From an uncultured Gammaproteobacteria bacterium (GTDB lineage: Bacteria; Patescibacteriota; Patescibacteriia; Magasanikbacterales; UBA922), in the NCBI GenBank assembly GCA_964345045.1, contig CAYFPM010000001.1, forward strand, positions 539,264 to 603,263: a stretch of 64,000 nt of DNA, in the 5' to 3' direction. The notes under the pieces were generated by a model. That model saw only the letters and a program-made list of their open reading frames with translations, did not search any database and was not told the origin of the DNA. This document shows positions 1 to 64,000 of the stretch, piece after piece. The position numbers were made by a program, and so were the translations under genes. Position 1 is the first letter of the stretch, and the number at the start of each line of letters is the position of its first letter.

Positions 1-100
1 CAAAAATAACTTATACACATTTTCTTTTGTACTTTACACTTTTAATGCTACAGTAAATATATAACCGGCTAACAAGCCACAGGAGAGAAGGGAGGACGCC

Positions 101-433
101 ATGCAGCGTCTTTTTCTATTGACTCTTCTGGGCCTTTGTCCGGTCTTCGGAGGTTGTGTCTCGATCGAGCTAAAATTCGAGACGGCTGTGAGGACGGTGC
201 ACCACCATCACCACAGTAACAACCGATGCGAGGAGAGACGAGCAAAAGCAAAGACCAAACCTGAATCAGCAACACCTCTTCCGGCGCTGGTCTCGTCGGA
301 GTTGAGCTTTCGCTACGCAGAGGAAGGCGTAGCTAGGACTTCCACAACCTCGAGAGTGGAAGACCTCCTCAGCCTGGTAGTGAAACCAGGCAACATCGAA
401 GAAGACCGCGAAGAGGAAGGCGCGGAAGAGTAA
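101..433 (+). CDS. hypothetical secreted protein (N-terminal signal peptide, His-rich stretch); GC-rich island gene
   Basis: ORF track; hydrophobic N-terminus LLTLLGLCPVFGGC; strong SD GGAGAGAAGGGAGG ~8 nt upstream of the ATG; local GC far above the AT-rich surroundings. Confidence 0.4.
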   Translation: MQRLFLLTLLGLCPVFGGCVSIELKFETAVRTVHHHHHSNNRCEERRAKAKTKPESATPLPALVSSELSFRYAEEGVARTSTTSRVEDLLSLVVKPGNIEEDREEEGAEE

Positions 434-443
434 CAACTAGAGG

Positions 444-489
444 GGTGATCCCGGCTGTAGGAGCCGTCGAGGGCAGCCGGGATCACCTT
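444..489 (+). terminator. GC-rich perfect hairpin (GGTGATCCCGGCTG...CAGCCGGGATCACC) just after the stop of the 101..433 ORF; no clear U-tract
   Basis: inverted repeat read directly in the sequence. Confidence 0.3.
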
Positions 490-564
490 CTCGCCCACTT
501 GCAATCAACCTTGTTTAGGTTGTTTTATTTTTGCTAAATTTAGTTAAATTTATATGTTTTTAGC

Positions 565-593
565 TTGACAAATAGCTTCAAATTTGTTATTAT
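565..593 (+). promoter_or_regulatory. sigma70-like promoter TTGACA-N17-TATTAT, followed by a ~170-nt leader to the 768 ATG
   Basis: TAGCTTGACA at 561-570, TATTAT at 588-593; SD GGGAGG at 756-761. Confidence 0.4.
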
Positions 594-767
594 CACCGAC
601 TACTTTTTAGTAGCTATGTTCTTTCAAATGCGAATTAGCTTGGGATTTTGAGGCGTATATTTGCGCCCCAGTATCTCTAGCTAATTTGCTACAAGCAAAG
701 AGGCTACGAGTGGCAAAAACTGCGTCGTTTTTTCGGCGCCTTTTCCGAAGTTTCATGGGAGGACCAT

Positions 768-1949
768 ATGAACTTCACTCGCTTGGCGAGCATGATCGCC
801 GTTCTGTTCACCCTTTCCGTCGTGGCCTGCGGGCCGAGCTACGACATCAACCTGCCCGAGCCCGAGGTGGTGGTCAACGAGACCGTCACCTCGACCACGA
901 TCGTCATCAACAACACCGAGACGTCGACCACCATCGTGGTCGATGGGAACTGTCGCTACGGCGCCCACACGCAGCGCCACCTCTACATCGGTGACATCAC
1001 GAGAACCGAAGTGGAGGCCGGGCAGAGCCTGGTGGTGGCTGGTGCGGATCTCATCCCCAGTTGCGAGGGCAAAGAAATCTTCCTCCGCTCGGTTGCATTC
1101 CGGATCAACACCAACGAGGTCGGCGAGATCATCACCGACACTCGACTCATGATCGGCCCAGAGTTGGTCACCAACGCGAACTTCACCAACAACCGCGATC
1201 GCATCTTCACCTGGATTCTCCCAAACGCACGGCCAATCGACTACAGCGGCATGGGGTTCAATATCCTGGCCACCACTAGCACGTCGGCACCGCTCGGGTA
1301 CTACGGCATAGACATCGTCGAACTCGTCATCGAAGACGAGAACGGTGATGTTGTAGAAACCAGTCCCATGAACGGAGGCTGGTCCTTCCAGATCGTTGAA
1401 AGAACCGCAGGCTACTGCGAAGGTGCTGGCTGCTGTGGCACGGGGACAACCTGGGACTCAGTCCGAGAGATCTGCATCGCAGATGTACAAATTTCCCAAT
1501 GCGGTGGCAACCTAAACCTAATACCGGCTCTCAACGTAGGCAATAACACCTACGGCCCAGGTCAGGCAGCCGAGTGGTTCTTCGATCTGGAGAACCAGGC
1601 CAGTGAGGCTAGCAACCTTGAGCGACTTACTTTTGTTCTAAGTGGTCAATCGATTCAACCGTGGGTCAACTGCACTTTTGGTACTGCTAGCGGGGTCCTA
1701 CTCGACAGCGGTAGTATCCCCACCACTGCCTATCGTGTAGAATTCTTGCTCAACTCGGGAGCAGGATACATACTGCCAGCCGGAGCCACAGAACGTATGG
1801 TCGTACGGTGCCAACTCTCTTCACAGATGGTCAACTCTGGCCGACAGTGGCTGTCGCTCATCAAGATGGGAGCAGAAGGCAATCGAACCCGGTGCAGCAT
1901 GCCCTGGCTCGGGGCCTTCCACGATTGGGTGGACATCGTCGGCAACTAG
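768..1949 (+). CDS. hypothetical secreted lipoprotein (signal peptide ending in a lipobox-like VVAC); GC-rich island gene
   Basis: 393-aa ORF; N-terminus MNFTRLASMIAVLFTLSVVAC; high GC; other-frame ORFs in the same span are GC artefacts. Confidence 0.55.
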   Translation: MNFTRLASMIAVLFTLSVVACGPSYDINLPEPEVVVNETVTSTTIVINNTETSTTIVVDGNCRYGAHTQRHLYIGDITRTEVEAGQSLVVAGADLIPSCEGKEIFLRSVAFRINTNEVGEIITDTRLMIGPELVTNANFTNNRDRIFTWILPNARPIDYSGMGFNILATTSTSAPLGYYGIDIVELVIEDENGDVVETSPMNGGWSFQIVERTAGYCEGAGCCGTGTTWDSVREICIADVQISQCGGNLNLIPALNVGNNTYGPGQAAEWFFDLENQASEASNLERLTFVLSGQSIQPWVNCTFGTASGVLLDSGSIPTTAYRVEFLLNSGAGYILPAGATERMVVRCQLSSQMVNSGRQWLSLIKMGAEGNRTRCSMPWLGAFHDWVDIVGN

Positions 1950-2059
1950 ATACCCCCCGAGAGAGCCTCTTTGCTTGCGACTCTCCGGTTCGATTCACTT
2001 CGAGCCGGAGGGTCAAAAAGCATTCAATAATTTTAAAAAATTAAAGTTATTGATAAATA

Positions 2060-2096
2060 AAAAATCCTTCTAGACGAAGGATTTTTTATTTTGAAA
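2060..2096. terminator. bidirectional rho-independent terminator (ATCCTTC-TAGAC-GAAGGAT flanked by T/A runs)
   Basis: 7-bp stem with a U-tract on both strands; sits at the dus stop. Confidence 0.55.
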
Positions 2097-3090
2097 AATT
2101 ATTTTTAAATTCTAGGAGCAAATCTTCCAATTCTTCTAGAGAATTAACTCTTACCAATTTTCCTCGAAATTCTTTGATACCCGGAATTTCCAAACCAATT
2201 TTATTAGTTTTGAAATACCAACTAAGATGCTTGCGAAAAGTTACAATCCCCCGTTCGCCATACTGCTCTACATGCAACTTAGCATGACGCAAAACCACAT
2301 CTCCCCTTTCTTCAATTGGAACCAAGAGATCCTTCGACTCCGCTGCGCTTCGTTCAGGATGACTAAGCGCTAGTCTGAAAAACCAAGGGTTGCCAAGAGC
2401 ACCCCTTGCAATCAAAGCTCCGTCTGCATCGGTTTGTTCCAAAACTTCTTTTACTTGATATGGCTCGTGGATGTCTCCATTGGCTAGGAGCGGCACACTA
2501 GCAATTTCTTTGGCTATTTTGATCCTTCCCCAATCACTAACTCCACTATACCCTTGAGCTTTGGTGCGACCATGAATCGTTATCAAATCTGCGCCAGCTT
2601 TTTCTACCACTGGAATAAAATTTTTAAAATCATCTGGATCACTCCAACCAAGCCTTATTTTTACAGATAGAGGGGTATTACCTATAGCGGCTTTCATTTC
2701 TTTTACAATTTTGGCAGCCAGGTCTGGATCTTTCATTAAAGCGCAACCATTAAAATTGCTGGTGATTTTGTAAACCGGGCAGCCCATGTTTATATCTATA
2801 CCTTCGGGTCTGGCATGTTCCATTACAATTGCAGCAGATTTGGCCATGGTCATAGGATCGGCTCCAAAAATTTGTTGCACGATTGGTCGCTCTGCCTCTA
2901 CAAAATCTGTCATGCCCAAGGTCTTTTCGTTTTCTCGCACAATTGCTTCGCTAGATACCATTTCACGAAACACAACACTGGCTCCACCGATTTGACGCAC
3001 TATTTGGCAAAAAGCCGAATCCGTCATATCGGCCATAGGTGACAGAGCCATAATTTTACCTTTATTTTTTAGAGTTTCTTCTATCCACAT
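2086..3090 (-). CDS. dus: tRNA-dihydrouridine synthase (Dus family, TIM barrel)
   Basis: matches Dus motifs (MADMTDSAFCQIVRQ..., GIDINMGCPV, KIRLGW); the true start is probably the internal MALSP... Confidence 0.85.
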   Translation of the reverse strand: MWIEETLKNKGKIMALSPMADMTDSAFCQIVRQIGGASVVFREMVSSEAIVRENEKTLGMTDFVEAERPIVQQIFGADPMTMAKSAAIVMEHARPEGIDINMGCPVYKITSNFNGCALMKDPDLAAKIVKEMKAAIGNTPLSVKIRLGWSDPDDFKNFIPVVEKAGADLITIHGRTKAQGYSGVSDWGRIKIAKEIASVPLLANGDIHEPYQVKEVLEQTDADGALIARGALGNPWFFRLALSHPERSAAESKDLLVPIEERGDVVLRHAKLHVEQYGERGIVTFRKHLSWYFKTNKIGLEIPGIKEFRGKLVRVNSLEELEDLLLEFKNNFSK

Positions 3091-3285
3091 AAACTAAAAG
3101 TTGTTTGAGTTTTCTAAGTTTACTAAGTAACTAAAATAAAAAACTTAGTTAACTAAATAAACTTAGCCAACCTAGCAAACTTAGAATAAGTTATCCCCAT
3201 ACTACCCACTTTTTACCCAAAAATCAACCCTTGCCAAGAATATAGATTGCTGATAATGTGCCTATACAACCAAACACATTTATTG

Positions 3286-3400
3286 TGGAACTGGGGTTAG
3301 AGTCCCCGACTGTGCCGCAACGGTAAAGTCCTCCAACTACTTGAGAGGAACAAGTCCGATCTTCGATAAATGTGCCAATCCCGAGCAGGATAAAAAGTCA
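3286..3400 (+). ncRNA. candidate cobalamin (B12) riboswitch aptamer
   Basis: GGAACTGGGGTTAGAGTCCCCGACTGTGCCGCAACGGTAAAG resembles the E. coli btuB riboswitch core (GGGAATCCAGTGCGAATCTGGAGCTGACGCGCAGCGGTAAGG); the downstream genes are B12-binding-type proteins; the 3' B12-box half was not confidently recognised. Confidence 0.4.
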
Positions 3401-3423
3401 AAATAATTTGACCAAGTCTTAAA

Positions 3424-3448
3424 TCTCTGCTCGCAGCAGATTTTTTTA
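3424..3448 (+). terminator. intrinsic terminator immediately upstream of the 3455 ATG; likely the riboswitch expression platform
   Basis: TCTGCT-CGC-AGCAGA stem followed by TTTTTTT. Confidence 0.5.
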
Positions 3449-3454
3449 TTTAAA

Positions 3455-3895
3455 TTGCCTATGAAAAATTTTCTCAAAAACCACAAAGTGCATTTGGCCA
3501 TTTTTTTGGCTCTGGTAGCCATAGCTATAGTTTCTAACAATTACAGCACTAACAAAGAAAACAGCCCCCCGCAAATAATAAAAGAAGTAAGTACCTTATC
3601 GGCAACTATCCAGATAGAAAACGAGGATAGCCTGACAACCAAAATAAAAGAAGAAAGTACAGTTCTAGACTTAATGAAAAAATTAAAAGAAAAAGAGCGA
3701 CTAACTTTTGAAAGTAAGAATTTTGGATCGGGACTTGGAGAATATATCGAATCTATAAACGGTAAAAAAAGCACAGACAAAGAATTTTGGATTTACTACA
3801 TTAATAACAAAAAAGCTACAGTTGGTGTATCGACCTACAAACTGCAGCCAAATGACATAATAACTTGGAAATATGAACAAGATGAAACAAATTAG
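3455..3895 (+). CDS. DUF4430-domain secreted protein (transcobalamin beta-domain-like, putative B12 binder)
   Basis: signal peptide; C-terminal GxGLGEYIESINGKK...EFWIYYINNKKATVGVSTYKLQPNDIITWKY pattern typical of DUF4430. Confidence 0.55.
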   Translation: MPMKNFLKNHKVHLAIFLALVAIAIVSNNYSTNKENSPPQIIKEVSTLSATIQIENEDSLTTKIKEESTVLDLMKKLKEKERLTFESKNFGSGLGEYIESINGKKSTDKEFWIYYINNKKATVGVSTYKLQPNDIITWKYEQDETN

Positions 3896-5879
3896 TTTGG
3901 GGTTGGGTTTAATCACCCTATTGCTATGGCCAGGCAAAGAGGTACTAGCTGCCAACGAAATAGAAGTAAACGTACGAATAGAGGGACCTTCGGCCAATAT
4001 AGTTGATCAAGCTGTACAAATCCCAGATAGTTGTACAGTTACAGATTCTGCCGGAGGTACCCACACCTTTACCAATTACGAGGCTATCTGTGCTCTACAA
4101 GTACTAAAAGAAGCCGGTACCATTGATTTTCAAGCTACAGATTGGGGCTGGGCTATGGCACTAGACAGCATAACTAACATAAAAAATGCTAGTGATTGGA
4201 GTGAATCTTGGTTTATTCGTATAAATAGCGCTACTTCCAACTTTGGGATAGATTCTTTGGTACTTAATCCAAATGATCGTTTACTTTTGGGCTACGGTGG
4301 TTGGCCTTTTCCAGAACCATTACTTTTTGAAAAAACAGGTAATGCTGCCAAAATTGGAGATTCAGTTACCTTTGTCACAAAAATTTGGAATGACGACAAT
4401 GGAGGTTACGAAGATTATCAAAGTCCTGTTATTTTTTATCTAAAAGGAACTCCAATCTCATCGGAAAATGGAGAGATCACTTGGACAGTAGACACCATTG
4501 ACACTTTTCCTATTTGGGTAGAAGCAGTAGGAAAAATAAGAAGTCCCAAATATCAATTTGAACCAAAAGCTACAGAAGCTAATTACATTGGAAATCAAGT
4601 AGGACTAAATACCAAAGAAGCTGTTGATTTTCTAGAAAAAAATCAAAACAAAGACGGCTCATTTGCCAAAAACCAATTATTTTCCGACTGGGCCGCGATT
4701 GCTTTGTCTACACAAGACACCAACAATTCTGCCAGACAAAAAATCACTAACTATCTATTACAAGGAAGAAAACCCGGAAAAAATACTACAGATTACGAAA
4801 GAAGAGCTTTGGCACTTTTGACATTAGGAATTAATCCCTATGATGTAAATGGTAGAAATTATATAGAACCAATTGTAAATGATTTTGATGGAACTCAAAT
4901 TGGTAACAAAGATTATGTAAACGATGATATATTTGGGCTACTTGTCTTGAGAAAATCTGGATTTGATTTGAGGGAAGAAATAATAACAAAATTGACCAAC
5001 CATATTCTCTCTAACCAAAATAAAAATGGTTCTTGGGCAGAAAGCACAGATATGACCTCTGCTGCTATCCAAGCCCTTCAAACAGTAGAAGGAGCCACAA
5101 ATGTTTACGAAGCTTTGGAAAAAGCAAAAAGATATATAAGAACCCAACAAAAAACAAATGGTAGTTTCAACAACAGTGCCTACTCTACAACTTGGGCAAT
5201 ACAGGCAATTACCACTTTGGGAATGGATGCTTCTGACTGGTACAAAAACGACAATACTCCTGTAAATTATCTAGCCGCCTTGCAAGAGCCCGATGGAGGT
5301 TTGGGAAAAGATTCTCCTATTGAAATGAGGATTTGGTTAACTTCCTACGCTATTCCAGCTTCTTTAGGCAAAAGCTGGGCAGATTTGATGCATGAATTCC
5401 CAAAAGGAGAAATAAAAATAATTGAGAAAAAAGAAGAAACACAGGAAACTTTGGAAGAAACAAAAGAAGAAATAATCTCAGAAAAAACAGAACTTAATAT
5501 CAAAGAAAATATTAAAGAAGACACTGAACCTTTGGAACCTGAACCAAAATTAAGCGAAGAAGTTTTGAAATTAAAAATTGTAGAAGATATATCGGTAGAA
5601 GAACCTAAACAAAATATTATTAGCACAAACCAAATAGAAAGAGAAAGACCTGTAGAGATAGCAGAAGTTGTAGACAATCAAACCGAAGAAAAGATTATTG
5701 AAAACGAAGATCCTGTAATTCTGGAAACAGTATCTGCCGATGGTTCTGTACTGGCTGCTGCCGATAATTTGCCTACAGAAGGATCAAACAGCGCTAGAAA
5801 TGTATTTCGAACAGCTACTACCCTAGCCACCACCCTAGGAGCCTATTTGGCTTGGAGAGCCTTGCAGACTATAGTGTAA
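3873..5879 (+). CDS. surface protein: DUF4430-like domain + alpha/alpha-toroid (prenyltransferase/terpene-cyclase-like repeats), acidic linker, LPTEG sortase signal; transcobalamin-like
   Basis: signal peptide; repeats KDGSF/KNGSW/TNGSF/PDGGL with aromatic residues; LPTEG at 5769-5783 followed by a hydrophobic stretch and a basic tail. Confidence 0.55.
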   Translation: MNKMKQISLGLGLITLLLWPGKEVLAANEIEVNVRIEGPSANIVDQAVQIPDSCTVTDSAGGTHTFTNYEAICALQVLKEAGTIDFQATDWGWAMALDSITNIKNASDWSESWFIRINSATSNFGIDSLVLNPNDRLLLGYGGWPFPEPLLFEKTGNAAKIGDSVTFVTKIWNDDNGGYEDYQSPVIFYLKGTPISSENGEITWTVDTIDTFPIWVEAVGKIRSPKYQFEPKATEANYIGNQVGLNTKEAVDFLEKNQNKDGSFAKNQLFSDWAAIALSTQDTNNSARQKITNYLLQGRKPGKNTTDYERRALALLTLGINPYDVNGRNYIEPIVNDFDGTQIGNKDYVNDDIFGLLVLRKSGFDLREEIITKLTNHILSNQNKNGSWAESTDMTSAAIQALQTVEGATNVYEALEKAKRYIRTQQKTNGSFNNSAYSTTWAIQAITTLGMDASDWYKNDNTPVNYLAALQEPDGGLGKDSPIEMRIWLTSYAIPASLGKSWADLMHEFPKGEIKIIEKKEETQETLEETKEEIISEKTELNIKENIKEDTEPLEPEPKLSEEVLKLKIVEDISVEEPKQNIISTNQIERERPVEIAEVVDNQTEEKIIENEDPVILETVSADGSVLAAADNLPTEGSNSARNVFRTATTLATTLGAYLAWRALQTIV

Positions 5880-5911
5880 TAGTATATCCTGTAGAATATA
5901 AAATAAAAAAT

Positions 5912-6433
5912 ATGAAAAAAAATACTCTAATACTTACAGCCCTATTAATTGCTCTAGGCATTGCTGGTAGGCTACTCCCCCACCCGGCCAATTTTACTCC
6001 AGTAGCAGCGATTGCTCTTTTTGGAGCATTTTACCTGCCCAAACGCTGGGCTGTAGTTTTGCCTCTTTTGGCAATTTTGCTTAGTGATATCTTTATTGGT
6101 TTTTACAATCCAAAGATGATGATCGCTGTTTATGGTAGTTTTGCCATAACTGGTGCTATTGGTCTTTATTTCCGAGAGAAAAAAAGCTTTGCAACAGTAG
6201 CAGCTAGCACCTTGCTTGGTTCGATTATCTTTTTTCTGGTTACCAATGCCGCTGTTTGGGCCTTTGGCACTATGTATACCAAAGATTTAGCAGGACTCTT
6301 GAACAGCTATACCATGGCTATTCCATTTTTTAGAAATAGCTTACTTGGAAATGTGTTTTTTGTAAGTTTGTTGTTTGGTAGTATGGAAATGCTTTTATCC
6401 ACCCAAAAGAAAAAAGCTTCTCTAAAAACTTAA
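5912..6433 (+). CDS. small multi-TM membrane protein, ECF-transporter S-component-like (CbrT-like candidate)
   Basis: ~173 aa, 5-6 TM helices; sits in the putative B12 operon; start taken at MKKNTLIL (5912) rather than the upstream in-frame ORF start. Confidence 0.4.
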   Translation: MKKNTLILTALLIALGIAGRLLPHPANFTPVAAIALFGAFYLPKRWAVVLPLLAILLSDIFIGFYNPKMMIAVYGSFAITGAIGLYFREKKSFATVAASTLLGSIIFFLVTNAAVWAFGTMYTKDLAGLLNSYTMAIPFFRNSLLGNVFFVSLLFGSMEMLLSTQKKKASLKT

Positions 6434-6450
6434 TAAGATTTAAAAATAAA

Positions 6451-6480
6451 AAAACTCCAATGTAAAATTGGAGTTTTTTA
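6451..6480 (+). terminator. rho-independent terminator (CTCCAAT-GTAAA-ATTGGAG + TTTTTT)
   Basis: read directly in the sequence. Confidence 0.65.
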
Positions 6481-6694
6481 TTGGCTATATGTGAGTATAA
6501 CTAAACTAGTGATAAAAAATTTGTTAACTATAGACTTTCTAAAAATGAAATAAAGATCAACTTATACCATAAGTAAAAGTAAAAAGCTCTTCCCTCTCCC
6601 CCCGTTAGCCTGCCCTGATCAAAGCCTCGGGAAGCATATCTGGTAAACAATTTGACCCCACCTAACCTCCCCTCATAGGGGAGGAAAAATTGAT

Positions 6695-8137
6695 TTAACC
6701 AAACTTTACAGTATCCCCATAACCAACCATGTCTCCAGAATCTGTTCGATATTTGCCAGAAGTTGGAGTTTCTTTTTCTTCTGCTTCTTCTTCTGCTACT
6801 GGGGCTACTACCCCCTCTATAGGCAAACCCGGAGGAGGTTCGGCTCGCTTGCCTTGAGCTTTTTGGATAAGCGGTGTTTGTACATGAGACATTGGGAAAT
6901 GCCAAATCGTAGCCAATTCTTCTATGTTCATTATAAAAGGACTGCCTCCACTATTTATTTTTCTTTTCTTAAATGCTTTTACCAAAAGTTTTTTTCTATA
7001 AGATACTCGCTTATCCTTTAGGGCATAAGAAGTGGAGACCGTATACTTGGGTACAATCGAATTTGAACTAGGAATATTAAATTGATTAATAGCTCCAATC
7101 ATAGCTTGAACACCACGTTCTGGTCTAAATACTTCTTTTCTGGCCACATACCCCCCTCTAATCTTGGTTTTAAAGCCTATTTTTGCAATTTTGTTTTCCA
7201 TTGCTTCTACTAGCTTTACTTGCCCTGGTGTCATGTAACGTAATTTATTTGGCTCTCCACTATCGGAATCTTTGCTACTACCAGAAGCTTCTGCTACGCC
7301 TCCACCAGAGAGTTGAGCCCCTATTTCTGCCAAACCTTTGGTAATCTCATCTGCCAACAAATTATCTGTAAGCAAATCGACTGGGCTGGAAGAAGAAGAT
7401 TTGGTTTCTTCACCTATAAATTCTTTTATTTTTTTGATAGATTTTTCTTTCCAACTGTTTCCAGTTGGTTGGAGTAGAATTTGAAACCACATCTGCTCAC
7501 CAGGACCTATTCTACTAAAACTTTCCAAAAATGTTCCCATAGGATCTTTTAGAACTGTATCTTTGGAAATACTGTGTTCAAATTCTGTGTAAGAACGAAT
7601 TGGAAAAGCATCTGATTCTGCCAAGCCAAAATCCCCCATCCAAACATCGTGAGTGTCGTTGGGATATTCGGCTGGAATGTCTTTGGTATAGTCTTCTACT
7701 TCGATAATTTCTGCTTCTGGGTATTGGGCATAGATAGAAGCTTCTACCAAATCTCTAAATTTTGCTTCTGTTCTAACCAAAAACTGAATATAACCCTCTA
7801 TACTAACAACCTCAAAACTAAACCAGCGTTGTTTGTAACCTTGTCGAAATCTTTCTGCCAAATTTGGGGACTCGTAAACCCCGGCAATATGAGCAAACAT
7901 TTGTTCGACCGCTTTTGGAGTCTGAACGTTTAAAGCCGGGATATCTACTGCCAAAAGTACCCACTCCCAATTTTCTTTGTATTTTTCTTCTTTGTATTCT
8001 TCTAGATAATAAACTACCAAAAAAGCAAAAACCCAAAACATTAATATCCAACCAAAAAGCACAAAAAGCTGGTAGATTATAGCTCCAGTAGAATTAGTAC
8101 TAAAAAAATTAGCAATGGTATTGAAATCAAACTGCAT
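6695..8137 (-). CDS. conserved hypothetical membrane-anchored protein (N-terminal TM pair, large soluble domain)
   Basis: 480-aa ORF with coherent composition; no family recognised. Confidence 0.55.
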   Translation of the reverse strand: MQFDFNTIANFFSTNSTGAIIYQLFVLFGWILMFWVFAFLVVYYLEEYKEEKYKENWEWVLLAVDIPALNVQTPKAVEQMFAHIAGVYESPNLAERFRQGYKQRWFSFEVVSIEGYIQFLVRTEAKFRDLVEASIYAQYPEAEIIEVEDYTKDIPAEYPNDTHDVWMGDFGLAESDAFPIRSYTEFEHSISKDTVLKDPMGTFLESFSRIGPGEQMWFQILLQPTGNSWKEKSIKKIKEFIGEETKSSSSSPVDLLTDNLLADEITKGLAEIGAQLSGGGVAEASGSSKDSDSGEPNKLRYMTPGQVKLVEAMENKIAKIGFKTKIRGGYVARKEVFRPERGVQAMIGAINQFNIPSSNSIVPKYTVSTSYALKDKRVSYRKKLLVKAFKKRKINSGGSPFIMNIEELATIWHFPMSHVQTPLIQKAQGKRAEPPPGLPIEGVVAPVAEEEAEEKETPTSGKYRTDSGDMVGYGDTVKFG

Positions 8138-8150
8138 ATTTAGAAAAGCC

Positions 8151-8314
8151 TAAGCATCTATCAGCTTGAGTATAATAAAATAAACTGCAACCAAACCAAT
8201 GGCTGTCCACCACCAACTCTCTTTGCCAGCAAAGTATCCCCCCAAATAAGCCATAAGGCAAGCCATGGTTCCCACAAAAGATATAAAATGCTTCATGAAA
8301 TTTTCAGACATAAC
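8151..8314 (-). CDS. possible small membrane peptide (~54 aa, MSENFMKHFISFVGTMACLMAYLGGYFAGKESWWWTAIGLVAVYFIILKLIDA)
   Basis: manual translation; lies directly upstream of the 480-aa gene on the same strand. Confidence 0.25.
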
Positions 8315-8409
8315 TTTTGCTTTATCTATAAATCTTATTTTTAGTTAGCTATATTCTATCACAAAAACAACCCGCCTGGTAGCGAGTTGTTTAAAATCTT
8401 TGCTAAAGC

Positions 8410-9426
8410 TTATTTTTTGCCCAATTTTGACCAAACTACCAACAAAGGACTGGCCAAGAATATAGAAGAATAAGTACCAATTATAATACCGATAATCAAG
8501 GTAAGCGCAAAATAATGTACCGAATCACCTCCAAAGATTAAGAGGGATAGTAGTACCAACAAGGTTGTAATAGAAGTATTTAATGATCTTGTCAAAGTTT
8601 GATTTACCCCAATGTTAACTGTTTCAGCAAATTTGTCACTACCTCGTTTTACAAGAGTTTCTCTCACCCGGTCAAACACAACAATAGTATCGTTTACAGA
8701 GTAACCCATAATAGTAAGCAAAGCCACTACAAAGGGAATATCTACCTCTACACCATAAACTTTGCCCAATATAGCAAATATAGCCATAGTAATGGTTACA
8801 TCATGAAATAAAGCTATTACCGCAGTTAGACCATATTTCCAAGATTGTACAGGCTTTGAAACTTTTCTAAAGGCATAACCTACATAAAGAATAATAGCAA
8901 CAATTACAGCAATAGCCGCTGAGATTGATCTACTTCTTAGATTGGCACTTACAGTTGGGCCAATCGTCTCAAATCTTTCTTCTAGGACTCTTGGTTTTTC
9001 TTCTTCGTCTCCGGTGCTGACACCTACACTAATCCCATTTTCTCCAACGATATCTATAGTTTCTACTCCCAAATTATTTTCTTCTATAACGGCAGTATCT
9101 TCTTCGGTAGATTCTTCTGCAATCATAGCGCGCAAGGCAGAAAGAACTGTTTGATGCTCTGTTTCGGACAAAAACTTCATTCGGATAATCATGTTTTTGT
9201 CGTCACTTGGTTGGACTAGTACATTGCCTATATCCAATTTTTCAAGTTCTGTTTGTATTTCTTGGTTAGTTGGTCTCTCTGCTGTGTATTCTACTTCTAG
9301 TAGAGATCCACCGGTAAAATCAATCCCAGGTTTTAAACCTACTGTAAACAAAATTACCAAACTAACTGCAAAAAGCAGACTAGAGACTGTAAATGAAATT
9401 TTTCTTTTTGGGATTATGTTCAACAT
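8410..9426 (-). CDS. secF: protein-export membrane protein SecF
   Basis: SecF-like TM pattern and sequence; immediately downstream of secD. Confidence 0.9.
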   Translation of the reverse strand: MLNIIPKRKISFTVSSLLFAVSLVILFTVGLKPGIDFTGGSLLEVEYTAERPTNQEIQTELEKLDIGNVLVQPSDDKNMIIRMKFLSETEHQTVLSALRAMIAEESTEEDTAVIEENNLGVETIDIVGENGISVGVSTGDEEEKPRVLEERFETIGPTVSANLRSRSISAAIAVIVAIILYVGYAFRKVSKPVQSWKYGLTAVIALFHDVTITMAIFAILGKVYGVEVDIPFVVALLTIMGYSVNDTIVVFDRVRETLVKRGSDKFAETVNIGVNQTLTRSLNTSITTLLVLLSLLIFGGDSVHYFALTLIIGIIIGTYSSIFLASPLLVVWSKLGKK

Positions 9427-9427
9427 A

Positions 9428-11464
9428 TTATTTTCTAGCTCCTAGAAAAAATTTACTTCCTTCTTTTTTGAACCAAGGGGTAACAAATCGTAGCATAAGT
9501 CTGGTAATGGTGATAGCTGAAAACATACTTACCAAAACACCAATAGCCAATGTTACAGCGAAACCTTGTACAAAACTAGAACCAAACCAGATTAACAAAA
9601 CACACGTAATAAGAGTAGAAATATTACCATCGCGAATAGATGTCCAAGCTCTTAAGAAACCTTCTTCTACTGAGGCTTTTAGGCTTTTACCTTCTTTTAG
9701 TTCTTCTTTTAACCTTTCAAAAATAAGCACATTGGCGTCTACAGCCAAACCAATCGACAGGATAAAACCGGCAATTCCAGCCAAAGTCAAAGTAACACCG
9801 ATTAGCTTGAACAAAGCCAAAGTCAAAGTAATATAAAGAGTAAGAGCAACTACAGACAATACACCAGGCAATCTATAGTACAAGACCATAAATAGCATAA
9901 CTAATAGCAAACTAATCATCCCGGCTTTTAAACTTTTTTCTAGAGATTCTGCTCCAAGAGTGGCTCCTACAGACTGCTGAGAAACCAAATCAACTGGCAC
10001 AGGCAAAGCTCCGGCATTTAATCTTTGGGTTAGTAGTCTAGCTTCTGCTATATCAAAATTTCCTGTAATTACAGCTCTACCATCGGTAATTGGTTGTTGT
10101 ACCACAGGCACGCTAATAGCCACTCCATCTAGATAAATAGCAATTGGTTTACCAATATTGGCTTCTGTTAATTGTTTGAACAAATCTTTACCTTCTCCAT
10201 CAAACTGCAAAGAAACTTGCAAAGCTCCGGTATTACCATCGCTAACTACTTCGGCTCTTTCCAATTGTGCCCCAGATAATTCTGTTGGTTTGAATGGATC
10301 TTGTGGAGGCAAAATATCTATTTCGGTTTGTTTTGCAATTACTACAGCAGAGATTTCGTATTCTTTTTGAACTTTACGATCTTTTTTGTAAATAATGTGG
10401 TAACCAAATTCGGTTTCAACCGGTCCAATTATTTGACCAACTTCGGCATTGAACACAGCATCTTCAAAAGCGCCTACCATTACTCCTCTACCAAAATAAC
10501 CCAAGTTTCCACCATCATCTTTGTTGGAATAATCGGTTGAGTGCTCGGCAGCTAAGTCGGCAAAATTATTGGCATTAACTTGCTCAAAAATTTCTTGAGC
10601 TTTGGTTTCGGCTTCTTGTTTGGTATAAAGTGGAGCATCACAATTGGCTGCACCCAAGTAACAAATTAGGATATGGCTAGCTTCTATTTCTTCGCCACCT
10701 TCTCTTTCTCCACCTCTTTTTAGAATAGAAAAGGTATTTTCGGTTTCTACCAATTGGCTAGATAATTCTCCTTCGCTAGCGCTGGCGGCCCAATCAAAAA
10801 TTTCTGGAAATGCCGCTGTTTTATTTATAAAGCCAACATAACCATCGTTGTTTCTACTGGCATCTTCGGAATTTTCTCTGGCAGCTTCTGCAAAATCCAA
10901 TTCTTCATTTTTTATTTTGTCCAAAATATCTTGAGCTTTGCTCTTGGCTTCGGCATTAAAATCGTTCATTTGTTGTTTTTCTTCTTCGGTTAGCTCTCTG
11001 GCCGGTTCGGTATTTTCTTCGCGAAATTCCAAAATTGGGGTTTCTCCAATCATTTCAATCGCTTGGTTTACATCTGTTACACCAGGCAATTCTACAATAA
11101 TTCGGTATTGTTCTCCTACTTTGGTAGTTTGAATACTTGGTTCACCTACTCCCAAACCATTAACCCGTCTTTCTATTACATCTCTTACTCCTTCTACAGC
11201 TTCGGCTCTTTCGGCTGGAGCTACTTGTTTGGTATCGGCTTCGTAGATTAGGTGGGCGCCACCTTGCAAATCTAGTCCTAGGGCAAAATCACTTTCCGGG
11301 ATATTTGGCAAGCCCAAAGAAATAGTATTGTTTACTTTGTCTATCCCTTTATTAAAGAATTTTGGAGCAACGTAAAAACTCGTCACTACCAATAGTGCGA
11401 GTATTCCTACTACCCCCCATCTTATTTTGGCTCTTAATTGTGATTTTAACTTATCTGAAGACAT
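9428..11464 (-). CDS. secD: protein-export membrane protein SecD carrying an inserted parvulin-type PPIase domain
   Basis: SecD N- and C-terminal TM bundles; internal ASHILI...GGNLGYFGRGVMVGAFEDAVF...GPVETEFGYHIIYK is a textbook parvulin signature. Confidence 0.9.
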   Translation of the reverse strand: MSSDKLKSQLRAKIRWGVVGILALLVVTSFYVAPKFFNKGIDKVNNTISLGLPNIPESDFALGLDLQGGAHLIYEADTKQVAPAERAEAVEGVRDVIERRVNGLGVGEPSIQTTKVGEQYRIIVELPGVTDVNQAIEMIGETPILEFREENTEPARELTEEEKQQMNDFNAEAKSKAQDILDKIKNEELDFAEAARENSEDASRNNDGYVGFINKTAAFPEIFDWAASASEGELSSQLVETENTFSILKRGGEREGGEEIEASHILICYLGAANCDAPLYTKQEAETKAQEIFEQVNANNFADLAAEHSTDYSNKDDGGNLGYFGRGVMVGAFEDAVFNAEVGQIIGPVETEFGYHIIYKKDRKVQKEYEISAVVIAKQTEIDILPPQDPFKPTELSGAQLERAEVVSDGNTGALQVSLQFDGEGKDLFKQLTEANIGKPIAIYLDGVAISVPVVQQPITDGRAVITGNFDIAEARLLTQRLNAGALPVPVDLVSQQSVGATLGAESLEKSLKAGMISLLLVMLFMVLYYRLPGVLSVVALTLYITLTLALFKLIGVTLTLAGIAGFILSIGLAVDANVLIFERLKEELKEGKSLKASVEEGFLRAWTSIRDGNISTLITCVLLIWFGSSFVQGFAVTLAIGVLVSMFSAITITRLMLRFVTPWFKKEGSKFFLGARK

Positions 11465-11571
11465 ATTTTGTGACCGCTATTTTACCCTAACCTTATTTAG
11501 ACGTCAAGTGATCTTTATATTGGTTATAAACAGGTTGACTTTTTGCTATATTTTGTCTAGTATAACAAACA

Positions 11572-12156
11572 ATGGTGACAACAGACCATTCTCAAAAACC
11601 TTTTTCCAAGGAAGAACAGCAACTTTTAGTTGACGCTCTCGTAGATAGAGCCCAAGCAGCAGCAAAAAACGCCAGGTCCTACCGCGACTTCAAAGTCGGT
11701 TGTGCTTTGCAAGGGGTTTACTACAGCGATCACCTTAAAATTTCGGTTCCCAAAGTCTATACAGGTGCGAACCTCAAACCTGTCCAAGGTGGACCAAAAA
11801 TTTGCGCTGAGCAAGGAGCAATCGCGAGTGCCATAGCCGATGGCTGCACGCACATTACAGCTATTGCGGTTGCCGGCGATCCGCTCAACGAACGAGACCC
11901 GGTGAGTGGCAAAACGCCGGAGACACTGCACCCCTGCCCAACTTGCCGTGCCCTGATGGCCGGACTCCCCGAGATCATCTCAAAAGAGACCTTGATCATC
12001 TTGGCGCCCAACGGTGGCCAGCCAAAGGTGATGACTTTTGGAGAGCTATTGGAGTATCATGCTCCTCCAAAAGTAGAACCAACTGTTTGGAACACAGGTA
12101 CGGGAAGTGGCTACGTCTTCGACACAAGAGGCACGAGATGCCAAGCACCCAAGTAA
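11572..12156 (+). CDS. cytidine deaminase family protein (Cdd-like zinc deaminase) with N- and C-terminal extensions; GC-rich island gene
   Basis: CAEQGAIASAIADG...IAVAGD...HPCPTCRALMA matches the Cdd CAE / PCxxC zinc-binding motifs; TTGACT promoter-like element at 11536; high GC. Confidence 0.55.
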   Translation: MVTTDHSQKPFSKEEQQLLVDALVDRAQAAAKNARSYRDFKVGCALQGVYYSDHLKISVPKVYTGANLKPVQGGPKICAEQGAIASAIADGCTHITAIAVAGDPLNERDPVSGKTPETLHPCPTCRALMAGLPEIISKETLIILAPNGGQPKVMTFGELLEYHAPPKVEPTVWNTGTGSGYVFDTRGTRCQAPK

Positions 12157-12171
12157 AACCAAAGTTAAATC

Positions 12172-12258
12172 AAAAATCACCCACACCTCACATTGTAGCC
12201 AATATTTATTGGAAGCAGTGTAAGGAGTTGGGTGGTTTTTGTTTTGTAAAAAAATTGC
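12172..12258 (+). repeat. ~85-nt structured repeat, copy 1 (second copy at 12597-12690), ending ...AGTGYAAGGAGTTGGGTGGTTTTTGTTTTGTAAAA
   Basis: direct comparison of the two copies; each contains an internal palindrome and a terminal GGTGG-TTTTT. Confidence 0.6.
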
Positions 12259-12301
12259 CCTAAGATTTGACGAGCATGACAATTAATTGTAATGTCTTTT
12301 T

Positions 12302-12577
12302 ATGGATAGAATCACAAAAGCCGTTACCTCCAAAGGCCAGCGACGGGCTCTGCGTAAAAAATTCCCAAATCGGAAGATCCAGTTGTTGGGCGGAATTTGG
12401 TACTTCGTCGATGGAGAAAATCCCGAGGAAATCCCCGGCGCTCCCCAAATGACGGGAGCCAAAGGACTCGCCGCTGCCAGACCCGAACGAGGGCAACACA
12501 AGGTAGCGGCTGCCAGGGACGAACACAGTAGGCCCAAACAAGGCTGGGGGGACTACGGTACCAAGTACAGGTACTAG
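12302..12577 (+). CDS. hypothetical basic protein (91 aa), GC-rich, between the two ~85-nt repeats
   Basis: ORF track only; no SD. Confidence 0.25.
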   Translation: MDRITKAVTSKGQRRALRKKFPNRKIQLLGGIWYFVDGENPEEIPGAPQMTGAKGLAAARPERGQHKVAAARDEHSRPKQGWGDYGTKYRY

Positions 12578-12596
12578 TCCAAAATCACACTCCTTT

Positions 12597-12690
12597 TCTG
12601 TGATAAACAAAAACCACCGACATCTCACATTGCAGTTGCAATATCGACTGCAGTGCAAGGAGTTGGGTGGTTTTTGTTTTGTAAAATTTT
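12597..12690 (+). repeat. ~85-nt structured repeat, copy 2
   Basis: AAAAACCACC...GGTGGTTTTT 10-bp stem enclosing a TGCAGT..ACTGCA inner palindrome. Confidence 0.6.
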
Positions 12691-12736
12691 TCTTGGTAAG
12701 TTCCCTCTCCTAATAGGAGAGGGACAGGGTGAGGTC

Positions 12737-13114
12737 TCAAGACCTAGTTGACTCTAAAATATAAAAACAATCTTCAAGGCATTGCAGTACTGTTTCCCTT
12801 TCAAATAAAACTTCATCATTTAAAAACCTTATTACTACATACCCCTGACTACGCAAATGTAATTCTCGCCAAGTGTCATATTCTTTTTGTTCTTCATGAA
12901 TTGGGCCATCGACTTCAATAATAAGCCTCAACTCATGACAATAAAAATCTACAATAAATCTGCCAATGCTAACCTGCCTACGAAACAAATAACCAACTTT
13001 TTTGTTTCGCAATTCTTGCCACAAAACGCATTCAGCTTTAGTATTATTTCTTCTTAAGGATCTTCTTTTAAATTTTAATTCTTCGTCTTTTACATTACGC
13101 GTTCTTTTCTGCAT
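12737..13114 (-). CDS. DUF559 / Vsr-like endonuclease domain protein
   Basis: ECVLWQELRNKKVGYLFRRQ...FIVDFYCHELRLIIEVDGPIHEEQKEYD matches DUF559; flanked by GC-rich palindromes at 12702-12725 and 13149-13169. Confidence 0.8.
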   Translation of the reverse strand: MQKRTRNVKDEELKFKRRSLRRNNTKAECVLWQELRNKKVGYLFRRQVSIGRFIVDFYCHELRLIIEVDGPIHEEQKEYDTWRELHLRSQGYVVIRFLNDEVLFERETVLQCLEDCFYILESTRS

Positions 13115-13187
13115 ATCCTCCTTTAGTTTTGGTTTAGACCTCCTCCTGCCCTCCTCCTAAAAGGAGGAGGAACTTACTATGAAAACT

Positions 13188-16127
13188 TTATGCCCCATGA
13201 CATTTTTTGAATTTCTTTCCGCTCCCACAGTGACAAGGATCATTTCTACCAATTTTTTTACCAGCTTCATCACGCGGTTTTTGCTCTACCAGACCAGCCT
13301 CGCTAGATGTAGTTTTTTTGGCGCCTTTTAGCGTCATTTTGTCATTGGCCATAATAGTAGGCGCTGCTTGTAAGCCAACCCCCACCTTGAAAAATGAATA
13401 AACTACTTCTTTTTGAATATTAGCTTGCAAAGCGTTAAAAAGATTATAAGTTTCCTTTTTGTATTCTATTAGAGGATCACGTTGGCCATAACCTTGCAAA
13501 CCAATACCGGTACGCAAATAATCAATAGAAATAAGATGTTCCACCCACAAATTATCTATGGCTCTCAAAAGAATACTTTTTTCAATTGATTTAAATACTT
13601 TTTCGGAATCTTCTTCCCCTGGAACATTGGCTTTTACTTTTTCTTGAATATTTTCATACTCTCTTTTGGCAATTGCCATCAAAAACTTCACAATTTTGTC
13701 ACGCTGTTTTACATCGTCAAATTTGTCAGAATCACTAATTTTGTCCATAGACAAAATTTTGTTTTCTTCTTCTTTGGAAAGTGGAAACATGGTTTTGCCC
13801 GTTTCTACAATTTCTTTCATATTCCAATCACTCTTTTTTTCACCTGTTTCACTAGCTACCGGATTGGTATGAAAAGAAACTACAAACTCTATTTCTTGTT
13901 CTATCATGTCTAGGATAACCCCTTTCAAAGTCTTGTATGGCCTACCATCTTCTTTGTGACCTTCTGCCCCAACACCAACCTCGGCCAAAGCCGGGTTCTC
14001 ACCTCTCCCAAGGGGAGAGGTCGACACGACCGTAGGGAGTGCGGGAGAGGGGGAAGAAAGAGCTTTATCCTCTGTAGTCATAACTTCTTTTGCAGTCAAC
14101 TCCAAAATATTTCTACGTCTTTGGTAAATAGCTGCGCGCTGCTTGTTTAATACATCATCGTATTCTAGTAAATGTTTTCTAGTGTCAAAATTATGAGCTT
14201 CTACTTTTTTCTGAGCATTCTCGAGCATTTTGGTAATCATCTTTTGCTCAATAGGCATGTCGTCTGGGACGTTTAATCTTTCCATTACAGATTTCATCCT
14301 GTCGCCCGCAAAAATACGCATAAGGTCATCGTCTGTAGACACAAAAAACTGGGTCTCACCTTTGTCTCCCTGGCGAGCCGAACGACCACGCAACTGATTG
14401 TCGATACGGCGAGAATCGTGACGTTCTGTACCAAGTACAAAAAGTCCACCAGCTTCTAAAACTTTGGTCTCTTCTTCTTTGTTTACCGGGCTACCGCCAA
14501 GTTTGATATCTACCCCACGACCAGCCATGTTGGTAGCGAGAGTGATAGCCCCAGGTCTACCAGCTTGAGCTACGATCTCCCCTTCTCTCTCATGGTTCTT
14601 GGCGTTTAAGGCTTCGTGGGCTATGCCACTAGCTTCTAGATAAGCACTTAGCTCTTCGTTTTTTTCTACAGAAATTGTACCTACCAAAATTGGTTGTCCT
14701 TTGGCTTGGCATTCCTTTATTTTTTCTACAATTGCTTTGAATTTGGCTTTTTCATTTTTGTAAATTCTGTCTGGATGATCGATTCTGGCATCAGGTCTAT
14801 TGGTCGGCATCACTACTACATCTAGTCCATAAATGCTTTGGAACTCTTCTTCTTCGGTAATAGCGGTACCGGTCATTCCAGACAATTTGCTGTACATGCG
14901 AAAAAGATTTTGAAAAGTAATAGTTGCCAAAGTTTGACTTTCGCGTTGGATAGATACATTTTCTTTGGCTTCTATAGCCTGGTGTAGACCTTCGCTGTAG
15001 CGACGACCAGGCATTTTGCGACCAGTAAATTCGTCGATAATTATTACTTCGCCACCTTCTACCACATACTCTTTGTCGCGATTAAACAATACTTCTGCCT
15101 TTAGCGCTTGCTCTAGGTGGTGCACAATACGCATACCACCTTCGGCATAGATATTATCTACGCCCAAAGCTTTTTCCATCTTGGCAATTCCCTCTTCTGT
15201 AAGCGTAGCTGCTCGCATTTTTTCGTCTACATTATAGTCTTCGTTTTCTTTTAGTTGTTTTACCAATTTGGCAAATTGATAGTACTGATCTGCAGCCTCG
15301 GCAGCCGGGGCAGAAATAATAAGAGGTGTTCTGGCTTCATCAATTAAAATAGAATCAACTTCGTCGATAATCGCGTAGCTCATTTCTTCTCCCGGACGCA
15401 TTACCATCTCGGACAGATCTTGCACCATGTTGTCACGCAAGTAATCAAAACCAAACTCGTTGTTGGTTCCATAGGTAATGTCTGCTCTGTAAGCTTCTTG
15501 TCTACTAGCCGGACGCAGGTATTCGTCTTCTACTTTAAAACTACCGGTTTCGTCACGTTCTTTGTCTATTTCTCCACCTTGGGCCTTCTCGGAAGCCAAA
15601 GCGGGTGAAGGGCTCGGTAGTCCACTGTCATAAACAAAAGAAACTCTCTGATTTTGAATAATACCTATAGATAATCCTAGGTAATCATAAATTTGTCCCA
15701 TCCACACAGCGTCACGTTTGGCTAGGTAATCGTTGACTGTAATTACGTGTACTCCTTTGCCAGCTAGAGCATTTAGATAAGTTGGCACAGTCGCTACCAA
15801 GGTTTTACCTTCACCAGTACGCATTTCGGCAATCTTGCCGCGGTGCAAAATAATCCCACCAATAAGCTGCACATCGTAGTGGCGCATGCCAGTAGTACGT
15901 TTGGAAGCTTCGCGCACAGTGGCGAGGGCTTCTACCAAAATATCTTCTAGAGTTTCGCCTTTTTCTAGACGAGCTTTAAATTCTGGTGTTTTGGCTTTTA
16001 GTTCGGCCTCGGATAATTTTTCGTAGTCCTTTTCTAGATTATTAATTTTTTCTACCAATGGTTTTATTTCATTAATTATCTTGGCGTTGGTATCGCCCAC
16101 AAAAATTTTTGATAGTAATTTTCTCAT
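13188..16127 (-). CDS. secA: preprotein translocase ATPase SecA (C-terminal zinc finger CHCGSGKKFKKCHGA); contains GC-rich in-frame inserts
   Basis: DEAD motor motifs and the SecA C-terminus; start set at the internal MRKLLSKIF (SecA-typical) rather than the upstream TTG of the ORF track. Confidence 0.93.
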   Translation of the reverse strand: MRKLLSKIFVGDTNAKIINEIKPLVEKINNLEKDYEKLSEAELKAKTPEFKARLEKGETLEDILVEALATVREASKRTTGMRHYDVQLIGGIILHRGKIAEMRTGEGKTLVATVPTYLNALAGKGVHVITVNDYLAKRDAVWMGQIYDYLGLSIGIIQNQRVSFVYDSGLPSPSPALASEKAQGGEIDKERDETGSFKVEDEYLRPASRQEAYRADITYGTNNEFGFDYLRDNMVQDLSEMVMRPGEEMSYAIIDEVDSILIDEARTPLIISAPAAEAADQYYQFAKLVKQLKENEDYNVDEKMRAATLTEEGIAKMEKALGVDNIYAEGGMRIVHHLEQALKAEVLFNRDKEYVVEGGEVIIIDEFTGRKMPGRRYSEGLHQAIEAKENVSIQRESQTLATITFQNLFRMYSKLSGMTGTAITEEEEFQSIYGLDVVVMPTNRPDARIDHPDRIYKNEKAKFKAIVEKIKECQAKGQPILVGTISVEKNEELSAYLEASGIAHEALNAKNHEREGEIVAQAGRPGAITLATNMAGRGVDIKLGGSPVNKEEETKVLEAGGLFVLGTERHDSRRIDNQLRGRSARQGDKGETQFFVSTDDDLMRIFAGDRMKSVMERLNVPDDMPIEQKMITKMLENAQKKVEAHNFDTRKHLLEYDDVLNKQRAAIYQRRRNILELTAKEVMTTEDKALSSPSPALPTVVSTSPLGRGENPALAEVGVGAEGHKEDGRPYKTLKGVILDMIEQEIEFVVSFHTNPVASETGEKKSDWNMKEIVETGKTMFPLSKEEENKILSMDKISDSDKFDDVKQRDKIVKFLMAIAKREYENIQEKVKANVPGEEDSEKVFKSIEKSILLRAIDNLWVEHLISIDYLRTGIGLQGYGQRDPLIEYKKETYNLFNALQANIQKEVVYSFFKVGVGLQAAPTIMANDKMTLKGAKKTTSSEAGLVEQKPRDEAGKKIGRNDPCHCGSGKKFKKCHGA

Positions 16128-16311
16128 AGGTTTAAAAGCCTGCCTGCCGGTAGGCAGGGCTAAAAAAGCTTGCAAGGCTGGCTGATTTATAATAGTTAAC
16201 TGGACTAGCTTAGCACTTTTTTGGCTCTGTGTCTATGGGTAGAAAAATTACTTTACCCTTGACAAAGTGGCTTATTTATGATAAAAATTTGTCAGGAGGC
16301 TCGTCAATTAC

Positions 16312-16509
16312 ATGACTACCAAATGCAATTCTTGCGGACAAAATAGCAAAGGACATATTTGCAAGAGATGCAAGCACAAAAAAGGACTCGCAAAAGGCAA
16401 CCGCAGATGCAACTGCAGAATCTGCCAAGCTCTCAGAGCCGAAACCCACCATGAGTGGCTCGAGTGGAGAAAGCCATTCGACGTACGACAAGCAAGTCCG
16501 CATCAATAG
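16312..16509 (+). CDS. Cys-rich zinc-ribbon mini-protein (CxxC-x8-CxxC plus extra Cys); GC-rich island gene
   Basis: SD AGGAGG at 16295-16300; TTGACA at 16259. Confidence 0.4.
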   Translation: MTTKCNSCGQNSKGHICKRCKHKKGLAKGNRRCNCRICQALRAETHHEWLEWRKPFDVRQASPHQ

Positions 16510-16659
16510 ATACCACAGGAGGTAGGAGGACTACCCCCGTGCGCCCCCCTTTTCTCCCCCCCTTCGCGCACCCATCCAAAAACAATCCCCCGAATTATCG
16601 GGGTTTTTTATTTGACTTTTTTAAATTAATTAGAAAAAATAACTTGGGGAGTAATACTC

Positions 16660-16887
16660 ATGAAAATTTGTGAACTTTGCGGACATCCAAATAATGATGA
16701 AGCCAGATTTTGTGCTGGTCAAATTCGAGACGAAGTCCTAAGAGGCGTGATCAGATCCTGCCGCCACAAACTTGGGGGCACCCAAGATACTGGCTGCGGC
16801 TGCCAAACTTGCAACTATACGGCCGCCCAAAGGAATGAGGGCAACAAATCCAGGTTTGGTTTGGATGGTTCGCTGAGAGTACGATAA
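16660..16887 (+). CDS. Cys-rich zinc-ribbon mini-protein (CELCGH...RFCAG, CGCQTC); GC-rich island gene
   Basis: SD GGGGAG upstream; followed by the 16592-16615 hairpin + T-run region. Confidence 0.4.
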   Translation: MKICELCGHPNNDEARFCAGQIRDEVLRGVIRSCRHKLGGTQDTGCGCQTCNYTAAQRNEGNKSRFGLDGSLRVR

Positions 16888-16982
16888 ATCAGACTCACAC
16901 ACTCCAAGGAGGAAAAATCAATCAAATTATAGTTATTTACAAAAATATTTAATTATTGCTATATTATTTGTGGAGGTTTGGG

Positions 16983-17189
16983 ATGTTTCGAAAAGAAGAC
17001 TTTCTGAGTTTTCTACGCCGACGTAGGAGCAATCAAGCGCCAGCAGCCCTAGAAGGCCAACTAGGTCCACCAGGCAAAGAAGAAGAGCCACAAGTCGTTG
17101 TCGACATTGCTTTCACTGTGAAAGTTGATCCAGATACAGGCGCAATAACCTTCCCCAATGCAGATGAAGATAACGAAGGCGACAAGTAG
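16983..17189 (+). CDS. small acidic hypothetical protein (68 aa); GC-rich island gene
   Basis: SD GGAGG at 16970-16974 before the ATG at 16983. Confidence 0.3.
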   Translation: MFRKEDFLSFLRRRRSNQAPAALEGQLGPPGKEEEPQVVVDIAFTVKVDPDTGAITFPNADEDNEGDK

Positions 17190-17228
17190 CCACCACCCGA
17201 ACCACCACAAGGAGGACCAATCAAAAAA

Positions 17229-17260
17229 TTAAAACCGGCAACGAGCCGGTTTTAAAATTT
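17229..17260. terminator. bidirectional terminator (AACCGGC-AACGA-GCCGGTT)
   Basis: stem-loop with A/T runs on both sides; lies between the island and the hpf stop. Confidence 0.55.
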
Positions 17261-17271
17261 ATAATTTGAAA

Positions 17272-17616
17272 TTAAATCTGGTATTCCTTTTGACTTCTCA
17301 ATTGCTCTTTGTCTTTGTCTCTCATTTTCTCTTTCATCTTGGTTAGTTCCTCTTTCAAATGATCTTTTACTTTGTCTATAGCCTTGTAAAGATCTTCGGC
17401 ATCTTTTTCTACCCGTACAACGTGCTTGGGAATATGCAAATCAACTTCGGCATAATAAACCTCGCCTTTGTTGTGGTGATGGGTGCGCATACCCACATCT
17501 ATGTCTGCTCTTTGGATATTATCAAAAAATTTTGTTAATCCCCCAAATTTTTCTTCTGCGTAATTTCGAATAGCATCGGTCAAATCGATGCCAGTTCCCT
17601 GGATGTTGATGTTCAT
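17272..17616 (-). CDS. hpf: ribosome hibernation promoting factor (HPF/RaiA family)
   Basis: MNINIQGTGIDLTDAIRNYAEEKF... typical HPF. Confidence 0.85.
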   Translation of the reverse strand: MNINIQGTGIDLTDAIRNYAEEKFGGLTKFFDNIQRADIDVGMRTHHHNKGEVYYAEVDLHIPKHVVRVEKDAEDLYKAIDKVKDHLKEELTKMKEKMRDKDKEQLRSQKEYQI

Positions 17617-17701
17617 AATTTTGAAATGCTTACAAGGCCATAAAGGCTGGCAAAGCTTGCAAGGCCTTGGAGCCTAGCTAGCAGGGTAAGCCTAGTTAGC
17701 C

Positions 17702-18676
17702 TTAAATAATTTTTATCTCCTCTTCTAACTCTATACCAAACTTATCATACACCTCTCCCTTAATCTTTTCAATAATTTCTTTTACTTCGCTAGCAGTGGA
17801 TCCTCCCAAGTTCAATACAAAATTACCATGCTTATCACTAACCATTGCATTTCCTATTTTTAGTCCTTTTAGTCCGGCTTGTTCTACCAACCAACCAGCC
17901 GAGATTTTTTCGCGATGTAAAAATTCTTTTACTTTTTCGTCTTGGCTATCGAAATGCTGCAAAAGCCTGACTCGGTGCGCTTCGCCATGAGAGCCTTCTA
18001 GACTAACATTTTTGAAAATGCAACCAGTAGAAGAATAACCTTGTGGTTGAGTTTCATTTCTATACTTTAGATATTCGAGAGCTTTTTTTATCAATTCTTT
18101 ATTTTTTGTTTTTTCTAATTTTAGATAAACCCGCAAAATTATATCTCGGTTGTGTTTGAACACACTATCCCTATAACCAAATTTACAGGCTTTATTGTTT
18201 AATTCTACTATTTCTCCATCTCTATAAACTTCTACTTTTTCTACATTGTCTTTCATCTCTCCTCCCATAGCTCCGGCATTGCCCCTAGTTGCTCCTCCCA
18301 TAGTACCAGGCACTCCTACCCCCCATTCAAACCCTGTAAGTCTTGCTTTCATACTCTCTTGTGCTATGGCCACAGTGCTACAGCCGGCACCAGCAATCAA
18401 GACATCATTCTCAATTCTAAAATCAACAATCTTCATTTTTACAACTACGCCCTTGAATCCATTGTCACTTACTAGCAAATTACTTCCTCCACCCAAAACA
18501 AAATACTCTACACCTTCTGCCCGCAAAAAATTCAAAACTTCTATAAGTTTTTCTACGCTATCTATCTCCACCAAAAAATCTGCCTCCCCGCCAATTTTGA
18601 AGGTAGTATGTTTGGACAAGGGCTCGTTCGTTTTTACTTTGCCAAATTGTTTTAGTTGGCTGTAGATCTCTTTCAT
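17702..18676 (-). CDS. murB: UDP-N-acetylenolpyruvoylglucosamine reductase MurB
   Basis: FAD-binding GGGSNLL motif and MurB C-terminal domain. Confidence 0.9.
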   Translation of the reverse strand: MKEIYSQLKQFGKVKTNEPLSKHTTFKIGGEADFLVEIDSVEKLIEVLNFLRAEGVEYFVLGGGSNLLVSDNGFKGVVVKMKIVDFRIENDVLIAGAGCSTVAIAQESMKARLTGFEWGVGVPGTMGGATRGNAGAMGGEMKDNVEKVEVYRDGEIVELNNKACKFGYRDSVFKHNRDIILRVYLKLEKTKNKELIKKALEYLKYRNETQPQGYSSTGCIFKNVSLEGSHGEAHRVRLLQHFDSQDEKVKEFLHREKISAGWLVEQAGLKGLKIGNAMVSDKHGNFVLNLGGSTASEVKEIIEKIKGEVYDKFGIELEEEIKII

Positions 18677-19287
18677 AATGTCTGAACTGTATTTGAAACT
18701 TGTTCAAGTTTTTCCCAATCTATATGTTCATAAGTAGTTACAACTACAGCATTAATACCACTTTGAATATAATAAATTGGATACTCTACTTCTACACCGG
18801 TACTTAGTTCCTTGGTGATATTTTGCATTCTTACATTTTGATTATTTATAGTGTAATTTGCTTCATCAATATTTGTAATTCTTTTATCAATTTGTTCAAA
18901 GGCATCAATATCTTGATCTTCGTAAAAATGTACTGTAGCTACAGGGGTGGCGCTAGTCTGGGCGGCATCATCTGGGATGATATTTCCTTCGTAAGCTCCC
19001 CGCATTTTGGATTTGGTTAAACTCAAGGAATACTCCGCTGGAAACTCAATAGCAAAACCTAAATCTGAATTTATATACTGCTCCCACTTGGTATTATACT
19101 TTTCTATATTCTCTTTAGATTCATCCAAAACCTCTGCACTACTATCTTCTATAGAAGATCCAATAGAATTGTCTACCCCCACGACATCTCTGCTATTACT
19201 ATTTAAAAAACGATTTAATAAGGGAACCGCAAATAATAAAACAACTACTCCTATTAATCCATACTTAATAATTTTCATACCTTGCAA
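18673..19287 (-). CDS. hypothetical membrane-anchored protein; 4-nt overlap with murB suggests an operon
   Basis: ORF track; N-terminal TM helix. Confidence 0.5.
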   Translation of the reverse strand: MQGMKIIKYGLIGVVVLLFAVPLLNRFLNSNSRDVVGVDNSIGSSIEDSSAEVLDESKENIEKYNTKWEQYINSDLGFAIEFPAEYSLSLTKSKMRGAYEGNIIPDDAAQTSATPVATVHFYEDQDIDAFEQIDKRITNIDEANYTINNQNVRMQNITKELSTGVEVEYPIYYIQSGINAVVVTTYEHIDWEKLEQVSNTVQTL

Positions 19288-19318
19288 AATTAGCTTAATT
19301 TAGTATAATTATTTAATT

Positions 19319-21205
19319 ATGAATCTACTATACGAGAATTTAAAAAGCAACCCAATTGTCTATGTAACTCGAGATATCGAGCGGGCTTTGGGTTTGCCGG
19401 TAGACACACAAGGCTACTATATTATCTCAAACTCTACTCCCTTTGCCAAGAAAATTGCTAACGAAAGAAAAAATATTTTACTGGTAGAAAATAGCGAAAT
19501 TCTAGACACTTGGCAACTATTGGAAAAACCAGAAACCCAAACCTGGATAGAAGCAATCCAACCCTCCCCCCTTGTAGGGGGGAGCAAGAGGGGGGTAAAG
19601 TCAATCGTCGCCTTCAAAAACTCCAAAAAAATAGAAACTATTTGTGAAAAAAATAATTGGGATCTACTAAACCCCAGTGCCGAAGTAATCCAAAATATAG
19701 AAGGTAAAGTAACCCAAGAAGAATTCCTACCAGAACTCTCTCATCTTTACCCACCACATACAATTTCAGAACTACAAACTACAAACTACAAACTACAAAC
19801 TATCTTACAATTCAACCACTCCCACACTGGAGAAGGCACAATATTGCTTGATAATAAAAAAGAATTGGAAGAGTTAAAAAACAAGTTCCCAAAACGTGAG
19901 GTTCGTCTTACAGATTTTGTAAATGGCCAAGTTTATACCAACAATAACGTAGTAGCAAAAAATAAAGTTTTGGTTGGTAATATTAGTAAACAACTAACCG
20001 GCATTAAGCCTTATACAAATAATCCTTTTGCAACTGTTGGTAACGATTGGGGGGCAGCTGTAGATGAACTAAGTGAAAAGCAAGAAAATGAATTCGCCAA
20101 AATTGCCCAAAAAGTTGGTGAAGAATTAAGAAAGAAGAATTGGAAAGGACTGTTTGGAATTGATGTAATCGTAGAAAAAGAAACTGGTAAATTGTACTTA
20201 ATTGAAATAAATGCCAGACAACCACAGTCAGCGGTTTTTGAATCGGCCTTACAGCGAAAAGCGGAAAGCGAAAAGCAAAAAGCGATAACTATTTTTGAAG
20301 CTCATTTGGCAGCTTTGCTAAATTTGGAAGTTAATCTAGAATTAGTTGAAATTGCAGAGGGTTCACAAATTATTGATAGACGAAATGAAGATATAAAATA
20401 CGTCCAAAAACCTGCTATTAGCTTCCAGCCTTTAGCTTTTCGCTCTAATCAAACAACCCTTTCAAAAAAAGGACAATCTGTCTTAAACAACTACCTCCAC
20501 CTCCCCTTCCAAAACACTCAACCAAAAACTCCATATTTTAATAATAAAAAAAGCAAAGTTCGTGGGGGGCTTCGAGCGCTTATAGGCAAAGGTAGTCCAA
20601 CAGAGATTGTAGAAGAAGCCAAAATATTAGCTTTGAAAAAAAAAGTTGATTTTAATAAGTTAGATGAAAAAACTTTAACTAAATTTTTGGTAGACCATAA
20701 TATTGGGGTAGACTGTTCTGGATTTGTTTATCATGTTTTAAAAGCCGAAAATCCTGAAAAAATAAAAAACTTAAAATTTTCTAAATCAAAAAACCCCATC
20801 AGAAATTTTATTCGCAAATTCCGCCCAACCGAAAACACTAGTGTAAAAGTTTTGGCAGATGATAAAAATAGTAAAAAAATAGACTTAAAAGACGTACAGC
20901 CAGGTGACTTGATTACCATAATTGCCGCTGGAAAGAATGCCGATCGTGATCATGTGCTTTTGATAGACGAGGTACAAAAAAATTCTTTTGGTGAAATCAC
21001 TTTTGTGAGGTACACCCACTCACTCGACTGGAGTACCGATGGCAAATACAATCACGGCATTCGCCAAGGAACTATTGAAATTAACGATATAAACAAACCA
21101 CTTATCGAGCAGCATTGGATAGAAAGTGAAAAAACTGGCCAAGAAAACGAAACTTACGGTAGAACCCTAAGTGGCCAAACTTATCTAAGGCGTTTAAAAT
21201 ATTGA
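19319..21205 (+). CDS. fusion protein: ATP-grasp ligase domain + C-terminal NlpC/P60-like cysteine peptidase domain
   Basis: GLFGIDVIVEKETGKLYLIEINARQ (ATP-grasp); GVDCSGFVYHVL ... DHVLLIDEV (Cys/His pair); carries an in-frame GC hairpin and a 7-nt tandem repeat. Confidence 0.5.
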   Translation: MNLLYENLKSNPIVYVTRDIERALGLPVDTQGYYIISNSTPFAKKIANERKNILLVENSEILDTWQLLEKPETQTWIEAIQPSPLVGGSKRGVKSIVAFKNSKKIETICEKNNWDLLNPSAEVIQNIEGKVTQEEFLPELSHLYPPHTISELQTTNYKLQTILQFNHSHTGEGTILLDNKKELEELKNKFPKREVRLTDFVNGQVYTNNNVVAKNKVLVGNISKQLTGIKPYTNNPFATVGNDWGAAVDELSEKQENEFAKIAQKVGEELRKKNWKGLFGIDVIVEKETGKLYLIEINARQPQSAVFESALQRKAESEKQKAITIFEAHLAALLNLEVNLELVEIAEGSQIIDRRNEDIKYVQKPAISFQPLAFRSNQTTLSKKGQSVLNNYLHLPFQNTQPKTPYFNNKKSKVRGGLRALIGKGSPTEIVEEAKILALKKKVDFNKLDEKTLTKFLVDHNIGVDCSGFVYHVLKAENPEKIKNLKFSKSKNPIRNFIRKFRPTENTSVKVLADDKNSKKIDLKDVQPGDLITIIAAGKNADRDHVLLIDEVQKNSFGEITFVRYTHSLDWSTDGKYNHGIRQGTIEINDINKPLIEQHWIESEKTGQENETYGRTLSGQTYLRRLKY

Positions 21206-21216
21206 CACTCCCTCCC

Positions 21217-21248
21217 AAAAAACAGCTTGATTTATAGGCTGTTTTTTG
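21217..21248 (+). terminator. rho-independent terminator (AAAACAGC ... GCTGTTTTTT)
   Basis: read directly in the sequence. Confidence 0.6.
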
Positions 21249-21279
21249 GTACTATTTCTTACGATAAAAAGAGACAAAA

Positions 21280-22410
21280 ATGCCAATTTCCCCAGACAAT
21301 CTAGAATTACTCAAAATAGCCATTGGATTTGGCTTATTTTCGTCTATAATCGCCTTTTTGTGGGCGCCTCTTTTGATTAAATTTTTGTACAAATACAATA
21401 TCACTCGCTGCGCCGAATACGACGCTACCCTGGCTATGGGTGCCAGAAAAGGCAAAACCGGTGTGCCAGTTATGGGAGGCTTGCTTATAGTTATCACAGT
21501 TTTGGTAATCACATATCTATTTAACTGGGAACGTAGCTTTACCTGGATGCCTATTGGCGTAATGATGCTGTCTGCTTTCTTGGGTGGGATTGACGACCTA
21601 CTCAACATCTACGGTCACAAACGTCGCCACCGCAATTTCAAACAAACTTTACGCCTAATTCGGGTACACAAACACTGGCACTATCGCTTGTGGCTAGCCA
21701 TTACCCTACCATGGACCATGTTCAAACGTATGTCACTTTGGCTAGGTTCTCACCCTGGCAAAGGTATACATGTACACGAAAAACTTATTTTACAATTCGC
21801 TGCCGGGGCTATTGCTGCTTGGTGGATTTACTTCAAACTTGGAGAAGAATGGTTAAATGTTTTTATTCCATTCGACGGCTTTATCTATTTTGGTTGGCTT
21901 ATCATTCCGCTTATTATTTTCTTTGTTATGTTTACTGCCAACGCTGTAAACGTAGCCGATGGTATGGATGGTCTAGCTGGAGGATCACTCCTAGTTACTT
22001 TTGCTGGACTTACTTTGCTTAGCTGGCTAGAGGGTTACCAAGAAATGGCTATTTTGAACGCTACGGTAGTTGGCACACTGATTGCCTATACTTATTTCAA
22101 TATCAAACCAGCCAGATTCCAAATGGGAGATGTGGGCAGCCTAGCCCTAGGTTCGCTACTTGCCATCAACGCTATTATTATCAACCGCATGCTCTTACTT
22201 CCTTTTTTTGGTTTTATTTTTTATGTAGAGCTAATCACTGTTATTATCCAAGTTTTTGGTCGTCAATTTTTGGGCAAAAGAATTTTCAAAATGGCTCCAA
22301 TTCACCATCACTTTGAAATGCGTGGCTGGAGTGAAGAAAAAACAGTAATGCGTTTTTGGATTATGCACATTGCCTTTGTCCTCTTGGGGCTTTGGGTAGC
22401 GCTTTACTAA
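21280..22410 (+). CDS. mraY: phospho-N-acetylmuramoyl-pentapeptide transferase MraY (with a basic His-rich loop insert)
   Basis: NAVNVADGMDGLAGG and APIHHHFEMRGW signatures. Confidence 0.85.
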   Translation: MPISPDNLELLKIAIGFGLFSSIIAFLWAPLLIKFLYKYNITRCAEYDATLAMGARKGKTGVPVMGGLLIVITVLVITYLFNWERSFTWMPIGVMMLSAFLGGIDDLLNIYGHKRRHRNFKQTLRLIRVHKHWHYRLWLAITLPWTMFKRMSLWLGSHPGKGIHVHEKLILQFAAGAIAAWWIYFKLGEEWLNVFIPFDGFIYFGWLIIPLIIFFVMFTANAVNVADGMDGLAGGSLLVTFAGLTLLSWLEGYQEMAILNATVVGTLIAYTYFNIKPARFQMGDVGSLALGSLLAINAIIINRMLLLPFFGFIFYVELITVIIQVFGRQFLGKRIFKMAPIHHHFEMRGWSEEKTVMRFWIMHIAFVLLGLWVALY

Positions 22411-22749
22411 GCAGAGTAAGCAAATTAGGCAGAATAAGCAGAATAACAAAACACTTAGTCTGCTTACCAACTTAATCTGCTATGTCAAAGACTTTTAAAA
22501 TATCTATCTTAATAATTTTTCTGCTAACCGGAGTTGTTTTCCATACAATTGGGAAACAAGCTTGCCCTCTAAATGACTACACACCTGGTAAATGTGAAAG
22601 ATCTTTATATTTGTAAATTAAAGGTTTTTAAAACAAAAGAACAAGCTCAAAAAGAATATGATGAGGCCGTTAAAAATCATTTTATAGGTGAAGTAACCAG
22701 ACCAACCGAGGACATAAAAAGATGTACTCATATACTTTCTTTCTAAATT

Positions 22750-23508
22750 ATGTATCTAAATTGGAACGAACAAACTATCACTGACTTTTCCAACGAAAAT
22801 ATTAACCGCATGTACAATGACGGTTATGTTTTTACTAGACGTGGCAAAGGCGTAATGCAACAAACCAGAAGTGTACGCATTGATCTAAGTAAGTTTGAGC
22901 TCTCTAGCGAAAATAGAAGAATTATACGAAAGGTAGAAGGACTCGAACTAAATATTCTCCCTCTTCCCTACTCTAGCTACACTTGGCAAGTTGGCAAGCT
23001 AGCCAAAGATTTTTATGATGAAAAATTTGGTGTAGGCACTATGAGTGCAAACAAGGTGAAAGAAATGTTAACCGAAGAAAATAAGAGTAATTTTAATGTC
23101 TTATTTTCTTATGTCATTTCGAACCCAAAGGGTGAGAAATCTTTCCGTGAACAAAATGCCCAGACAGAAAGATCTCTGGTCGAGTCTAACGACTCTCCTC
23201 GAGATGACAATAAAATCGGCTACACCATCTGCTACGCCAACGAAAAAATTCTCCACTATTCATATCCTTTTTACAAACTAAACTCTCCCCCTTACGAAGG
23301 GGGAGCTGGAGGGGGTTTACCCCCTAATTTAGGTATGGGTATGATGACCATGGCTGTTAGTGCTGCCAAGGAAAATGGTCTACAATATGTCTACCTTGGA
23401 TCCTTCCAACGCCCAACTGATACTTACAAACTCCAGTTTAGTGGTTTGGAATGGTTTGATGGAGAGAGATGGAGTGAGAATTTGGAGGAGTTGAAAAAAA
23501 CTGTATAA
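22750..23508 (+). CDS. possible aminoacyl-tRNA-protein transferase (Bpt/Ate1-like) carrying an in-frame GC hairpin insert
   Basis: C-terminal YVYLGSFQRPTDTYKLQFSGLEWFDGERW resembles the ATE_C signature; weak. Confidence 0.35.
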   Translation: MYLNWNEQTITDFSNENINRMYNDGYVFTRRGKGVMQQTRSVRIDLSKFELSSENRRIIRKVEGLELNILPLPYSSYTWQVGKLAKDFYDEKFGVGTMSANKVKEMLTEENKSNFNVLFSYVISNPKGEKSFREQNAQTERSLVESNDSPRDDNKIGYTICYANEKILHYSYPFYKLNSPPYEGGAGGGLPPNLGMGMMTMAVSAAKENGLQYVYLGSFQRPTDTYKLQFSGLEWFDGERWSENLEELKKTV

Positions 23509-23515
23509 AAATAAC

Positions 23516-24208
23516 ATGCCACAGCAAGCTATTTGGGAAAAAGAATATAGAAACAGCAAACTGCTACATTTCCACCCGGAACCACAAAAAGATACGGTTC
23601 GTTTTTTTAAATGGCAAAAAAAGAAAACCAAAGCCAATCTCGAAGGTAAACATATCCTTGATCTTGGTTCTGGTACTGGTAGAAATGCCAATTATTGTGC
23701 CGACAAAGGAGCAATCGTTACGGGTATTGAAATTTCTCCTACAGCTGTTAGTATTGCCAAAAAGGAAGCCAAAAAACTAGGCGTTTCTGTAGCGTACATT
23801 TTGGGCAGTTTTGGCGACAAGTTCCCAATAACAGATAATAGTGTAGACATTGTTTTAGACATTACTTCTTCTAACTCTCTTAACGAAGAAGAAAGAAAAG
23901 TTTACCTGTCGGAGATTAATCGTGTCTTAAAACCAGGCGGATTTATATTTGTAAAAACTTTGTCCAAAGAGGGCGACAATAATGCCAAAAGATTGCTAAA
24001 GTTATCTCCAGGAAAAGAAAAAGATACTTACCTAATGAAAGAATTGGGCTTGGTTGAACGGGTTTTTACTCGAGAAGATCTTGTTTCTACATATTCGCCT
24101 TACTTTGATATACTGTCTCTTGATCGAAAAGAGAGTTATACCCATATGAATGGGAGGAAGTACAAAAGGCAGTTTTGGTTATTATATGCAAAAAAATATG
24201 AAAAATAA
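23516..24208 (+). CDS. class I SAM-dependent methyltransferase
   Basis: ILDLGSGTGRNANYCADKGAIVTGIEIS motif I. Confidence 0.75.
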   Translation: MPQQAIWEKEYRNSKLLHFHPEPQKDTVRFFKWQKKKTKANLEGKHILDLGSGTGRNANYCADKGAIVTGIEISPTAVSIAKKEAKKLGVSVAYILGSFGDKFPITDNSVDIVLDITSSNSLNEEERKVYLSEINRVLKPGGFIFVKTLSKEGDNNAKRLLKLSPGKEKDTYLMKELGLVERVFTREDLVSTYSPYFDILSLDRKESYTHMNGRKYKRQFWLLYAKKYEK

Positions 24209-25595
24209 ACACATCCATTTTATAGGAATTTGCGGAGTAGCCATGTCTGCCCTCGCCATAGCCCTACAAAAACAAGGCCACAAAATCACAGGGAGTGACA
24301 AAGGTTTTTATCCGCCAGTTTCCGATAACCTTCGCGAAAGCAATATAGACTTTTACCCAGGCTGGCACCCAGAAAAAATGAGTAAAGATGGCAACCCAGA
24401 TCTAGTCGTAGTGGGCAATGTAGCCGGATCCAAAAATCCAGAATGGCTGTATGTACAAGAAAACAACATACCATACAAATCTTACCCAGAAGTTGTAGAA
24501 GAATTTTTGATAAAAGAAAATTCTATTGTCTGTGCCGGTACCTTTGGCAAATCTACCAACGCTACCCTACTATCTTGGATATTAAAAGAATCTGGAATAG
24601 ATTTGTCGTACATGTTTGGTGGAGTGGCCCTAAACAATTTGGCCCCAGCCGAAATTACAGAAGGAAACTGGAGTGTAGTAGAAGGAGACGAATACAAAAC
24701 CTCTCGTTGGGACGACAAAGCCAAATTCTTCCACTATTCCCCTACTCACCTACTCCTAACAGCCGCTGTCTGGGACCATGCCGATATTTACCCAACAAAA
24801 GAACTTTACCAGCAGGCTTTTGTAGATTTGGTAAACACAATCCCAGACACAGGAGTAATAGTAACAAACAACGAAGAAAAAACTTCTGTAGAAATAATGA
24901 ATATTGCCAATCGTGAGTTTATTTCTTTTGGATCAAAAAAGGCTGATTATATTTATAAAAACATAAACCTAAGCACAGCGGGTACTGGTTTTGATATAGA
25001 AATAAAAGCAACTGGCGAAACTTACCATGTGCAAGCCAAAATGCTGGGTGACTACATTGCCAAAAATTTTACTGGCTGTTTTGCTATGGCTCACCAAGTT
25101 GGAATTGAACCAGAAAAAATTGTAAAAGCAATTGAATCTTTTGAAGGTGTAAAAAGAAGATTGGAAAAAAGATTAGATAGTGAAATAACAATCTACGACG
25201 ACATTTCCCACTCACCAGAAAAAAGCCGCGCTGTACTGTCATCCCTAAAACAAATTTGTACGGGTAAGCTCTATGCTGTCTACGAACCAAATACAGGAAA
25301 CAGACGAGAGGCCTCGAAACCTGGCTATGCTGGCAATTTTGACTCTGCCGACATAGTAATCATCCCTAGACTTACAAAATTAAAAGTAGACCCCAACGAC
25401 CCCGAACCTGTTATGGATGGTGAAGAACTGGCCAACTTAATAAAAGAAACCCAACCAAACACCAAGTATTTTGAAATTGATGATGAATTGGTAAAATTTT
25501 TGGTAGAGGAAACAAAAAAAGATGATATAATCGTCTTCCTAGGTTCGCACGGTTTCCGTGGTATGATAGAAGAAGTGTGCGAAAAACTACAATAA
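24183..25595 (+). CDS. Mur ligase family protein, Mpl/MurC-like (UDP-N-acetylmuramate-peptide/alanine ligase)
   Basis: HFIGICGVAMSALAIAL...GSDKGFYPPVS N-terminal signature; GTFGKST P-loop. Confidence 0.8.
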   Translation, partial: YMQKNMKNKHIHFIGICGVAMSALAIALQKQGHKITGSDKGFYPPVSDNLRESNIDFYPGWHPEKMSKDGNPDLVVVGNVAGSKNPEWLYVQENNIPYKSYPEVVEEFLIKENSIVCAGTFGKSTNATLLSWILKESGIDLSYMFGGVALNNLAPAEITEGNWSVVEGDEYKTSRWDDKAKFFHYSPTHLLLTAAVWDHADIYPTKELYQQAFVDLVNTIPDTGVIVTNNEEKTSVEIMNIANREFISFGSKKADYIYKNINLSTAGTGFDIEIKATGETYHVQAKMLGDYIAKNFTGCFAMAHQVGIEPEKIVKAIESFEGVKRRLEKRLDSEITIYDDISHSPEKSRAVLSSLKQICTGKLYAVYEPNTGNRREASKPGYAGNFDSADIVIIPRLTKLKVDPNDPEPVMDGEELANLIKETQPNTKYFEIDDELVKFLVEETKKDDIIVFLGSHGFRGMIEEVCEKLQ

Positions 25596-25645
25596 AAAAT
25601 GAAGTGAGGTGTGAAATTGAAACTTTTTGACCGGATGAAACAAGA

Positions 25646-25864
25646 CTATACTCCCCACCACATACTACTAGGATCATCGAGATCTTCACTTGAAAATTTA
25701 GGAGCTGGTATATCAACCGGTAATTCTGCTAGTCGCAAACACTGCAACAAACGAAAAGGATCTTCTATCCAGTATTCACACCAATGGCAGAACCTCCTTT
25801 CTTTGGTCTCTATTAGCTTGGCACCGCAAGTGCCACAGGTTTCTTCCACTATTCTTGCCATCAA
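25646..25864 (-). CDS. small zinc-ribbon protein (CGTCG-x11-CHWC)
   Basis: ORF track; CxxC...CxxC pattern. Confidence 0.35.
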   Translation of the reverse strand: MMARIVEETCGTCGAKLIETKERRFCHWCEYWIEDPFRLLQCLRLAELPVDIPAPKFSSEDLDDPSSMWWGV

Positions 25865-25924
25865 GCCTAATTATAGATAACATGTATCTAAATTGCAAAA
25901 ATTATATAATCGACAACAAAAAAT

Positions 25925-26010
25925 AAAGTCATCCTGAGCGTAAGCGAAGGATCCCGAGCATAGCACAAAAGTAAGGGATGCTTCGATTCCGGCTAACGCC
26001 TACACTCAGC
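25925..26010. repeat. ~86-bp MITE-like element with terminal inverted repeats GTCATCCTGAG / CTCAGCATGAC and a nested hairpin (CGAAGGATCCC / GGGATGCTTCG)
   Basis: read directly in the sequence; related copies at 63950-63990 and 45616-45640. Confidence 0.5.
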
Positions 26011-26024
26011 ATGACTACAAAAAA

Positions 26025-26189
26025 TCACTTCCCCTCATCTGTCACTTCTGCTTCTACCTTGTCTCCCTCTATATTAGTAACCATTAGAGTAATCCCGCAG
26101 GTGCCACACTCAATCACTTGATCTTTGGCCAAATTCGGGTAAGATGATAGATCTACGTCGTTTTTACACTCCGGGCAAGTTAATCTCAT
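26025..26189 (-). CDS. small zinc-ribbon protein (54 aa, CPEC-x19-CGTCG, acidic tail)
   Basis: manual translation MRLTCPECKNDVDLSSYPNLAKDQVIECGTCGITLMVTNIEGDKVEAEVTDEGK. Confidence 0.3.
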   Translation of the reverse strand: MRLTCPECKNDVDLSSYPNLAKDQVIECGTCGITLMVTNIEGDKVEAEVTDEGK

Positions 26190-26363
26190 AAATTAAAAGT
26201 ATTATATTAAATTAAGTAAAGTTTATCATTATTGAGAAAAATATCAAGATTATATACCAGTAAATAAGCAGAGTAAGCAGAGTAAGAATTAAGACATTTC
26301 GTTACTTACTCTGCTTATTACTTACTCTGCCTACTCTGTTCACCTTGCCTAAAAATTTTTAAT

Positions 26364-26398
26364 TTCGTATATTCGTACTATTCGTAATTCGTAGATAC
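26364..26398 (+). promoter_or_regulatory. four tandem TTCGTA repeats (spacing 9/9/7) ending 5 nt before the ATG at 26399
   Basis: read directly in the sequence; the same arrangement sits upstream of infB. Confidence 0.4.
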
Positions 26399-27280
26399 AT
26401 GAAAACTCCTCAACAATCCTACCCAGAACTAGCCAAAGCCTTGGGACTAAAAGAGGTTTTTTTGAAACGCGAAGATTTGCACAAATACCAATCTCACAAA
26501 GGGAGATCTATTCCCACCATGATAAAAAATTATGCCAAAGCTGGTTATAAACAGTTTGTAATATCTAGCTCTGGCAATGCCGCTCTAGCGGCAGCTCTGG
26601 CTACCAGCCAACACAATAAAAATAATCCTGGCAAAGAAATCAAACTTACTATTTTTGTAGGAGAAAAAATAGACCAAACCAAACTCACAAAAATCAAATC
26701 ATTGATTACTGATCATTGTTCGCTGATCTCTGCCGAGCGTCCCAAACAAGCCGCTTTTCAAGCTGAAAAAGAAAACCCAGAAACAGTCAAAAATTTACGC
26801 CAATCAACCGATGACTTGGCTCTAGAGGGCTATATATCTCTAGCCCAAGAACTGTGCAAAATAGAAAATATTAGCGCAATATTTTTGCCAACATCTTCTG
26901 GCACTACAGCCGAAGCCCTTGCCAATTACTTTGTAGAGAATAATAAAAAAATACAACTCCATATAGTACAAACAAATTTTTGTCATCCAATAGCAAAAAA
27001 TTTTGACGAGGAAGACCTAGAAAAATCTTCACTAGCCTCTGCTATAGTAGACAATGTTGCTCATCGCAAAAACAAAGTAGTAGAACTAATAAAACAAACT
27101 GGTGGCTTTGGTTGGATAATAAATGATAACGAGATAATAGAAGCCCAAAAACTGGTAAAAATTACCACAGGTATAGAAATCTCTGCCAATAGCGCCCTGT
27201 CTATTGCTGGATTAAAAAAAGCCGCAAAAAGCGGCTTTGATTGCGGCGAGGTTGTCGCCTGTATTATTACCGGTCGGTAA
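26399..27280 (+). CDS. PLP-dependent enzyme of the tryptophan-synthase-beta fold (threonine/cysteine synthase-like)
   Basis: FLKREDLHKYQSHKGRS resembles the PALP lysine motif; glycine-rich loop LPTSSGTTAEA. Confidence 0.55.
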   Translation: MKTPQQSYPELAKALGLKEVFLKREDLHKYQSHKGRSIPTMIKNYAKAGYKQFVISSSGNAALAAALATSQHNKNNPGKEIKLTIFVGEKIDQTKLTKIKSLITDHCSLISAERPKQAAFQAEKENPETVKNLRQSTDDLALEGYISLAQELCKIENISAIFLPTSSGTTAEALANYFVENNKKIQLHIVQTNFCHPIAKNFDEEDLEKSSLASAIVDNVAHRKNKVVELIKQTGGFGWIINDNEIIEAQKLVKITTGIEISANSALSIAGLKKAAKSGFDCGEVVACIITGR

Positions 27281-30200
27281 TTATTCTACACATTGGTTTA
27301 ATTCTGTTTCGAGAGAAAAAGATTTTTCTTGATTCACAGCAGTGTGAGAATCTTCCCAAACTTGCAAATCTCTTATTTCTTCTTCATCTACTACCCATTT
27401 CATTCTGATCTCATGGTGATCAGCAGCCTCTATAGAGATTATTTTGGCATTGATCACCTTGTCGGCACAATCTTTTGTTATTTCCAAAATAACATCATTA
27501 AAATCTTGTTCATGAGGAGCAGTAGAATCTTCAAATCTAACTATTTCATGACCATTAGATAAAATTTCTACTTTGGCCTGGCTAGAATCGGCTCTATACT
27601 CATTACCCGCCGGAGTTACAATATAAAATATAGGCTCTATCAATTCACAACTTAGACATTCTTTTACTTCTTCTATTTCTACAATTGGTTCAATTTCACA
27701 ATCTTCTCCTACATAAACTTTTTCAAATTCTACACTTAAAATTTCTTGGCTTTCTAAAGCTGCATGAGAATCTTCCCAAAGCAAGATATCTTTTACTTCT
27801 TCTTGATTGGCAAAAATCTTAATATAAACTTCGTGGTGCCAGTCAGCATCTACATAAACTACTTCAGAATTAATCACATTTTCTTCACAGTTTTTTTCTA
27901 CATCCACTACAACATCGTCAAAATCTTGTTCATGAGGAGCAGTGGAATCTTCAAAGAAAAATCTAGTTTTACCATTTTCAAGGATGGTTTGTTTTACATA
28001 TTTTGAGTCAAGCTGAATTTCTCTACCTTCCGGAGTTACTATATAAACTTCATAAGTGGTTTTGTCACAATCATATTCACATACAGGTAATACTTCCAAT
28101 TCTTCTGGCTGTGGTTCTACAATATAACCACCTACTCCACAATCTGTTTCTACTTCTTTGGTAACTACATAAACATCGGAACGGGTACCTCTACTATCTC
28201 TAAACTCTACATAAACACTAAATTTATTATCTGTTCCAAGAACAACTTCCCTTTCTACAAAAATTTTATTTTTACCGGTTGGAAATTCTTGCCATACAGC
28301 ATCACTCATGTTTCCACTGTCATTCAATCTGTATTCAACAGCTCTTTGTGAATTCAAGACTAATTTTACTTGACCATTAAATAAACAAGGATCAAAATCA
28401 ACGGTATTTATACTACCTATTGGTAATATATGCGTAGAAGATCCTCCACCCCCACCGCCTCCTCCAGATGGTGGAGGGGTTGGTTCTGGAGTAGGTTCTT
28501 CATAATTATTTTGAACAATTACTTCAATAACATCGGTAGCATTATTATTGCTACTATCTACATCTGCAGGACTAGCTTCTGTATCGTGAGCAATGGTTAC
28601 AGTACTAGTTACAAAGCTAGAAAATTGGCTATCTACAATTAAACCAAAAGTAGCAGAACCACTAGCTCCGACAGCCAAATCTCCTATAATTAGGGAGCAT
28701 ACGGTTCCATTTATAGAACCATCTGGACAACTCCAGCTACCAACACTACCAGCTAGAGAAAAAGTTGTTCCGGCTGGAACCACATGATTCATAAATGCTC
28801 CAGTAGCATTGGCCGTACCATTATTAGCATAATCAAAGGTAAATGATACTTGAGACCCAGGTGTAGTAGAATCTACACTACGGGTATTGGTTACAGAAAG
28901 ATCTACATATGGCACAGAAACTCCTGTGATAACCACAGAATCGCTGTTATTAGTAGAATCATGATCAGAAGTGTAAGGATTACCTCCAAAACAGCCAACC
29001 TCACTATTACAGGTCTCACCTGTACGTACAAATGGACTAATCGTAATTGGAAATACGGCAGTATTTTGAATCTGCAAGGCAAAATCAATGCTTCCTGTAT
29101 CATTGTAACCCAATAAAGCTGGGGTGGTAGAAGCCAGACAAACGGTTCCTGAACCGGATCCATCGGCACAGCTCCAGCTACCAGTACTGCTGGCTGCAAA
29201 GAAAGTAGTATTATTTGGCACAGAAACTTCCAACTCTATACCAAGAATTGGTTGGCTGCCCCGATTACCATAATCAAAGGTAAGTACTACAATATCTCCT
29301 GCGGTTGCTTGTGAAGTAGTGCTAGAAGCTGTTAAATAGACATCTCTAGTCTTGTACCCCATGTCCAAACTAAAATCATTAGTCCCTGCGGCTCCCGTGG
29401 TAAATTCTAAGTAAGAATCACCACCAAAACCTTCTAGTAATGACGAATCCAAATCATCGCTTATAGCTGGAACAGAATTTACATATGTATAGGTAGCGTT
29501 GCTAAGAGAGCTATTTGGGACAAGAAAATAATAAGCTGTATTTGGTAATAGAGAATTACCACCAGTCATATTTAGATTATTTGGTCCACCAAAATAAAAA
29601 TTTCCATTGGCGTCTGTAGTAACACTACCTACCAAGGTTCCATTTGAAAAAGTTCCTTGATAAAGATCTACCTGAACATTGGGAAGATTATCTTCACCAG
29701 CATCTTGTATGCCATTATCATTCAAGTCTATCCAAACTCGATCTCCAATCATTATGTCCGAATAGCTGGTAGTAGTTACAAAAGAACTGTCCAAATTGCT
29801 AGCAGGGGCTTGCCCAAAAATTATATTTGAATTGATATTATTGGCAGTATTTGGGATACCGTAGGTAAAATACTGACTTGGCAAAGTAGTATTTGCTACT
29901 TCTATTCTAAATGATTCTGAATCATTAAATGAAAAAGAATAAAGACCTGCTTGTGTAGTTCTACATTGATCAATTAAATTATTGTTAGCATCATAAGCAG
30001 ATACATAAACATGAGGTCTAACCAAATCAACAGCACTATTATAAGTACCATCGGCATCTACATCTACAAAAACTGTACCAGATACATTGCCATTTGTATT
30101 ACAAACCGATGGTACAGATCCGGTTGGTTGAAAAAAAATATGATTATTTTCTACAAACCCTGAATTATTATCAAGGCTAAAAGTATAATAAGACGGATTG

Positions 30201-30658
30201 CTAGCACATCTTATATCCAAAATACCAGATGGAGAAAAAGCAATATCCTGACCCAAAGTTGTAGTAGCACCTGTTGGAGTATACGGTGTGGCAGAAGGAG
30301 CACAGCCACTAGAAACTTGAAATCCAGCAGGACTAGTGGTAACACTCATAGTGTAGTCACCAGCTACTACCGGGCTGTCGGCCGGTTCCCACTGGTAAAT
30401 TCCTGCAAGGGAACCGTCAAAGTTAGAATTGTTGGCCAAAAATTGCCAAGTTGCCCCTGTTGGAGCTACAACATCTACAGCCCCACCTGTTAGGATTTCT
30501 CCTGTAAACTCATTAATTAAATATCCTTGAGGATCCTTACTACTATAAGAGTCTGCAACAGCTTGAGCTGGTTGACCAAAATTGCTAGCAAGGCTAGCTA
30601 TTATAACTAGCAATGTAGCTAGAGAAGCTCCTATTTTGCCTATTTTCATTTGGTTCAT
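27281..30658 (-). CDS. large secreted adhesin-like protein: SdrD-B/Cna-B-type and DUF11-type repeats, poly-Gly linker, duplicated ~125-aa C-terminal domains
   Basis: signal peptide; GDRVWIDLNDNGIQDAGED...DANGNFYF; two DUF11-like segments; PTPEPTPPPSGGGGGGGG; internally duplicated C-terminus. Confidence 0.8.
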   Translation of the reverse strand: MNQMKIGKIGASLATLLVIIASLASNFGQPAQAVADSYSSKDPQGYLINEFTGEILTGGAVDVVAPTGATWQFLANNSNFDGSLAGIYQWEPADSPVVAGDYTMSVTTSPAGFQVSSGCAPSATPYTPTGATTTLGQDIAFSPSGILDIRCASNPSYYTFSLDNNSGFVENNHIFFQPTGSVPSVCNTNGNVSGTVFVDVDADGTYNSAVDLVRPHVYVSAYDANNNLIDQCRTTQAGLYSFSFNDSESFRIEVANTTLPSQYFTYGIPNTANNINSNIIFGQAPASNLDSSFVTTTSYSDIMIGDRVWIDLNDNGIQDAGEDNLPNVQVDLYQGTFSNGTLVGSVTTDANGNFYFGGPNNLNMTGGNSLLPNTAYYFLVPNSSLSNATYTYVNSVPAISDDLDSSLLEGFGGDSYLEFTTGAAGTNDFSLDMGYKTRDVYLTASSTTSQATAGDIVVLTFDYGNRGSQPILGIELEVSVPNNTTFFAASSTGSWSCADGSGSGTVCLASTTPALLGYNDTGSIDFALQIQNTAVFPITISPFVRTGETCNSEVGCFGGNPYTSDHDSTNNSDSVVITGVSVPYVDLSVTNTRSVDSTTPGSQVSFTFDYANNGTANATGAFMNHVVPAGTTFSLAGSVGSWSCPDGSINGTVCSLIIGDLAVGASGSATFGLIVDSQFSSFVTSTVTIAHDTEASPADVDSSNNNATDVIEVIVQNNYEEPTPEPTPPPSGGGGGGGGSSTHILPIGSINTVDFDPCLFNGQVKLVLNSQRAVEYRLNDSGNMSDAVWQEFPTGKNKIFVEREVVLGTDNKFSVYVEFRDSRGTRSDVYVVTKEVETDCGVGGYIVEPQPEELEVLPVCEYDCDKTTYEVYIVTPEGREIQLDSKYVKQTILENGKTRFFFEDSTAPHEQDFDDVVVDVEKNCEENVINSEVVYVDADWHHEVYIKIFANQEEVKDILLWEDSHAALESQEILSVEFEKVYVGEDCEIEPIVEIEEVKECLSCELIEPIFYIVTPAGNEYRADSSQAKVEILSNGHEIVRFEDSTAPHEQDFNDVILEITKDCADKVINAKIISIEAADHHEIRMKWVVDEEEIRDLQVWEDSHTAVNQEKSFSLETELNQCVE

Positions 30659-30761
30659 ATGAGTTAAATTTTTTATTAATATAATTTTACAAATTGTATA
30701 AAATATATATACACAAATAAGACTTACTTGTCAACTAATAAGTACACCTACCTAGGTTACC

Positions 30762-31481
30762 TTAACATGCCTTTTCAGCTACAGTTACTATATTCATTCC
30801 AAGTTCTATCCCTACTCTTTCACCATGACGAAGAAAATATTGATCTTTTAATTTTAAACCTGTCTTTTTAATTAATCCTTCTAACTCTTCTATTTTAAAA
30901 CCATAATAAAAACGATCCCCCAATACTGTACCATCGGCTTTTTTCCAAGAAAGTTGAAAAAGTCCATTACCCAAATCTTTGTAACTACCTTTTTTAAATT
31001 TTTTATTGGCCCAATCACTATAAGCATTCCAATTTAACATTACTAGTACCCCACCTGGTTTTAAAACTCTTTTTATCTCTTGCAAAGCTTGTTCTTGTGA
31101 ATTTTTGTCTGGCAAATGATGAAAAGCTACCAAACCCAAAACAACATTAAAACTTTCGTCAGAAAAAGGTAGTTCTCTCATATCACCTACCACAAACTCA
31201 ACCCCTTTGTATTTTTCTTTGGCAAAATCAATTAGTTTTTTGCTTATATCTATACCAACAAATTCAACTCCTAATGGTTGCCCATAATCTGTTGACTGAT
31301 CATCAAATAGCTGGTATAATCTACCATTACCACAGCCAATATCGAGTATCTTGTCACCTGGTTTTACAAAATCTCGTAAGAATACCAAATCTTCCCAAAG
31401 AAAAGACCTGGTGCTGGAAAAATGATCTGCAATATCGTTATAAACATCTTTATTTTTATTTATAATACTTTCTGGATCCAT
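30762..31481 (-). CDS. class I SAM-dependent methyltransferase
   Basis: ILDIGCGNGRLYQLF motif I. Confidence 0.75.
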   Translation of the reverse strand: MDPESIINKNKDVYNDIADHFSSTRSFLWEDLVFLRDFVKPGDKILDIGCGNGRLYQLFDDQSTDYGQPLGVEFVGIDISKKLIDFAKEKYKGVEFVVGDMRELPFSDESFNVVLGLVAFHHLPDKNSQEQALQEIKRVLKPGGVLVMLNWNAYSDWANKKFKKGSYKDLGNGLFQLSWKKADGTVLGDRFYYGFKIEELEGLIKKTGLKLKDQYFLRHGERVGIELGMNIVTVAEKAC

Positions 31482-31512
31482 AATTGTTGTATTTTTTAAA
31501 TAGTTCTAAATA

Positions 31513-33324
31513 ATGAAATTCTCCCCGGAACAACTAGAAAAAATGGTTGAATATATCCTTAGTGATAACCCTCAAACTAGGGATGATTTTAATACAGCCA
31601 GACAAAATGCATCTGGTAAGCTAAAGATTACTCCCCCATCCAACCGGGAGCTGTTTGCAGCCTACCAAAATTTGCTCAAATTGAAAAGGGTAAAGCAAAA
31701 TAAACAACTAGAAGAATTTTTGCGCAAAGCCAATATTCGTAGTATGTCTGGAATTGCTGTAGTAACCTCTCTAGTAAAGCCCTACAACTGCCCTGGAGAA
31801 TGTGTATATTGCCCTACAGAGGTGCGGATGCCAAAAAGCTACATAGCCTCGGAACCAGCTGCCGCCAGAGCCCTAAGGCTAGATTTTTCGCCGTACGAGC
31901 AGATGAGAAGGAGAATTCTAATGCTAGAATCTAATGGCCACCCTGTAGACAAAATTGAGTATATTATAAAAGGTGGAACTTGGAATGCTTATCCTATTAA
32001 GTATCAATACTGGTTTATTTTGGAAAGCTTCCGAGCCTGCAACGACCTAACAAGAAGGCAAAAGTCAAAAAAGCAAGAAAACCACCCTTCGGCTGATCAC
32101 CCAGAGGGTGACAATAAAACAAAAAAACAAGTAGATGAAAAATCTAGTTTGGAGGAATTGCAAACTGAGTTAGAAAAAGAGCAAAGATATAATGAAAATG
32201 CTAAACATAGAATAATCGGTCTAACTCTAGAAACCAGACCAGACGCCATTAGCCCAAAAACTGTATACCATATGCGTCACCAAGGTTGCACCAGACTAGA
32301 ACTTGGTTTACAGGCACCGGACGATAAGATTTTGGATTTGGTTAAACGTGGTCATAGTGTAGCCGATTTCAAAAAAGCTATTTTGCTACTAAGACAAGCT
32401 GGTTTCAAAGTTGATCTGCATTTTATGCCAGATTTGCCTGGGACTACTCCAAAACATGATGTAGACATGTACAAATCCCTCTTTAGTGATCCGGCTTTTC
32501 GCCCGGACATGGTTAAGATTTATCCAAACACGGTAATCCCTTCGGCAGAACTATACCAATGGTTTCTTGATGGTAGATACAAACCATACGGCGAAGAAAA
32601 TTTATTCAATGCTTTATTAGAAATGAAATTGGCTACTCCAAAATACTGCCGTATTTCTAGATTAATAAGAGACATTCCAGCCAACGAAATTAAAGCTGGC
32701 AACAAAATAACCAATCTAAGAGAAGAGCTGGCCGCTCATCTAAAAAAACAAGGTCAGAAATGTTTGTGTTTGCGTTGCCGAGAAATTGGCCGCCATCCGG
32801 AAATAAAAAGTACGGAAACAAAAATTTTTGTAGAAGAATATGAAACAGTTGGTGGCCAAGAATATTTTTTAACTGTAGAAGACCCCAAAAGAATAGCTGT
32901 TTATGCTTTTTTACGACTTAGAATCCCATATACAGAAAGAGTGACGAGCGTAAGCTCGTCTGACAAACTAACGTTTGTCACTCCTTTGCCCCACAACCAG
33001 GCTAAAAATAAAAAAATTAAAGATATAAGTTTACTCCCAAAAAACAATTTACTCTACAAACTAATTCCCGAAATAAAAAACACGGCCTTTATCCGTGAAC
33101 TTCATACATATGGTCAATTGGTAAAAGTTGGCAAACGTAGTGCCAAAGACAGCCAACACAAAGGCCTAGGCAAAAGCTTGGTCAAAAAAGCCGAAGAAAT
33201 TACCAAACAAAATAATTTGAATAAACTAGCTGTAATCTCCGGAGTGGGAGTACGTGGCTACTACCGCAAACTTGGGTATAGAAAAATTGGAACCTACATG
33301 ATAAAAAAACTTGACGCCAAATAA
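31513..33324 (+). CDS. Elp3-like radical-SAM/GNAT tRNA modification enzyme
   Basis: radical-SAM Cys cluster CPGECVYCP; Elp3-type CLCLRCREIG zinc motif; C-terminal GNAT (HKGLGKSLVKKAE). Confidence 0.7.
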   Translation: MKFSPEQLEKMVEYILSDNPQTRDDFNTARQNASGKLKITPPSNRELFAAYQNLLKLKRVKQNKQLEEFLRKANIRSMSGIAVVTSLVKPYNCPGECVYCPTEVRMPKSYIASEPAAARALRLDFSPYEQMRRRILMLESNGHPVDKIEYIIKGGTWNAYPIKYQYWFILESFRACNDLTRRQKSKKQENHPSADHPEGDNKTKKQVDEKSSLEELQTELEKEQRYNENAKHRIIGLTLETRPDAISPKTVYHMRHQGCTRLELGLQAPDDKILDLVKRGHSVADFKKAILLLRQAGFKVDLHFMPDLPGTTPKHDVDMYKSLFSDPAFRPDMVKIYPNTVIPSAELYQWFLDGRYKPYGEENLFNALLEMKLATPKYCRISRLIRDIPANEIKAGNKITNLREELAAHLKKQGQKCLCLRCREIGRHPEIKSTETKIFVEEYETVGGQEYFLTVEDPKRIAVYAFLRLRIPYTERVTSVSSSDKLTFVTPLPHNQAKNKKIKDISLLPKNNLLYKLIPEIKNTAFIRELHTYGQLVKVGKRSAKDSQHKGLGKSLVKKAEEITKQNNLNKLAVISGVGVRGYYRKLGYRKIGTYMIKKLDAK

Positions 33325-33490
33325 TTTTGAGAGTAAATTTGTCCCTGGAGGAATCGATTGCAAGGAGAAAAAAAGAGTCTGAAACAAGACTGGCTGATCT
33401 GGGCCTTTGGGATCTTGGCCGTACTGGGAGTTATTGCGGCTATCTCATAACTACTGATACACACACCAAGGAGGAAAATTCAAAAACAAA

Positions 33491-33523
33491 ACTACTTATC
33501 TAGAATAAGTGGTTTTTTATTTT
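33491..33523. terminator. bidirectional terminator (ACTTAT-CTAGA-ATAAGT + GGTTTTTTATTTT)
   Basis: read directly in the sequence. Confidence 0.5.
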
Positions 33524-34416
33524 ATAGATAATATGTATATCCCTAGTACAACAAAAATAAGGGCTATTAGTTTCAAAAATGCATTTTTGGCATCGAATTT
33601 TTCTACAAAAATACTTGGTTTGTATTTGCTAATAAGCAAGGCAAGCCCAAACACAAAAGCAGCTTGCAAACCAGAAAAAGAAACTACCAAGGCTGCTGGC
33701 GCTTTGGACAAAGCAAAAACATTGAGACCATATGCAATCGTATTAAACAAAGAAATAACAATAAGTATTTTAAAAATTGATAGATCTCTATTTTTTCTAA
33801 AAAATTCTTTTACATCCTTGCGATAGCTTCTTTTTGTAAAAAGCGTTAATGACCACAAAAAAATAAAAACTAAATTGAGCACATACACAATCCACTGGTC
33901 TGTAGAAAGCGTGACGCTACGAGTAACTACGGCATAACCGGCATAAGACAAACAAGCCACCACCATATACCAAAATCCTTTGGAAAAATGAATTCTTTCT
34001 TGATGAACGTGAATAGAAGCAATGATAGTTCCAAAAAGCAAAACAAAAAAAGCTAAAAATTGTCTGGTAGAAAGAACTTCTCCAATAAAAAGCCAGCTTA
34101 GTAGCAAACCAAACAGAGGTACTAACCCCCAAAGAATATTAACTCTCGATACTTCTTCTAGCTCTAGCGCCCGAAGATAAGCAATGTCTCCGACAAACCA
34201 AATCAAAGCGCCAAAAGCAATAATTAAAATTATATACAAATCTGGAAAAGAAAAATTTACAAAAGGCAAAATCAATAAACCCAATAGTCCCAAAGCCTCG
34301 ATTAACCAAGCATAGACTAGCGGTTTGTCTATTCTTTTTTCCAAGATGTATTTGTCACCGGTATTGCCAAGGGCCCACAAAAAATGAAAACCAATGACTA
34401 AAAAAATCCAAGTCAT
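33517..34416 (-). CDS. DMT superfamily (EamA-like) transporter
   Basis: 10-TM duplicated EamA-like architecture. Confidence 0.7.
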   Translation of the reverse strand: MTWIFLVIGFHFLWALGNTGDKYILEKRIDKPLVYAWLIEALGLLGLLILPFVNFSFPDLYIILIIAFGALIWFVGDIAYLRALELEEVSRVNILWGLVPLFGLLLSWLFIGEVLSTRQFLAFFVLLFGTIIASIHVHQERIHFSKGFWYMVVACLSYAGYAVVTRSVTLSTDQWIVYVLNLVFIFLWSLTLFTKRSYRKDVKEFFRKNRDLSIFKILIVISLFNTIAYGLNVFALSKAPAALVVSFSGLQAAFVFGLALLISKYKPSIFVEKFDAKNAFLKLIALIFVVLGIYILSIK

Positions 34417-34564
34417 AAATTTGTTTATTCTCTAAAAGAATAACATAATAACGAACAAACATCGAGAAAATGAGATATACACAAGCTATTTGTCAGGTTT
34501 TTTTGAGAGTGTTAACATAGTTTAAATTCGTTCGCTCATTCTAGTTTTCAAAAGGAGGACGAGC

Positions 34565-34738
34565 GTGAGTTACTGGGACACACTGAAACCACCAGACGGT
34601 GGCATTCGTTACGATATACCAGCTTGCAGCAAGTGTGGAAACAAACTGCAAGATAATGGCAACTGTCGTAACTGCTCCGACAGCAAGGTAGCGCGTCCAG
34701 AGAATGTTGAGCTACCCCCACCCAATTCTAAAAAGTAG
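34565..34738 (+). CDS. zinc-ribbon mini-protein (GTG start; CSKCG-x10-CRNC); GC-richer island
   Basis: SD AGGAGG at 34551-34556; manual translation. Confidence 0.35.
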   Translation: MSYWDTLKPPDGGIRYDIPACSKCGNKLQDNGNCRNCSDSKVARPENVELPPPNSKK

Positions 34739-34787
34739 CATAACCAAAGCTCTGTACACACGCTCCCCCATTCATCCCAAAAAAATC

Positions 34788-34817
34788 GCCTAAATGGCGA
34801 TTTTTTAATAATTATAA
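34788..34817 (+). terminator. rho-independent terminator (AATCGCC-TAAAT-GGCGATT + TTTTT)
   Basis: read directly in the sequence. Confidence 0.55.
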
Positions 34818-34875
34818 AACATTGCTTTGTTAGATAATAAGTGCTACGATAACGGAAACTAAACCTAGGAGGAGC

Positions 34876-35061
34876 ATGATGCTTTACGGGTACGAAAGCA
34901 AATCACGAAACTGTCCCAATTGTGGGAGAAGAATGGCCAGACATAACGATCAAGGGGATATATCTTGTATCGGCTGTGGACTGCCGGGAGAAAACCTACA
35001 AAAGAGGTTCAAAAAAGACAAAACCCCCAAGAAGAACGACGATCCCACCGACGAGAAGTAG
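34876..35061 (+). CDS. zinc-ribbon mini-protein (CPNCG-x16-CIGCG) with a lysine-rich tail
   Basis: SD AGGAGG at 34866-34871. Confidence 0.4.
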   Translation: MMLYGYESKSRNCPNCGRRMARHNDQGDISCIGCGLPGENLQKRFKKDKTPKKNDDPTDEK

Positions 35062-35178
35062 TCGGATCCCCCCAACCATCATGCTCAATCATTCAAAACA
35101 AACTCTATGATTTTTGAATCACTAGAACATAAATAAATTAAGTGAATAAGAAAAAACTTATTCATTAATTTTTGTTAT

Positions 35179-36456
35179 ATGGAAAATAATTTAGCCAATC
35201 AAGATCCAGATATAAAAAATCTAATTGACCAAGAAATAAACAGACAAAGCCAAGGACTAGAAATGATTCCTTCGGAAAATCATACTTCCGAAGCTGTACT
35301 AGAAGCGCTTGGCTCTCGTCTAACCGACAAATATTCCGAAGGCTACCCAGGCATGCGCTACTATGGTGGCTGCGACATAGTAGACCAAGTAGAAAACCTA
35401 GCTCGCGACCGTGCCAAAGAGCTATTTGGTGCCGATCACGCCAATGTCCAACCTCATTCCGGCTGCCCAGCCAATATTGCAGTTTACTTTGCCCTACTCA
35501 ATCCGGGTGATACTCTTATGGGACTCAAATTATTTCATGGTGGACACATGACCCATGGTTTGAAACTAAATTTTTCTGGTAAATATTTTAACTCTATCCA
35601 ATACGGTTGTCGCGAAGATGGTTATGTAGATATAGATGAAATGTTTAAACTGGCCAAAGAACACAAACCAAAAATAATTGTTACCGGAGGTAGTGCCTAT
35701 CCCAGACAATACGAATGGGAAAAATACCAAGAAGTAGCCGAAGCTGTAGGCGCTTTTCATCTGGCAGATATGAGTCATGTAGCCGGATTAGTCGCTGGTG
35801 GGGCTCACCCCAATCCAGTTGGAGTAGCCGATGTGGTAACCAGCACAACCCACAAAACTTTGCGTGGCCCACGAGGCGCCATGATTCTGGCCAATGGAAA
35901 TCCTTCTACTCCTCTAAAACCGGTCGAACTAACCAAAGAAAATATTCCAACCCTAATTGATAGAGCGATAATACCCGGAATTCAAGGTGGACCTCACAAT
36001 CACCAAACCGCCGCTATTGCCGTAGCCCTAAAAGAAGCTATGCAGCCAGAGTTTAAAGTTTACGCCAAACAAGTAGTAACCAATGCCAAAACTTTGGCCG
36101 AAGAATTGCTTCAAAAAGGTTATGAACTAGTAACCGGCGGCACAGAAACTCACCTGATACTTTTGAATCTTACTAACAAAAATATAACCGGAAAGAAAGC
36201 AGAAAAAGCTTTGGGAAAAGCCGGGATTACAGTAAATAAAAATACTATCCCACACGATCCTCGCAAACCATTTGATCCCTCCGGCTTGCGTATGGGGACA
36301 CCGGCTCTAACCACTCGTGGAATGAAAGAAACCGAAATGAAAATAGTAGCTAATTTTATAGATAGAGCTTTGCAAAATATGGAAAATGAAGAAGAGTTAG
36401 ACCGAATTCACAAAGAAGTAAAAGAATTATGCAAATCTTTTCCTTTACCTAGTTAA
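35179..36456 (+). CDS. glyA: serine hydroxymethyltransferase
   Basis: full-length SHMT signature including THKTLRGPRG. Confidence 0.95.
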   Translation: MENNLANQDPDIKNLIDQEINRQSQGLEMIPSENHTSEAVLEALGSRLTDKYSEGYPGMRYYGGCDIVDQVENLARDRAKELFGADHANVQPHSGCPANIAVYFALLNPGDTLMGLKLFHGGHMTHGLKLNFSGKYFNSIQYGCREDGYVDIDEMFKLAKEHKPKIIVTGGSAYPRQYEWEKYQEVAEAVGAFHLADMSHVAGLVAGGAHPNPVGVADVVTSTTHKTLRGPRGAMILANGNPSTPLKPVELTKENIPTLIDRAIIPGIQGGPHNHQTAAIAVALKEAMQPEFKVYAKQVVTNAKTLAEELLQKGYELVTGGTETHLILLNLTNKNITGKKAEKALGKAGITVNKNTIPHDPRKPFDPSGLRMGTPALTTRGMKETEMKIVANFIDRALQNMENEEELDRIHKEVKELCKSFPLPS

Positions 36457-36870
36457 GACATCTTCGCTCCAACCAAGTTTTTCCAAAGCTTCTTGCCTGG
36501 TATCACAATAAAAAACTTTGTCACTATTTTTTAGTAACATTGAACGTATAATTCTTATAACAATATAAATGTATCTGCTGGTTACCAAAGCCATTTTACC
36601 AAATTGATCACTCTCGATATTATCTTGGTAAACTTGCCTGGTTCTGTGATCCATAAGTGGGATACCCTTGTGCCCAATCTCAATCAAAATTTCTGATTTT
36701 TTGTTTGGATATTTGAGCATAATATCCTCGGAAATACCGACTGCCCACTTTGCTAGTTCATATGTCCCTTCTTTGTCCTTTGGTCTTTTTATGTAGACCA
36801 CCCAAATCTTACCATCTCCTAAATCTCTAATAACCGTCTTAACAGGTTTATAGACAAATTTTTTCTTCAT
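36445..36870 (-). CDS. hypothetical protein (141 aa)
   Basis: ORF track only; its start is 4 nt from the divergent tsaE start, which is unusual. Confidence 0.35.
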   Translation of the reverse strand: MKKKFVYKPVKTVIRDLGDGKIWVVYIKRPKDKEGTYELAKWAVGISEDIMLKYPNKKSEILIEIGHKGIPLMDHRTRQVYQDNIESDQFGKMALVTSRYIYIVIRIIRSMLLKNSDKVFYCDTRQEALEKLGWSEDVLTR

Positions 36871-36874
36871 AAAT

Positions 36875-37330
36875 ATGAAAAGACAAGAATCTTACAATAT
36901 ACAGGATACACTACATATAGGTGAATCCGCAAGCCAACAATTACAAGGGGGTGATATTGTGTTACTACATGGTGATTTGGGAGCAGGCAAAACAACTTTT
37001 GTAAAAGGTTTGGCCAAGGGGCTGGGAATAGAAGCAAACATTGTTAGCCCTACTTTTACGATTATGAATGTATATGATATTAATCACAAAAACCTAAAAT
37101 CATTAAACCATAAAAGCATTAAAACATTGGTTCATGTAGATACATACAGGTTGGAGGATGAAGAAGAACTGGTAAAAATAGGAATAGAAGATTACCTGGG
37201 CCAACCAGATACGATTTGTATAATCGAATGGCCGGAAAAAATTCCAAATTTGCTAAAAGATAAAAAAATGAAAAATATTTATCTATCTCATACAAAAAAT
37301 GAAAATAGAGTTATAAGTTTTGATTATTAA
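36875..37330 (+). CDS. tsaE: tRNA threonylcarbamoyladenosine biosynthesis protein TsaE
   Basis: HGDLGAGKTTFVKGL ... SPTF. Confidence 0.8.
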   Translation: MKRQESYNIQDTLHIGESASQQLQGGDIVLLHGDLGAGKTTFVKGLAKGLGIEANIVSPTFTIMNVYDINHKNLKSLNHKSIKTLVHVDTYRLEDEEELVKIGIEDYLGQPDTICIIEWPEKIPNLLKDKKMKNIYLSHTKNENRVISFDY

Positions 37331-37344
37331 ACATAAAACCACCT

Positions 37345-38442
37345 TCATCTATTTTTATCACTATGCCAAATCCGATATAGTCTATAGGCTATATTTTCTT
37401 TAAACCTTTGCCATTTGCTTCTTTTTCTCCAAGCTTTTCTATCAAATTTTTTGGAGGTATTTATCCAGCCAGTAAGAATACCTTTTAATTTTTTGACGGT
37501 TAATTTGTCTTCTATTTTTACATTGGCTTCGTAGTAATTGTAAAAACTACCATGTTCGATATTTGAACTGCCTACAATCGCCCATTCATCGTCTACTATA
37601 ACTCCTTTGCCGTGCATCATTTTGTCGGATAAATGAATATTTACTCCGGCCTTGGCCATAAATGCCAACCAAGCATACGCAGCATATGTAGCCAATCGTA
37701 CATCTGTACGAAAAGGAATAAGCAAATCAACTCTTACTCCCCTTCTTTTTGCCTTCCACAGCGCTTTTATTAATTTTCTATCTGGAAAGTAATATGGAGA
37801 AAAAAGAATAACTCTTTCCCTAGCCTTGAGCAAAGCTTCTGTATATTTTTTGCGCATTTTGGAACGCTTGTTGTCGGCATCGTCATAAATAAAATTTATC
37901 AAACTTCCTTTTACTCTAAATTTGTAACGCAAAAGATGTTTGACGTTTTTTTTGTCTCCACCCGAGATAAGATATATTTTGGCAAAAGCTCTAAGCAAAG
38001 AACGAACTGCTTTGCCTTCTATTTTTACATGTATATCTAGCCATTCTTTCATGTGCTTTTGCACATTTACACCACCAATAAAACCAATCTTTTGGTCTAT
38101 TACTAAAATTTTGCGATGAGTGCGAGATATCATTTTGGACCAAAGCCCACGATAACGATGTTTACGTTCATGAAATATTCTTATATCTACCCCAGATTTT
38201 TTTAATTTTTCTATTCTAGATTTAGAAACAGAAAAACTTCCGATTCCGTCTATAATTAATTTTACATCAACGCCCTCTTTGGATTTTTTCTCTAACAAAT
38301 TAAAAAATTTTTTGCCAACTTCATCGTCAATCAAGATATATACTTCCCAATAAATAGATTTTTGGGCAGACAAAATAGCATCGTACATAGCATGCCATGC
38401 TTCTTCGGATGTAGAGTAAATTTGGCAAACCTCACGAGACAT
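37345..38442 (-). CDS. phospholipase D family protein (cardiolipin-synthase-like, two HKD motifs)
   Basis: HRKILVID and HGKGVIVDDEWAIVGSSN. Confidence 0.8.
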   Translation of the reverse strand: MSREVCQIYSTSEEAWHAMYDAILSAQKSIYWEVYILIDDEVGKKFFNLLEKKSKEGVDVKLIIDGIGSFSVSKSRIEKLKKSGVDIRIFHERKHRYRGLWSKMISRTHRKILVIDQKIGFIGGVNVQKHMKEWLDIHVKIEGKAVRSLLRAFAKIYLISGGDKKNVKHLLRYKFRVKGSLINFIYDDADNKRSKMRKKYTEALLKARERVILFSPYYFPDRKLIKALWKAKRRGVRVDLLIPFRTDVRLATYAAYAWLAFMAKAGVNIHLSDKMMHGKGVIVDDEWAIVGSSNIEHGSFYNYYEANVKIEDKLTVKKLKGILTGWINTSKKFDRKAWRKRSKWQRFKENIAYRLYRIWHSDKNR

Positions 38443-38444
38443 AT

Positions 38445-39722
38445 TTATTTTTTATCTTTTCTATCTTTTATATAAGTTGTCCACCTAGTTTTTGGAGAAG
38501 CAAAATAGTTTTTGTTTTGTAATTCTTTTGGCAAATAACTTTGTTCTACTTCTCCATCATAATCTGGATTATACTTGTATCCTTTGCCATAGTCCAGATC
38601 TTTCATTAATTTGGTGGGAGCATTGCGCAGGTGTAGTGGTACGCCAAGGTGAGAAGTGCGTCTGGCATCCATGGAGGCTTCTTCGTAAGCTTTGTAAAGC
38701 AAGTTCGATTTTTGTGATTTGGCACAATAAACCACCGCTTGAGCCAAATGTACATTGCATTCTGGATAACCCAACTTGTGAGAAGCATCATAAGCGGTAT
38801 TGGCTTGTACCATAGCTTCGCTATTGGCCATACCAATGTCTTCGCTAGCAAAACGAAGCACCCGTCTGGCAATATAGATTGGATCACAGCCACCTTCAAA
38901 CATCCTAGCCAACCAATAAAGTGCTGCATTGGCATCACTTCCACGCATAGATTTGTGGAGAGCAGAAATAAGATTATAAAATTCTTCTCCTTTTTTATCA
39001 AAAATCAAATGAGTTCTTTGCAAAGCTTCTTTTATATCGTCTTTATCTAAATTAATTTTTGATTTTAGACTTTTGATTTTAGATTTAACAGCTAGATCCA
39101 ATCCATTCAAGGCTACTCTAGCATCTCCATTAGAAAGTTCTGCCAATAATTCTATAACTTCTTTATCGATCTCAATTTTATAATTTCCTAATCCATTTTC
39201 TTTATCTTTCAAAGCTTGTTCAATTACTTGCAAGATATCTGCTACTTCTAGACTCTTCAAAACAAAAACTCGAGAACGAGAAAGAAGAGCTCCTACAATT
39301 TCAAAAGAGGGATTCTCTGTAGTGGCGCCGATCAATACCACTGTCCCCTTTTCTACATGGGGCAAGAGGGCGTCTTGCTGCACCTTGCTCCAGCGATGAA
39401 TTTCGTCTACAAAAAGTACGGTTTTTTTATTTTCTATTCGCAGTGACATTTCTGCTTTTTCTATCACTTTTCTTAATTCTTTTTTGCCACTATCCACTGC
39501 CGAAAGTTGTACAAAATCAGCTTGTGTTTCTTTGGCGATTATCCTAGCCAGGGTTGTTTTGCCTACTCCTGGAGGTCCCCAAAATATTATGGATGATAAC
39601 TCATCATTTTCTATTAACTTTCGTAGTAACCTCCCCTCACCCACAATTTCAGCCTGCCCAAAAAACTGCCCAAAATGGGCAGGACGCATTCGATTGGCCA
39701 GAGGTTGATTGGTGTTTTTCAT
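38445..39722 (-). CDS. rarA: replication-associated recombination protein A (RarA/MgsA AAA+ ATPase)
   Basis: GPPGVGKTT Walker A and a MgsA-like C-terminal domain. Confidence 0.9.
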
Positions 39723-39767
39723 AGGTAATATCTACTGTATGTCAAAAGAAAAAACTTGTCTAGACCA

Positions 39768-39800
39768 AAAATACTCACTAGATTAGTGAGTATTTTTTAT
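39768..39800. terminator. bidirectional terminator (AATACTCACT-AGATT-AGTGAGTATT + T-run)
   Basis: 10-bp perfect stem. Confidence 0.55.
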
Positions 39801-39826
39801 ATCATCCAATCCCCTGTTTTTATGAT

Positions 39827-40525
39827 TTAATGTTTTAATGTAATTACTGTCCCCTTAAATTTCTTACCATCAAGCGCTTTTTTAACTTCTGCTAGATTTG
39901 TTCCTTTTAGAATAGAAACTCGGAGGCCAAGTTTTTGGGCTTCGCGACTAGCAATAGGATCAAATGGAGCATTTTTTCCAGCTTCCCACTTATTTCCTAC
40001 TACTTCTTTGCGAAAAGTCGCCCAATCTATATTTTCAATTTTTTTAGCATTTTTATATTTATTTGGATCTTTGTCGTAGACGTATTCTATGTTTGATAAA
40101 TTCAAAAGTTCTTTGGCACCATAAGCTTTGGCTAGTAACACAGTATCATAATCTGTAGAACAACCTGGTTTCCAGCCCGCAGCTATTATCAAAGGCTTGT
40201 TAGTTTTGATTTTTTGTCTTGGATCTCTAATTACTTCTTTATAAGCAATATCTTTGAAAAGCATGCGTACAAACTCGGCATTAAAAACGGTGGTATGAAT
40301 TCCAATCCAATCTAGATCTGTGTTGGTTAGTTTTATAGTTTTTGCAGCGGCTTCTTGGTAATTTCTACAAGTGGCTCCCCCACCAATTACCAAAATAAAT
40401 TTTTCACCTTTTTTTATTTTGTCCAAAATAAATTTTCTAAATTTCTTTAGAAAAGCAATATCAAAACCGGTTTTTGGAATAATAATTGATCCTCCAACCG
40501 AAATAATTTTCCAATCTTTTTTCAT
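39827..40525 (-). CDS. amino-acid-kinase-fold protein, archaeal-type UMP kinase-like
   Basis: ISVGGSII ... VIGGGATCR ... GWKPGCSTD pattern. Confidence 0.55.
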   Translation of the reverse strand: MKKDWKIISVGGSIIIPKTGFDIAFLKKFRKFILDKIKKGEKFILVIGGGATCRNYQEAAAKTIKLTNTDLDWIGIHTTVFNAEFVRMLFKDIAYKEVIRDPRQKIKTNKPLIIAAGWKPGCSTDYDTVLLAKAYGAKELLNLSNIEYVYDKDPNKYKNAKKIENIDWATFRKEVVGNKWEAGKNAPFDPIASREAQKLGLRVSILKGTNLAEVKKALDGKKFKGTVITLKH

Positions 40526-40528
40526 AAT

Positions 40529-40882
40529 TTATCTTCTATAATTATCTTGTTTCAAAAGGCTACTGATTACCCAACTTACAATGGTAAGGATAAGCGCTCC
40601 CCAAAAAGCTGGCCAAAAACCAACAACCTCAAAACCTTTCACAATTGTGCTTACAAACCAAAATAACAAGGCATTAATCACAAAAGTGAAGAGTCCAAGG
40701 GTAACAATATTTATGGGTAATGTCAACAAAATTATAATTGGTCTAATTACAGCATTTACAATTCCTAGAACAAGCGCGATAATAAGAGCTGAATAAAAAC
40801 CACTAACAGTAATACCTGGTAAATAATAGGCAATCCCCAATATAGCCAAAGCATTAATTAACCAACGAAATAAAATATACAT
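40529..40882 (-). CDS. small 4-TM membrane protein (phage-holin-4-like / YvlD-like family)
   Basis: hydrophobic repeats; start taken at MYILFRW. Confidence 0.45.
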   Translation of the reverse strand: MYILFRWLINALAILGIAYYLPGITVSGFYSALIIALVLGIVNAVIRPIIILLTLPINIVTLGLFTFVINALLFWFVSTIVKGFEVVGFWPAFWGALILTIVSWVISSLLKQDNYRR

Positions 40883-40917
40883 ATTAATAATTTTAAATTT
40901 ATAATTAAGAACAATAC

Positions 40918-41223
40918 TTAGTAGACTGAATCTTTTATCCACCTCAAAAAATCTTTATTACCATCAATTTTGTTCGAAGCAATAACAGGACATTCATCTC
41001 TGTGGATCTTTCGAACTTCTTCAATTATTTTGTTTTTATGTTTTGCAAGTGAAAAAGCTTCAATATTCCAATACATTTTCTCTTCAATTTTCCCTTTCCA
41101 CCAGTAATGTGAAAGCCCCTTATAAATAGTAGTACCTGCCACTAATCTTTTTTCTACCAATTTTTTTGAAATTACACCTGCTTCTTTCTCTGATGTGGCA
41201 CTAATACTAAATCTACAATACAT
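40918..41223 (-). CDS. cutA: divalent-cation tolerance protein CutA
   Basis: SHYWWKGKIEE ... HRDECPVIAS ... FLRWIKDSV pattern. Confidence 0.65.
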   Translation of the reverse strand: MYCRFSISATSEKEAGVISKKLVEKRLVAGTTIYKGLSHYWWKGKIEEKMYWNIEAFSLAKHKNKIIEEVRKIHRDECPVIASNKIDGNKDFLRWIKDSVY

Positions 41224-41228
41224 ATTAT

Positions 41229-42641
41229 TTATCTTCTATCCAAATATAAACCGTAAAAAATAATTGTTAAGAAAAATGAAGCAAATACTCCGGCCCAAAG
41301 CAATAATTTATTATTCAAAAAATTTCTGTTGTAAACAAGCGGATCGCTGTCTTCGCCATCTATAGTACCATCATCATCACTATCGGCTCTGGCCGGGTCT
41401 GTCCCTTTTTTTACTTCTTCTCCGTCGTTTAGACCATCTTCGTCGCTATCTATATTTTTTGGGTCACTACCACGGATAGATTCATCGGCATCAAGTAGGC
41501 CATCATTGTCGTCGTCTGTGTCAGCATTGTCGCCAGTACCATCTTCGTCAAAATCAAATTGTTCATTTGGATCAACTGGAAAAGCATCGTCACCATCTTC
41601 TACTCCATCGTCATCACTATCTTTTTTGTTTGGATCACTACCCGCAGCTATTTCGTCTCCATCTAGAAGTCCGTCGCCATCGCTATCATTATTCAAAGGA
41701 TCAGTCCCAAGTTCTATTTCTTCGTTATCTGCCAAACCATCTTTATCACTATCGCTACTAGCGGGGTCTGTACCTGCGGCTATTTCTTCTTTGTCATTTA
41801 TACCATCTCCGTCAGTATCTACTTTGGTGGGACTACTACCTTTTTCATATTCTTCTCCATCCAAAATTCCATCTCCATCACTATCTTTGTTATGTGGGTC
41901 ACTGCCCAGTTCTTTTTCTTTGTCGTCTGGTAATCCATCGTTATCGTCGTCTGTGTCAGCATTGTCACCAGTGCCATCACCATCGGCATCGTCCCACTCG
42001 CCGGCATTGTTTGGAAAATTATCATTTTTGTCGTCATAACCATCACCATCTGTATCTTTTTTGTTTGGATCAGTCCCGCCGTCTACTTCTTTTTTGTCTG
42101 CCACGCCATCATCATCTGTATCTACTTTTTTGCTATCTGTACCAAGTTCAGCTTCTTTGGCATCGTTCAGTCCGTCGTTATCATCGTCTGTATCTTCTTT
42201 GTCTCCTACATTGTCTCCATCGGTATCCAAATCTATACTAAAAGAACTAGAGATATTGGCACTTGTGACTTGTTCTCTAGAAACTTCTGTACTGCCACCA
42301 CTTAGATCAATTGCCACAATATCAGTAAGAGCCACCGAAATATTATTTTCTCCTTCTGGCAAAGTATATTCTATCCAAACTTGCTTGGCCTCTTCCAAAA
42401 CCAAATTATTTACTCTGGTTTCTCCAATTTGTTCCCCTTTGTTATAAAACTCGGCAGTGGCGCTAATACTCTGGTAACTATTGTTAACCAAAACTGTATA
42501 AACTTTTACTTTGTCTCCGGCAAAAGCATTTTCGTCGGACAACCAAACACCTTGGGAATTAACAAAACCCACTGTTTGTGTGTAAACAGTAATTGGTAAA
42601 AATAATAAAGCTAAAAATAAAAAAATTTTGACATTTTTCAT
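41229..42641 (-). CDS. secreted calcium-binding protein with many thrombospondin type-3 (DxDxDGxxD) repeats and a C-terminal TM anchor
   Basis: signal peptide; tandem TDDDNDG/DTDGDG repeats; overlapping ORFs in other frames are repeat artefacts. Confidence 0.7.
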   Translation of the reverse strand: MKNVKIFLFLALLFLPITVYTQTVGFVNSQGVWLSDENAFAGDKVKVYTVLVNNSYQSISATAEFYNKGEQIGETRVNNLVLEEAKQVWIEYTLPEGENNISVALTDIVAIDLSGGSTEVSREQVTSANISSSFSIDLDTDGDNVGDKEDTDDDNDGLNDAKEAELGTDSKKVDTDDDGVADKKEVDGGTDPNKKDTDGDGYDDKNDNFPNNAGEWDDADGDGTGDNADTDDDNDGLPDDKEKELGSDPHNKDSDGDGILDGEEYEKGSSPTKVDTDGDGINDKEEIAAGTDPASSDSDKDGLADNEEIELGTDPLNNDSDGDGLLDGDEIAAGSDPNKKDSDDDGVEDGDDAFPVDPNEQFDFDEDGTGDNADTDDDNDGLLDADESIRGSDPKNIDSDEDGLNDGEEVKKGTDPARADSDDDGTIDGEDSDPLVYNRNFLNNKLLLWAGVFASFFLTIIFYGLYLDRR

Positions 42642-42665
42642 AGCTATTATATTTTACCACAAAAC

Positions 42666-43565
42666 CTACTCAAAAATTAATTTTTCTGGGTACAACTTTA
42701 GCTTTATATCTCCCATAGTGTCCGTACGCCAAACTGTAGAATTAACCCGCTCTACTCTTTTTAAAACTCTTCTCGACGGATGCCCAAACCTGTTATCTAA
42801 GCCAGCCGAAACTACAAAATGTTCTGGGCTAGTTAGCTGTACAAAAGGCTCTATAGAAGAGCTAGCACTACCATGGTGCCCAGCTTTTAAAACTTCTACA
42901 TCAAGCTTTTCTCCGTATTTGGCTATTAAATATTCTTCTAGAATATCTTCGGCATCTCCTGTAAAAAGTATTTTATTTTCTCCCAAGGAAAGAAAAAAAG
43001 CAATCGAAGCATTATTAGCATTGGCTGGCTTTTCGGAGCCTGGAATACTCGAATCTCTTTCTAAATTATGATCTGGATAAAGGAATTCAATAGAAGAGCT
43101 GGCAAATTGCCAAATTTGTGGCTCTACAATTTGGTGTTTTACTAAATTTTCTTCTGCTACTGTTTGCAAAAAATATTGCCAACTTTTATTTTCTTCTTTT
43201 CCAAATCCGGTATGAATATAATTCTTCACTTCGAATCTTTTCAAAACATCGGTACAACCACCATAGTGGTCTAAATCTGGGTGAGTAACTAGCAAGTAAT
43301 CTATAGTCTTGTCGTAAAAATCCATATTTCTACCCAATGCTTCTAGCACTCTAGCATCAACTGCACAGTCAATTAGCATTTGTGTGCCATCTGGCCATTC
43401 TACAAAAGTAGCATCGCCCTGGCCAATGTCCAAAAAAGTAACTTCGATAAAATCTTTTGTTTTATTCTCTACTACTTTTTGTGGAGAATTTTTTTGACGT
43501 AAAAAAAATAATAGCCCTAAAGTTATTATTAACAAAATCAAAATTGTATAAAATGCTTTTTTCAT
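42666..43565 (-). CDS. ComEC-associated metallo-beta-lactamase-fold protein (C-terminal ComEC module as a separate gene)
   Basis: FLDIGQGDATFVEWPDGTQMLIDCA ... HPDLDHYGG ... GHHGSASS. Confidence 0.7.
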   Translation of the reverse strand: MKKAFYTILILLIITLGLLFFLRQKNSPQKVVENKTKDFIEVTFLDIGQGDATFVEWPDGTQMLIDCAVDARVLEALGRNMDFYDKTIDYLLVTHPDLDHYGGCTDVLKRFEVKNYIHTGFGKEENKSWQYFLQTVAEENLVKHQIVEPQIWQFASSSIEFLYPDHNLERDSSIPGSEKPANANNASIAFFLSLGENKILFTGDAEDILEEYLIAKYGEKLDVEVLKAGHHGSASSSIEPFVQLTSPEHFVVSAGLDNRFGHPSRRVLKRVERVNSTVWRTDTMGDIKLKLYPEKLIFE

Positions 43566-43723
43566 TTTTCTCCTTTAATGTGCTAGAAAGTTAGCATTTA
43601 TAGTAGACAAAGTCAATAATCAAAAAACAGAGTTGTCTTTAACAAAAACAACTCTGTGATTAGGGTGACGTTTGAGATGGTCACCAAAATAAAAACAAAA
43701 GAGCTGATAAGAAATGTTCGCCA

Positions 43724-44089
43724 TTATTCTTTACGAAATGGCCAACCTTTCCCCGTGCACGCAGGACACTTATAGTTTTTCCAACTCTTTCTAAAACAGA
43801 GAGGAGCCTTTTTTTCATTGAGAGTCTGCAAAGGGTATTTGCCTGGTTCCAATATGTAGACAGTGATTTCCCCCATAAACTTATTCTTCATATAAATCCC
43901 CCCGCCTCCACATTTTTGACAAGGCTTAGAACCAACAGGTACCAACACCTGACCAGAGCCTTTGCAAACATGACAATCGTGAACTAGGCGGAAAGTAAAG
44001 AAAAAAAACTCCTTCCCTGTGTGCACCAGCTTACCGGTGCCCGAACAAAACTGGCAATCTCTAGACTCGTAATTCACTTCATGACTCAT
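43724..44089 (-). CDS. small Cys-rich protein with four DnaJ-type CxxCxGxG zinc-finger motifs
   Basis: CQFCSGTG, CHVCKGSG, CQKCGGGG, CPACTGKG. Confidence 0.5.
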   Translation of the reverse strand: MSHEVNYESRDCQFCSGTGKLVHTGKEFFFFTFRLVHDCHVCKGSGQVLVPVGSKPCQKCGGGGIYMKNKFMGEITVYILEPGKYPLQTLNEKKAPLCFRKSWKNYKCPACTGKGWPFRKE

Positions 44090-44141
44090 AGACTAAATCT
44101 CCTTCACCAAGAAGACTAAGTCAAAAATTAATTTATGTCAA

Positions 44142-45599
44142 TCATAAATATATTTTTTTATAAAAAACAAACGACCAAATATACAAAAAAATCATCACCC
44201 AAACAGAAATAGAAAAGTCATAAGCAGCAAATGGCAAGCGAGCAAAAAATTCCACTACCAAAGTCACATACTTCATACCAAGCCACCCAACCCAAGCCAA
44301 TACCAAACCAAAAGGTTCAAAGACAAAAGCCGCAAATACAGCCAAAAATCCAACTAGCATAATCCAAGGAATAAGCCAAAGAATAAGTACATTTACAATT
44401 GGGGCAACAAAAGACAATCTCCCAAATTGATAGAGAATAAGTGGTAAGGTAATCGTAATAGCCGAGATAGTTGAAATAAAAGATTCTTTTAGACCCATAA
44501 ATTCTGGAATACTCCTAAATCTCTTTTCCAAAATAGGGTTAAAATAAACCAAACCAATAGTAGCCAAAAAAGATAGTTGAAACCCCGCATCCCACACCAA
44601 CACAAATGGATTGTGTAGGGTCATAACTACAGCAGTAAGGGCCATGGCATTGGCTACTTTATTTCTTCGACCCATTTGCCTGGCGAGAAGCACTAGCACC
44701 CCCATAATCCCTGCTCGCACTACCGAAGCACTAGCTCCGGCAAAAATCACAAATAATATTATCCCCAAAACAATTAGCCAAAAAGCTTTTTTTCTATTTA
44801 TTCGTAAGTTAACAAAAATCGCCATCAAAATGCTGGCTACAATAGTAATGTTGTAACCAGAGATGGCAATAATATGCGTAACCCCCGTAATGTTGAATAA
44901 TTCATTCAAGCTCCCCAGCCCCCCACGATAACCATAGAGCAGCCCCGCCATAAACCCAGCATATGGCTCGTGCCATAGCTGATTTACTTTGCTAGCAACA
45001 GTATTTTTTACTGCAAATACTCCAGACAACACTACGTTCCCCTCCCCTGTCCCTATTTTCTCTATTTTTGGATTTCTACAAATAGCAAACACCCCAAAAT
45101 TGGCCAGGTACATATCGTAGCGAAAGTTATCTATTGGCTCTGGATTTTCTAATTTGCAAGTCAACTCCAACTCATCACCATATTTGTATCTCGGGTATAG
45201 TTGTGATTTAAAGTACAATTTCCTTTTGATTCTGTTTACTGTTTTCTGTTCACTGTTTACTAAAACAATGTACCGAACCCCATATTGCCGTACATCCGGC
45301 TCAGACGAGATATAGCCTGTTATAGTTTCTTTATTTTCCGGTAGTTTAAAATCCTTTGGTAATGCAAAGTTATATCTGGTAAAACCAACGAGAGTAATTA
45401 GTAAACAGTAAATAGTGAACTGAATCTTCTTGTCATCTTTGTAAATAAAAACAAAAGCTACCAAAATAAAGGCAGCCAAGTATATAAAAACGAAATCTAT
45501 TTTTTGATTGATAAGAGATGCTATGGCTATACCAATAAGAAAAAAAAAGCAAAAAGTTAGGAATGTTTTTGATTTGCTGTTTATGATGCCCTTTAACAT
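44142..45599 (-). CDS. comEC: ComEC/Rec2 DNA-uptake channel, membrane (DUF4131 + competence) portion
   Basis: polytopic membrane protein with ComEC-typical segments. Confidence 0.75.
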   Translation of the reverse strand: MLKGIINSKSKTFLTFCFFFLIGIAIASLINQKIDFVFIYLAAFILVAFVFIYKDDKKIQFTIYCLLITLVGFTRYNFALPKDFKLPENKETITGYISSEPDVRQYGVRYIVLVNSEQKTVNRIKRKLYFKSQLYPRYKYGDELELTCKLENPEPIDNFRYDMYLANFGVFAICRNPKIEKIGTGEGNVVLSGVFAVKNTVASKVNQLWHEPYAGFMAGLLYGYRGGLGSLNELFNITGVTHIIAISGYNITIVASILMAIFVNLRINRKKAFWLIVLGIILFVIFAGASASVVRAGIMGVLVLLARQMGRRNKVANAMALTAVVMTLHNPFVLVWDAGFQLSFLATIGLVYFNPILEKRFRSIPEFMGLKESFISTISAITITLPLILYQFGRLSFVAPIVNVLILWLIPWIMLVGFLAVFAAFVFEPFGLVLAWVGWLGMKYVTLVVEFFARLPFAAYDFSISVWVMIFLYIWSFVFYKKIYL

Positions 45600-45617
45600 A
45601 AAATTATAATCTAAACG

Positions 45618-45935
45618 TCATTCCCGCGTACGCGGGAATCCAGTTAGCAAATCATTACCACTCAAGTCCACCCAGTTAGGATTATCTTTTTCAATCAACT
45701 CAACCTTCCAAGCTCGATTCCACTTTTTCAATTGTTTCTCCCTTTTTATGGCATCATTAATACTGGGATACACTTCATAGTAAACCAACATATGGACATT
45801 ATATTTTTTGGTAAAGCCTTCATTCCTACCAAAAGAATGCTCAACCATTCTTCTGGATAAGTTATTAGTAACACCAATATAAAGCGTACCATTACGCTTA
45901 CTTGCTAAAATGTAAACAAAAAAATCCCTCCTCAT
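45618..45935 (-). CDS. GIY-YIG nuclease family protein (UPF0213-like)
   Basis: FFVYILASKRNGTLYIGVTNNLSRRMVEH; its C-terminal FPRTRE is encoded by a GC palindrome. Confidence 0.8.
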   Translation of the reverse strand: MRRDFFVYILASKRNGTLYIGVTNNLSRRMVEHSFGRNEGFTKKYNVHMLVYYEVYPSINDAIKREKQLKKWNRAWKVELIEKDNPNWVDLSGNDLLTGFPRTRE

Positions 45936-45985
45936 ATTTACTTTGTGGATGCCCAGTCAAGCTGGGCATGACGAATTGAATATTC

Positions 45986-48900
45986 CTATACAACAACACT
46001 CACCAACCTCCCCTTCACATAAATCACCTTTTTCGGTTCTTTGCCCTCTAGCCATTTTATAACATTCTCTTGTTCTAGAGCTGTTTTCTTCACTTCTTCT
46101 TCACTAATTTCGGCTGGCACTTCTATAGTCGCCCGTACTTTACCATTTACCTGCACCGCGATTTTGACTACATCGTCGACTATTTTTTCTTTGTCATACT
46201 CTGGCCAAACGGATAGTGAAACAAATTCTTCAAATTCAAACATACCCGCAATCTCTTCGGCCAAATGCGGAGCAAATGGAGCCATTAATTTTTGCATGGC
46301 AATAACTGAACTGTAGTTCACTGTAGGAACTTCCTTAGTTCCAATATTCTTTCTTAGGATCATCAATTGGCTCACGGCAGTATTGAATCTCATTCCATCC
46401 AAATCTTCACCAATCTTCTTGATAGATTTGTGCAAAAGCTTTTCAAATTCTGGATTATTCTCACCCATGTACTCCCCATTTTTGTAAACTGCAAAATTGT
46501 CCCCTATATTTTCTTTTAGCTCTGCAAAGTAATCGTACCAACGATCCAAAAATCTGCGTACCCCTTTTACCCCGTCATCATTCCACGGCTTGGTCTGTTC
46601 TAGCGGCCCCATAAACATCTCGTAGGTACGCAAAGTGTCGGCTCCAAACTCATTAACTACATCAGTGGGGTTAATCACATTACCCCAGCGTTTACTCATC
46701 TTTCTATTATCTTCTCCCAATATAAGTCCTTGATGACGATTCTTGGTAAATGGCTCATCGAAATCAATGTAACCTGCATCAAATAAAACCTTGGTAAAAA
46801 AACGTGAGTATAAGAGGTGTCCATTGACATGCTCTTCTCCACCTAGGTAAAAATCTACTGGCATCCAAGCTTTCAAACTTTCTGGAGAAGCAAATTCATT
46901 TTCATTGTTTGGGTCTAGGTAACGGAAGTAATACCAAGAAGAACACATAAATGTATCCAATGTGTCTACCTCGCGCTTCCAACCTGCACCATATTTTTCC
47001 TCTACTCCTTTTTGAAATTCTTCGGAATATGTAAGTGGAGATTGACCAGTTGGTTTAAAATCTACGTCGCTTGGGAGTAATACTGGGAGATCTTTTTCTG
47101 GAACTGGTTTCAAACCAGAAACAAATACTTCTTCCAAAATTGCCGGCTCTACCAAACCAGTCAAATGATCTTCGTTTGCACTGGCATACACTACTCTTGC
47201 ATCAAAGATATTTACTTGTTCGTCTATTTGTTCTTTTTTGATTATAGGATAATTTTTGTCTGCAATAACAACTGTTTCTTGTGGTAAATCTTTTATTGAA
47301 GCAAAATCAAATTGTAATTTTGCTTCATCACGAAATTCTCTTTCTTTTCCATCATTAAATTCTGGTCTTAGCATGGTATCTATCAATACCAATTTGGCAA
47401 TAGGCTGTTTGGTTTTTGCCAAAAGATGAAATGCCACTGGACCACCATGGCTATGAGCTACCACAACGGTATCTTTGTCCAATTTTATATTTTCAAATAA
47501 ATAATTGGCCTGTTCTGTGGCATTTGGTATTTCTGTATTTGGCAAATCTAGCACCACAACTTTGTGACCTTTTGCTTCTACTTGTGCTTTTAACCACGGC
47601 CAAAAATCTGACTCTGCTGTACCACCTCGTCCATGAATAAAAACATATTGTCTTTTGCTCTCTGCTTCTTGTTCATTGACCAGAATTGGCAATGGTGCTC
47701 CCCAAAAACGCTGGCGAGACACAGACCAATCGCGGAGTTTGTATTGAACTTTACTTTCTCCGTAACCACCATCTACAATCTTTTGCAAAATCTTTTTTCT
47801 ACCTTCCTCATAATCAAATCCATCAAATTCTTCTGAATTTATCAATTTAAACTTCTTTTTGTCTTTTTTTATCTCTGCGTAGCTTACAAACTCTTCTTTT
47901 GAATCCACCACACTTATAACTTCCAAACCAAACTTCTTGGCAAATTCATAATCACGTTCGTCTGCTCCAGGCACAGCCATAATAGAACCAGTTCCATAGG
48001 TAGCCAAAACATAATCTGAAATCCACACTGAAATTTCTTTACCGTTTATAGGATTAATAGCTTTTATTCCCTTTAGTTCTACTCCGGTCTTTTCTTTTTG
48101 GGTTTGTCTATCTAATTCTGTTTTCTTGGAAGTTTCTTTTATATACTTTTCAACTTCATCAATATTTTCAACAATTGTTTCTTGTTTCTTGCCTGCCCCG
48201 TTAGCTTGTCTTTCGGGGTTTCTTGTTTCTTCGAGAAGCGTAGCGACGAGCTCATGCTCTGGTGCCAAAACCATAAAAGAAACTCCGTAGATAGTGTCGT
48301 GAGCGGTGGTAAAGACTGGAATTCTGAATTCTGAATTCTGAATTTCAAAATCAATCTCTGCTCCTTCCGAACGCCCAATCCAATTCCTCTGTCTCATCTT
48401 TGTCTCCTCTGGCCAATCAATCTTATCAAGATCTGCCAAAAGTCTGTCGGCATAATCAGTAATTTTCAAATACCATTGCTCCATTTCTTTTTGCACTACC
48501 ACGTCATCACTACGTTCACACTTACCATCTACCACTTGCTCGTTGGCCAGAACTGTTTTACAACCATCACACCAGTTTACACTTTGCTTTTTTCTATAAG
48601 CCAAACCACGCTCGTACATAAGAAGAAAAAACCACTGGGTGAATTTGTAATACCCAGGATCAGAACTACGCACAAACCTATCCCAATCAACCGAAATTCC
48701 AAGAGACTTTACTTGAGACACAAACATCTCACCAGTTTTGTCGATAGTTTCTCTGGGGTGTACATTAGTCTTAATTGCATAATTCTCGGCTGGCAAACCA
48801 AAAGAATCCAAACCAAAAACTTGAAGGACTTTCTTACCCTTCATACGCAAGTAACGAGCATAAATATCGCAGGCAGTATAAACCTCGGCATGGCCTACAT

Positions 48901-49048
48901 GCAGCCCAGATCCAGATGGGTACGGCAGCTGTGGCAGCACATAAGCTTTGTTTTCGGGGGTAGCATCGGCTGGAGTCTTGAACACCTCTTCTTCTTCCCA
49001 TATCTCTTGCCACTTAGCCTCTATCTCTTTTGGGTTATATTCTTTCAT
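45986..49048 (-). CDS. leuS: leucyl-tRNA synthetase with an inserted YdeN/RBBP9-like serine hydrolase domain
   Basis: HVGH class-I motif, CP1 editing domain, KMSKS; residues ~458-645 (YVFIHGRGG...DFWPW...VVAHSHGG) match the Ser_hydrolase fold. Confidence 0.95.
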   Translation of the reverse strand: MKEYNPKEIEAKWQEIWEEEEVFKTPADATPENKAYVLPQLPYPSGSGLHVGHAEVYTACDIYARYLRMKGKKVLQVFGLDSFGLPAENYAIKTNVHPRETIDKTGEMFVSQVKSLGISVDWDRFVRSSDPGYYKFTQWFFLLMYERGLAYRKKQSVNWCDGCKTVLANEQVVDGKCERSDDVVVQKEMEQWYLKITDYADRLLADLDKIDWPEETKMRQRNWIGRSEGAEIDFEIQNSEFRIPVFTTAHDTIYGVSFMVLAPEHELVATLLEETRNPERQANGAGKKQETIVENIDEVEKYIKETSKKTELDRQTQKEKTGVELKGIKAINPINGKEISVWISDYVLATYGTGSIMAVPGADERDYEFAKKFGLEVISVVDSKEEFVSYAEIKKDKKKFKLINSEEFDGFDYEEGRKKILQKIVDGGYGESKVQYKLRDWSVSRQRFWGAPLPILVNEQEAESKRQYVFIHGRGGTAESDFWPWLKAQVEAKGHKVVVLDLPNTEIPNATEQANYLFENIKLDKDTVVVAHSHGGPVAFHLLAKTKQPIAKLVLIDTMLRPEFNDGKEREFRDEAKLQFDFASIKDLPQETVVIADKNYPIIKKEQIDEQVNIFDARVVYASANEDHLTGLVEPAILEEVFVSGLKPVPEKDLPVLLPSDVDFKPTGQSPLTYSEEFQKGVEEKYGAGWKREVDTLDTFMCSSWYYFRYLDPNNENEFASPESLKAWMPVDFYLGGEEHVNGHLLYSRFFTKVLFDAGYIDFDEPFTKNRHQGLILGEDNRKMSKRWGNVINPTDVVNEFGADTLRTYEMFMGPLEQTKPWNDDGVKGVRRFLDRWYDYFAELKENIGDNFAVYKNGEYMGENNPEFEKLLHKSIKKIGEDLDGMRFNTAVSQLMILRKNIGTKEVPTVNYSSVIAMQKLMAPFAPHLAEEIAGMFEFEEFVSLSVWPEYDKEKIVDDVVKIAVQVNGKVRATIEVPAEISEEEVKKTALEQENVIKWLEGKEPKKVIYVKGRLVSVVV

Positions 49049-49059
49049 AAATTATAAAT

Positions 49060-49172
49060 TAATTTTGCTTGCCCGACGAAGCTTTACCGTGTCCGTCCGC
49101 AGCCAAAGGCGTAGGAGGAGCGAAGGCGGGCCATTTTTGTTCTATTTCTTTTGGGTTGTAAATATTATTCAT
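49060..49172 (-). pseudogene. remnant duplicate of the leuS 5' end (MNNIYNPKEIEQKW) fused to a GC-rich element and a stop
   Basis: manual translation; DNA at 49135-49172 aligns with 49010-49048. Confidence 0.4.
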
Positions 49173-49254
49173 ATAGTTTTAACTTTTAGCTTATTCTAGT
49201 TAAATTAGCCTTTTTTTGCAAGTATGATATAGTTTATTAAATATAATCAAAATT

Positions 49255-49938
49255 ATGGAAAGACTACATTCAGAAAGGAGATTAGGAGAGATAGAAGGAG
49301 ATAGTATTAATACTAATGAAAATTCCCGTTTTGAAAAAACCAAAGAAGAACAAGCTTTGGTAGAGAGAGCTGTGGCTGGAGATAGAGAAGCTTTTTCTGC
49401 TTTGGTAATTGAAAACCAAAATATTGTAGAAGCTAGCTTGAGAGCAATAGTTACAGGACTTAGTGATGAGGATGTAGAAGATATTATTTCAACTACCTGG
49501 CTCAAAGCTCTAAATAACATAGATTCTTTCGAGCCACAGGCAAAATTTTCTACTTGGCTTACCCAAATAGCAAAAAATACAGCTTTAGACAGGTTAAGAA
49601 AAAAGAGCAATAAAGATAGAATTATTTCTGGTAGTGCAAATGTCCCAGTCCATGATTCAGAAAATTCCCCAGAATTAATAAACGTAACAGCTGACCCAAA
49701 GGCATTTTTGCCAGATGAAGAGTATTCTTCTAGAGAAGGGATTCATTTACTTAGAAAAGCAATAAATGAATTACCAGAATCATTAAAAAAACCACTGTTA
49801 ATGACCATGTTTGAAGATAAAGACTATGATACTATTGCCGAAGAACTTGGTATCACGAAGCAAGCGCTAAAAAATAGAATCCACCGTGCCAGAACTGAAA
49901 TAAAAGACAAAATTTCTAAAAGAGAAAATTCGCACTAA
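49255..49938 (+). CDS. RNA polymerase sigma-70 family (ECF-type) sigma factor
   Basis: region 2 (VERAVAGDREAFSALV...) and region 4 (TIAEELGITKQALKNRIHRAR). Confidence 0.7.
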   Translation: MERLHSERRLGEIEGDSINTNENSRFEKTKEEQALVERAVAGDREAFSALVIENQNIVEASLRAIVTGLSDEDVEDIISTTWLKALNNIDSFEPQAKFSTWLTQIAKNTALDRLRKKSNKDRIISGSANVPVHDSENSPELINVTADPKAFLPDEEYSSREGIHLLRKAINELPESLKKPLLMTMFEDKDYDTIAEELGITKQALKNRIHRARTEIKDKISKRENSH

Positions 49939-49940
49939 AA

Positions 49941-49975
49941 CAAAACACCTCTTTTTACGAGGTGTTTTTTATTTA
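49941..49975. terminator. bidirectional terminator (AACACCTC ... GAGGTGTT + TTTTTT)
   Basis: read directly in the sequence. Confidence 0.65.
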
Positions 49976-50745
49976 AAAAATTCCATTACCTTCGGGTGTA
50001 GCTTGGGGTTGGCTATTATCATGTCTTGCCTACCACGCTGCCAGGGGTTACCATCGGCATCGGTAATAGTTGCTCCAGCTTCTTTGCAAATAAGATATGG
50101 GGCTAGAAAATCATGATCCAGCCCAGCGTTTTGTAGCCAAAAATCCACTCCTCCCATAGCTAGGTAACAAGTTGCTAGCATAGTACCGTACTGGTGGACC
50201 CAGATATTACTTTCTTCTATCATTCTTACAAAAGCTTTTCGAAATTCCTCTACCTTTGTACCATACGGGCCGGTAATCTCTGGAACTCTGGCAATGTAGG
50301 CATAGGCATGGTCAAGTATTTCGGTGTTATTTACACTAATTTTTTTGTCATTCATATAAGCCCCTTCGCCAACTTTGGCAAAAAAAAGCTCGTCGGCATT
50401 GGGATTGTAAACTGCAGCCATGTATGGCTCACCATTTTTTAATACCGCTACAATTTGGCACCATATAGAGATACCCATGGCAAAGTTACGTGTACCATCT
50501 ACCGGATCTATCACCCATTCGTATTCTGCTCCTGGGTTAATATCTTCTTCCATCTCTTCGCTTTTTATATGGTGATCTGGATATTTGGCATGAATTTCGC
50601 TAACCAAAAATTCGCTAACCGCAATATCGGCATCTGTAAGCAAATCCCCCAGATTGGATTTGACAGTATGTTTGACCCCGGCATCAAAATATTGTTTGGC
50701 CAAGGCTCCGGCTTCTTTTATCTTTTGTTTGAGAAATTCTTCCAT
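49969..50745 (-). CDS. inositol monophosphatase family protein
   Basis: WVIDPVDGTRNF motif. Confidence 0.8.
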   Translation of the reverse strand: MEEFLKQKIKEAGALAKQYFDAGVKHTVKSNLGDLLTDADIAVSEFLVSEIHAKYPDHHIKSEEMEEDINPGAEYEWVIDPVDGTRNFAMGISIWCQIVAVLKNGEPYMAAVYNPNADELFFAKVGEGAYMNDKKISVNNTEILDHAYAYIARVPEITGPYGTKVEEFRKAFVRMIEESNIWVHQYGTMLATCYLAMGGVDFWLQNAGLDHDFLAPYLICKEAGATITDADGNPWQRGRQDMIIANPKLHPKVMEFFK

Positions 50746-50827
50746 AGAGACTTTATCTTAGCGGAATGTGTGGGAAATTACAAGTAATTATGCTAGGATA
50801 TAAAATATTATATTTTAAAATAAAATT

Positions 50828-51535
50828 ATGGAAGGAAAAGAGCATCCCCAAGGAACTCAACCACCAGTGGAGGAGCAAGGAGAAGAAATTAAGGAGAAAA
50901 AAGAAAAAAAACCAGTGGATCCAGAATTAGCAGAGGCTCGCAAAAAAGAATTGAAAGAATTACTTGCTGGAAAAGAAATACAAGCTTACTTACTAAAATA
51001 TATAAATAAATACCATAGCCCCTTATCTTACATAGCAGATGATATTGTTCAAACAGTTTTATTAAAAGCCTTAAACCCCAAAAACCCTTTTAATGGAGAA
51101 TCTAATCCCAAAACTTGGATTCTAGCTATAGCAAGAAATACATGTTTGGAAAAAGCTCGCACTAGAAAAAAACAAATAGAACGTACAGCTCAATCTAAAC
51201 TATTAGATTTATTAGAAGATGAATCTCCTAAAACTCAATTGGAACAAGGGGCTTTTACCAAAGAACAAAAACGGATTCTCCTACAAGCTATTGAAGCTAC
51301 TTTGAGGGTAGAAGATAAACTAATAATGATGATGTTTTATAACGATGGTAAAACTTCTAAAGAAATAAGTGAAATTTTAGACATAACTCCCGTAGCTGTA
51401 CGCCAAAGACTTAATAGAGCTAGAAAAGAAATAAAAAAATATATAAAAACGATTGAGAAAGGAAGGATTCCTCTAGACAAAGACTCCTATATAGAACACT
51501 ACCCAGAAAAATTGGTGGGGCATAAAGGAGTTTAA
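50828..51535 (+). CDS. RNA polymerase sigma-70 family (ECF-type) sigma factor with an N-terminal low-complexity extension
   Basis: region 2 (DIVQTVLLKAL...WILAIARN) and region 4 (ISEILDITPVAVRQRLNRARKEIK). Confidence 0.65.
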   Translation: MEGKEHPQGTQPPVEEQGEEIKEKKEKKPVDPELAEARKKELKELLAGKEIQAYLLKYINKYHSPLSYIADDIVQTVLLKALNPKNPFNGESNPKTWILAIARNTCLEKARTRKKQIERTAQSKLLDLLEDESPKTQLEQGAFTKEQKRILLQAIEATLRVEDKLIMMMFYNDGKTSKEISEILDITPVAVRQRLNRARKEIKKYIKTIEKGRIPLDKDSYIEHYPEKLVGHKGV

Positions 51536-51544
51536 CCTAATTTA

Positions 51545-51572
51545 AAAAACTGCCAATCTGGCAGTTTTTTGA
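51545..51572 (+). terminator. rho-independent terminator (AACTGCCA-ATC-TGGCAGTT + TTTT)
   Basis: read directly in the sequence. Confidence 0.6.
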
Positions 51573-51723
51573 TTTTTGCTTTTCGTCCTTTCTACAAACA
51601 TTTTGGACTCATCAGTGCCGACATTATCGACAGAAGCTTGTGGAGAATCGGTAAGAAAACTCCAGTTGGTACCCCCCTCGCTCGCTTACCCGAGGCCCAT
51701 GATCCAAGGATCACATGATTAGG

Positions 51724-52392
51724 TCAAGAACCCTCTTCTATTCGACGACTCTCATCGCCTACTTTGATAAGATAGTCCACCCTCTCTTCGTCAACTCGCA
51801 GTTTCATACACGACCAAAGGCATAAGCCTAGATAATAACTGAACAAGACGTGACAGATCCGTGTGTATAGGCTGAAGGGCCAGGAGCCCGCATAGCGGTA
51901 GTCATAGTTGTGGATCCACCAGTCTATTACGACAGCCATGAAGGAGGATATCCCACCCAAAATTCCAAAAAACAAGAGTCCGACTACCAATCTAGGTAGC
52001 CACTTGAGAAAAAACATCGGCTGGGCATGAACGAGCTTTCGAACCAAGAAAGTCATGGGGGCCAGAATAGCGATGATCCATGGCACCAGGAATAGATACC
52101 AATAGGACCTCGTACCTGGGTAGAACCAGCTATCGTTAAAGGGACGCCAGCTCTTTAGCCCCAAAATATTGACACCAATCGCGACTAGCAAAATCCAGGC
52201 GACTAAGATTGGAAACAGGGACAAAAACTGTTTGAGAGAAGGATTGCGATCGAGATAAGGCTTAACGAACTTGAAGCTTACCGAGAAGACTCCCTTTATG
52301 AGGGTGACTGCTGATATGAAGACACTCAACACTTTCCGGATCATGTCCAGTCCGTCGTCAAGGTAATCGTCAACGGTTTTGAAGTCTTTCAT
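51724..52392 (-). CDS. hypothetical polytopic membrane protein; compositionally GC-richer than neighbours, strong SD (AGGAGGGGG)
   Basis: ORF track; SD read on the minus strand at 52396-52410. Confidence 0.5.
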   Translation of the reverse strand: MKDFKTVDDYLDDGLDMIRKVLSVFISAVTLIKGVFSVSFKFVKPYLDRNPSLKQFLSLFPILVAWILLVAIGVNILGLKSWRPFNDSWFYPGTRSYWYLFLVPWIIAILAPMTFLVRKLVHAQPMFFLKWLPRLVVGLLFFGILGGISSFMAVVIDWWIHNYDYRYAGSWPFSLYTRICHVLFSYYLGLCLWSCMKLRVDEERVDYLIKVGDESRRIEEGS

Positions 52393-52592
52393 CTTTTTTT
52401 CCCCCTCCTTAAGGGCATCAAAGAGTGCGTAACCTTATGATGGCCACGCATGATTGTAAACTTCCAAAGTGTACTGCCGACCTATGCCGACGTACATCAT
52501 GGATAGTGACGGTAGGTATACCATAAAAAAATCATTCTGTCAATATAAAAAGAACATTCTTTATAGAATGTTCTTTTTGTTTTTAAAAATTT

Positions 52593-53843
52593 TTAATCCA
52601 TCCCCTCGGTAATTCTCTCTACTGCCCGTACAAAAGCAGCGGTTCTCATGTCTATATTATATTTTTCTTTGGTCTCCCATACATCGTCAAAAGCAGGCAC
52701 CATGATTTTTTCTAATTTTTCCAAAACTTCGGCTTCGCTCCAGTGCTCCCCTTTTACATTTTGATCCCATTCAAAATAACTAACTGTTACACCGCCAGCA
52801 TTGGCCAGTACATCTGGTACCACCACAATCCCCTTTTGTTTTAATATTTCATCTGCTTCTGGAGTAGTGGGACCATTGGCTAGCTCTACTATGGCTTTGG
52901 CTTTTATATCGTCGGCATTGTCTGTGGTAATTTGATTTTCCAGAGCTGCTGGTACCAAAATATCTACGTCTAGCTCAAGTAGTTGGCGGTTACTAATTTT
53001 TTCGTGTTCTACATCACTACACACAGAACCTTCGCAATAAACTGCTTTTAGCTCTCTCGTTTCTTGTTTTACCTTATCCACACTTTCTGGATCAAGTCCT
53101 TCTTTTCTATAAATCCCCCCTTTGCTGTCGCTCACAGCTACAATTTTGTAACCAAGCTTGTGCAATATCTTGGCCATGTAGCTACCAGCATTACCAAAAC
53201 CTTGGATGGCTACAGTAGTTTCTTCGGGCTTTAGATTCATTTTTTTGGCTAGCTCTATTGTGCAATAAACTCCACCTTGGGCCGTAGCAAAACTACGACC
53301 TTCGGAACCACCCTCGGAAACAGGTTTACCAGTAATAACGCCTGGATCTTTTTTGCCAACCATTTTTTCGTACTCATCGCGCATCCAGTTCATAATAGTG
53401 GCGTTGGTGTACACGTCTGGAGCAGGCACGTCTTTGTCGCTACCTAGTACTGGCCACATTTTCTGCATATAGCCACGAGAGAGTCTTTCTAACTCACCTT
53501 CGGACAAATCTTTGGGGTGGACTATTACCCCGCCTTTTCCACCACCAAGTGGAATATTAACTGTGGCACATTTGATCGCCATCCAAAAAGACAAGGCTTT
53601 TACTTCGTCTTTGGTTACATCTGGATGGTAACGGATGCCTCCTTTGTATACGCCCAATGTATTGTTGTACTGGCTGCGGTAACCAGCAAAAACTTTGGTA
53701 CTTCCATCGTCCATTTTTACTGGAATCGAAACAGTTACAAATCTATCTGGGAACTGCAAAACTCTATGCAAATTGGGGTCTAGGTCTATAATCTTGGCTG
53801 CTTTGTCTAGCTGAGCCATAGCATTGTCAAAAGGGTTGTTCAT
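52593..53843 (-). CDS. gdhA: Glu/Leu/Phe/Val dehydrogenase (glutamate dehydrogenase)
   Basis: GGGKGG catalytic lysine region and NAD(P)-binding GFGNAGS. Confidence 0.9.
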   Translation of the reverse strand: MNNPFDNAMAQLDKAAKIIDLDPNLHRVLQFPDRFVTVSIPVKMDDGSTKVFAGYRSQYNNTLGVYKGGIRYHPDVTKDEVKALSFWMAIKCATVNIPLGGGKGGVIVHPKDLSEGELERLSRGYMQKMWPVLGSDKDVPAPDVYTNATIMNWMRDEYEKMVGKKDPGVITGKPVSEGGSEGRSFATAQGGVYCTIELAKKMNLKPEETTVAIQGFGNAGSYMAKILHKLGYKIVAVSDSKGGIYRKEGLDPESVDKVKQETRELKAVYCEGSVCSDVEHEKISNRQLLELDVDILVPAALENQITTDNADDIKAKAIVELANGPTTPEADEILKQKGIVVVPDVLANAGGVTVSYFEWDQNVKGEHWSEAEVLEKLEKIMVPAFDDVWETKEKYNIDMRTAAFVRAVERITEGMD

Positions 53844-53992
53844 ATATATTCATTAAAACTTTAAAATATTAAAGCATTAAAACAACTGCTTTATTTGTTC
53901 CTAGTCTATACCTCCTAAAATTAGTACGCAAGTGTTAATAAAATCCCCTCCCCTTTAGAAGGGGCGGGTTAGGGTGGGGTTATTCAATATAA

Positions 53993-54967
53993 TTAACCTC
54001 TATATCTAAACCAAACCTTTTTACCAAGCCAAACTAGCAAAACCAGCAAAGCCCAGAGTGGAATGTAAACTACAAACCAGATTACAAAGTTAGCCAGACT
54101 TTGGAAAACTCCAATTAGATTTCTGGCAGAATCTTTTACTACGGCCAGCGGTTTCCACTTGTCATCTTCGTCTATTACAGGTAATTCTTCTGGATCAGTA
54201 GAGAGATGCACAGTAATAGTAGATAGAGACGCACTAGTTTCTAGATATCTTTTTCTACCTTCCATACGCTCTATTTGGCTGCGAACATTGCTAAGCTCTC
54301 TTTGCACATTCAACACATCTTCGATCTTAAAAGCCTTTTTCATAATTTCCAAAAATTGTTCTTCTGTAGCTTTCAGATTGGCCAGCTGAGCCGATACATC
54401 TACAAACTCTTCGGTTACGTCACGCCCACTTGTTTGCTGACTTTTTATTTCTCCCTCTCCTCTAATCATATCAATCCCTTCGTCAAAACTTCTTGAAGGA
54501 ATTTTTATAGTTACCGAACCAGCCCAACCATTGCCTTGTTTGTAAATATTTCTATTTACTTCGAATCCTCCTTTTTCTACAGCATAACTGGCGATATTAC
54601 CTGCTGCTACAGCTACATCGTCTACCACTACAGATAGGTTGGCAGTGCGAATAATTAATGGTTCGTCTGGGATAAACTCGTCTCCCCCGCCGGTTTCGAA
54701 TCCTGGAGGTTCTGGTGATGGTGGTAGCACAATAGAATTTCTAGAAACAGTATCTACCAATCCGGCCATTTCTTCGGCTTCGAAAGCAGCTACTTTGCCC
54801 ATAGCCATAGCTCCATCATCGGCATAGTCATATTCGGCTACCATAGCATGCTTGGCAAACCCAGGGCTACCTGTGGTAGCTCCCAAACCAAAAAAGTAAT
54901 TGGCGACAAACAAAGCTACTACCAAGAGCAAAACTCCTATAAAAATTTTTTTATGATTTTCTTGCAT
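53993..54967 (-). CDS. DUF4349-like protein (N-terminal TM, coiled-coil, C-terminal TM)
   Basis: architecture and composition; weak family recall. Confidence 0.45.
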   Translation of the reverse strand: MQENHKKIFIGVLLLVVALFVANYFFGLGATTGSPGFAKHAMVAEYDYADDGAMAMGKVAAFEAEEMAGLVDTVSRNSIVLPPSPEPPGFETGGGDEFIPDEPLIIRTANLSVVVDDVAVAAGNIASYAVEKGGFEVNRNIYKQGNGWAGSVTIKIPSRSFDEGIDMIRGEGEIKSQQTSGRDVTEEFVDVSAQLANLKATEEQFLEIMKKAFKIEDVLNVQRELSNVRSQIERMEGRKRYLETSASLSTITVHLSTDPEELPVIDEDDKWKPLAVVKDSARNLIGVFQSLANFVIWFVVYIPLWALLVLLVWLGKKVWFRYRG

Positions 54968-54982
54968 ATATAAATACTTATT

Positions 54983-55360
54983 TTAAGATTTAAATTTGTT
55001 TAATAAATAAAAAATTATTTTAAAAATAAATATATACCAAACTAACAAAAAGCTTAAACCGATGATGGTCATAAATATTTGAAATGAAAAAGAAGGACCT
55101 TCTGAAATATTTATACTCCCACCGACAGGAGCAATACATCTATTGTAATCCAAAAATCCTATCTTGCCTATAAAACAATAGATTTCTCTAATATTCTCAA
55201 CTATCACCATGAACGGAAAAAACAAAATATCTCTAACCGGCCTAAAAAATCTTATAGCTTCTAAATCGTTTATAAAATAAGAAAAAAAGGCGTGTAAAAC
55301 AAAAATAAATGCCACAAAAAGCACACTCCAAAAAACAGATCTTCTAAAATTATTTATCAT
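54983..55360 (-). CDS. hypothetical small membrane protein
   Basis: ORF track; 3 predicted TM helices. Confidence 0.4.
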   Translation of the reverse strand: MINNFRRSVFWSVLFVAFIFVLHAFFSYFINDLEAIRFFRPVRDILFFPFMVIVENIREIYCFIGKIGFLDYNRCIAPVGGSINISEGPSFSFQIFMTIIGLSFLLVWYIFIFKIIFYLLNKFKS

Positions 55361-55619
55361 AAGTTAAATCAACTTATTTAAGATTATACTTTATATAATT
55401 TTATAAGCAAGAACTCCTAGAACACGCTACTACTATCGCAACCTCACACTAGGGGTTGGAGCCTAATGTAATGTGCGAGATTGCCATCCTTCGGCTCCGC
55501 TCAGGACAGGCTCAGGTCTTGCCGACCTACTCGCAATGACAGAAACAAAGAGAGATAACCTAAAAAAAACCCTGAGCTTGAGCCCAGGATTGTTTTAATG
55601 ATTTCAAGATTTGATGTTT

Positions 55620-55946
55620 TTATGAAACATGTTTATCTATAGCTTCTTTCAATTTTTCTTTTTGTACACCACCTACTACTTTTTCTACCACTTCTCCACC
55701 TTTGAAAACAAGAAAAGTTGGAATACTCAGTACTTGGTATTTGCCAGCAGTTGCTTGATTGTCGTCTACATTTAGCTTGGCAATTTTTACTTTGCTAGCG
55801 TCATATTCATTGGCTAGTTCGTCTACCATTGGGCCCATTACTTGACATGGTCCACACCAAGGTGCCCAAAAATCTACAAACACAGGGACGTCGGATTTTA
55901 GAACTTCGGCTTCGAAGTTTGCATCTGTTAGAGTTAATTCTGCCAT
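55620..55946 (-). CDS. trxA: thioredoxin
   Basis: WAPWCGPCQ active site. Confidence 0.92.
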   Translation of the reverse strand: MAELTLTDANFEAEVLKSDVPVFVDFWAPWCGPCQVMGPMVDELANEYDASKVKIAKLNVDDNQATAGKYQVLSIPTFLVFKGGEVVEKVVGGVQKEKLKEAIDKHVS

Positions 55947-56075
55947 AAAAATTTAATTAATATTTAGCCTGAGTATATTAACGCACTTTTCTAAAGCAAG
56001 CAATTGGGGATAAAAAACTGCTCAATTGAGCAGTTTTACTAATCAAAAAAGTTATATACTGTTCACTGTTTACAC

Positions 56076-58106
56076 TTACTCTTCCTTAAACTCAATCTTT
56101 CTAATCTTGGATTCTTCGGTGTAAAATTCTAGCACATCACCCACTTCTATTTTTACTTTACCTTCGTAACGCATACCACACTCGGTTCCGCTTGGGACTT
56201 CTTTTTCGGTTTGTTTACCAATTTGCAAGTTTGTAACCTTGCCCAAACCAATTTCTTCACCATCGCGTTTTACTCGAACTTGAGCATCTTTTTTAATCTT
56301 ACCACTCTCGACTCTACCACCTACGGTCATAGCTTTTTTCTCGGTTCGGAAAATAGCCATTACTTTCAAATTTCCCAGTTCGGTAACAATCTTTTCGTGT
56401 TCTAATAATTTTTCTAATTCTTCTTGAGTCCATTTGATAAGGTCATAAATAACTTGAAACTGTAAAAAATTAACTCCTTTTTCTCGCATAGACTCTTCGG
56501 CCATTGGAGTTGGATTAACATGAAAACCAATCACATGCGCTTTTCCAGCTTCGGCTTTGCTGATATCTGATTCATTGATATTTCCCAAACCTTTTCCAAT
56601 AATCTTAATAGCCACTTCGTCGTGTCTGATTTTTTCTAGTGAACCAATAATCGCTTCTAGCGAACCAAGCACATCGGCTTTTATAAGCAAGTTCAAATTT
56701 TTCTTGCCTTCTTCATCTTCACCAGAATCATCACTTTGCAAAACTACGCTAGTTTTTTGCGCTCCGGTCATTTGGCTGTGTTTTTGTTTTACATCAATTT
56801 TTTCTGCGGTTTCGGCTTTGGCTACGTTTAGGATATCTCCTACTTCCGGAGCTACTTTAAAACCAATAATCTGTACTGGCACAGCTGGACCAGCTTCTTC
56901 TATTTGATTACCCTTGTAATCTTTCATGGCTCTTACCTTGCCATAAATTTCGTTGTTTACTACTAGTGGATCATTTTTCTTTAGGGTTCCGGCTTGTACC
57001 AAAATAGTGGCCACCGGGCCTACGTTTTTGTCTTTGTGAGATTCAATCACAGTACCCACAGCTGGGATACCGGCATCGGCTACTATGTTTTCTCCATTCA
57101 TATCGGCCATTAGCAAAAGCACATCTAGAAGTTTATCTATATTTATTTCGTTCTTGGCAGAAATTTCTACCATTGGCACGTCTCCGCCCCAATCTTCGGC
57201 TTGCACACCTTTGCCACTAAGTTCGGTTTTTACTTTTTGTACATCGGCAGTGTCTTTGTCGATTTTGTTAATAGCTACTACAAATGGTAGTTTGGCAGCT
57301 TTGATAATTTGGATTACTTCTTCGGTTTGTGGTTTTACCCCATCGTCGGCAGCTACTACCAAGATAGCCATGTCGGCGACTTTGGCACCACGGCTACGCA
57401 TAACTGTAAAGGCTTCGTGACCTGGAGTATCGATAAAGGTGAGGGCTCTTTCTTCTTTGCTTTTTGGATCTTTCCAAACTGTTTGGTAAGCCCCAATGTG
57501 CTGGGTAATTCCTCCGGCTTCGGTATCTATAATATTGGCTTTTCTAATGGTGTCTAGTAATCTGGTTTTTCCGTGGTCTACATGCCCCATCACTACTACT
57601 ACCGGAGATCTGGTGGCTTTGTTTTCTCCTTTTGCCAAAGCATCTTCTAGGACTTCACTTTTTTCTGTTTCTTCTTCTACATTTTCTTCATTTTCTCTAT
57701 TTACAGTAAAACCCAAATCTTCGGCCATAATAGAAGCAGTTTCTATATCCAAGTTTTGGTTTTGGTTGGCCAAAATTCCGTTTTTCATAAGCTCGGTAAT
57801 TACTTGAGCTACAGACATATCTAGTCTTTCGGCAAATTCTTTTACTGTAAGTAAATTTGGCAAAGTTACGGTCTTTCCCATTTCTCTACGCAATTCTTTT
57901 TCTTTTTCTTTACGTTCTTCTTCGGCTTTGCTTTCTTGGGCTTCTATTTCTCTTTTTATGTGTCTCCAACGACGCATTATGGTATTGGCCACTTTGTCGT
58001 CTATCTTAATAGCTTTGGCTCCAATATCAAAACCATGCTTAGGTAATATTTCTAGCATTTTTTTGGGATGGACACGGAGTCTTCTGGCGAGTTCGGTTAC
58101 ATTCAT
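56076..58106 (-). CDS. infB: translation initiation factor IF-2
   Basis: GHVDHGKT G-domain plus the IF-2 C-terminal domains. Confidence 0.95.
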   Translation of the reverse strand: MNVTELARRLRVHPKKMLEILPKHGFDIGAKAIKIDDKVANTIMRRWRHIKREIEAQESKAEEERKEKEKELRREMGKTVTLPNLLTVKEFAERLDMSVAQVITELMKNGILANQNQNLDIETASIMAEDLGFTVNRENEENVEEETEKSEVLEDALAKGENKATRSPVVVVMGHVDHGKTRLLDTIRKANIIDTEAGGITQHIGAYQTVWKDPKSKEERALTFIDTPGHEAFTVMRSRGAKVADMAILVVAADDGVKPQTEEVIQIIKAAKLPFVVAINKIDKDTADVQKVKTELSGKGVQAEDWGGDVPMVEISAKNEINIDKLLDVLLLMADMNGENIVADAGIPAVGTVIESHKDKNVGPVATILVQAGTLKKNDPLVVNNEIYGKVRAMKDYKGNQIEEAGPAVPVQIIGFKVAPEVGDILNVAKAETAEKIDVKQKHSQMTGAQKTSVVLQSDDSGEDEEGKKNLNLLIKADVLGSLEAIIGSLEKIRHDEVAIKIIGKGLGNINESDISKAEAGKAHVIGFHVNPTPMAEESMREKGVNFLQFQVIYDLIKWTQEELEKLLEHEKIVTELGNLKVMAIFRTEKKAMTVGGRVESGKIKKDAQVRVKRDGEEIGLGKVTNLQIGKQTEKEVPSGTECGMRYEGKVKIEVGDVLEFYTEESKIRKIEFKEE

Positions 58107-58114
58107 AAGGTATA

Positions 58115-58144
58115 TACGAAATACGAAATATACGAAAGTACGAA
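58115..58144 (-). promoter_or_regulatory. four tandem TTCGTA repeats (gene orientation; spacing 8/9/7) ending 8 nt before the infB ATG
   Basis: read directly in the sequence. Confidence 0.4.
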
Positions 58145-58245
58145 ATTTTGTATTTTATTTTTAAAAAGTGAGTATTATAATTTACCTGATTGTATCTAAA
58201 TTTAGCGAAAAAGTCAAGATTAGGCTTTGGCCAAGTAAAAATAGC

Positions 58246-58275
58246 TTGACATTATTATATTTTTAATGATAAAAT
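58246..58275 (+). promoter_or_regulatory. sigma70-like promoter TAGCTTGACA-N18-TAAAAT driving a ~200-nt structured leader
   Basis: read directly in the sequence; shares the TAGCTTGACA context with the 565-593 promoter. Confidence 0.4.
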
Positions 58276-58380
58276 TTTTCACTATGTATTTTTTGGAGGC
58301 TCTGCATGGCTATATGTGAGTTTTCATTTTTATTAAGAAGACTTAATTGTTCTTTACAGGATAGATAGGAATAAAAAATA

Positions 58381-58436
58381 AAGAGATCGTGAGCAAATGG
58401 CTTATATATGGAGCTTTTTGTTCGCGATCTCTTTGA
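58381..58436 (+). other. 18-bp RNA hairpin in the nhaA leader (AAAGAGATCGTGAGCAAA ... TTGTTCGCGATCTCTTT) with two G-U wobbles that form only on the plus-strand RNA
   Basis: read directly in the sequence. Confidence 0.45.
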
Positions 58437-58485
58437 GATCAAATGATAATGGCGCATTTGCGCCCAACACAAGAGGAGTACCACA

Positions 58486-59736
58486 GTGTCTCACGAGAAG
58501 GAAGGGCCTCGAAGGCCAATCGACATCATCCAAGAATACTCACTCCCGCTCATCGCGGGGGTGATCGGTGCAATGTTGTGGGCCAATCTGAGCCCACACT
58601 CCTACCACGAGTTCATCCACTTCTCTCCGTTCGCGGAGGGGAACCCCCTGCACGTACTGAACTTCCACTTCCTGATGAACGACTTCGTGATGGTCTTCTT
58701 CTTCGGAATCGCTACCAAGGAGATCACCGAAGCCTGCCTCCCCGAAGGAGACCTCAACCCTCCGAGGAAGGCAGTGAACCCGCTGCTGGGAACGCTGGGA
58801 GGAGTGATTGGACCCATCGCGGTCTACAAACTCTACGTCTACTTCACGGGTGCCGAAGCCATCAGCGAAGGCTGGGGCATCCCCACCGCAACTGACATCG
58901 CGCTCGCGTGGCTACTGGCTCGTGTAGTTTTCGGGAAGAATCACCCAGCAGTGAGCTTCCTGCTCCTGTTGGCCGTGGCCGACGACGGACTCGGACTCGG
59001 CATCATCGCCGTCTTCTACCCAGATCCTTCCCACCCGGTGCAGCCAGCCTACTTGGTACTGGTGGCCATCGCCATGGCTGGCGCGTACTACTTGCGAAGG
59101 AAGAATGTACAGAACTACGGGGTCTACCTCGTAGGGCCAGGAGTTCTCTCCTGGGCCGGCCTTTTCCTGGCACACCTCCACCCAGCGCTCGCGCTGGTGT
59201 TCGTGGTTCCTTTCTTGCCCAACATGGGTCATGACGACGGCATGTACGCGGAGATGAGTACTGGAAAAACGTACCTCGATCCGCTCAACAAGTTCGAACA
59301 CGCTGTCAAGCTGCCAGTGGATCTCGGACTCTTCGGGTTCGGCCTGGCCAACGCTGGGGTGGAGTTCTCGAGCATGGGTCATGGTACCTGGGCAGTTCTG
59401 GCCGGGCTGCTACTCGGCAAGACTGTAGGTATCTTCGGCTTCTCGATGCTCGGCCACCTGAGTGGCAAGGCGCCCCTCCCCGAAGGGATGCGCTGGAACC
59501 ACTTGCTGGTCGCCGGCATCGTGGCAGGTCTCGGTCTGACCGTAGCTCTGTTCGTGGCAGGAGTCGCGTTCACCGAACCTATGTTGCAGGGTGCGGCCAA
59601 GATGGGTGCACTGCTTTCGGCATTCATTGCCCCCATCGCGGTCGTGGCAGGTTTCGTCCTGCGTGTGAAGGACGAAGACAAATCACCCGTCGATCTGAGC
59701 AGTGCTGCCGAAGCGCCAGCCACCAGCAGCAGCTGA
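58486..59736 (+). CDS. nhaA: Na+/H+ antiporter NhaA (GTG start); GC-rich island gene
   Basis: GIPTATDIALAWLLA and LLLLAVADDGLGLGIIAVFY signatures; SD AAGAGGAG at 58471-58478. Confidence 0.85.
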   Translation: MSHEKEGPRRPIDIIQEYSLPLIAGVIGAMLWANLSPHSYHEFIHFSPFAEGNPLHVLNFHFLMNDFVMVFFFGIATKEITEACLPEGDLNPPRKAVNPLLGTLGGVIGPIAVYKLYVYFTGAEAISEGWGIPTATDIALAWLLARVVFGKNHPAVSFLLLLAVADDGLGLGIIAVFYPDPSHPVQPAYLVLVAIAMAGAYYLRRKNVQNYGVYLVGPGVLSWAGLFLAHLHPALALVFVVPFLPNMGHDDGMYAEMSTGKTYLDPLNKFEHAVKLPVDLGLFGFGLANAGVEFSSMGHGTWAVLAGLLLGKTVGIFGFSMLGHLSGKAPLPEGMRWNHLLVAGIVAGLGLTVALFVAGVAFTEPMLQGAAKMGALLSAFIAPIAVVAGFVLRVKDEDKSPVDLSSAAEAPATSSS

Positions 59737-59857
59737 CCCCCACCCACCGCGTTTCCCTTCTGGTATTCTCCAGGAAGCTGTTAGAGGACACAGCGAACAC
59801 GCTATTCATTCCTATCTGTCCTCATTCCCTTTGCCCTTAAAAATATTTTAAGATCAA

Positions 59858-59893
59858 AGGAAAATAAAAAACCCTGTACAGATTAATACAGGG
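59858..59893 (+). terminator. rho-independent terminator (ACCCTGTA ... TACAGGGT + TTTTTT)
   Basis: read directly in the sequence. Confidence 0.65.
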
Positions 59894-59947
59894 TTTTTTG
59901 TTTGCCAAGCCAAAATAACTTTGTTAATCTGATAACAAGGAGGACAA

Positions 59948-60208
59948 ATGTCTGCAAAAAAAGAAAAATTGCATCATTTTTTTCTACACTACCTAATCCT
60001 TATAAGCGCAGGGGTCCTCTACACCCTGGTGTCTCTATTTCTCCTCGTCAGAAAAAAATACTTACAACTACTCCTAAGCATCCGCTTTGGAGTACCGTTC
60101 TTCTTCCAAAAAAAAATCCCAAAACCACTGCACCGTCCATCTCTCCGAAAAGCCCTAGAATCTATTGGAGATAGAGAAGATGATAGAACATTTTTTGAAG
60201 CAGACTAA
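59948..60208 (+). CDS. small membrane protein (86 aa), SD-led
   Basis: SD AAGGAGG at 59934-59940; hydrophobic core. Confidence 0.35.
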   Translation: MSAKKEKLHHFFLHYLILISAGVLYTLVSLFLLVRKKYLQLLLSIRFGVPFFFQKKIPKPLHRPSLRKALESIGDREDDRTFFEAD

Positions 60209-60331
60209 AGCCCGCGCCAACGAAAAAATCCAGAGGGCACCCAACTTCATTTTCTCCCCGCACCCAAACGGTGCAGTTTTTTATTTGTAGTAAAAAATAT
60301 TCTCTGTTATGATCAAATCAAGGAGAATGCT

Positions 60332-60523
60332 ATGTCCGAACAAAACATCACACTTTTCTTGCTTGTCATCTTGGGGGTCGTGTTCCTCTACGGATGGTGG
60401 AGAAGAAGAAACAAACCAAATTTGTATACCAGAAAGGAACCCCATCTCCCAGAAAGAAGAACATCGAGCGGTAAAAAAGGTATCCAAGCGATACCGATTG
60501 CAAAACGCAAAAAACCGGACTAG
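60332..60523 (+). CDS. small single-TM peptide (63 aa) with a basic tail, SD-led
   Basis: SD AAGGAG at 60319-60324. Confidence 0.4.
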   Translation: MSEQNITLFLLVILGVVFLYGWWRRRNKPNLYTRKEPHLPERRTSSGKKGIQAIPIAKRKKPD

Positions 60524-60579
60524 CCAGCGCCCAACCATATACCAACAAACTCTTCAGGCTGGGCCATTCATCCAAAAAA

Positions 60580-60615
60580 AACCTGCACCAAAATAGTGCA
60601 GGATTTATTTTTTAA
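60580..60615 (+). terminator. rho-independent terminator (CCTGCAC ... GTGCAGG + T-run)
   Basis: read directly in the sequence. Confidence 0.6.
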
Positions 60616-60658
60616 AAAGTATTAATACTAGTATAATCTCAAATACTACTCACTACAC

Positions 60659-61030
60659 CTAATTCCCCATTTCTAATTTCTCCACCCTTCTTTGTAGTTT
60701 AACTACCAAGCTTCTTAAACTAAGCAATTCAGAAGCTGTGGCATCTGTATCTTCTGCTCCTCTTTTTTCAAGCTCTTCCAATTTTAATTTTACGCTCTCC
60801 AATTCATCTTTAACTTCTCTAATCTCCGCTCGGATCGAATCAAAACCTTCTTGCATTTCTCTACGCAAATCAAGCAAGTCATCTTTGGTAGCGAAATTTT
60901 TTAGATCATCTTTGGTAGCAAAACCTTTCAAATCATCCTTGGTAGCAAAATTCTTAGCATCCTCTTTGGTTACCATATTCTCTTGCAAAAAATCCATTAA
61001 TTCATCAATTGTGACATCATTTTTAGACAT
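60659..61030 (-). CDS. coiled-coil protein with 3x tandem NFATKDDLK repeats
   Basis: 27-bp DNA tandem repeats at ~60880-60960. Confidence 0.5.
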   Translation of the reverse strand: MSKNDVTIDELMDFLQENMVTKEDAKNFATKDDLKGFATKDDLKNFATKDDLLDLRREMQEGFDSIRAEIREVKDELESVKLKLEELEKRGAEDTDATASELLSLRSLVVKLQRRVEKLEMGN

Positions 61031-61134
61031 AGATATTTCTTAATTTCATTATCTAGCAAAAAAGCTTGGCTGTCAACAAAAGATCCTACCTTTTAGAAAA
61101 AAGTAGGATCTAGATTTTATACTTCAATATTCCC

Positions 61135-61665
61135 TTACTTGGCCAACTTTTCGTTATACAATTCCATTGATCTTTTTACAGCAGCTAGAGCAGCTTCTTT
61201 GCCTTCGAATCCATTTACTTCTACTACTTTGTCTTGCAACTTTTTGTAATTTTCGTAAAAGTGTTTCAAAGTTTTTAATTGATGCTGGTTTACGTCGCCA
61301 ATGTCTTGTACATTGTCCCAGCGTGGGTCGTCTACCGGCACGCCAATTACTTTGTCGTCACTGTCACCACTATCTATCATTTTCATTAGTCCCACTGGTC
61401 TGGTGTGAACTACAATCCCCGGATGTAGCGGCTCGGTAGTTAGCACAATTACGTCTAGAGCATCGCCATCGTCCCAAAGAGTTTTTGGAGCAAACCCATA
61501 GTCCATTGGGAATACTTGAGCAGTGTGGCTAACGCGGTCTAACGCAATCAGTCCAGTTTCTTTATCGATTTCGTATTTATTTAACGATCCTCTTGGGATT
61601 TCTATAATAGTGGTAAATATTTCCGGTGCCTTTTCTCCTAGCGGCACATCATGCCATAGATTCAT
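61135..61665 (-). CDS. ppa: inorganic pyrophosphatase (family I)
   Basis: DGDALDVIVL and PVGLMKMID motifs. Confidence 0.9.
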   Translation of the reverse strand: MNLWHDVPLGEKAPEIFTTIIEIPRGSLNKYEIDKETGLIALDRVSHTAQVFPMDYGFAPKTLWDDGDALDVIVLTTEPLHPGIVVHTRPVGLMKMIDSGDSDDKVIGVPVDDPRWDNVQDIGDVNQHQLKTLKHFYENYKKLQDKVVEVNGFEGKEAALAAVKRSMELYNEKLAK

Positions 61666-61880
61666 ATATTTTAGTAATTAGGTGATTAGTAATTAGGTGG
61701 TTAGGTTAGCGTAATATTAACAAAAAGGCAAGCATCTCACAATGTTTAATTTTTAATTATTATTGTCATCTCGAGGAGAGTCCTCAGACTCGACGAGAGA
61801 TCTTTCTGTCTAATTATTTTGCCAACGGAAAGATTTCTCACCCTAAGGGTTCGAAATGACAGTATAACAAATCAGCCGAG

Positions 61881-62831
61881 TTAATGTTCTCGTGTTTTTG
61901 TGTTTTCATGTTTCCTGGCCAAAATCACATACCCTTGGGCTTCTATCCATCTACCTATTAACTTCATTTCAACCAATCCATACAATTCGGCTAGGGCTGT
62001 AGAAACCGGGTGGGTTATTTTCTTAATAAAATACAAAACAAGATTCAACAAACTCAAAAAAGGAAAATTTTTATTATTTTTTAATTTTGGAAAAAATTCA
62101 TCCGGATGTACCAAAAAATGTGACCAAAAAGCATTGTACATTTTTTCTATATCAAATCCGGCTTTGGTTATGAGAGCTTTTAATTTCTTTTTGGAATAAA
62201 GTGAAATATGAAACTCAGCGTGGGGATCAATATTTAATCCTTTTTCAAAAAGATAATTTCTAATATAAGCATGCTTACCGAGCTTTGATTCACTAAACAT
62301 AGCCAGAGGCGCTCCTGTTTTTAGAACTCTTTGAATTTCTTCCAACCAAGCAGGAACATTTTTTACATGCCCCAAAACATCGGAAGTATATACTGCGTCA
62401 AAGTATTCGGCAGGAAAAGGAAAATTTTCTCCATTAAAATATTTGAACTCTGCATGCACCCCATATTTTTTGGCTCTTTCCTTTGCCAATTCTATTTGAA
62501 TTTTTACTACATCTATTCCTATTATCTCGGCTCGTCTACCAAATATTTTTTTAAGATCTATTACAGCGGCTCCTGTACCACAGCCTACATCCAAAATCCT
62601 TATAGGTTCTTTTAGGTCTGTTTTTTTGTTCTTATATTTCAATGATCTTTTTATATATTTGTACAAAAAAAATTTCTTTGGATAAAAAAGAAGTTTTAAC
62701 CAATCGATAGAGTGTACATTGTCCCCTGTAAATACTGGCTTGGTATCCCAAATTTCGGCTCCACTTTCGTCTACCAGCCCCCAACCTAGTTTTTCCTTTT
62801 TTGTTTCATTCATAATGGTATAGTTTACCAC
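61881..62831 (-). CDS. class I SAM-dependent methyltransferase with an N-terminal extension
   Basis: ILDVGCGTGAAVIDL motif I. Confidence 0.7.
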   Translation of the reverse strand: MVNYTIMNETKKEKLGWGLVDESGAEIWDTKPVFTGDNVHSIDWLKLLFYPKKFFLYKYIKRSLKYKNKKTDLKEPIRILDVGCGTGAAVIDLKKIFGRRAEIIGIDVVKIQIELAKERAKKYGVHAEFKYFNGENFPFPAEYFDAVYTSDVLGHVKNVPAWLEEIQRVLKTGAPLAMFSESKLGKHAYIRNYLFEKGLNIDPHAEFHISLYSKKKLKALITKAGFDIEKMYNAFWSHFLVHPDEFFPKLKNNKNFPFLSLLNLVLYFIKKITHPVSTALAELYGLVEMKLIGRWIEAQGYVILARKHENTKTREH

Positions 62832-62935
62832 AGCCTATGAATTGCTAAAAATTTGTATTTTAATATGGGTATGTTGTATCTTGTTTATATAATCTTGTGT
62901 ATATAAATGATGAAGCCCGCCTAGGTAGACGGGTA

Positions 62936-63340
62936 TTACTTGCGAACGCATTTGTAGAGTCTTTGTGCTCTCTTTGCCATAACTACCAAAAGAGCTACCG
63001 TGTACATGGCAAAGACAGCCACCAGGCCGGCAGCAATTGCAAAACTGGCAAACGTCCAAAGACCCGATAGCAAGTTTCCCCCATGCACCACATGGTAGGC
63101 TCCGGTCATGATTGAATAGGCTACGACCAGTGCCCCTCCTACACGAGGAAAGATTTTTACTCTGGACATCTCCAACCAATCTAGTCGTAGAACCAGAGTG
63201 GCCACAAAAGAGTAGCCATAGATAGTGTAGTAGTATAGTTGGTAGCTCTCCTCCAGATCCACCACATAACCAACCCAGGCAAACAAGGCCAGAAAAAAAT
63301 TGAAAGGAAGAACAAATCCCAACCAAAACAAACGTGACAT
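62936..63340 (-). CDS. hypothetical 4-TM membrane protein, GC-richer, strong SD (AGGAGG)
   Basis: start set at MSRLFWLG, preceded by AGGAGGTTTGCG on the minus strand. Confidence 0.5.
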   Translation of the reverse strand: MSRLFWLGFVLPFNFFLALFAWVGYVVDLEESYQLYYYTIYGYSFVATLVLRLDWLEMSRVKIFPRVGGALVVAYSIMTGAYHVVHGGNLLSGLWTFASFAIAAGLVAVFAMYTVALLVVMAKRAQRLYKCVRK

Positions 63341-63376
63341 CGCAAACCTCCTATATCCGTTTTTAGCAAATTTTTT

Positions 63377-64000
63377 ATGCAGAGTCAATCTACAAACAAC
63401 TTATCTGGATTTTTGTTAGTAAACAAACCTGTCGATTGGACTAGCCATGATGTGGTTGGATATATCCGAAAAATTGTTAGAGAATTTTACAAAAAAAATA
63501 ATTTGCCAGACAAAGCAAAAAAAGTGAAGGTGGGCCACGCCGGCACTCTAGATCCATTTGCTACTGGCCTGCTTATAGTAGCCATTGGCCGCGAAGCCAC
63601 CAAACGAATTGACGAGTTTAAAAATCTGAAAAAAGAATATGTTACTACTTTGCAACTTGGAGCCACTTCCGATACTCTCGACAGAACAGGAGAAATAAAA
63701 CAATGGAACAATGGGACAATGGAAAAATTACAAACTAAGTTAAAAGAGCTGGATAAGAAAAAACTTACAAAAGTATTAAAAGAATTCATTGGAAAGCAAA
63801 CCCAAATCCCTCCCATGTACAGTGCCAAAAAAGTTGGTGGTAAAAAACTTTATGAGTTGGCTAGAAAAGGAATAGAGATTGAAAGAAAACCTTGTGAGAT
63901 TGAAATATATGATATTAAACTTTTGGAATTTCCAAGTCATCCTGATCCGCCGCAGGCAGAGAAGGATCCCAGTGGCAGTCCAGAGAGATCCTTCGTTAGC
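63377..64000 (+). CDS. truB: tRNA pseudouridine(55) synthase TruB (partial, runs off the window end); carries a GC-rich in-frame element at its 3' end
   Basis: manual translation MQSQSTNNLSGFLLVNKPVDWTSHDVV ... KVGHAGTLDPFATGLL; not in the ORF track because it has no stop. Confidence 0.85.
   Translation, partial: MQSQSTNNLSGFLLVNKPVDWTSHDVVGYIRKIVREFYKKNNLPDKAKKVKVGHAGTLDPFATGLLIVAIGREATKRIDEFKNLKKEYVTTLQLGATSDTLDRTGEIKQWNNGTMEKLQTKLKELDKKKLTKVLKEFIGKQTQIPPMYSAKKVGGKKLYELARKGIEIERKPCEIEIYDIKLLEFPSHPDPPQAEKDPSGSPERSFVS

Follow-up and report, generated by a model that had tools for sequence, protein, structure and literature searches.

Oliveira, Touchon and Rocha are said to have described in 2017 horizontal-transfer hotspots, in which flexible islets lie between core genes, and Hendrix and colleagues reportedly described phage morons, autonomous promoter-gene-terminator units of deviating composition inside prophages. 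Among hypervariable antigen loci, the vls lipoprotein locus of the AT-rich Borrelia burgdorferi is GC-rich, and O-antigen and capsule loci are low in GC and bracketed by conserved genes. DNA that bacteria acquire from foreign sources is, as a rule, richer in AT than the recipient genome, and odd composition is normally taken as a clock of recent arrival. The window analyzed here, a whole stretch of 64 kb, belongs to the chromosome of a Magasanikbacteria-like member of the Patescibacteria (CPR) with a tiny, AT-rich genome, and in its GC-rich islands the sign of the composition is reversed and the composition clock fails.

Like transfer hotspots, the window holds accessory genes of atypical composition in a few core-flanked positions that are empty or carry other cargo in relatives, with transfers that appear to be mostly within Patescibacteria and sometimes from outside donors. 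Unlike in those hotspots, the islets are tiny (1–3 genes) and GC-richer than the host, lack any association with integrases or tRNA genes, and are led by strong Shine-Dalgarno (SD) sites, unlike the core genes; at least two occupants persist in one gap across very deep divergence. As single-gene units of deviating GC with their own promoter and terminator, the islands resemble phage morons, but they lie outside any prophage, flanked by core housekeeping genes, and their promoters are part of the AT-rich resident spacer, not of the GC-rich unit. They recall integron cassettes in that the unit exchanged in relatives comprises an SD and coding sequence without a promoter and is transcribed from a resident one, and hairpins follow two cassettes of the window; however, the window has no IntI, no paired RYYYAAC/GTTRRRY attC sites and no array, and its islands are scattered. 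With hypervariable antigen loci they share a surface lipoprotein gene in a conserved frame, extreme divergence confined to the coding sequence, and a composition stably different from the genome, whereas the window has no nearby silent cassettes or repeats and no antigenic-variation machinery was identified in it. The GC-rich direction matches vls, not the polysaccharide loci. One island protein, the antiporter NhaA, matches Myxococcota/Bdellovibrionota proteins over its full length, with the AVADDG aspartate pair, 65–71% identity and similar GC, yet the window copy sits in a 39% GC CPR genome behind an AT-rich promoter and a leader with an upstream ORF. The best reading is that the GC-rich genes are real, at least partly foreign, and old and recurrent rather than newly acquired.

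Composition and expression signals of the GC-rich blocks

The GC of the whole window is 38.9% (200-nt windows: mean 0.389, sd 0.068), so the background of ~33% given in a preliminary description of this DNA is too low. The GC-rich blocks reported there are real and large, at 47–58% GC versus 38.9% for the window:

51-550: high-GC segment, GC 0.52
651-2050: high-GC segment, GC 0.55, peak 0.64
11651-12200 and 12301-12650: high-GC segments, GC 0.52
16301-16900 and 17001-17250: high-GC segments, GC 0.47-0.50
34551-34800: weaker high-GC segment, GC 0.49
51601-52250: high-GC segment, GC 0.48
58401-59850: high-GC segment, GC 0.58, peak 0.645
62901-63250: weaker high-GC segment, GC 0.48

GC3 is 0.43–0.73 in the island genes (A110 0.57, B393 0.71, the cdd-like gene 0.50, p222 0.58 and NhaA 0.73), except for p68 and p86 at 0.36, versus 0.20–0.45 in core genes, most of which are below 0.40. 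The difference between islands and core is therefore carried by synonymous sites, which excludes an effect of amino-acid composition. Two large surface proteins in the window are AT-rich (GC3 0.20 and 0.27), so GC-richness is no general trait of secreted proteins. Both base composition and codon usage of the islands deviate from the host, a classical mark of genomic islands. In the 64-kb window there are no tRNA genes, no integrase, transposase or phage structural Pfam domains among the scanned ORFs, and, in a repeat scan, no direct repeats flanking the islands.

Sharp composition steps in a metagenome assembly could arise if contaminant reads were joined into a CPR contig, an artefact that the preliminary description proposed to check. 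The window agrees at 100% identity with an ENA contig, with two Logan assemblies that derive from separate runs, and with an NCBI contig of 621 kb that holds the same genes; counted by sequencing, three assemblies of two runs carry the identical sequence, both NhaA junctions included, and L005 (run ERR2281803) spans these junctions. In independent genomes recovered by other studies, equivalent GC-rich genes also fill the same gaps. At the level of assembled sequence the artefact is excluded, and we regard a chimera as extremely improbable.

The strong SD sites ascribed to the island genes are borne out. A GGAGG-type motif at positions −20 to −4 leads 11 of the 14 island genes, or 12 of 14 once the start of p150 is corrected to 63340, versus 4 of 45 core genes (Fisher p = 1.4e-6); the cdd-like gene and p91 are the island genes without one. 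Near-consensus −35 boxes were likewise recovered at 565, 11535 (TTGACT), 16259 and 58246, and a further TTGACA box (52543-52538, − strand) serves p222. The window shows no excess of TTGACA (23 sites versus 40 ± 6 expected), core genes use this box too (e.g., at 39740, 30729, 44136 and 61071), and the −35 boxes of the islands are located in AT-rich spacers, outside the GC-rich blocks. The island promoters belong to the host's own type, and the description of the islands as self-contained cassettes with their own TTGACA promoters is not supported on this point.

Cargo of the islands

The cargo is as the preliminary description listed it, except that the first island, in the folD/dus gap, holds two lipoprotein genes, not one:

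61-100, + strand: GC-rich 5' leader of A110, SD GGGAGGA (GGAGG at 91-95), from sequence and SD scoring
101-433, + strand: A110, 110-aa putative lipoprotein (MQRLFLLTLLGLCPVFGGC...), GC 0.54, GC3 0.57
442-522, + strand: A110 terminator with GC-rich hairpin (arms 444-457 / 474-487), hairpin 506-522 and T-run
565-593, + strand: sigma-70-type promoter TTGACA-17-TATTAT with TG extension, in AT-rich spacer
594-767, + strand: B393 5' leader, ~165 nt, with SD GGGAGGA at its end (GGAGG 758-762)
768-1949, + strand: B393, 393-aa Cys-containing lipoprotein, lipobox VVAC, GC 0.57, GC3 0.71
1964-2091, + strand: right repeat arm 1964-1977, GC-rich hairpin ~1979-2015, bidirectional terminator 2055-2091

The lipoprotein assignments are by regular expression only (lipobox [LVI][ASTVI][GAS]C after an N-terminal signal peptide), and they hold for B393 (LFTLSVVAC before G) and A110 (LCPVFGGC before V); no genes for the processing enzymes Lgt and LspA were seen in the window. 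A110 had no match in Pfam or PHROG; L171 encodes a 116-aa lipoprotein at the equivalent position, and blastp yields no alignment between the two. The promoter at 565 agrees with the consensus at 11 of 12 positions and is the top promoter match within 1-18000, and the B393 leader had no match in Rfam. Folding gave −37.4 kcal/mol (z = −4.3) for the 3' hairpin region of A110 and −57.1 kcal/mol (z = −8.6) for the 3' region of B393 (1964-2091), where the AT-rich bidirectional terminator is common to B393 and dus. The amino-acid composition of B393 is of GC type (R/(R+K) = 0.90), and a beta-sandwich at about residues 60–210 is its sole confidently modelled part (AF2, Foldseek). A 14-nt perfect inverted repeat (arms 692-705 and 1964-1977) brackets B393; of the 503 genes tested, none has a longer flanking repeat.

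When all 1.84 billion representatives were searched with HMMER, only four homologues of B393 came up, all distant (27–32% identity); three of them are in similar low-GC genomes, two in the identical folD/dus gap, and all are GC-rich in their own genomes. The family members in the shared gap have GC3 values of 0.71, 0.91 and 0.86 versus 0.30, 0.44 and 0.47 in the core, across genomes saturated at synonymous sites, and the SD core TGGGAGGAC is kept between B393 and P0130 despite saturated neutral sites. Codon usage in these homologues and in the GC-rich lipoprotein genes of relatives is as extreme as in 65–72% GC genomes, and that of B393 is less so. The family is patchy, being absent from L086 and L089, the closest relatives by Dus identity. 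No GC-rich donor was found; all located homologues lie in low-to-moderate-GC CPR contexts, and no viral contig in IMG/VR encodes a B393 relative.

The second island lies in the secD/secA gap:

11535-11563, + strand: promoter-like TTGACT-17-TAGTAT of the cdd-like gene
11572-12156, + strand: cdd-like gene, 194-aa divergent protein of cytidine/deoxycytidylate-deaminase fold, GC3 0.50
12167-12245, + strand: long hairpin terminator copy 1, −37.3 kcal/mol, z = −6.1
12302-12577, + strand: p91, 91-aa ORF, GC 0.55, without SD, annotated as a gene in public assemblies
12605-12680, + strand: long hairpin terminator copy 2, −39.3 kcal/mol, z = −5.8
12737-13114, − strand: DUF559 endonuclease-like accessory gene, AT-rich (GC3 0.25), SD-led

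The cdd-like start codon is ~8 nt past the −10 box, so the mRNA would be nearly leaderless and lack an SD. The protein belongs to PF00383 by score (36.6 bits, cut-off 25) and its CAEQ and PCPTC zinc-binding motifs are readable in the translation. Its nearest relatives are 35–41% identical; the best (41%) sits in another Patescibacteria genome and is GC-rich there too, and L131 and L132 carry a relative (32%) in another gap. For this family as well, every homologue that could be located comes from a CPR context of low to moderate GC, and no GC-rich donor was found. The two hairpins are homologous, with matching outer stems and apical stems that differ yet pair. The DUF559-like gene (PF04480, 8e-34) is missing from the secD/secA gap in relatives.

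NhaA occupies the infB/ppa gap:

58246-58485, + strand: AT-rich promoter (TTGACA at 58246) and ~200-nt leader
58486-59736, + strand: NhaA Na+/H+ antiporter, 416 aa, GC 0.60, GC3 0.73
59859-59906, + strand: intrinsic terminator hairpin

The leader carries an upstream ORF of 20 codons with its own SD (58306-58368) as well as a hairpin (58380-58434), and had no riboswitch match in Rfam; an alternative start at the ATG at 58573 would give 387 aa. The protein matches PF06965 (9e-61; 206.2 bits, cut-off 23.5) over profile positions 12–369 of 374, and D166 and D167 (LLLLAVADDG) are invariant across a 20-sequence alignment; in the E. coli protein the conserved ion-binding pair is D163/D164. The gene lies between the arms of an 18-nt inverted repeat with 89% complementarity. 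The best matches are in Myxococcota/Bdellovibrionota (65–71% identity, 70–71% for the nearest relatives), and the contigs with the closest homologues have 61–73% GC. NhaA is also present in the identical gap in L015 and L026, both of the Magasanikbacteria genomes examined. The L015 protein and one Myxococcota NhaA group to the exclusion of the window copy with bootstrap values of 100% (amino acids) and 98% (Dayhoff-6), and the window copy itself is placed only weakly, at 57% and 33% (neighbour-joining, on a flat 60–70% identity distribution). GC at 4-fold sites is 0.60–0.65 in the window, 0.56–0.58 in L015 and 0.36 in L026, with 0.75–0.99 in Myxococcota-type copies, a series that looks like graded amelioration. 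The 4-fold identity between the window copy and its nearest Myxococcota-type relative is 0.32 (saturation expectation 0.27), and synonymous sites are also saturated between the window and its relatives L015 and L026. Judged by these sequence affinities, NhaA appears to have a clear outside origin of Myxococcota type. Three NhaA copies in one gap are awkward for independent acquisitions.

The remaining islands carry small proteins and membrane proteins, among them the four CxxC (zinc-ribbon) proteins of the earlier account:

16259-17255, + strand: island 3 in the secA/hpf gap, three small transcription units with promoter-like sites at 16259, 16612 and 16936
16312-16509, + strand: Zn1, 65 aa, CxxC x3, island 3
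16660-16887, + strand: Zn2, 75 aa, island 3
16983-17189, + strand: p68, island 3
16588-16603 and 17229-17255, + strand: island 3 terminators
34565-35061, + strand: two SD-led zinc-ribbon mini-proteins between the EamA gene and glyA (34565-34738, 57 aa; 34876-35061, 61 aa)
51724-52392, − strand: p222, 222-aa polytopic membrane protein, GC3 0.58, SD AAGGAGG
59948-60523, + strand: two SD-led small membrane peptides, mildly GC-rich only (59948-60208, 86 aa; 60332-60523, 63 aa)
62936-63340, − strand: p150, ~134-aa polytopic membrane protein, SD GGAGG, GC 0.47, start corrected to the ATG at 63340

In relatives, the secA/hpf gap is 106–193 bp or is occupied by other GC-rich genes; the p222 gap is empty in the syntenic region of the Magasanikbacteria locus L026, and that of p150 is empty (86–257 bp) in L015 and L026. 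No homologues of p222, p150, the zinc-ribbon genes or p91 occur in any fetched relative, and p222 has no viral relatives in IMG/VR.

The islands could be remnants of mobile elements, such as phage morons or prophage debris, integron-type cassettes, or miniature transposons carrying cargo. The moron-like layout with promoter, terminator and deviating GC, the integron-like exchange in relatives of a promoterless SD plus coding sequence, and the inverted repeats around B393 and NhaA are consistent with this, as are the two homologous hairpins flanking p91, whose 3' arm GTTGGGT fits the attC core GTTRRRY. However, these hairpins lack the matching RYYYAAC core (5' arms ACCCACA / ACCACCG) and end in T-runs, no cassette arrays are present, the 64 kb contain no integrase, transposase or phage structural gene, and flanking inverted repeats were not found to be a general trait of the GC-rich genes of relatives. 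PHROG gave no meaningful matches (two marginal), and the suggested look into viral contigs returned no IMG/VR relatives of B393 or p222. We consider such an origin quite improbable. With no integrases, transposases, tRNA genes or direct repeats, nothing in the window explains insertion.

Turnover in relatives and the age of the islands

The gene order hpf-secA-secD-secF-DUF8128-dus-folD is conserved across about 60 related contigs, and the gaps between these genes range from 37 bp to 6.9 kb. For every island of the window but NhaA, at least one relative has an empty gap, and this patchy presence at a conserved chromosomal position is a further mark of genomic islands, to which NhaA is the exception. 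Filled gaps in relatives hold different GC-rich genes, many of them SD-led lipoproteins. Among the ORFs of relatives with GC3 more than 0.25 above their own locus median, 36% have an SD versus 5% of ordinary ORFs (p = 3e-7), 21% have a lipobox versus 2% (p = 3e-5), and for 83% versus 48% homologues are confined to no more than one other locus. Genomic islands and frequent transfers between Patescibacteria have been reported (PMC12455944).

In the single case where a gene swap is visible, 77–83% DNA identity between L093 and L113 ends ~36 nt before the lipoprotein start and returns ~8 nt before its stop. The swapped unit is the SD and coding sequence only, within a conserved promoter and terminator frame, at odds with the self-contained cassettes claimed earlier. 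Between L093 and L107, the lipoprotein is more diverged than its neighbor at the protein level and less so at synonymous sites (0.67 observed/0.39 expected versus 0.42/0.28), so this gene is younger than its flanks.

The preliminary description took the islands for foreign accessory genes with their own signals, recently acquired. Composition, SD sites and promoters agree with the first part, as does an apparent outside origin for NhaA; the recency is not supported. A recent, one-off acquisition of self-contained promoter-gene-terminator cassettes by this genome would account for the atypical GC3, the SD sites, the promoters and terminators, the several gaps that are empty in relatives, and the lack of homologues of p222, p150, the zinc-ribbon genes and p91 in the fetched relatives. 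Against it, searches of collections of 5.8 and 1.84 billion proteins gave no relative of any island protein at more than 71% identity (closest: NhaA 71%, cdd-like 41%, B393 32%), and each 90% cluster contains this genome only. NhaA and the B393 family share their gaps with distant relatives saturated at synonymous sites, NhaA is also saturated versus its nearest Myxococcota-type relatives, and the promoters lie in host-like AT-rich DNA. Best matches in close relatives of the same GC, which the preliminary description had named as speaking against its claim, were found for B393 and the cdd-like protein and in part for NhaA. This reading is improbable overall, and for NhaA, B393 and the cdd-like gene the data already contradict it; composition-based island finders would label these genes as recent HGT, which is misleading here.

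Alternatively, the CPR-restricted GC-rich genes may be old residents of their gaps whose high GC is actively held up in place. One candidate process is GC-biased gene conversion, which would operate where highly divergent alleles recombine often and only at mismatch sites, i.e., inside hypervariable coding sequence; another is selection acting on codons or on features of the mRNA. On this view the strong SD would follow from the structure-prone, GC-rich mRNA of these genes, the rest of the genome initiating translation on AT-rich leaders. The B393 family, GC-rich throughout in one gap across saturated divergence and with its SD core kept, argues for such maintenance, together with its GC-type amino acids, the CPR-restricted families without outside donor, the exact match of the divergent segment to the coding sequence in L093/L113, and the competence gene comEC. 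However, the GC3 excess of 0.3–0.5 is far above bacterial gene-conversion effects, which Lassalle et al. in 2015 reportedly found to be far smaller, and selection on hundreds of synonymous sites is unlikely at the small effective population sizes expected of CPR bacteria. Moreover, NhaA with its clear Myxococcota relatives is left unexplained, and the AT-rich surface proteins of the same genome, the patchiness of the B393 family and the young L093/L107 gene speak against it. We regard maintenance in place as unlikely, though a serious contender; if it were true, biased gene conversion at the hypervariable loci, or another process internal to the genome, would have here an unusually strong example in bacteria.

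We lean, without strong conviction, towards long-lived flexible-gene hotspots that have been refilled repeatedly by horizontal transfer from GC-richer gene pools. The GC-rich blocks would be accessory genes that sit, alone or in pairs, in a small number of intergenic hotspots flanked by core genes (folD/dus, secD/secA, secA/hpf, EamA/glyA, ECF-sigma/gdh, infB/ppa, and methyltransferase/next gene). Envelope proteins make up most of the cargo, namely two lipoproteins, the antiporter NhaA, several polytopic membrane proteins and the small membrane peptides; small zinc-ribbon proteins and one divergent deaminase account for the remainder. Each block may act as an independent unit of resident sigma-70 promoter in an AT-rich spacer, leader, SD, coding sequence and hairpin terminator, its strong SD being a signal that core genes do not use. 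The genes would have entered horizontally at different times from GC-richer pools, and related lineages would gain them, lose them or replace them by other alleles at these hotspots; NhaA may have come from Myxococcota-type bacteria, probably in more than one capture across the clade, and the lipoprotein and deaminase families may circulate within CPR bacteria. The spread of GC3 from 0.73 to about 0.4 would then reflect differing amelioration toward host composition. Since GC3 in the B393 family is 0.71–0.91 despite saturation, a single ancient transfer is insufficient, and this reading has to postulate a pool, so far unseen, that re-seeded the gaps repeatedly. Further points against it are that the B393 and cdd-like families have no known GC-rich donor, that three NhaA copies share one gap, that the window offers no insertion machinery, and that the NhaA tree is weak for the window copy. 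The composition, the signals, the synteny, the empty and filled gaps, the donor affinity of NhaA and, in relatives, replacement precise to the coding sequence are demonstrated. We infer the transfer route (for which the ComEC gene is a candidate), the direction and number of transfers, and the expression and function of the genes.

A bolder and rather unlikely proposal is that Magasanikbacteria-like CPR keep envelope genes in a second regime (GC3 0.7–0.9, SD-dependent initiation), exchanged as alleles of the coding sequence only within conserved regulatory frames. Their GC would be generated in place, e.g., by GC-biased heteroduplex repair where hyperdivergent alleles differ, rather than inherited from donors, and repeated capture of Myxococcota nhaA into one gap would point to Myxococcota as physical hosts. 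If continual influx is true, the islands would map the gene pools contacted by uncultivated symbionts, possibly their hosts, with Myxococcota as the implicated contact pool for NhaA. Across this ultra-small CPR clade, an accessory subset, including many surface lipoproteins, is far GC-richer than the core despite saturation, and these genes use a ribosome-binding signal that the core genes have largely dropped.

Composition and expression signals of the GC-rich genes

The GC-rich blocks of the window are best supported as long-lived hotspots of flexible genes. They lie among core genes typical of Patescibacteria (secDF, secA, hpf, murB/C, infB, leuS, comEC and others), and two Candidatus Magasanikbacteria genomes share the gene order around infB, with an IF2 identity of 65–69%. 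A scan in 200-nt windows (mean GC 0.389, sd 0.068) placed the islands where the preliminary description had put them; the background of 33% given there was too low, as the GC content of the window is 38.9%.

High-GC blocks of the window and the genes they hold
51–550, GC 0.52: A110 (101–433), putative lipoprotein gene of island 1
651–2050, GC 0.55, peak 0.64: B393 (768–1949), putative lipoprotein gene of island 1
11651–12650, GC 0.52: deaminase-like gene (11572–12156) and p91 (12302–12577)
16301–17250, GC 0.47–0.50: zinc-ribbon genes (16312–16887)
34551–34800, milder: two zinc-ribbon genes (34565–35061)
51601–52250, GC 0.48: p222 (51724–52392, minus strand), membrane-protein gene
58401–59850, GC 0.58, peak 0.645: nhaA (58486–59736)
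62901–63250, milder: p150 (62936–63340, minus strand)

Synonymous positions carry the GC difference between island and core genes. GC at third codon positions (GC3) is 0.57 and 0.71 in the island 1 pair, 0.50 in the deaminase-like gene, 0.58 in p222 and 0.73 in nhaA, compared with 0.20–0.45 (mostly <0.40) in core genes, and the amino-acid make-up of B393 is also of GC type (R/(R+K) = 0.90 vs ~0.33 in core proteins). Structural RNA was rejected as the source of the GC peaks, since neither tRNA genes nor any Rfam family at gathering score was found across the window; at E ≤ 1 the two main leaders (B393, nhaA) gave only noise, and no Li+/Na+ riboswitch motif appeared upstream of nhaA. Two large surface proteins on the minus strand, at 27281–30658 (SdrD_B, DUF11 and DUF4114 domains) and 41229–42641 (bacterial TSP3 repeats), are among the most AT-rich genes (GC3 0.20 and 0.27); therefore, GC-richness is no general property of secreted proteins here. 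The SecA gene (13188–16175, minus strand) has a GC peak at 13851–14150 with the GC-rich in-frame insertions GLPSPSPALASEKAQGG and SSPSPALPTVVSTSPLGRGENPALAEVGVGAEGH, which resemble the translation of a GC-rich repeat or hairpin.

The pattern of GC-rich genes extends beyond the window on the same contig (L001). Upstream of the window, positions 1–1000 are moderately GC-rich (0.44–0.50) and hold a 111-aa ORF with GC3 0.54, and a 138-aa ORF at 7898–8314 is led by a Shine-Dalgarno (SD) site. Chimeric assembly, against which a check had been advised, was rejected: the window matches an ENA contig at full identity, as it does the Logan assemblies of two separate runs. One of these assemblies crosses both NhaA junctions, and the proteins of the window recur on a 621-kb NCBI contig.

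Most core genes start behind AT-rich leaders of the AAATT-ATG type without an SD. Of 14 island genes, 11 have a GGAGG-type motif upstream (12 after correction of the start of the 62936–63340 gene), compared with 4 among 45 core genes (p = 1.4e-6), a difference that bears out the strong SD sites described for the islands and, overall, the observation of GC-rich, SD-led islands. No SD was found upstream of the deaminase-like gene, which is almost leaderless, or of p91. In about half of Parcubacteria, the CCUCC motif at the 3' end of 16S rRNA is reported to be absent (PMC9297842). TTGACA −35 boxes are present where they had been reported, and p222 has one too, but the hexamer is not enriched in the window (23 sites vs 40 expected) and core genes use it also. 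These boxes lie in AT-rich spacers outside the GC-rich blocks, and the promoters look resident rather than imported. As each unit has its own promoter and ends in a hairpin, the island genes form independent transcription units.

Several smaller features accompany these signals. Two ECF-type sigma factor genes (49255–49938 and 50828–51535) adjoin p222, and a regulatory link is possible. The AT-rich nhaA leader contains a 20-codon upstream ORF with a strong SD (58306–58368; MAICEFSFLLRRLNCSLQDR) followed by a hairpin (58380–58434); ORF and hairpin may form a leader-peptide control element, for which no Rfam match was found. Three small genes share a conserved motif, ACAC(N)CCAAGGAGGA(NN)AAT(T)CAA, downstream of the stop codon and ahead of the terminator (16897–16921, 17200–17224 and 33459–33483); it is SD-like and 3' untranslated, with no usable start codon downstream.

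Gene turnover in the same gaps of relatives

Scanning with the Dus protein gave 80 metagenome contigs, of which about 60 show 53–80% Dus identity, and many contigs of sufficient length keep the order hpf-secA-secD-secF-DUF8128-dus-folD. The spacers between these genes vary widely among relatives, from 37 bp to 6.9 kb (dus|folD), 77 bp to 2.7 kb (secA|secD) and 106 bp to 1.0 kb (hpf|secA), and the p222 and p150 gaps are empty in the Magasanikbacteria loci. Cargo in the same gaps is usually unlike that of the window, often GC-rich and SD-led, and frequently consists of lipoprotein genes. In the dus/folD gap, GC-rich lipoprotein genes (GC3 0.59–0.91; core ~0.45–0.5) stand two to four in a row at positions 7324–10913 of contig L171 and 1586–4178 of contig L169. 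The best relative of the deaminase-like protein (41% identity), in another Patescibacteria genome, is likewise encoded in a GC-rich, SD-led block (GC3 0.70 vs 0.34–0.50), and L131/L132 carry a relative at 32% between DUF8128 and dus. None of the fetched loci contains a homologue of the zinc-ribbon genes, p91, p222 or p150.

Among 806 ORFs from 62 loci, those with GC3 >0.25 above the locus median were compared with ordinary ORFs. An SD was present in 36% vs 5% (p = 3e-7) and a lipobox in 21% vs 2% (p = 3e-5), the lipobox figure being an underestimate because several ORF starts are over-extended; 83% vs 48% had homologues in at most one other locus (p = 2e-4), and no high-GC3 ORF of this set was widely conserved. 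Since only 11% of accessory singletons are GC-rich, the GC-rich genes form a particular part of the flexible genome. The secD|secA gap also holds an accessory gene that is AT-rich and SD-led, the DUF559 endonuclease-like gene at 12737–13114, and around it lie a perfect small palindrome TCCCTCTCCTA-A-TAGGAGAGGGA (12701–12724) and a cluster of GGAGG/CCTCC motifs (13117–13170).

A replacement is visible between contigs L093 and L113, whose DNA is 77–83% identical through dus and the spacer. Homology breaks off ~36 nt ahead of the start codon of the lipoprotein gene and is regained ~8 nt short of the stop; the 906 and 912 bp between these breakpoints are GC-rich and unalignable, and the Cys-rich lipoproteins they encode show no more than trace similarity (z = 5.6). 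The exchanged unit is the SD plus coding sequence within a conserved promoter/terminator frame, and the idea of self-contained cassettes bringing their own promoters had to be dropped. L093 and L107 carry a homologous lipoprotein (56% amino-acid identity) whose four-fold sites are 0.67 identical (0.39 expected), against 0.42 (0.28 expected) in the neighbouring EamA gene (69% amino-acid identity). This makes the lipoprotein gene younger than the sequence flanking it, and its protein evolves fast.

Age and origin of B393 and NhaA

A word-indexed search returned no relatives of B393, and a complete HMMER search of 1.84 billion representatives recovered four (P0130–P0133; 27–32% identity). The genomic context of three was covered. 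P0130 directly follows folD in L169 (GC3 0.91 vs 0.44 in folD), shares the SD core TGGGAGGAC with B393 and has its TTGACA promoter in an AT-rich spacer. P0131 is one of four GC-rich lipoprotein genes in a row adjoining dus in L171, where Dus is 72% identical to that of the window and core GC3 is ~0.47; P0133 has another low-GC context (GC3 0.79 vs 0.30–0.49 in its neighbours). At conserved residues of the family, identity at four-fold sites is at saturation (0.31 observed vs 0.31 expected; 0.37 vs 0.30), which marks island 1 as old rather than recent. The two closest relatives by Dus identity, L086 and L089, are without the B393 locus. A 116-aa lipoprotein of L171 shares position and a C[IV][ST]IE[FL] motif behind the lipobox with A110; homology was rejected, as a blastp alignment is absent. 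The AF2 model of B393 has low confidence (pLDDT 54), and only a generic beta-sandwich (residues 60–210) is well modelled, resembling cohesin or Ig-like modules (TM up to 0.65 on target); this generic match is insufficient to assign a function.

The best matches of NhaA are Myxococcota/Bdellovibrionota proteins (65–71% identity), and the contigs with its closest homologues have a GC content of 61–73%. In both Magasanikbacteria genomes (L015, L026), nhaA is placed likewise, with infB divergent and ppa downstream, and is again GC-richer than its flanks (0.557 vs 0.404 and 0.444 vs 0.347). The three copies are not mutual closest relatives: that of L015 groups with a Myxococcota protein (bootstrap 100% with amino acids, 98% with Dayhoff-6), and the affinity of the window copy to relatives outside the window (P0002, P0003, P0007) is weaker (57% and 33%). 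Sliding-window identities gave no clear support for a mosaic with a Myxococcota middle between CPR ends, and this reading was rejected. Four-fold-site GC falls from 0.75–0.99 in Myxococcota-type genes to 0.60–0.65 in the window, 0.56–0.58 in L015 and 0.36 in L026, as would be expected of transfers of different age under amelioration. NhaA is thus foreign, yet no recent one-off.

We propose that horizontal transfer and allele replacement would fill the hotspots time and again from GC-richer pools, with individual occupants at different stages of amelioration. Resident promoters would drive the genes. The strong SD sites, which stay conserved even where neutral sites have reached saturation, would allow translation of GC-rich mRNA to start in a genome that relies on AT-rich leaders elsewhere. 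The ComEC gene offers a possible uptake route, and gene transfer among Patescibacteria is reported to be frequent (PMC12455944). Of the horizontal acquisition first suggested, what stands is the accessory nature of the genes and a foreign origin for at least part of them (NhaA being Myxococcota-like); their recency does not, given the saturated four-fold sites and the use of the same gaps in relatives. Transfer leaves unexplained the persistent codon usage of CPR-restricted families, which is as extreme as that of a 65–72% GC genome with no such donor in view. In-situ maintenance of high GC by biased gene conversion or selection, the main rival, would account for this persistence and for boundaries that coincide with coding sequence, but not for the effect size, NhaA, the patchiness of the families or the AT-rich surface proteins of the same genome. 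Read as transfer hotspots, the islands belong to a known class, and are unusual in their reversed compositional sign (GC-richer), their separate translation-initiation signal (strong SD) and their persistence across deep divergence.

Mobile-element readings and repeats

Readings of the islands as phage morons, integron cassettes or miniature transposons lack the defining parts of such elements. IMG/VR scans with the B393-family alignment and p222 were empty and phage origin was rejected, PHROGs giving only two marginal matches, to zinc-ribbon peptides. No integrase or transposase was found by Pfam among ~40 ORFs of the window, and no flanking direct repeats or target-site duplications at the islands. 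Inverted repeats of at least 10 nt flank 5 of 25 GC-rich genes vs 4% of controls, a weak trend that partly reflects shared terminators and was rejected as a general feature. Homologous long hairpins behind the deaminase-like gene (12167–12245) and p91 (12605–12680) reach −37 and −39 kcal/mol (z ~ −6), with nearly identical outer stems and apical stems that differ in sequence with pairing kept; a repeated element was rejected, with zero copies in 174 fetched loci.

A perfect 14-nt inverted repeat, CAAGCAAAGAGGCT / AGCCTCTTTGCTTG, surrounds B393 from the 5' leader (692–705) to just past the stop (1964–1977) and is the longest flanking one among 503 genes tested; pairing between the 5' and 3' parts of the mRNA, the end of an element and chance could each explain it. 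The arms of a 102-nt inverted repeat (88% complementary) are separated by 38.5 kb, one lying within the ORF at 22750–23508 (23112–23213) and the other intergenic (61760–61861). In leucyl-tRNA synthetase (45986–49048, minus strand), an alpha/beta-hydrolase domain (Pfam Abhydrolase_1/6, Ser_hydrolase; residues 469–623) is inserted behind the editing domain.

Follow-up and report, generated by a model that had tools for sequence, protein, structure and literature searches.

NhaR is a Na+-responsive transcription factor acting at E. coli nhaA, and the ompA, ermC and aprE leaders are 5' stem-loop mRNA stabilisers or RNase III-processed leaders; to our knowledge, elements of the latter type carry neither a conserved single-stranded motif nor a covarying hairpin domain, and are tied to no single gene class. 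Patescibacteria (Candidate Phyla Radiation) possess very few transcription factors, and as far as we know regulation in these bacteria is almost unexplored. At the RNA level, the Li+-I (nhaA-I) and Li+-II (nhaA-II) riboswitches lie directly upstream of nhaA, PF06965 and PF07399 both being counted as nhaA, and have been put forward as ON switches that promote the export of cations (White et al. 2022, PMC9646797). The Na+-I riboswitch (DUF1646 motif) is associated with napA/kefB-type and other Na+-related transporters, and its intrinsic terminator overlaps P2 (White et al. 2022, PMC9337991).

We analysed two 5' leaders in a window (the whole stretch of DNA under study, 64,000 nt, GC ~38%) from Candidatus Magasanikbacteria (Patescibacteria), one preceding nhaA and the other an orphan lipoprotein gene. 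Like Li+-I/II, they represent a family of structured 5' leaders directly before nhaA-type genes, but the conserved nucleotides are different, no covariance model matches, and the family is found in Patescibacteria, also before CPA-type, membrane-protein and lipoprotein genes. With Na+-I the family shares a small two-hairpin P1/P2 domain, conserved unpaired nucleotides and Na+-related transporters; here, however, there is neither a terminator nor an Rfam match, and a long stable hairpin stands between the conserved domain and the SD. The leaders are placed 5' of monovalent-cation transporter genes (PF06965, PF07399, PF00999), as are the Li+-I, Li+-II and Na+-I riboswitches. Their long, stable, sense-specific 5' UTR hairpins with no U-tract recall ompA/ermC/aprE-type leaders, and regulation of nhaA through sequence lying 5' of the gene would recall NhaR operators. 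Unlike the latter, the GC palindrome of the window leaders has no conserved counterpart in orthologous leaders and sits inside the transcribed leader, 170-200 nt past the promoter, and the leader structures carry G·U pairs, meaningful in RNA only. We consider it probable that the two are native modules belonging to a 5' leader family of one Candidatus Magasanikbacteria subclade, acting in cis on the mRNA, and that the coding sequences behind them have been repeatedly exchanged while the leader was kept.

The nhaA locus is organised as follows.
56076-58106, minus strand: infB, divergent from nhaA and preceded by a promoter of its own, TTGACT-17-TACAAT (running from 58217 to 58189)
58242-58275, plus strand: nhaA promoter, with TAGC, -35 TTGACA (58246-58251), an 18-nt spacer and TG-extended -10 TGATAAAAT (58267-58275); predicted transcription start ~58282
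58288-58372, plus strand: nhaA leader core, full-length match of covariance model R2 (see below)
58295-58299 and 58300-58304, plus strand: GGAGG and CUCUG, inside the core
58306-58368, plus strand: uORF of 20 codons (MAICEFSFLLRRLNCSLQDR, then stop), 6 nt past GGAGG
58317-58325 paired to 58337-58345, plus strand: P2 hairpin UGAGUUUUC/GAAGACUUA of the core fold
58348-58358, plus strand: core motif UGUUCUUUACA, in which GUUCWUUACA is 58349-58358
58357-58360, plus strand: CAGG, inside the core
58380-58434, plus strand: long RNA hairpin, 18-bp stem and 5-bp apical helix (23 bp), 4 G·U on the sense strand, no U-tract after it
58451-58464, plus strand: short GC hairpin GGCGCA-UU-UGCGCC (GGCGCATTTGCGCC)
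58472-58478 and 58486-58488, plus strand: nhaA SD AGAGGAG and GTG start codon
58486-59736, plus strand: nhaA, Na+/H+ antiporter PF06965, GC 60%, GC3 0.73

The lipoprotein locus, on the same strand, contains the following elements.
561-593, plus strand: promoter, with TAGC, -35 TTGACA (565-570), a 17-nt spacer, TG and -10 TATTAT (588-593); predicted transcription start ~600
600-613, plus strand: 5' hairpin CUACU-UUUU-AGUAG
617-632, plus strand: short-form motif UGUUCUUUCAAAUGCG, with the variant TGTTCTTTCAAATGCG of GUUCWUUACA
630-689, plus strand: long imperfect hairpin, 25 bp in 60 nt, 4 G·U on the sense strand
652-667, plus strand: palindrome GGCGUA-UAUU-UGCGCC (GGCGTATATTTGCGCC), the hairpin tip
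768-1949, plus strand: orphan lipoprotein ORF, 393 aa, GC 57%, GC3 0.71, with SD GGGAGG at 757-762

The window NhaA was assigned to PF06965; since its scores against the NCBIfam NhaA models (TIGR00773 being the criterion; E 1e-43 to 1e-46) fall under the equivalog/subfamily cut-offs, it is taken as a family member and not as an assigned equivalog. Its nearest homologues (70%) are found on contigs of 60-73% GC with unrelated upstream DNA, and homologue and family searches with the lipoprotein returned no match. The host was identified through IF-2 matches. Judged from sequence, the nhaA ORF is horizontally acquired and the lipoprotein gene is a foreign ORF, each with a native AT-rich leader upstream.

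The original prediction had linked the two leaders by a shared promoter context and by near-identical palindromes located shortly before the SD, read as a possible shared operator. Specifically, TAGCTTGACA occurs in exactly two copies in the window (561-570 and 58242-58251), each containing the -35 of a sigma-70-like promoter (565-593 and 58246-58275) with 11/12 matches, a TG-extended -10, and the hexamers and 16-18 nt spacing expected of such promoters. The promoter context is common to both window promoters, but its TAGC is not kept elsewhere, being absent 5' of TTGACA in all relatives' promoters examined; the layout common to nhaA, L016 and L020 (related loci are numbered with the prefix L) is TTGAC[AG]-N15-TGnTAnnnT. 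The palindromes are also present, 1-2 nt away from the positions first given, and their pattern is found in the window only at 652-667 and 58451-58464, although the chance estimate for it is biased because the pattern was designed with the data already seen. Shortly before the SD holds for nhaA (~10 nt), but not for the lipoprotein gene, where the palindrome lies ~90 nt upstream of it.

In 482 kb of related sequence, a generalised GCRYA-N2-6-TGYGC hairpin was not enriched (22 vs 18.4 expected). The closest relative, L016, is the sole sharer of a similar element at the position of the nhaA palindrome (GCGCA-ACA-UGCGC), where hairpins of other sequence occur in L102 (a UUCG hairpin), L097-99 (ACAGGA..UCCUGU) and L093 (another one). 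The lack of enrichment and the different hairpins of the relatives rule out the GC palindrome as a recurrent module, and the shared operator is left unsupported because the palindrome is not enriched as a motif and is similar only in L016. We give about even weight to the reading in which two unrelated promoters and leaders resemble each other in TAGCTTGACA and in the GC palindrome by chance. The absence of TAGC in all relatives, the lack of enrichment, the absence of an overall alignment between the two leaders (local-alignment z = 1.6; pairwise alignments are weak across the family, z 0.5-4) and the non-equivalent positions of the palindromes, hairpin tip in one case and just before the SD in the other, all favour it; on the other hand, both leaders share an independently significant motif and architecture, and an old duplication within the genome would agree with TAGC preceding the -35 at only these 2 of the window's 16 promoter-like sites. 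The two leaders are related, but through motif and architecture, the TAGC and the palindrome not being the conserved features. A MITE or mobile promoter cassette was rejected, the window copies being too dissimilar (z 1.6) and consistent target duplications being absent.

The family comprises about 12 related leaders from metagenome contigs, across which a sigma-70 promoter, the small P1/P2 hairpin domain, GUUCWUUACA, a long hairpin of 18-25 bp and a short hairpin are kept ahead of the SD. GTTC[AT]TTACA was found in 11 copies against 2.9 +/- 1.9 expected, 10 of them in sense 5' leaders of membrane-protein genes. Hits in L063, upstream of truB, and in L055, apparently inside coding sequence, were set aside as false positives. 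Both window leaders are much more stably folded than shuffled sequences (z = -5.4 and -5.6). The leader covariance model gave no match to the lipoprotein leader, which is best read as a weaker, short-form paralogue made of 5' hairpin, motif, AUGCG and long hairpin; the short-form pattern TGTTCTTTN{2,3}ATGCG has 1 copy in the window (0/100 shuffles) and occurs elsewhere only in the L016 and L021 leaders.

The infB gene is the anchor of a conserved 'antiporter slot'. An antiporter divergent from infB was found at ~16 of 86 loci, and belongs to three unrelated Pfam families, NhaA (PF06965), CPA/Na_H_Exchanger (PF00999) and PF07399; near-identical leader cores precede all three in closely related organisms. 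Specifically, L097, L098 and L099 show infB nucleotide identities of 83-88% and leader identities of 81-85%, their cargo being PF00999, PF06965 (37% identical to the window NhaA) and NhaA (61%), and the same leader core stands before PF07399 in L093. At most related loci examined, cargo GC3 is 0.43-0.86 vs 0.12-0.56 for the host infB, with L034 lower (0.31). In L016 and L102 the cargo is a membrane protein for which family and homologue searches found nothing, and the motif is absent from some slot antiporter leaders (L027, L030, L033, L034). As a regulated gene, the orphan lipoprotein is a poor fit to a purely ion-related regulon.

The conserved motif itself is 10-11 nt long and largely single-stranded, strictly conserved amid adjoining sequences that diverge freely. 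In L020, L102 and L097-99, GCC/GGC or CCU/AGG could close a loop that displays it, and in L022 and L032 it adjoins the SD with no long hairpin. These features would suit a site bound in trans by a protein, be it a regulator that binds RNA or a repressor that binds DNA, with the hairpins accessory and the RNA itself not the regulator. We regard this as possible but doubtful: the motif lies anywhere from ~24 to ~75 nt from the promoter and only ever in sense, an uncommon arrangement for a DNA operator; its dyad is just the 3-bp TGT/ACA; and no regulator gene is kept beside the slot in the loci examined. Also discarded, for lack of a consistent -10 at 16-17 nt, was an ECF-sigma promoter on the infB strand around GAAC.

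Concerning the long hairpins, the 18-bp stem proposed for the nhaA leader is real, with coordinates 58380-58434 instead of 58381-58436. Its two non-Watson-Crick positions, read directly, are G·U on the plus strand and A·C on the minus strand, and the hairpin fold is more stable in sense (-31.4 kcal/mol) than in antisense (-19.1), which bears out a sense-strand RNA structure. Over 9 hairpins, 23 G·U pairs are found in sense vs 5 in antisense, and the sense fold is the more stable in 6 of the 9. No U-run follows the long hairpin in any of 9 leaders and a plus-strand terminator scan of 58282-58485 found none; of the attenuator suggested by the original prediction, the classical form is not the case, because no long hairpin has a U-tract after it. 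A minus-strand terminator upstream of infB had looked attractive because of a T-run after the hairpin on that strand in the window, but there is no minus-strand gene upstream, the T-run is missing in relatives and the wobbles become A·C.

Such hairpins, long enough for RNase III, sense-specific and with no U-tracts, whose place in the leader is kept while their sequence is not, might simply form a constitutive mRNA stabilising or processing module, either as substrates of RNase III or as protective 5' stem-loops that remain after cleavage near the motif. With no sensing, the module would raise the expression of foreign, codon-mismatched genes, and it does stand before foreign genes of differing function, the lipoprotein gene included. 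As a full account we find it rather unlikely, since it leaves unexplained why GUUCWUUACA and the P2 domain are so strictly conserved, why the motif occurs with no long hairpin in L022, L032 and L072, and why Na+/H+ antiporters are so strongly favoured.

Conservation and covariation were then assessed on homologous leaders, which do exist in other Magasanikbacteria and do show compensatory changes in the long hairpin and in P2; the lack of both, which would have spoken against the original prediction, is not what is seen. As whole-leader MAFFT alignments mis-registered the hairpin arms, model-based and hand-trimmed alignments were used. In these model-fitted or hand-built alignments of few sequences, 5 of 16 P2 pairs are compensatory, and 97.8% of cells pair vs <=50% in slid controls; RNAalifold found 9 compensatory pairs in the trio L097/L098/L099; and the 13-bp base of the long hairpin, homologous in window nhaA, L016 and L102, shows compensatory changes at 5 of its 13 pairs, including a U:A / U:G / C:G series. 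The model R2, built from L093 and L097-99, scored a marginal 13 bits on the window core (E 0.0022 for a search of the leader and 0.53 for one of the whole window), and also placed the L102 (18.7 bits) and L020 (14) leaders, again with marginal scores. P1 is only 4-7 bp long and its window register is ambiguous, UCUG pairing with CAGG or with UAGA. Compensatory changes and strand-specific G·U pairs, the marks of a conserved structured RNA, are thus both present, within the limits of few sequences and fitted or hand-built alignments. In conclusion, these data establish that the leader module is conserved, strand-specific and associated with particular genes, and the leader is best read as a cis-acting regulatory or stabilising RNA.

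The possible relationship with known RNA families was examined with cmscan, which at the gathering threshold gave 0 Rfam matches over the whole window. At E <= 10 neither window leader matched an ion riboswitch (nhaA-I, nhaA-II, DUF1646), which leaves a known Na+/Li+ riboswitch unsupported, and at E <= 5 no Rfam ion riboswitch was found inside the L016, L020 and L021 leaders. A likeness to preQ1-I (GUUCU..UACA and an A-rich tail) was dropped, having no Rfam match. A new cation-sensing (Na+/Li+) or pH-sensing riboswitch class, with P1, P2 and the junction motif GUUCWUUACA as aptamer, would have the same gene association as Li+-I/II and Na+-I, with nhaA and napA/kefB-type CPA2 genes (PMC9646797, PMC9337991), and a conserved, unpaired junction motif beside the covarying P2. 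In addition, the 5' GGAGG(G)GCUC could compete with the P2 3' arm for the pyrimidine-rich P2 5' arm, giving two exclusive folds (window, L093, L097-99); this alternative pairing, GGAGGCUC:GAGUUUUC, is the MFE fold in the window and is also possible in the trio and in L093. We nevertheless judge such a class unlikely, given that no Rfam ion riboswitch matches, that neither a terminator nor a clear platform for sequestering the SD is present, that the short-form leaders (L016, L021, lipoprotein) as well as L020 and L102 lack both the GGAGG segment and P1, and that the downstream genes include the orphan lipoprotein and a membrane protein with no family. No expression platform is definable in common for all family members.

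Finally, a reading of the motif as a leader-peptide start (NUG-UUC-WUU-ACA, M-F-F/I-T), or of the nhaA uORF as a translational attenuator, is very improbable: UG does precede the motif in 9 of 11 lineages (giving AUG, GUG, UUG or CUG), the end of such an ORF would overlap the main start codon in L022 and L072, and GGAGG stands ahead of the window uORF, but the mini-ORF has no SD, AUG is not preferred, the trio and L102 have CCG at the start position, lengths and frames are inconsistent, and the uORF, which we judge incidental, is not preserved across L097, L098 and L099, where it is lost or shifted in frame (no AUG in L099, a stop after 7 codons in L097), and is in differing frames in L016 and L021.

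Returning to the native leader module that we favour, it precedes GC-rich, horizontally acquired membrane-protein genes, mostly Na+/H+ antiporters and usually divergent from infB, and the coding sequence would have been swapped many times behind the retained leader. The motif and the P1/P2 domain, in which P2 is closed by a short P1 in long-form members, form a putative recognition element, which may respond to an ion or to a factor acting in trans. The long hairpin may serve as a structural, processing or stabilising element that holds its flanks together. The leader would then act in cis after initiation, by control of translation and/or mRNA stability, and probably not through intrinsic termination.

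With no catalogued RNA match, the leader family could be a new ion-related control element. That the GUUCWUUACA/P1-P2 leader is an undescribed Patescibacteria-specific riboswitch (Na+, Li+ or pH), controlling any slot antiporter and surviving horizontal gene replacement, is a speculative proposal, with the odds against it. A conserved leader RNA retained while three unrelated Na+/H+ antiporter families replace one another behind it would be a new candidate among the cis-regulatory RNAs of ion homeostasis, one whose ligand hypothesis can be tested, and a clear case of a regulatory 'socket' that receives foreign genes, here bearing GC-rich donor signatures. The retention of the leader illustrates the domestication of horizontally acquired membrane proteins by reduced genomes.

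The promoter context that the original prediction assigned to both leaders is indeed shared: TAGCTTGACA occurs exactly twice, once before each leader, and both copies supply the -35 to a sigma-70-like promoter (11/12 matches) whose -10 is TG-extended. The elements of the two leaders, all read on the plus strand, are the following.

561-570 and 58242-58251: the two copies of TAGCTTGACA
600-613: 5' hairpin, lipoprotein leader
617-632: UGUUCUUUCAAAUGCG, lipoprotein leader
630-689: long sense-specific 60-nt hairpin, lipoprotein leader
652-667 and 58451-58464: GC palindromes, lipoprotein and nhaA leaders, respectively
58349-58358: GUUCWUUACA motif, nhaA leader
58380-58434: 18-bp stem, nhaA leader

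Both leaders fold far better than their shuffles (z = -5.4 and -5.6), and aligning them with each other returned nothing beyond short blocks. Specifically, the 18-bp nhaA stem is real, although its predicted coordinates were 1-2 nt off; its two non-Watson-Crick positions are, as proposed, G·U pairs on the plus strand, and the sense fold reaches -31.4 kcal/mol, compared to -19.1 for the antisense one. Both palindromes are present, but only that of nhaA lies shortly before the SD, as had been claimed for the pair; in the lipoprotein leader it forms the tip of the 60-nt hairpin, ~90 nt upstream of the SD.

The nhaA leader and the gene behind it have different origins. The window averages ~38% GC and contains GC-rich ORFs with sharp borders. 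Judged by its IF-2 (infB, 56076-58106, minus strand), whose best match outside its own organism is only 75% identical, the host belongs to Candidatus Magasanikbacteria, within Patescibacteria. The nhaA ORF reaches 60% GC (GC3 0.73); the homologues nearest to it, 70% identical, lie on contigs of 60-73% GC, the named matches being Myxococcota, Bdellovibrionales and Deltaproteobacteria, and their upstream DNA is unrelated. The ORF is thus foreign, whereas the donor did not supply its AT-rich leader. The ~100 nt following the nhaA stop codon are still GC-rich, which suggests a 3' edge of the acquired DNA near 59830. A perfect 14-bp A-tract/T-tract hairpin at 59866-59899 (AAAAAACCCTGTAC..GTACAGGGTTTTTT), ~130 nt past the stop codon, looks like a bidirectional terminator.

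The lipoprotein ORF (57% GC) is an orphan: a search of 5.8 billion proteins gave no homologue, and no family matches it. Directly upstream of its promoter, a GC-rich hairpin (441-490) follows another GC-rich ORF (101-433, plus strand, 54%), which carries a lipoprotein-like signal (LLGLCPVFGGC) and an HHHHH run and matched no family.

The infB loci of relatives (labelled L016 and so on) were gathered by exact-protein look-ups and by a metagenome scan that yielded 80 loci, its query being an aligned set of IF-2 N-termini specific to the lineage. Many loci have a membrane-transporter gene running divergently from infB, and three unrelated families occupy this slot. In every related locus examined, the GC3 of this cargo gene exceeds that of the host infB (0.31-0.86 versus 0.12-0.56).

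Cargo of the slot divergent from infB
NhaA (PF06965): window, L022, L027, L030, L072, L098, L099, L101
PF07399: L020, L033, L034; nearby in L093
Na_H_Exchanger/CPA (PF00999): L021, L097
Uncharacterised polytopic protein: L016 (3170-4681, minus), L102 (294-1438, minus), 44% identical to each other

The polytopic protein has no Pfam, NCBIfam or PDB relative; as it stands behind this leader in the antiporter slot, it is, through guilt by association, a candidate novel cation transporter. L016, the nearest relative, has no nhaA and an unrelated cargo, yet shows the same leader layout: promoter TTGACA-N15-TGATAAACT, then motif TGTTCTTTACA, then a long hairpin that shares its base, AGAGAUYGYG, with that of the window, followed by a short hairpin (GCGCA-ACA-UGCGC) and the SD.

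The motif, GTTC[AT]TTACA in DNA, has 11 sites in 482 kb, where shuffles give 2.9 +/- 1.9, and ten of these sites (window 58349, L016, L020, L021, L032, L093, L097-99 and L102) fall on the sense strand in the 5' leader of a membrane-protein gene. Close variants are found in L022 and L072, and a looser one in L101; in L022 and L032 the motif stands directly beside the SD, with no long hairpin. Since the L032 and L093 sites do not neighbour infB, it is the transporter gene, and not infB, that the motif moves with.

A leader kept while its cargo is exchanged is seen in L097, L098 and L099 (the trio), close relatives whose infB genes are 83-88% identical in nucleotides and whose IF-2 N-termini are 91-98% identical. 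Their ~230-nt leaders are 81-85% identical, matching the conservation of coding DNA, and they precede a PF00999 gene in L097, a PF06965 gene in L098 (37% identity to the window NhaA) and an NhaA in L099 (61%). In addition, a covariance model built on the trio recovered L093 at 48 bits (E 8.5e-10), where the same leader core lies upstream of a PF07399 gene.

RNAalifold on the trio gave a P1 helix (UCUGUA/UACAGG) enclosing P2 (pyrimidine-rich 5' arm, U-rich loop, purine-rich 3' arm), an unpaired UCAUUACAA, a hairpin of 20+ bp and a third hairpin before the SD, and the three sequences show 9 compensatory pairs. Once L093 is included, in an alignment fitted to the model, 5 of the 16 P2 pairs are compensatory and 97.8% of cells pair, compared to 50% at most in slid controls. 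Over the 13-bp base of the long hairpin, homologous in the window, L016 and L102, both partners differ in five pairs, a U:A / U:G / C:G series among them, and 97.4% of cells pair versus 25-52% with slid partners. G·U pairs in nine long hairpins number 23 on the sense and 5 on the antisense strand, and the sense fold is 4-14 kcal/mol more stable in six of them and about as stable as the antisense one in the other three. The long hairpins are structures of the RNA, carried by the cargo mRNA. A broader model (R2, from L093 and the trio), run with filters off, gave marginal scores for the leaders of L102 (18.7 bits, top match in 75 kb) and L020 (14 bits) and for the window core 58288-58372 (13 bits; E 0.53 over the window, 0.0022 in the leader alone), each at the expected stretch with P2 and motif in register.

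P1 helices abutting the motif, by lineage
Trio and L093: UCUGUA/UACAGG
L020: UUGCC/GGCAA
L102: UGCCUU/AAGGCA
Window and L016: UCUG/CAGG

Since these helices are short, they weakly suggest that the P1 pairings vary by lineage while keeping their place beside the motif.

Two of the features first proposed as shared do not extend to the relatives in general. TAGC before the -35 marks only these two among 16 promoter-like sites in the window, and no relative's promoter has it; either it arose by chance or an old intragenomic duplication left it as a trace. Among the relatives, only L016 shares the GC palindrome, other small hairpins taking its place elsewhere (UUCG in L102, ACAGGA..UCCUGU in the trio), and such palindromes show no enrichment (22 found, 18.4 expected). 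For these reasons a shared operator sequence is unsupported, and what may characterise the leader structurally is a short hairpin in front of the SD. As a separate observation, the third trio hairpin (alignment columns 179-197) exposes GGA in its loop in all three sequences (CAGGAAAGUCCUG, CAGGAUGUUCCUG and CGGGGAGGUCCCG), a likeness to CsrA-type binding sites; the window leader has several GGA sites.

The lipoprotein leader (580-770) was not found by the covariance models. Its 5' hairpin, UGUUCUUUCAAAUGCG and long hairpin follow the short form of L016 and L021, and the pattern TGTTCTTTN{2,3}ATGCG, present once in the window and in 0 of 100 shuffles, recurs among all other loci only in the L016 and L021 leaders. 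This leader is probably a weaker member of the family.

Further observations concern the neighbourhood. A third ORF with raised GC3 (0.58; 51724-52392, minus strand), of no known family, has a promoter TTGACA-N15-TGGTATACC and a leader (52393-52545) containing GUUUACAAUCAUGCG (52460 down to 52447), possibly a degenerate version of the motif GUUCUUUACAUGCG. The infB 5' UTR (58107-58150, minus strand) holds four tandem (T)TTCGTA copies directly before the ATG and no obvious SD; similar repeats precede infB in L016 (3, 4955-4995), L028 (5), L022 (2) and L023 (2) and might serve infB as a binding element for a protein or for the ribosome. The interval from the methyltransferase gene to the antiporter slot holds one of two pyrophosphatases, either soluble (PF00719: window 61135-61665, minus strand, L021, L033, L048, L098) or membrane-bound and H+/Na+-pumping (PF03030: L016 556-2547, L018, L020, L022, L027, L056, L073 and others); the neighbourhood as a whole looks like a variable ion-energetics cassette. 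The 1020-aa leucyl-tRNA synthetase (45986-49048, minus strand) has Pfam matches to alpha/beta-hydrolases (Abhydrolase_1, Ser_hydrolase) between its tRNA-synt_1 segments, as does that of L019; the L016 enzyme (826 aa) lacks them. Two ECF-like sigma-factor genes (Sigma70_r2/r4_2; 49255-49938 and 50828-51535, plus strand) lie between the GDH gene and leuS, with a similar gene in the same neighbourhood of L019 and L101; the leader motif did not correspond to any ECF-type promoter.

Taken together, the leader is conserved, sense-specific, structured and tied mainly to Na+/H+ antiporters. How it acts can be read in several ways, of similar and rather low probability. Recognition of the motif by a protein is somewhat unlikely, a constitutive processing or stability module slightly more so, and a self-sensing ion riboswitch, as first suggested, is doubtful. 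In favour of the riboswitch, the gene association is that of the Li+-I/II and Na+-I riboswitches (PMC9646797, PMC9337991), and the GGAGG(G)GCUC 5' segment of the window, L093 and trio leaders can pair with the pyrimidine-rich P2 arm, excluding P1 and P2, an alternative fold of the kind riboswitches use. However, this fold is absent from short-form leaders, the leader fails covariance-model membership of those riboswitches, and their typical terminator platform is missing. Rfam at the gathering threshold returned no match in the window, neither leader matched nhaA-I, nhaA-II, DUF1646 or another relevant family at E <= 10, and the relatives' leaders (L016, L020 and L021, at E <= 5) likewise matched no relevant family. 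Attenuation through intrinsic termination, also proposed, finds no support because no hairpin is followed by a U-tract. An encoded leader peptide is unlikely, since frames are inconsistent, an SD is missing and CCG replaces the expected start codon in the trio and L102.

Among the papers that full-text searches returned on Magasanikbacteria antiporters and on riboswitches of the candidate phyla radiation, none has a title or abstract describing this element. In conclusion, from a small sample of sequences we propose with moderate confidence that it is a cation-transporter leader RNA, which would control translation and/or mRNA stability in cis, the motif and the P1/P2 domain serving as its putative recognition element.

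Follow-up and report, generated by a model that had tools for sequence, protein, structure and literature searches.

A putative riboswitch-controlled cobalamin scavenging operon with transcobalamin-like proteins in a Patescibacteria bacterium

A 64-kb stretch of DNA, which was analysed as a whole and is referred to as the window, contains three consecutive genes on the forward strand that are preceded by a structured leader. The closest relatives of the bacterium bearing this operon, a member of the Patescibacteria, are Magasanikbacteria. ORF1 (3461..3895) encodes a protein of 144 aa, ORF2 (3873..5879), whose start overlaps the end of ORF1 by 23 nt, encodes a protein of 668 aa, and ORF3 (5912..6433) encodes a membrane protein of 173 aa. 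A bidirectional terminator found by a terminator scan (6449..6479, no strand assigned), consisting of a 13-bp hairpin between A- and T-runs, ends both the operon and a convergent gene. The sequence features listed in the original prediction for this locus were all recovered where it had placed them. The three genes are very likely to form an operon for cobalamin (corrinoid) scavenging under riboswitch control, with the route of capture and import described below.

The leader contains a cobalamin riboswitch aptamer (3275..3374, + strand), which cmscan assigned to the AdoCbl class RF01482 of Rfam clan CL00101 with 42.9 bits (E 9.4e-7, 391-nt stretch searched). The aptamer comprises an outer stem (3275-3284/3365-3374), P4, P5, P6, and a B12-box-like element AAGUCCGAUCUUC. 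As the gathering score of RF01482 is 50 bits, the window copy lies under the cut-off, and a scan of the whole window at the Rfam gathering thresholds consequently returned nothing. In contrast, the homologous leaders L024, L010, and L061 exceed the gathering score across the full model (model positions 1-149) with 55.8, 52.0, and 51.9 bits, respectively, so that the window copy can be placed just below the line within a leader subfamily of RF01482. This subfamily shares the core junction, the helices, and the conserved GGAA…GCCGCAAC…AGUCCG elements with RF01482. It differs from it by an invariant CCCGAGCAGGA element, which cmscan places as an insertion before the 3' hairpin of the model, and by a variable P6 that is missing in two members. 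In the alignment of related leaders, paired cells account for 85.7%, and changes on both sides are found in 17 of the 25 aptamer pairs. The covariation score of 0.414 compares with 0.168 in shuffles, of which none of 500 reaches it, and with values of at most 0.135 in slid controls. About 30 related loci carry a homologous leader at the equivalent position, indicating that the leader is more than a chance resemblance. The originally noted likeness to the cobalamin riboswitch core is thus substantiated by the match, by homologues above the gathering score, and by covariation; the model proposed for checking it, RF00174, belongs to the same clan, but RF01482 is the best match. Upstream of the aptamer, a TACAAC box (3265..3270, + strand) was missed by a sigma-70 consensus scan and is therefore assigned only by comparison of about 30 homologous leaders as a putative -10 promoter element; its position reads TACAAT in most of them, about 5 nt 5' of the aptamer.

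An intrinsic terminator (3426..3447, + strand) was found by the terminator scan 14 nt 5' of the ORF1 ATG (3461), in agreement with the predicted terminator at the first ATG. It consists of the hairpin UCUGCU-CGC-AGCAGA (3426-3440) and U7 (T7 at 3441-3447), and a hairpin followed by T5-8 is present in 28 of 28 homologous leaders. The candidate antiterminator strand CCCGAGCAGG (3380..3389, + strand) is invariant across the 22 related leaders of alignment A3 and complementary to the terminator's 5' arm together with its loop. The duplex of CCCGAGCAGG with the terminator arm has a mean energy of -15.3 kcal/mol (z -3.2 versus the shuffled motif, 28 leaders), compared to -6.4 kcal/mol for the terminator hairpin, and the helix is contained in the minimum free energy fold of the full leader. 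Judged from sequence, terminator and competing antiterminator duplex provide a predicted expression platform that is coupled to the aptamer, which supports the view that a cobalamin riboswitch and an intrinsic terminator control the operon.

ORF1 encodes an N-terminal hydrophobic anchor or signal sequence (hydrophobic segment at residues 7-30) and a single DUF4430/SLBB domain (PF14478, E 6.5e-18, 65.4 bits, cut-off 23.8), as anticipated for a secreted DUF4430 protein. It directly matches the beta-domain of human transcobalamin (PDB 5no0) with an E-value of 1.3e-3. ORF2 is composed of a signal peptide, an SLBB domain, a beta-sandwich, an alpha/alpha toroid, a disordered stalk, and a C-terminal helix, with a pLDDT above 90 in the domains of the AlphaFold model. 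The SLBB/DUF4430 domain (residues 29-145, 3957..4307) matches PF14478 at residues 75-141 with an E-value of 2.3e-4 and 22.0 bits, slightly under the cut-off of 23.8. A profile of the ORF2 family reaches, with its positions 55-159, the beta domains of haptocorrin (PDB 4kki, E 1.2e-6) and intrinsic factor (E 1e-3). The SLBB domain is followed by an all-beta domain of no assigned family (residues 149-230, 4317..4562), the strands of which (149-229) are modelled with a pLDDT of 84-96. The alpha/alpha toroid (residues 247-505, 4611..5387) contains four Q-x2-3-(D/N)G(S/G)(W/F/L) repeats, and the KDGSF, KNGSW, TNGSF, and PDGGL motifs noted before are present in ORF2. ORF2 matches SQHop_cyclase_C (2.9e-7), Prenyltrans (1.3e-4), and, at residues 392-455 only, Cobalamin_bind PF01122 (E 1.5e-4, 21.3 bits, cut-off 25); PF01122 matches are precomputed for several homologues. 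In Foldseek searches, the toroid matched squalene-hopene cyclase (8pak, 2.9e-7), transcobalamin (2v3n, 9.3e-6), and haptocorrin (4kki, 2.7e-5), and both sequence and fold place transcobalamin farther from it than small squalene-hopene cyclases. Pfam matches, repeats, model, and Foldseek results agree on the predicted combination of a DUF4430-like N-domain with a toroid, which supports the presence of two DUF4430/SLBB proteins in the operon, one of them fused to an alpha/alpha toroid.

ORF3 belongs to DUF6580 (PF20221, E 2.4e-50), which is listed in Pfam as a family of unknown function, occurs in at least 584 species-level genomes, mostly of Patescibacteria, and was not mentioned in the literature searched. 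The protein has five strongly hydrophobic segments and a six-helix ECF S-component fold, for which the B12 transporters BtuM and CbrT are the nearest counterparts and BtuM the top structural match. At the sequence level, the only PDB match of the DUF6580 profile is the marginal one to CbrT (6fnp_A, E 0.048, 16.4 bits), which a single-sequence PDB search with ORF3 did not return, and BtuM has no detectable sequence similarity to ORF3 or the DUF6580 profile. DUF6580 proteins share an invariant RLLPHPxNFxP motif. ORF3 itself has no cysteine, and an invariant cysteine is absent among 38 DUF6580 sequences.

The comparative context independently supports a connection of this gene set to B12. A gene for an SLBB protein directly precedes the DUF6580 gene on the same strand in about 63 of 80 related loci, and a toroid gene is present in about 43 of them. 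Genes for a ribonucleotide reductase (RNR) with a TSCPD domain, the architecture of class II NrdJ, are located immediately upstream in 13 of the 80 loci, for a BtuR/CobA adenosyltransferase in 10, and for NrdR in seven. In other Patescibacteria, NrdR-NrdJ-BtuR-SLBB-DUF6580 clusters are found, and in four loci of types different from the present one, RF00174 or RF01689 riboswitches lie upstream of the cluster. Four independent lines thus link DUF6580 to vitamin B12 and provide it with a testable function: three riboswitch classes, the NrdJ/BtuR/NrdR neighbours, an obligate DUF4430 partner, and the BtuM/CbrT-like fold. Within the 64-kb window, no gene for a B12-dependent enzyme, an adenosyltransferase, or an ECF module was found, and the B12 demand of this genome is accordingly deduced from its relatives.

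Most likely, B12 is captured outside the cell by relatives of human transcobalamin and imported via the small DUF6580 membrane protein. From the data described above, we infer how the ligand is bound and handed over and how the system is anchored and energised. Transcription would start just upstream of the AdoCbl-class riboswitch. As long as no ligand is bound, CCCGAGCAGG would base-pair with the terminator's 5' arm, and transcription would proceed through all three genes. Binding of intracellular cobalamin to the aptamer would sequester CCCGAGCAGG, so that the short hairpin with U7 could form and transcription would halt 14 nt before ORF1. ORF2 would be exported, and its C-terminal helix would tether it to the cell surface via a flexible stalk of about 130 residues. 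Its transcobalamin-type beta domain and its alpha/alpha toroid may capture B12 jointly or enclose it between them. ORF1, as a membrane-proximal single beta domain and obligatory partner, would pass the corrinoid on to ORF3, the presumptive S-component-like transporter that moves it across the membrane. The imported vitamin may then be adenosylated and used by a class II ribonucleotide reductase, as suggested by the clustering of the respective genes with the transporter in other lineages.

The ligand and the role of the toroid could also be read differently. Toroid and SLBB folds alone do not set the ligand, and in Lactobacillus sakei an ECF-like operon (lsa1836-1840) encodes transcobalamin alpha- and beta-like subunits in which heme has been modelled (bioRxiv 10.1101/864751). 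Import of another tetrapyrrole such as heme instead of cobalamin, as claimed for that operon, is nevertheless very unlikely at the present locus, given its cobalamin-class riboswitch, the two other cobalamin classes elsewhere, and the clustering of the transporter with genes for an NrdJ-type RNR and a corrinoid adenosyltransferase; in addition, hemin does not inhibit ECF-CbrT (PMC5997447). The top sequence and fold matches of the ORF2 toroid are squalene-hopene cyclases, drimenyl-diphosphate synthase, and complement TED domains, so that it might be a terpene cyclase/prenyltransferase or a thioester/TED-like surface protein that is unrelated to B12 and merely co-transcribed. This is hardly credible, however, as ORF2 contains neither a DxDD nor a DDxxD motif, and neither is conserved in its family, where they occur at all in just 19 and 9 of 101 members, respectively. 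Moreover, ORF2 is an exported protein in which the toroid is joined to a B12-type SLBB domain, and in about 28 loci controlled by cobalamin riboswitches the toroid gene is flanked by the genes for SLBB and DUF6580 proteins.

For the encoded proteins, several ways of anchoring and energisation can be considered. The toroid of ORF2 is followed by an E/K-rich disordered low-complexity stalk (residues 506-640, 5388..5792, pLDDT < 50), which includes the sequence LPTEG (5769-5783), and by a C-terminal helix rich in small residues (residues 641-668, 5793..5876, …LGAYLAWRALQTIV) that presumably serves as a membrane anchor or docking helix. The protein had been described as sortase-anchored with LPTEG and a hydrophobic, basic tail. 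A sortase that recognises LPTEG and links ORF2 covalently to the cell wall would fit the helical tail with Arg residues behind this sequence, the NLPLDT or NLPIDT at the equivalent place in a subset of relatives, and the Gram-positive anchors reported for some bacterial SLBB proteins (Burroughs et al. 2007, PMC1796856). Such anchoring is improbable, however, since LPTEG deviates from LPXTG with E instead of T at position 4 and is replaced in the closest homologues (TLPLSK, LPAEN), while some homologues have no comparable sequence at all. Unlike in sortase signals, conservation resides in the tail and not in the motif: the C-terminal helix is conserved in about 30 homologues and restricted to toroid proteins within 1.1 Mb of related loci. 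LPTEG is followed by 31 residues, and the C-terminal helix of the window copy has little hydrophobicity (mean Kyte-Doolittle value of 0.35); the basic residues of the relatives cluster before the helix. No soluble sortase-like TLxTC protein is encoded in the 64-kb window, the sole TLxTC match being located inside SecD. Of the earlier interpretation, the riboswitch operon, the DUF4430/SLBB proteins, the toroid fusion, and the S-component fold are retained, whereas sortase anchoring is not supported. Regarding energisation, ORF3 could be a conventional group II ECF S-component. It would then dock onto a shared EcfA-EcfA'-EcfT module encoded at another site of the genome, and ATP would drive transport as for CbrT; this would leave B12 uptake unchanged and is a possible but not favoured arrangement. 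The designation as ECF S-component holds for the fold, but EcfA and EcfT are encoded neither in the 64-kb window nor near 79 of the 80 related loci. Proteins with Walker A and LSGGQ motifs are absent from the window and represented by a single one in 1.1 Mb around the 80 loci (an ABC ATPase within 8 kb), and BtuM, the best structural match, operates without a module (PMC6072759). This favours, if anything, a DUF6580 transporter that works like BtuM without a dedicated ECF module. Its ligand chemistry would differ from that of BtuM, with the invariant histidine as candidate ligand in place of a cysteine. Only tentatively, DUF6580 can be proposed as a third type of S-component-like B12 transporter that has escaped recognition so far. 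It would be cysteine-free and independent of an ECF module, possibly ligate cobalt by the invariant His of the RLLPHPxNFxP loop, and depend on a dedicated extracellular relay of transcobalamin-type beta-domain proteins, with the toroid protein as outer high-affinity trap docked via its conserved C-terminal helix. It might then be the main B12 route to class II ribonucleotide reductase in Patescibacteria, which cannot make B12, and an extant bacterial equivalent of the transcobalamin/intrinsic factor system of animals.

In animal B12 carriers, toroid and SLBB domain are the two modules that sandwich B12. Like transcobalamin, intrinsic factor, and haptocorrin (PF01122 and PF14478), ORF2 combines an alpha/alpha toroid with a beta-grasp SLBB domain, and the beta domains are detectably homologous. 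The claim of a full transcobalamin-like protein holds insofar as both domains are present, but their order is reversed, with the beta domain at the N-terminus and the toroid at the C-terminus, a beta-sandwich is inserted between them, and the PF01122 score remains below the cut-off. Furthermore, the operon encodes the separate second beta-domain protein ORF1, and ORF2 is predicted to be surface-tethered, whereas the animal carriers are soluble. The beta domain and toroid proteins described here, fused and separate, could be expressed and used to probe the proposed descent of animal B12 carriers from bacterial surface proteins. The four lines linking DUF6580 to B12 also suggest a way for auxotrophic CPR bacteria of ultra-small size to acquire a cofactor that the synthesis of DNA precursors requires.

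Among bacterial systems, ECF-CbrT of Lactobacillus delbrueckii (PDB 6FNP; PMC5997447) likewise comprises a small S-component-type protein dedicated to cobalamin, and its gene cluster nrdJ-cbrS-cbrT-pduO (PMC5997447) is mirrored by the NrdR-NrdJ-BtuR-SLBB-DUF6580 clusters of Patescibacteria. ORF3 differs from CbrT by its marginal similarity, by the lack of an ECF module in the window, by the one to three transcobalamin-type extracellular proteins that precede the DUF6580 transporter, and by the riboswitch. BtuM of Thiobacillus denitrificans (PDB 8ovv, 8c7p) has an invariant cobalt-ligating cysteine, Cys80, which has no counterpart in the cysteine-free ORF3, and is proteobacterial and linked to BtuB (PMC6072759), whereas DUF6580 is found mostly in Patescibacteria. 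Secreted proteins with an SLBB domain on the N- or C-terminal side of an alpha/alpha toroid, with a predicted function in the uptake of B12-like cofactors, were described by Burroughs, Balaji, Iyer, and Aravind in 2007 (PMC1796856) for Firmicutes and some archaea; riboswitches are not mentioned in the text of that study. ORF2 from the Patescibacteria operon belongs to the same architecture class, and it carries the family-specific C-terminal helix instead of an LPXTG anchor.

The operon occupies 3260-6480 on the forward strand and consists of a leader, three tightly packed genes, and a strong bidirectional closing hairpin (6449-6479), the terminator of the operon. ORF1 (3461-3895, +), which encodes a DUF4430 protein with a transcobalamin beta-type (SLBB) domain, overlaps by 23 nt with ORF2 (3873-5879, +), encoding an SLBB-toroid protein of 668 residues. 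ORF3 (5912-6433, +), encoding a DUF6580 membrane protein of 173 residues, starts 33 nt past the end of ORF2. The three proteins are unnamed in public sources, and the nearest relatives are Candidatus Magasanikbacteria. The original prediction had described a riboswitch-controlled system for vitamin B12 capture. Its observed sequence features are confirmed, and the reading as riboswitch-controlled capture and import by transcobalamin-type proteins and an S-component-like transporter is retained, whereas sortase anchoring is not, and the description of ORF2 as a full transcobalamin-like protein was overstated.

The comparative context, sampled in 80 species-level genomes that are nearly all Patescibacteria, is the strongest evidence for the function of the operon. 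A DUF4430 gene lies directly 5' of the DUF6580 gene on the same strand in about 63 of the 80 loci, and about 43 of the 80 contain a toroid gene. The layout of the window, with riboswitch, SLBB, (SLBB-)toroid, an optional third small SLBB, and DUF6580, is common to 28 loci. Where the toroid is missing, a gene for a TSCPD-domain ribonucleotide reductase, which has the architecture of the class II, AdoCbl-dependent NrdJ, lies shortly upstream of the SLBB-DUF6580 pair in 13 loci, and other upstream neighbors are the corrinoid adenosyltransferase BtuR/CobA in ten loci and NrdR in seven. These neighbors mirror the nrdJ-cbrS-cbrT-pduO cluster of the B12 transporter component CbrT (PMC5997447). Cobalamin riboswitches of other classes, scoring above the curated Rfam cut-offs, directly precede the cluster in four loci of other layouts (RF00174 in L056, L030, and L062; RF01689 in L049). 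Thus, riboswitches of three classes, together with a B12-dependent and a B12-activating enzyme, converge in tying this gene set to B12. In a third layout (L030, L033, L038, L039, L042, L052, and L064), sometimes preceded by BtuR, a 165-residue protein without Pfam match, c15, is encoded between the toroid and SLBB genes (2586-3083 in L030), in the order TOR-c15-SLBB-DUF6580; it is possibly a further component of the system.

In a scan of the whole 64-kb window, no Rfam family was detected at gathering thresholds. With permissive filters, 3275-3374 matches the AdoCbl riboswitch family RF01482 with 42.9 bits (E = 9.4e-7 for the stretch searched), which is below the gathering cut-off of 50 bits and visible at permissive thresholds only; two further families of the cobalamin clan match the leader with lower scores. 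An nhmmer search with the window leader against the 80 related loci, which had been fetched with the DUF6580 profile, returned about 30 homologues of the leader, each on the same strand as the genes and directly 5' of the first DUF4430 gene. Three of these exceed the gathering score with the full RF01482 model (55.8, 52.0, and 51.9 bits). In a MAFFT alignment of 22 leaders with the Rfam-derived structure, standard pairs make up 85.7% of cells, and both positions vary in 17 of the 25 pairs, the rest being invariant. The covariation score of 0.414 compares with 0.168 ± 0.017 for shuffles, none of 500 reaching it, and with at most 0.135 for slid controls. Since homologues pass the gathering score and covariation supports the structure, the window leader, although it falls slightly short of the threshold, is best classified as a member of a cobalamin riboswitch subfamily with good support, in agreement with the riboswitch originally proposed. 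The distal P6 stem is wholly missing in the riboswitches of L051 (4520-4615) and L055 (5220-5315), where GGUAA is joined straight to AAGUCCG, and is thus dispensable in this subfamily. A TACAAT-like box (window 3265-3270), conserved in most leaders about 5 nt 5' of the outer aptamer stem, is probably a -10 element; if so, transcription would begin right at the aptamer boundary.

The leader ends, as predicted, in an intrinsic terminator close to the first ATG: a hairpin with T-run at 3426-3447 (+), 14 nt 5' of the ATG of ORF1. A hairpin of 6-8 bp followed by T5-8 terminates all 28 leaders examined, and all 28 also contain the near-invariant element CCCGAGCAGG (window 3380-3389), whose sequence complements the terminator in its 5' arm and loop. 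For the antiterminator duplex, the predicted energy averages -15.3 kcal/mol in these leaders (z = -3.2 vs shuffled motifs), compared with -6.4 kcal/mol for the terminator hairpin by itself, and folding the complete window leader gives the antiterminator helix in the minimum-energy structure. As energies and fold favor the antiterminator, read-through would be the default state and ligand binding would have to free the terminator. In the proposed mechanism, the ligand-free leader would permit read-through, and in the bound state the CCCGAGCAGG strand would be sequestered and the terminator would form, the logic expected of an uptake operon repressed by its own product. Visual inspection of CCCGAGCAGG revealed no convincing complementarity to loop L5, such as a kissing-loop interaction would need, and covariation is uninformative on sequestration in the bound state because CCCGAGCAGG and L5 are both invariant.

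ORF1 comprises 144 residues; its hydrophobic N-terminal segment is followed by a DUF4430 domain (E = 6.5e-18) that aligns directly to the beta domain of human transcobalamin (5no0, E = 1.3e-3), which bears out the DUF4430 assignment of the first protein. For ORF2, an AlphaFold model built with 101 homologues (domain pLDDT >90) consists of an N-terminal signal peptide, a beta domain (residues 29-145), a second all-beta domain (149-230), an alpha/alpha toroid (247-505), a disordered E/K-rich stalk (about 506-640), and two short C-terminal helices. The N-terminal part of the family profile matches haptocorrin (E = 1.2e-6) and intrinsic factor (E = 1e-3) in their beta domains, and the toroid part matches squalene-hopene cyclase (E = 5e-13). 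In Foldseek, small squalene-hopene cyclases and drimenyl-diphosphate synthase (E ~1e-7 to 1e-6) likewise rank above transcobalamin and haptocorrin (E ~1e-5). The modeled structure thus confirms the toroid fold, which by itself would not suffice to recognize a B12 binder; in ORF2, the feature specific for B12 is the beta domain. A cyclase-type enzyme, as the closest structural matches would suggest, is rejected because the toroid contains neither a DxDD nor a DDxxD motif and the protein is exported. ORF2 belongs to the same architecture class as the secreted SLBB-toroid fusions of Gram-positive bacteria for which Burroughs et al. 2007 (PMC1796856) predicted a role in B12 uptake.

Sortase anchoring of ORF2 had been proposed from an LPTEG sequence (5769-5783), which differs from LPXTG and is replaced by TLPLSK or LPAEN in the closest homologues, by NLPLDT/NLPIDT in a subset, and by nothing in many. 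The conserved part is the tail formed by the last ~28 residues (5793-5876), a helix rich in small residues with the pattern (T)A(K/R)x(V/I)(F/L)…A…LG(A/L)YL(A/G)(W/L)R(F/L)(L/I)(Q/K). It is retained even among proteins with unalignable stalks and, in a local scan of 1.1 Mb of related loci, occurs on toroid proteins only. With this distribution, the weak hydrophobicity of the window copy (mean Kyte-Doolittle 0.35), and no sortase-like protein found in the 64-kb window, a sortase signal is rejected. The helix is read as a putative family-specific membrane anchor or docking helix, and the C-terminus may be processed. Other family members have different conserved tails (…LWxxIxSFFxxLF or …PFVWLWxHLGF); such tails may serve in partner docking or in sorting.

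ORF3 matches DUF6580 (E = 2.4e-50), a highly conserved family with 53-64% identity to ORF3 among 37 aligned homologues and an invariant RLLPHPxNFxP loop. PDB searches with the single sequence gave no match; the family profile had 6fnp_A as its sole match (E = 0.048), which is CbrT, the S-component of the B12 ECF transporter of Lactobacillus delbrueckii (PMC5997447), so that this link is marginal at the sequence level. The AlphaFold model (pLDDT 91.8) aligns in Foldseek to BtuM with TM-scores of 0.65-0.69. Together, the profile match and the structural match indicate an S-component fold, as the original prediction of an ECF-S-like protein had it. ORF3 is not a member of the BtuM family despite the similar fold, because that family is defined by a cysteine ligand (PMC6072759), whereas the DUF6580 alignment has no invariant cysteine and ORF3 contains no cysteine at all.

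The 64-kb window encodes no protein with both Walker A and LSGGQ motifs, and only one was found within 1.1 Mb around the 80 loci. Group II ECF S-components are usually encoded apart from their module, and a module may therefore lie elsewhere in the genome. An S-component fold alone can import B12 in the case of BtuM, whereas solitary CbrT cannot (PMC6072759, PMC5997447). We tentatively lean towards ORF3 working independently of a module.

This kind of system is already known or predicted. The points that appear to be new are the assignment of DUF6580 to B12, the obligate DUF4430 partner of this family, a riboswitch subfamily marked by its invariant antiterminator element, and the distribution of the system across Patescibacteria. 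Literature searches found no publications on cobalamin riboswitches in CPR bacteria or on ECF transporters in Patescibacteria/CPR, and the searched library does not mention DUF6580.

Directly downstream of the DUF6580 gene, a convergent gene (6695-8137, -) encodes a 480-residue protein with a precomputed DUF8128 match (PF26449). This neighbor is conserved in ~27 related loci, which may reflect plain synteny or a functional link. The rest of the window holds an unremarkable low-GC Patescibacteria gene set, including SecA, SecDF, LeuRS, IF-2, MurB/C, ComEC, and SHMT, and no tRNA genes were found in the 64 kb. The LeuRS (1020 residues, 45986-49048, -) is an unusual fusion with an alpha/beta-hydrolase domain (PF00561, PF12697, PF06821; residues 469-623) inserted C-terminal of the editing domain. 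Two islands of 0.50-0.56 GC in a genome otherwise at 0.35-0.40 are located at 1-2000, with a 393-residue ORF (768-1949) without Pfam match, and at 58486-59736, with a gene for an NhaA Na+/H+ antiporter; they possibly result from horizontal acquisition or, at the window start, from an assembly chimera.
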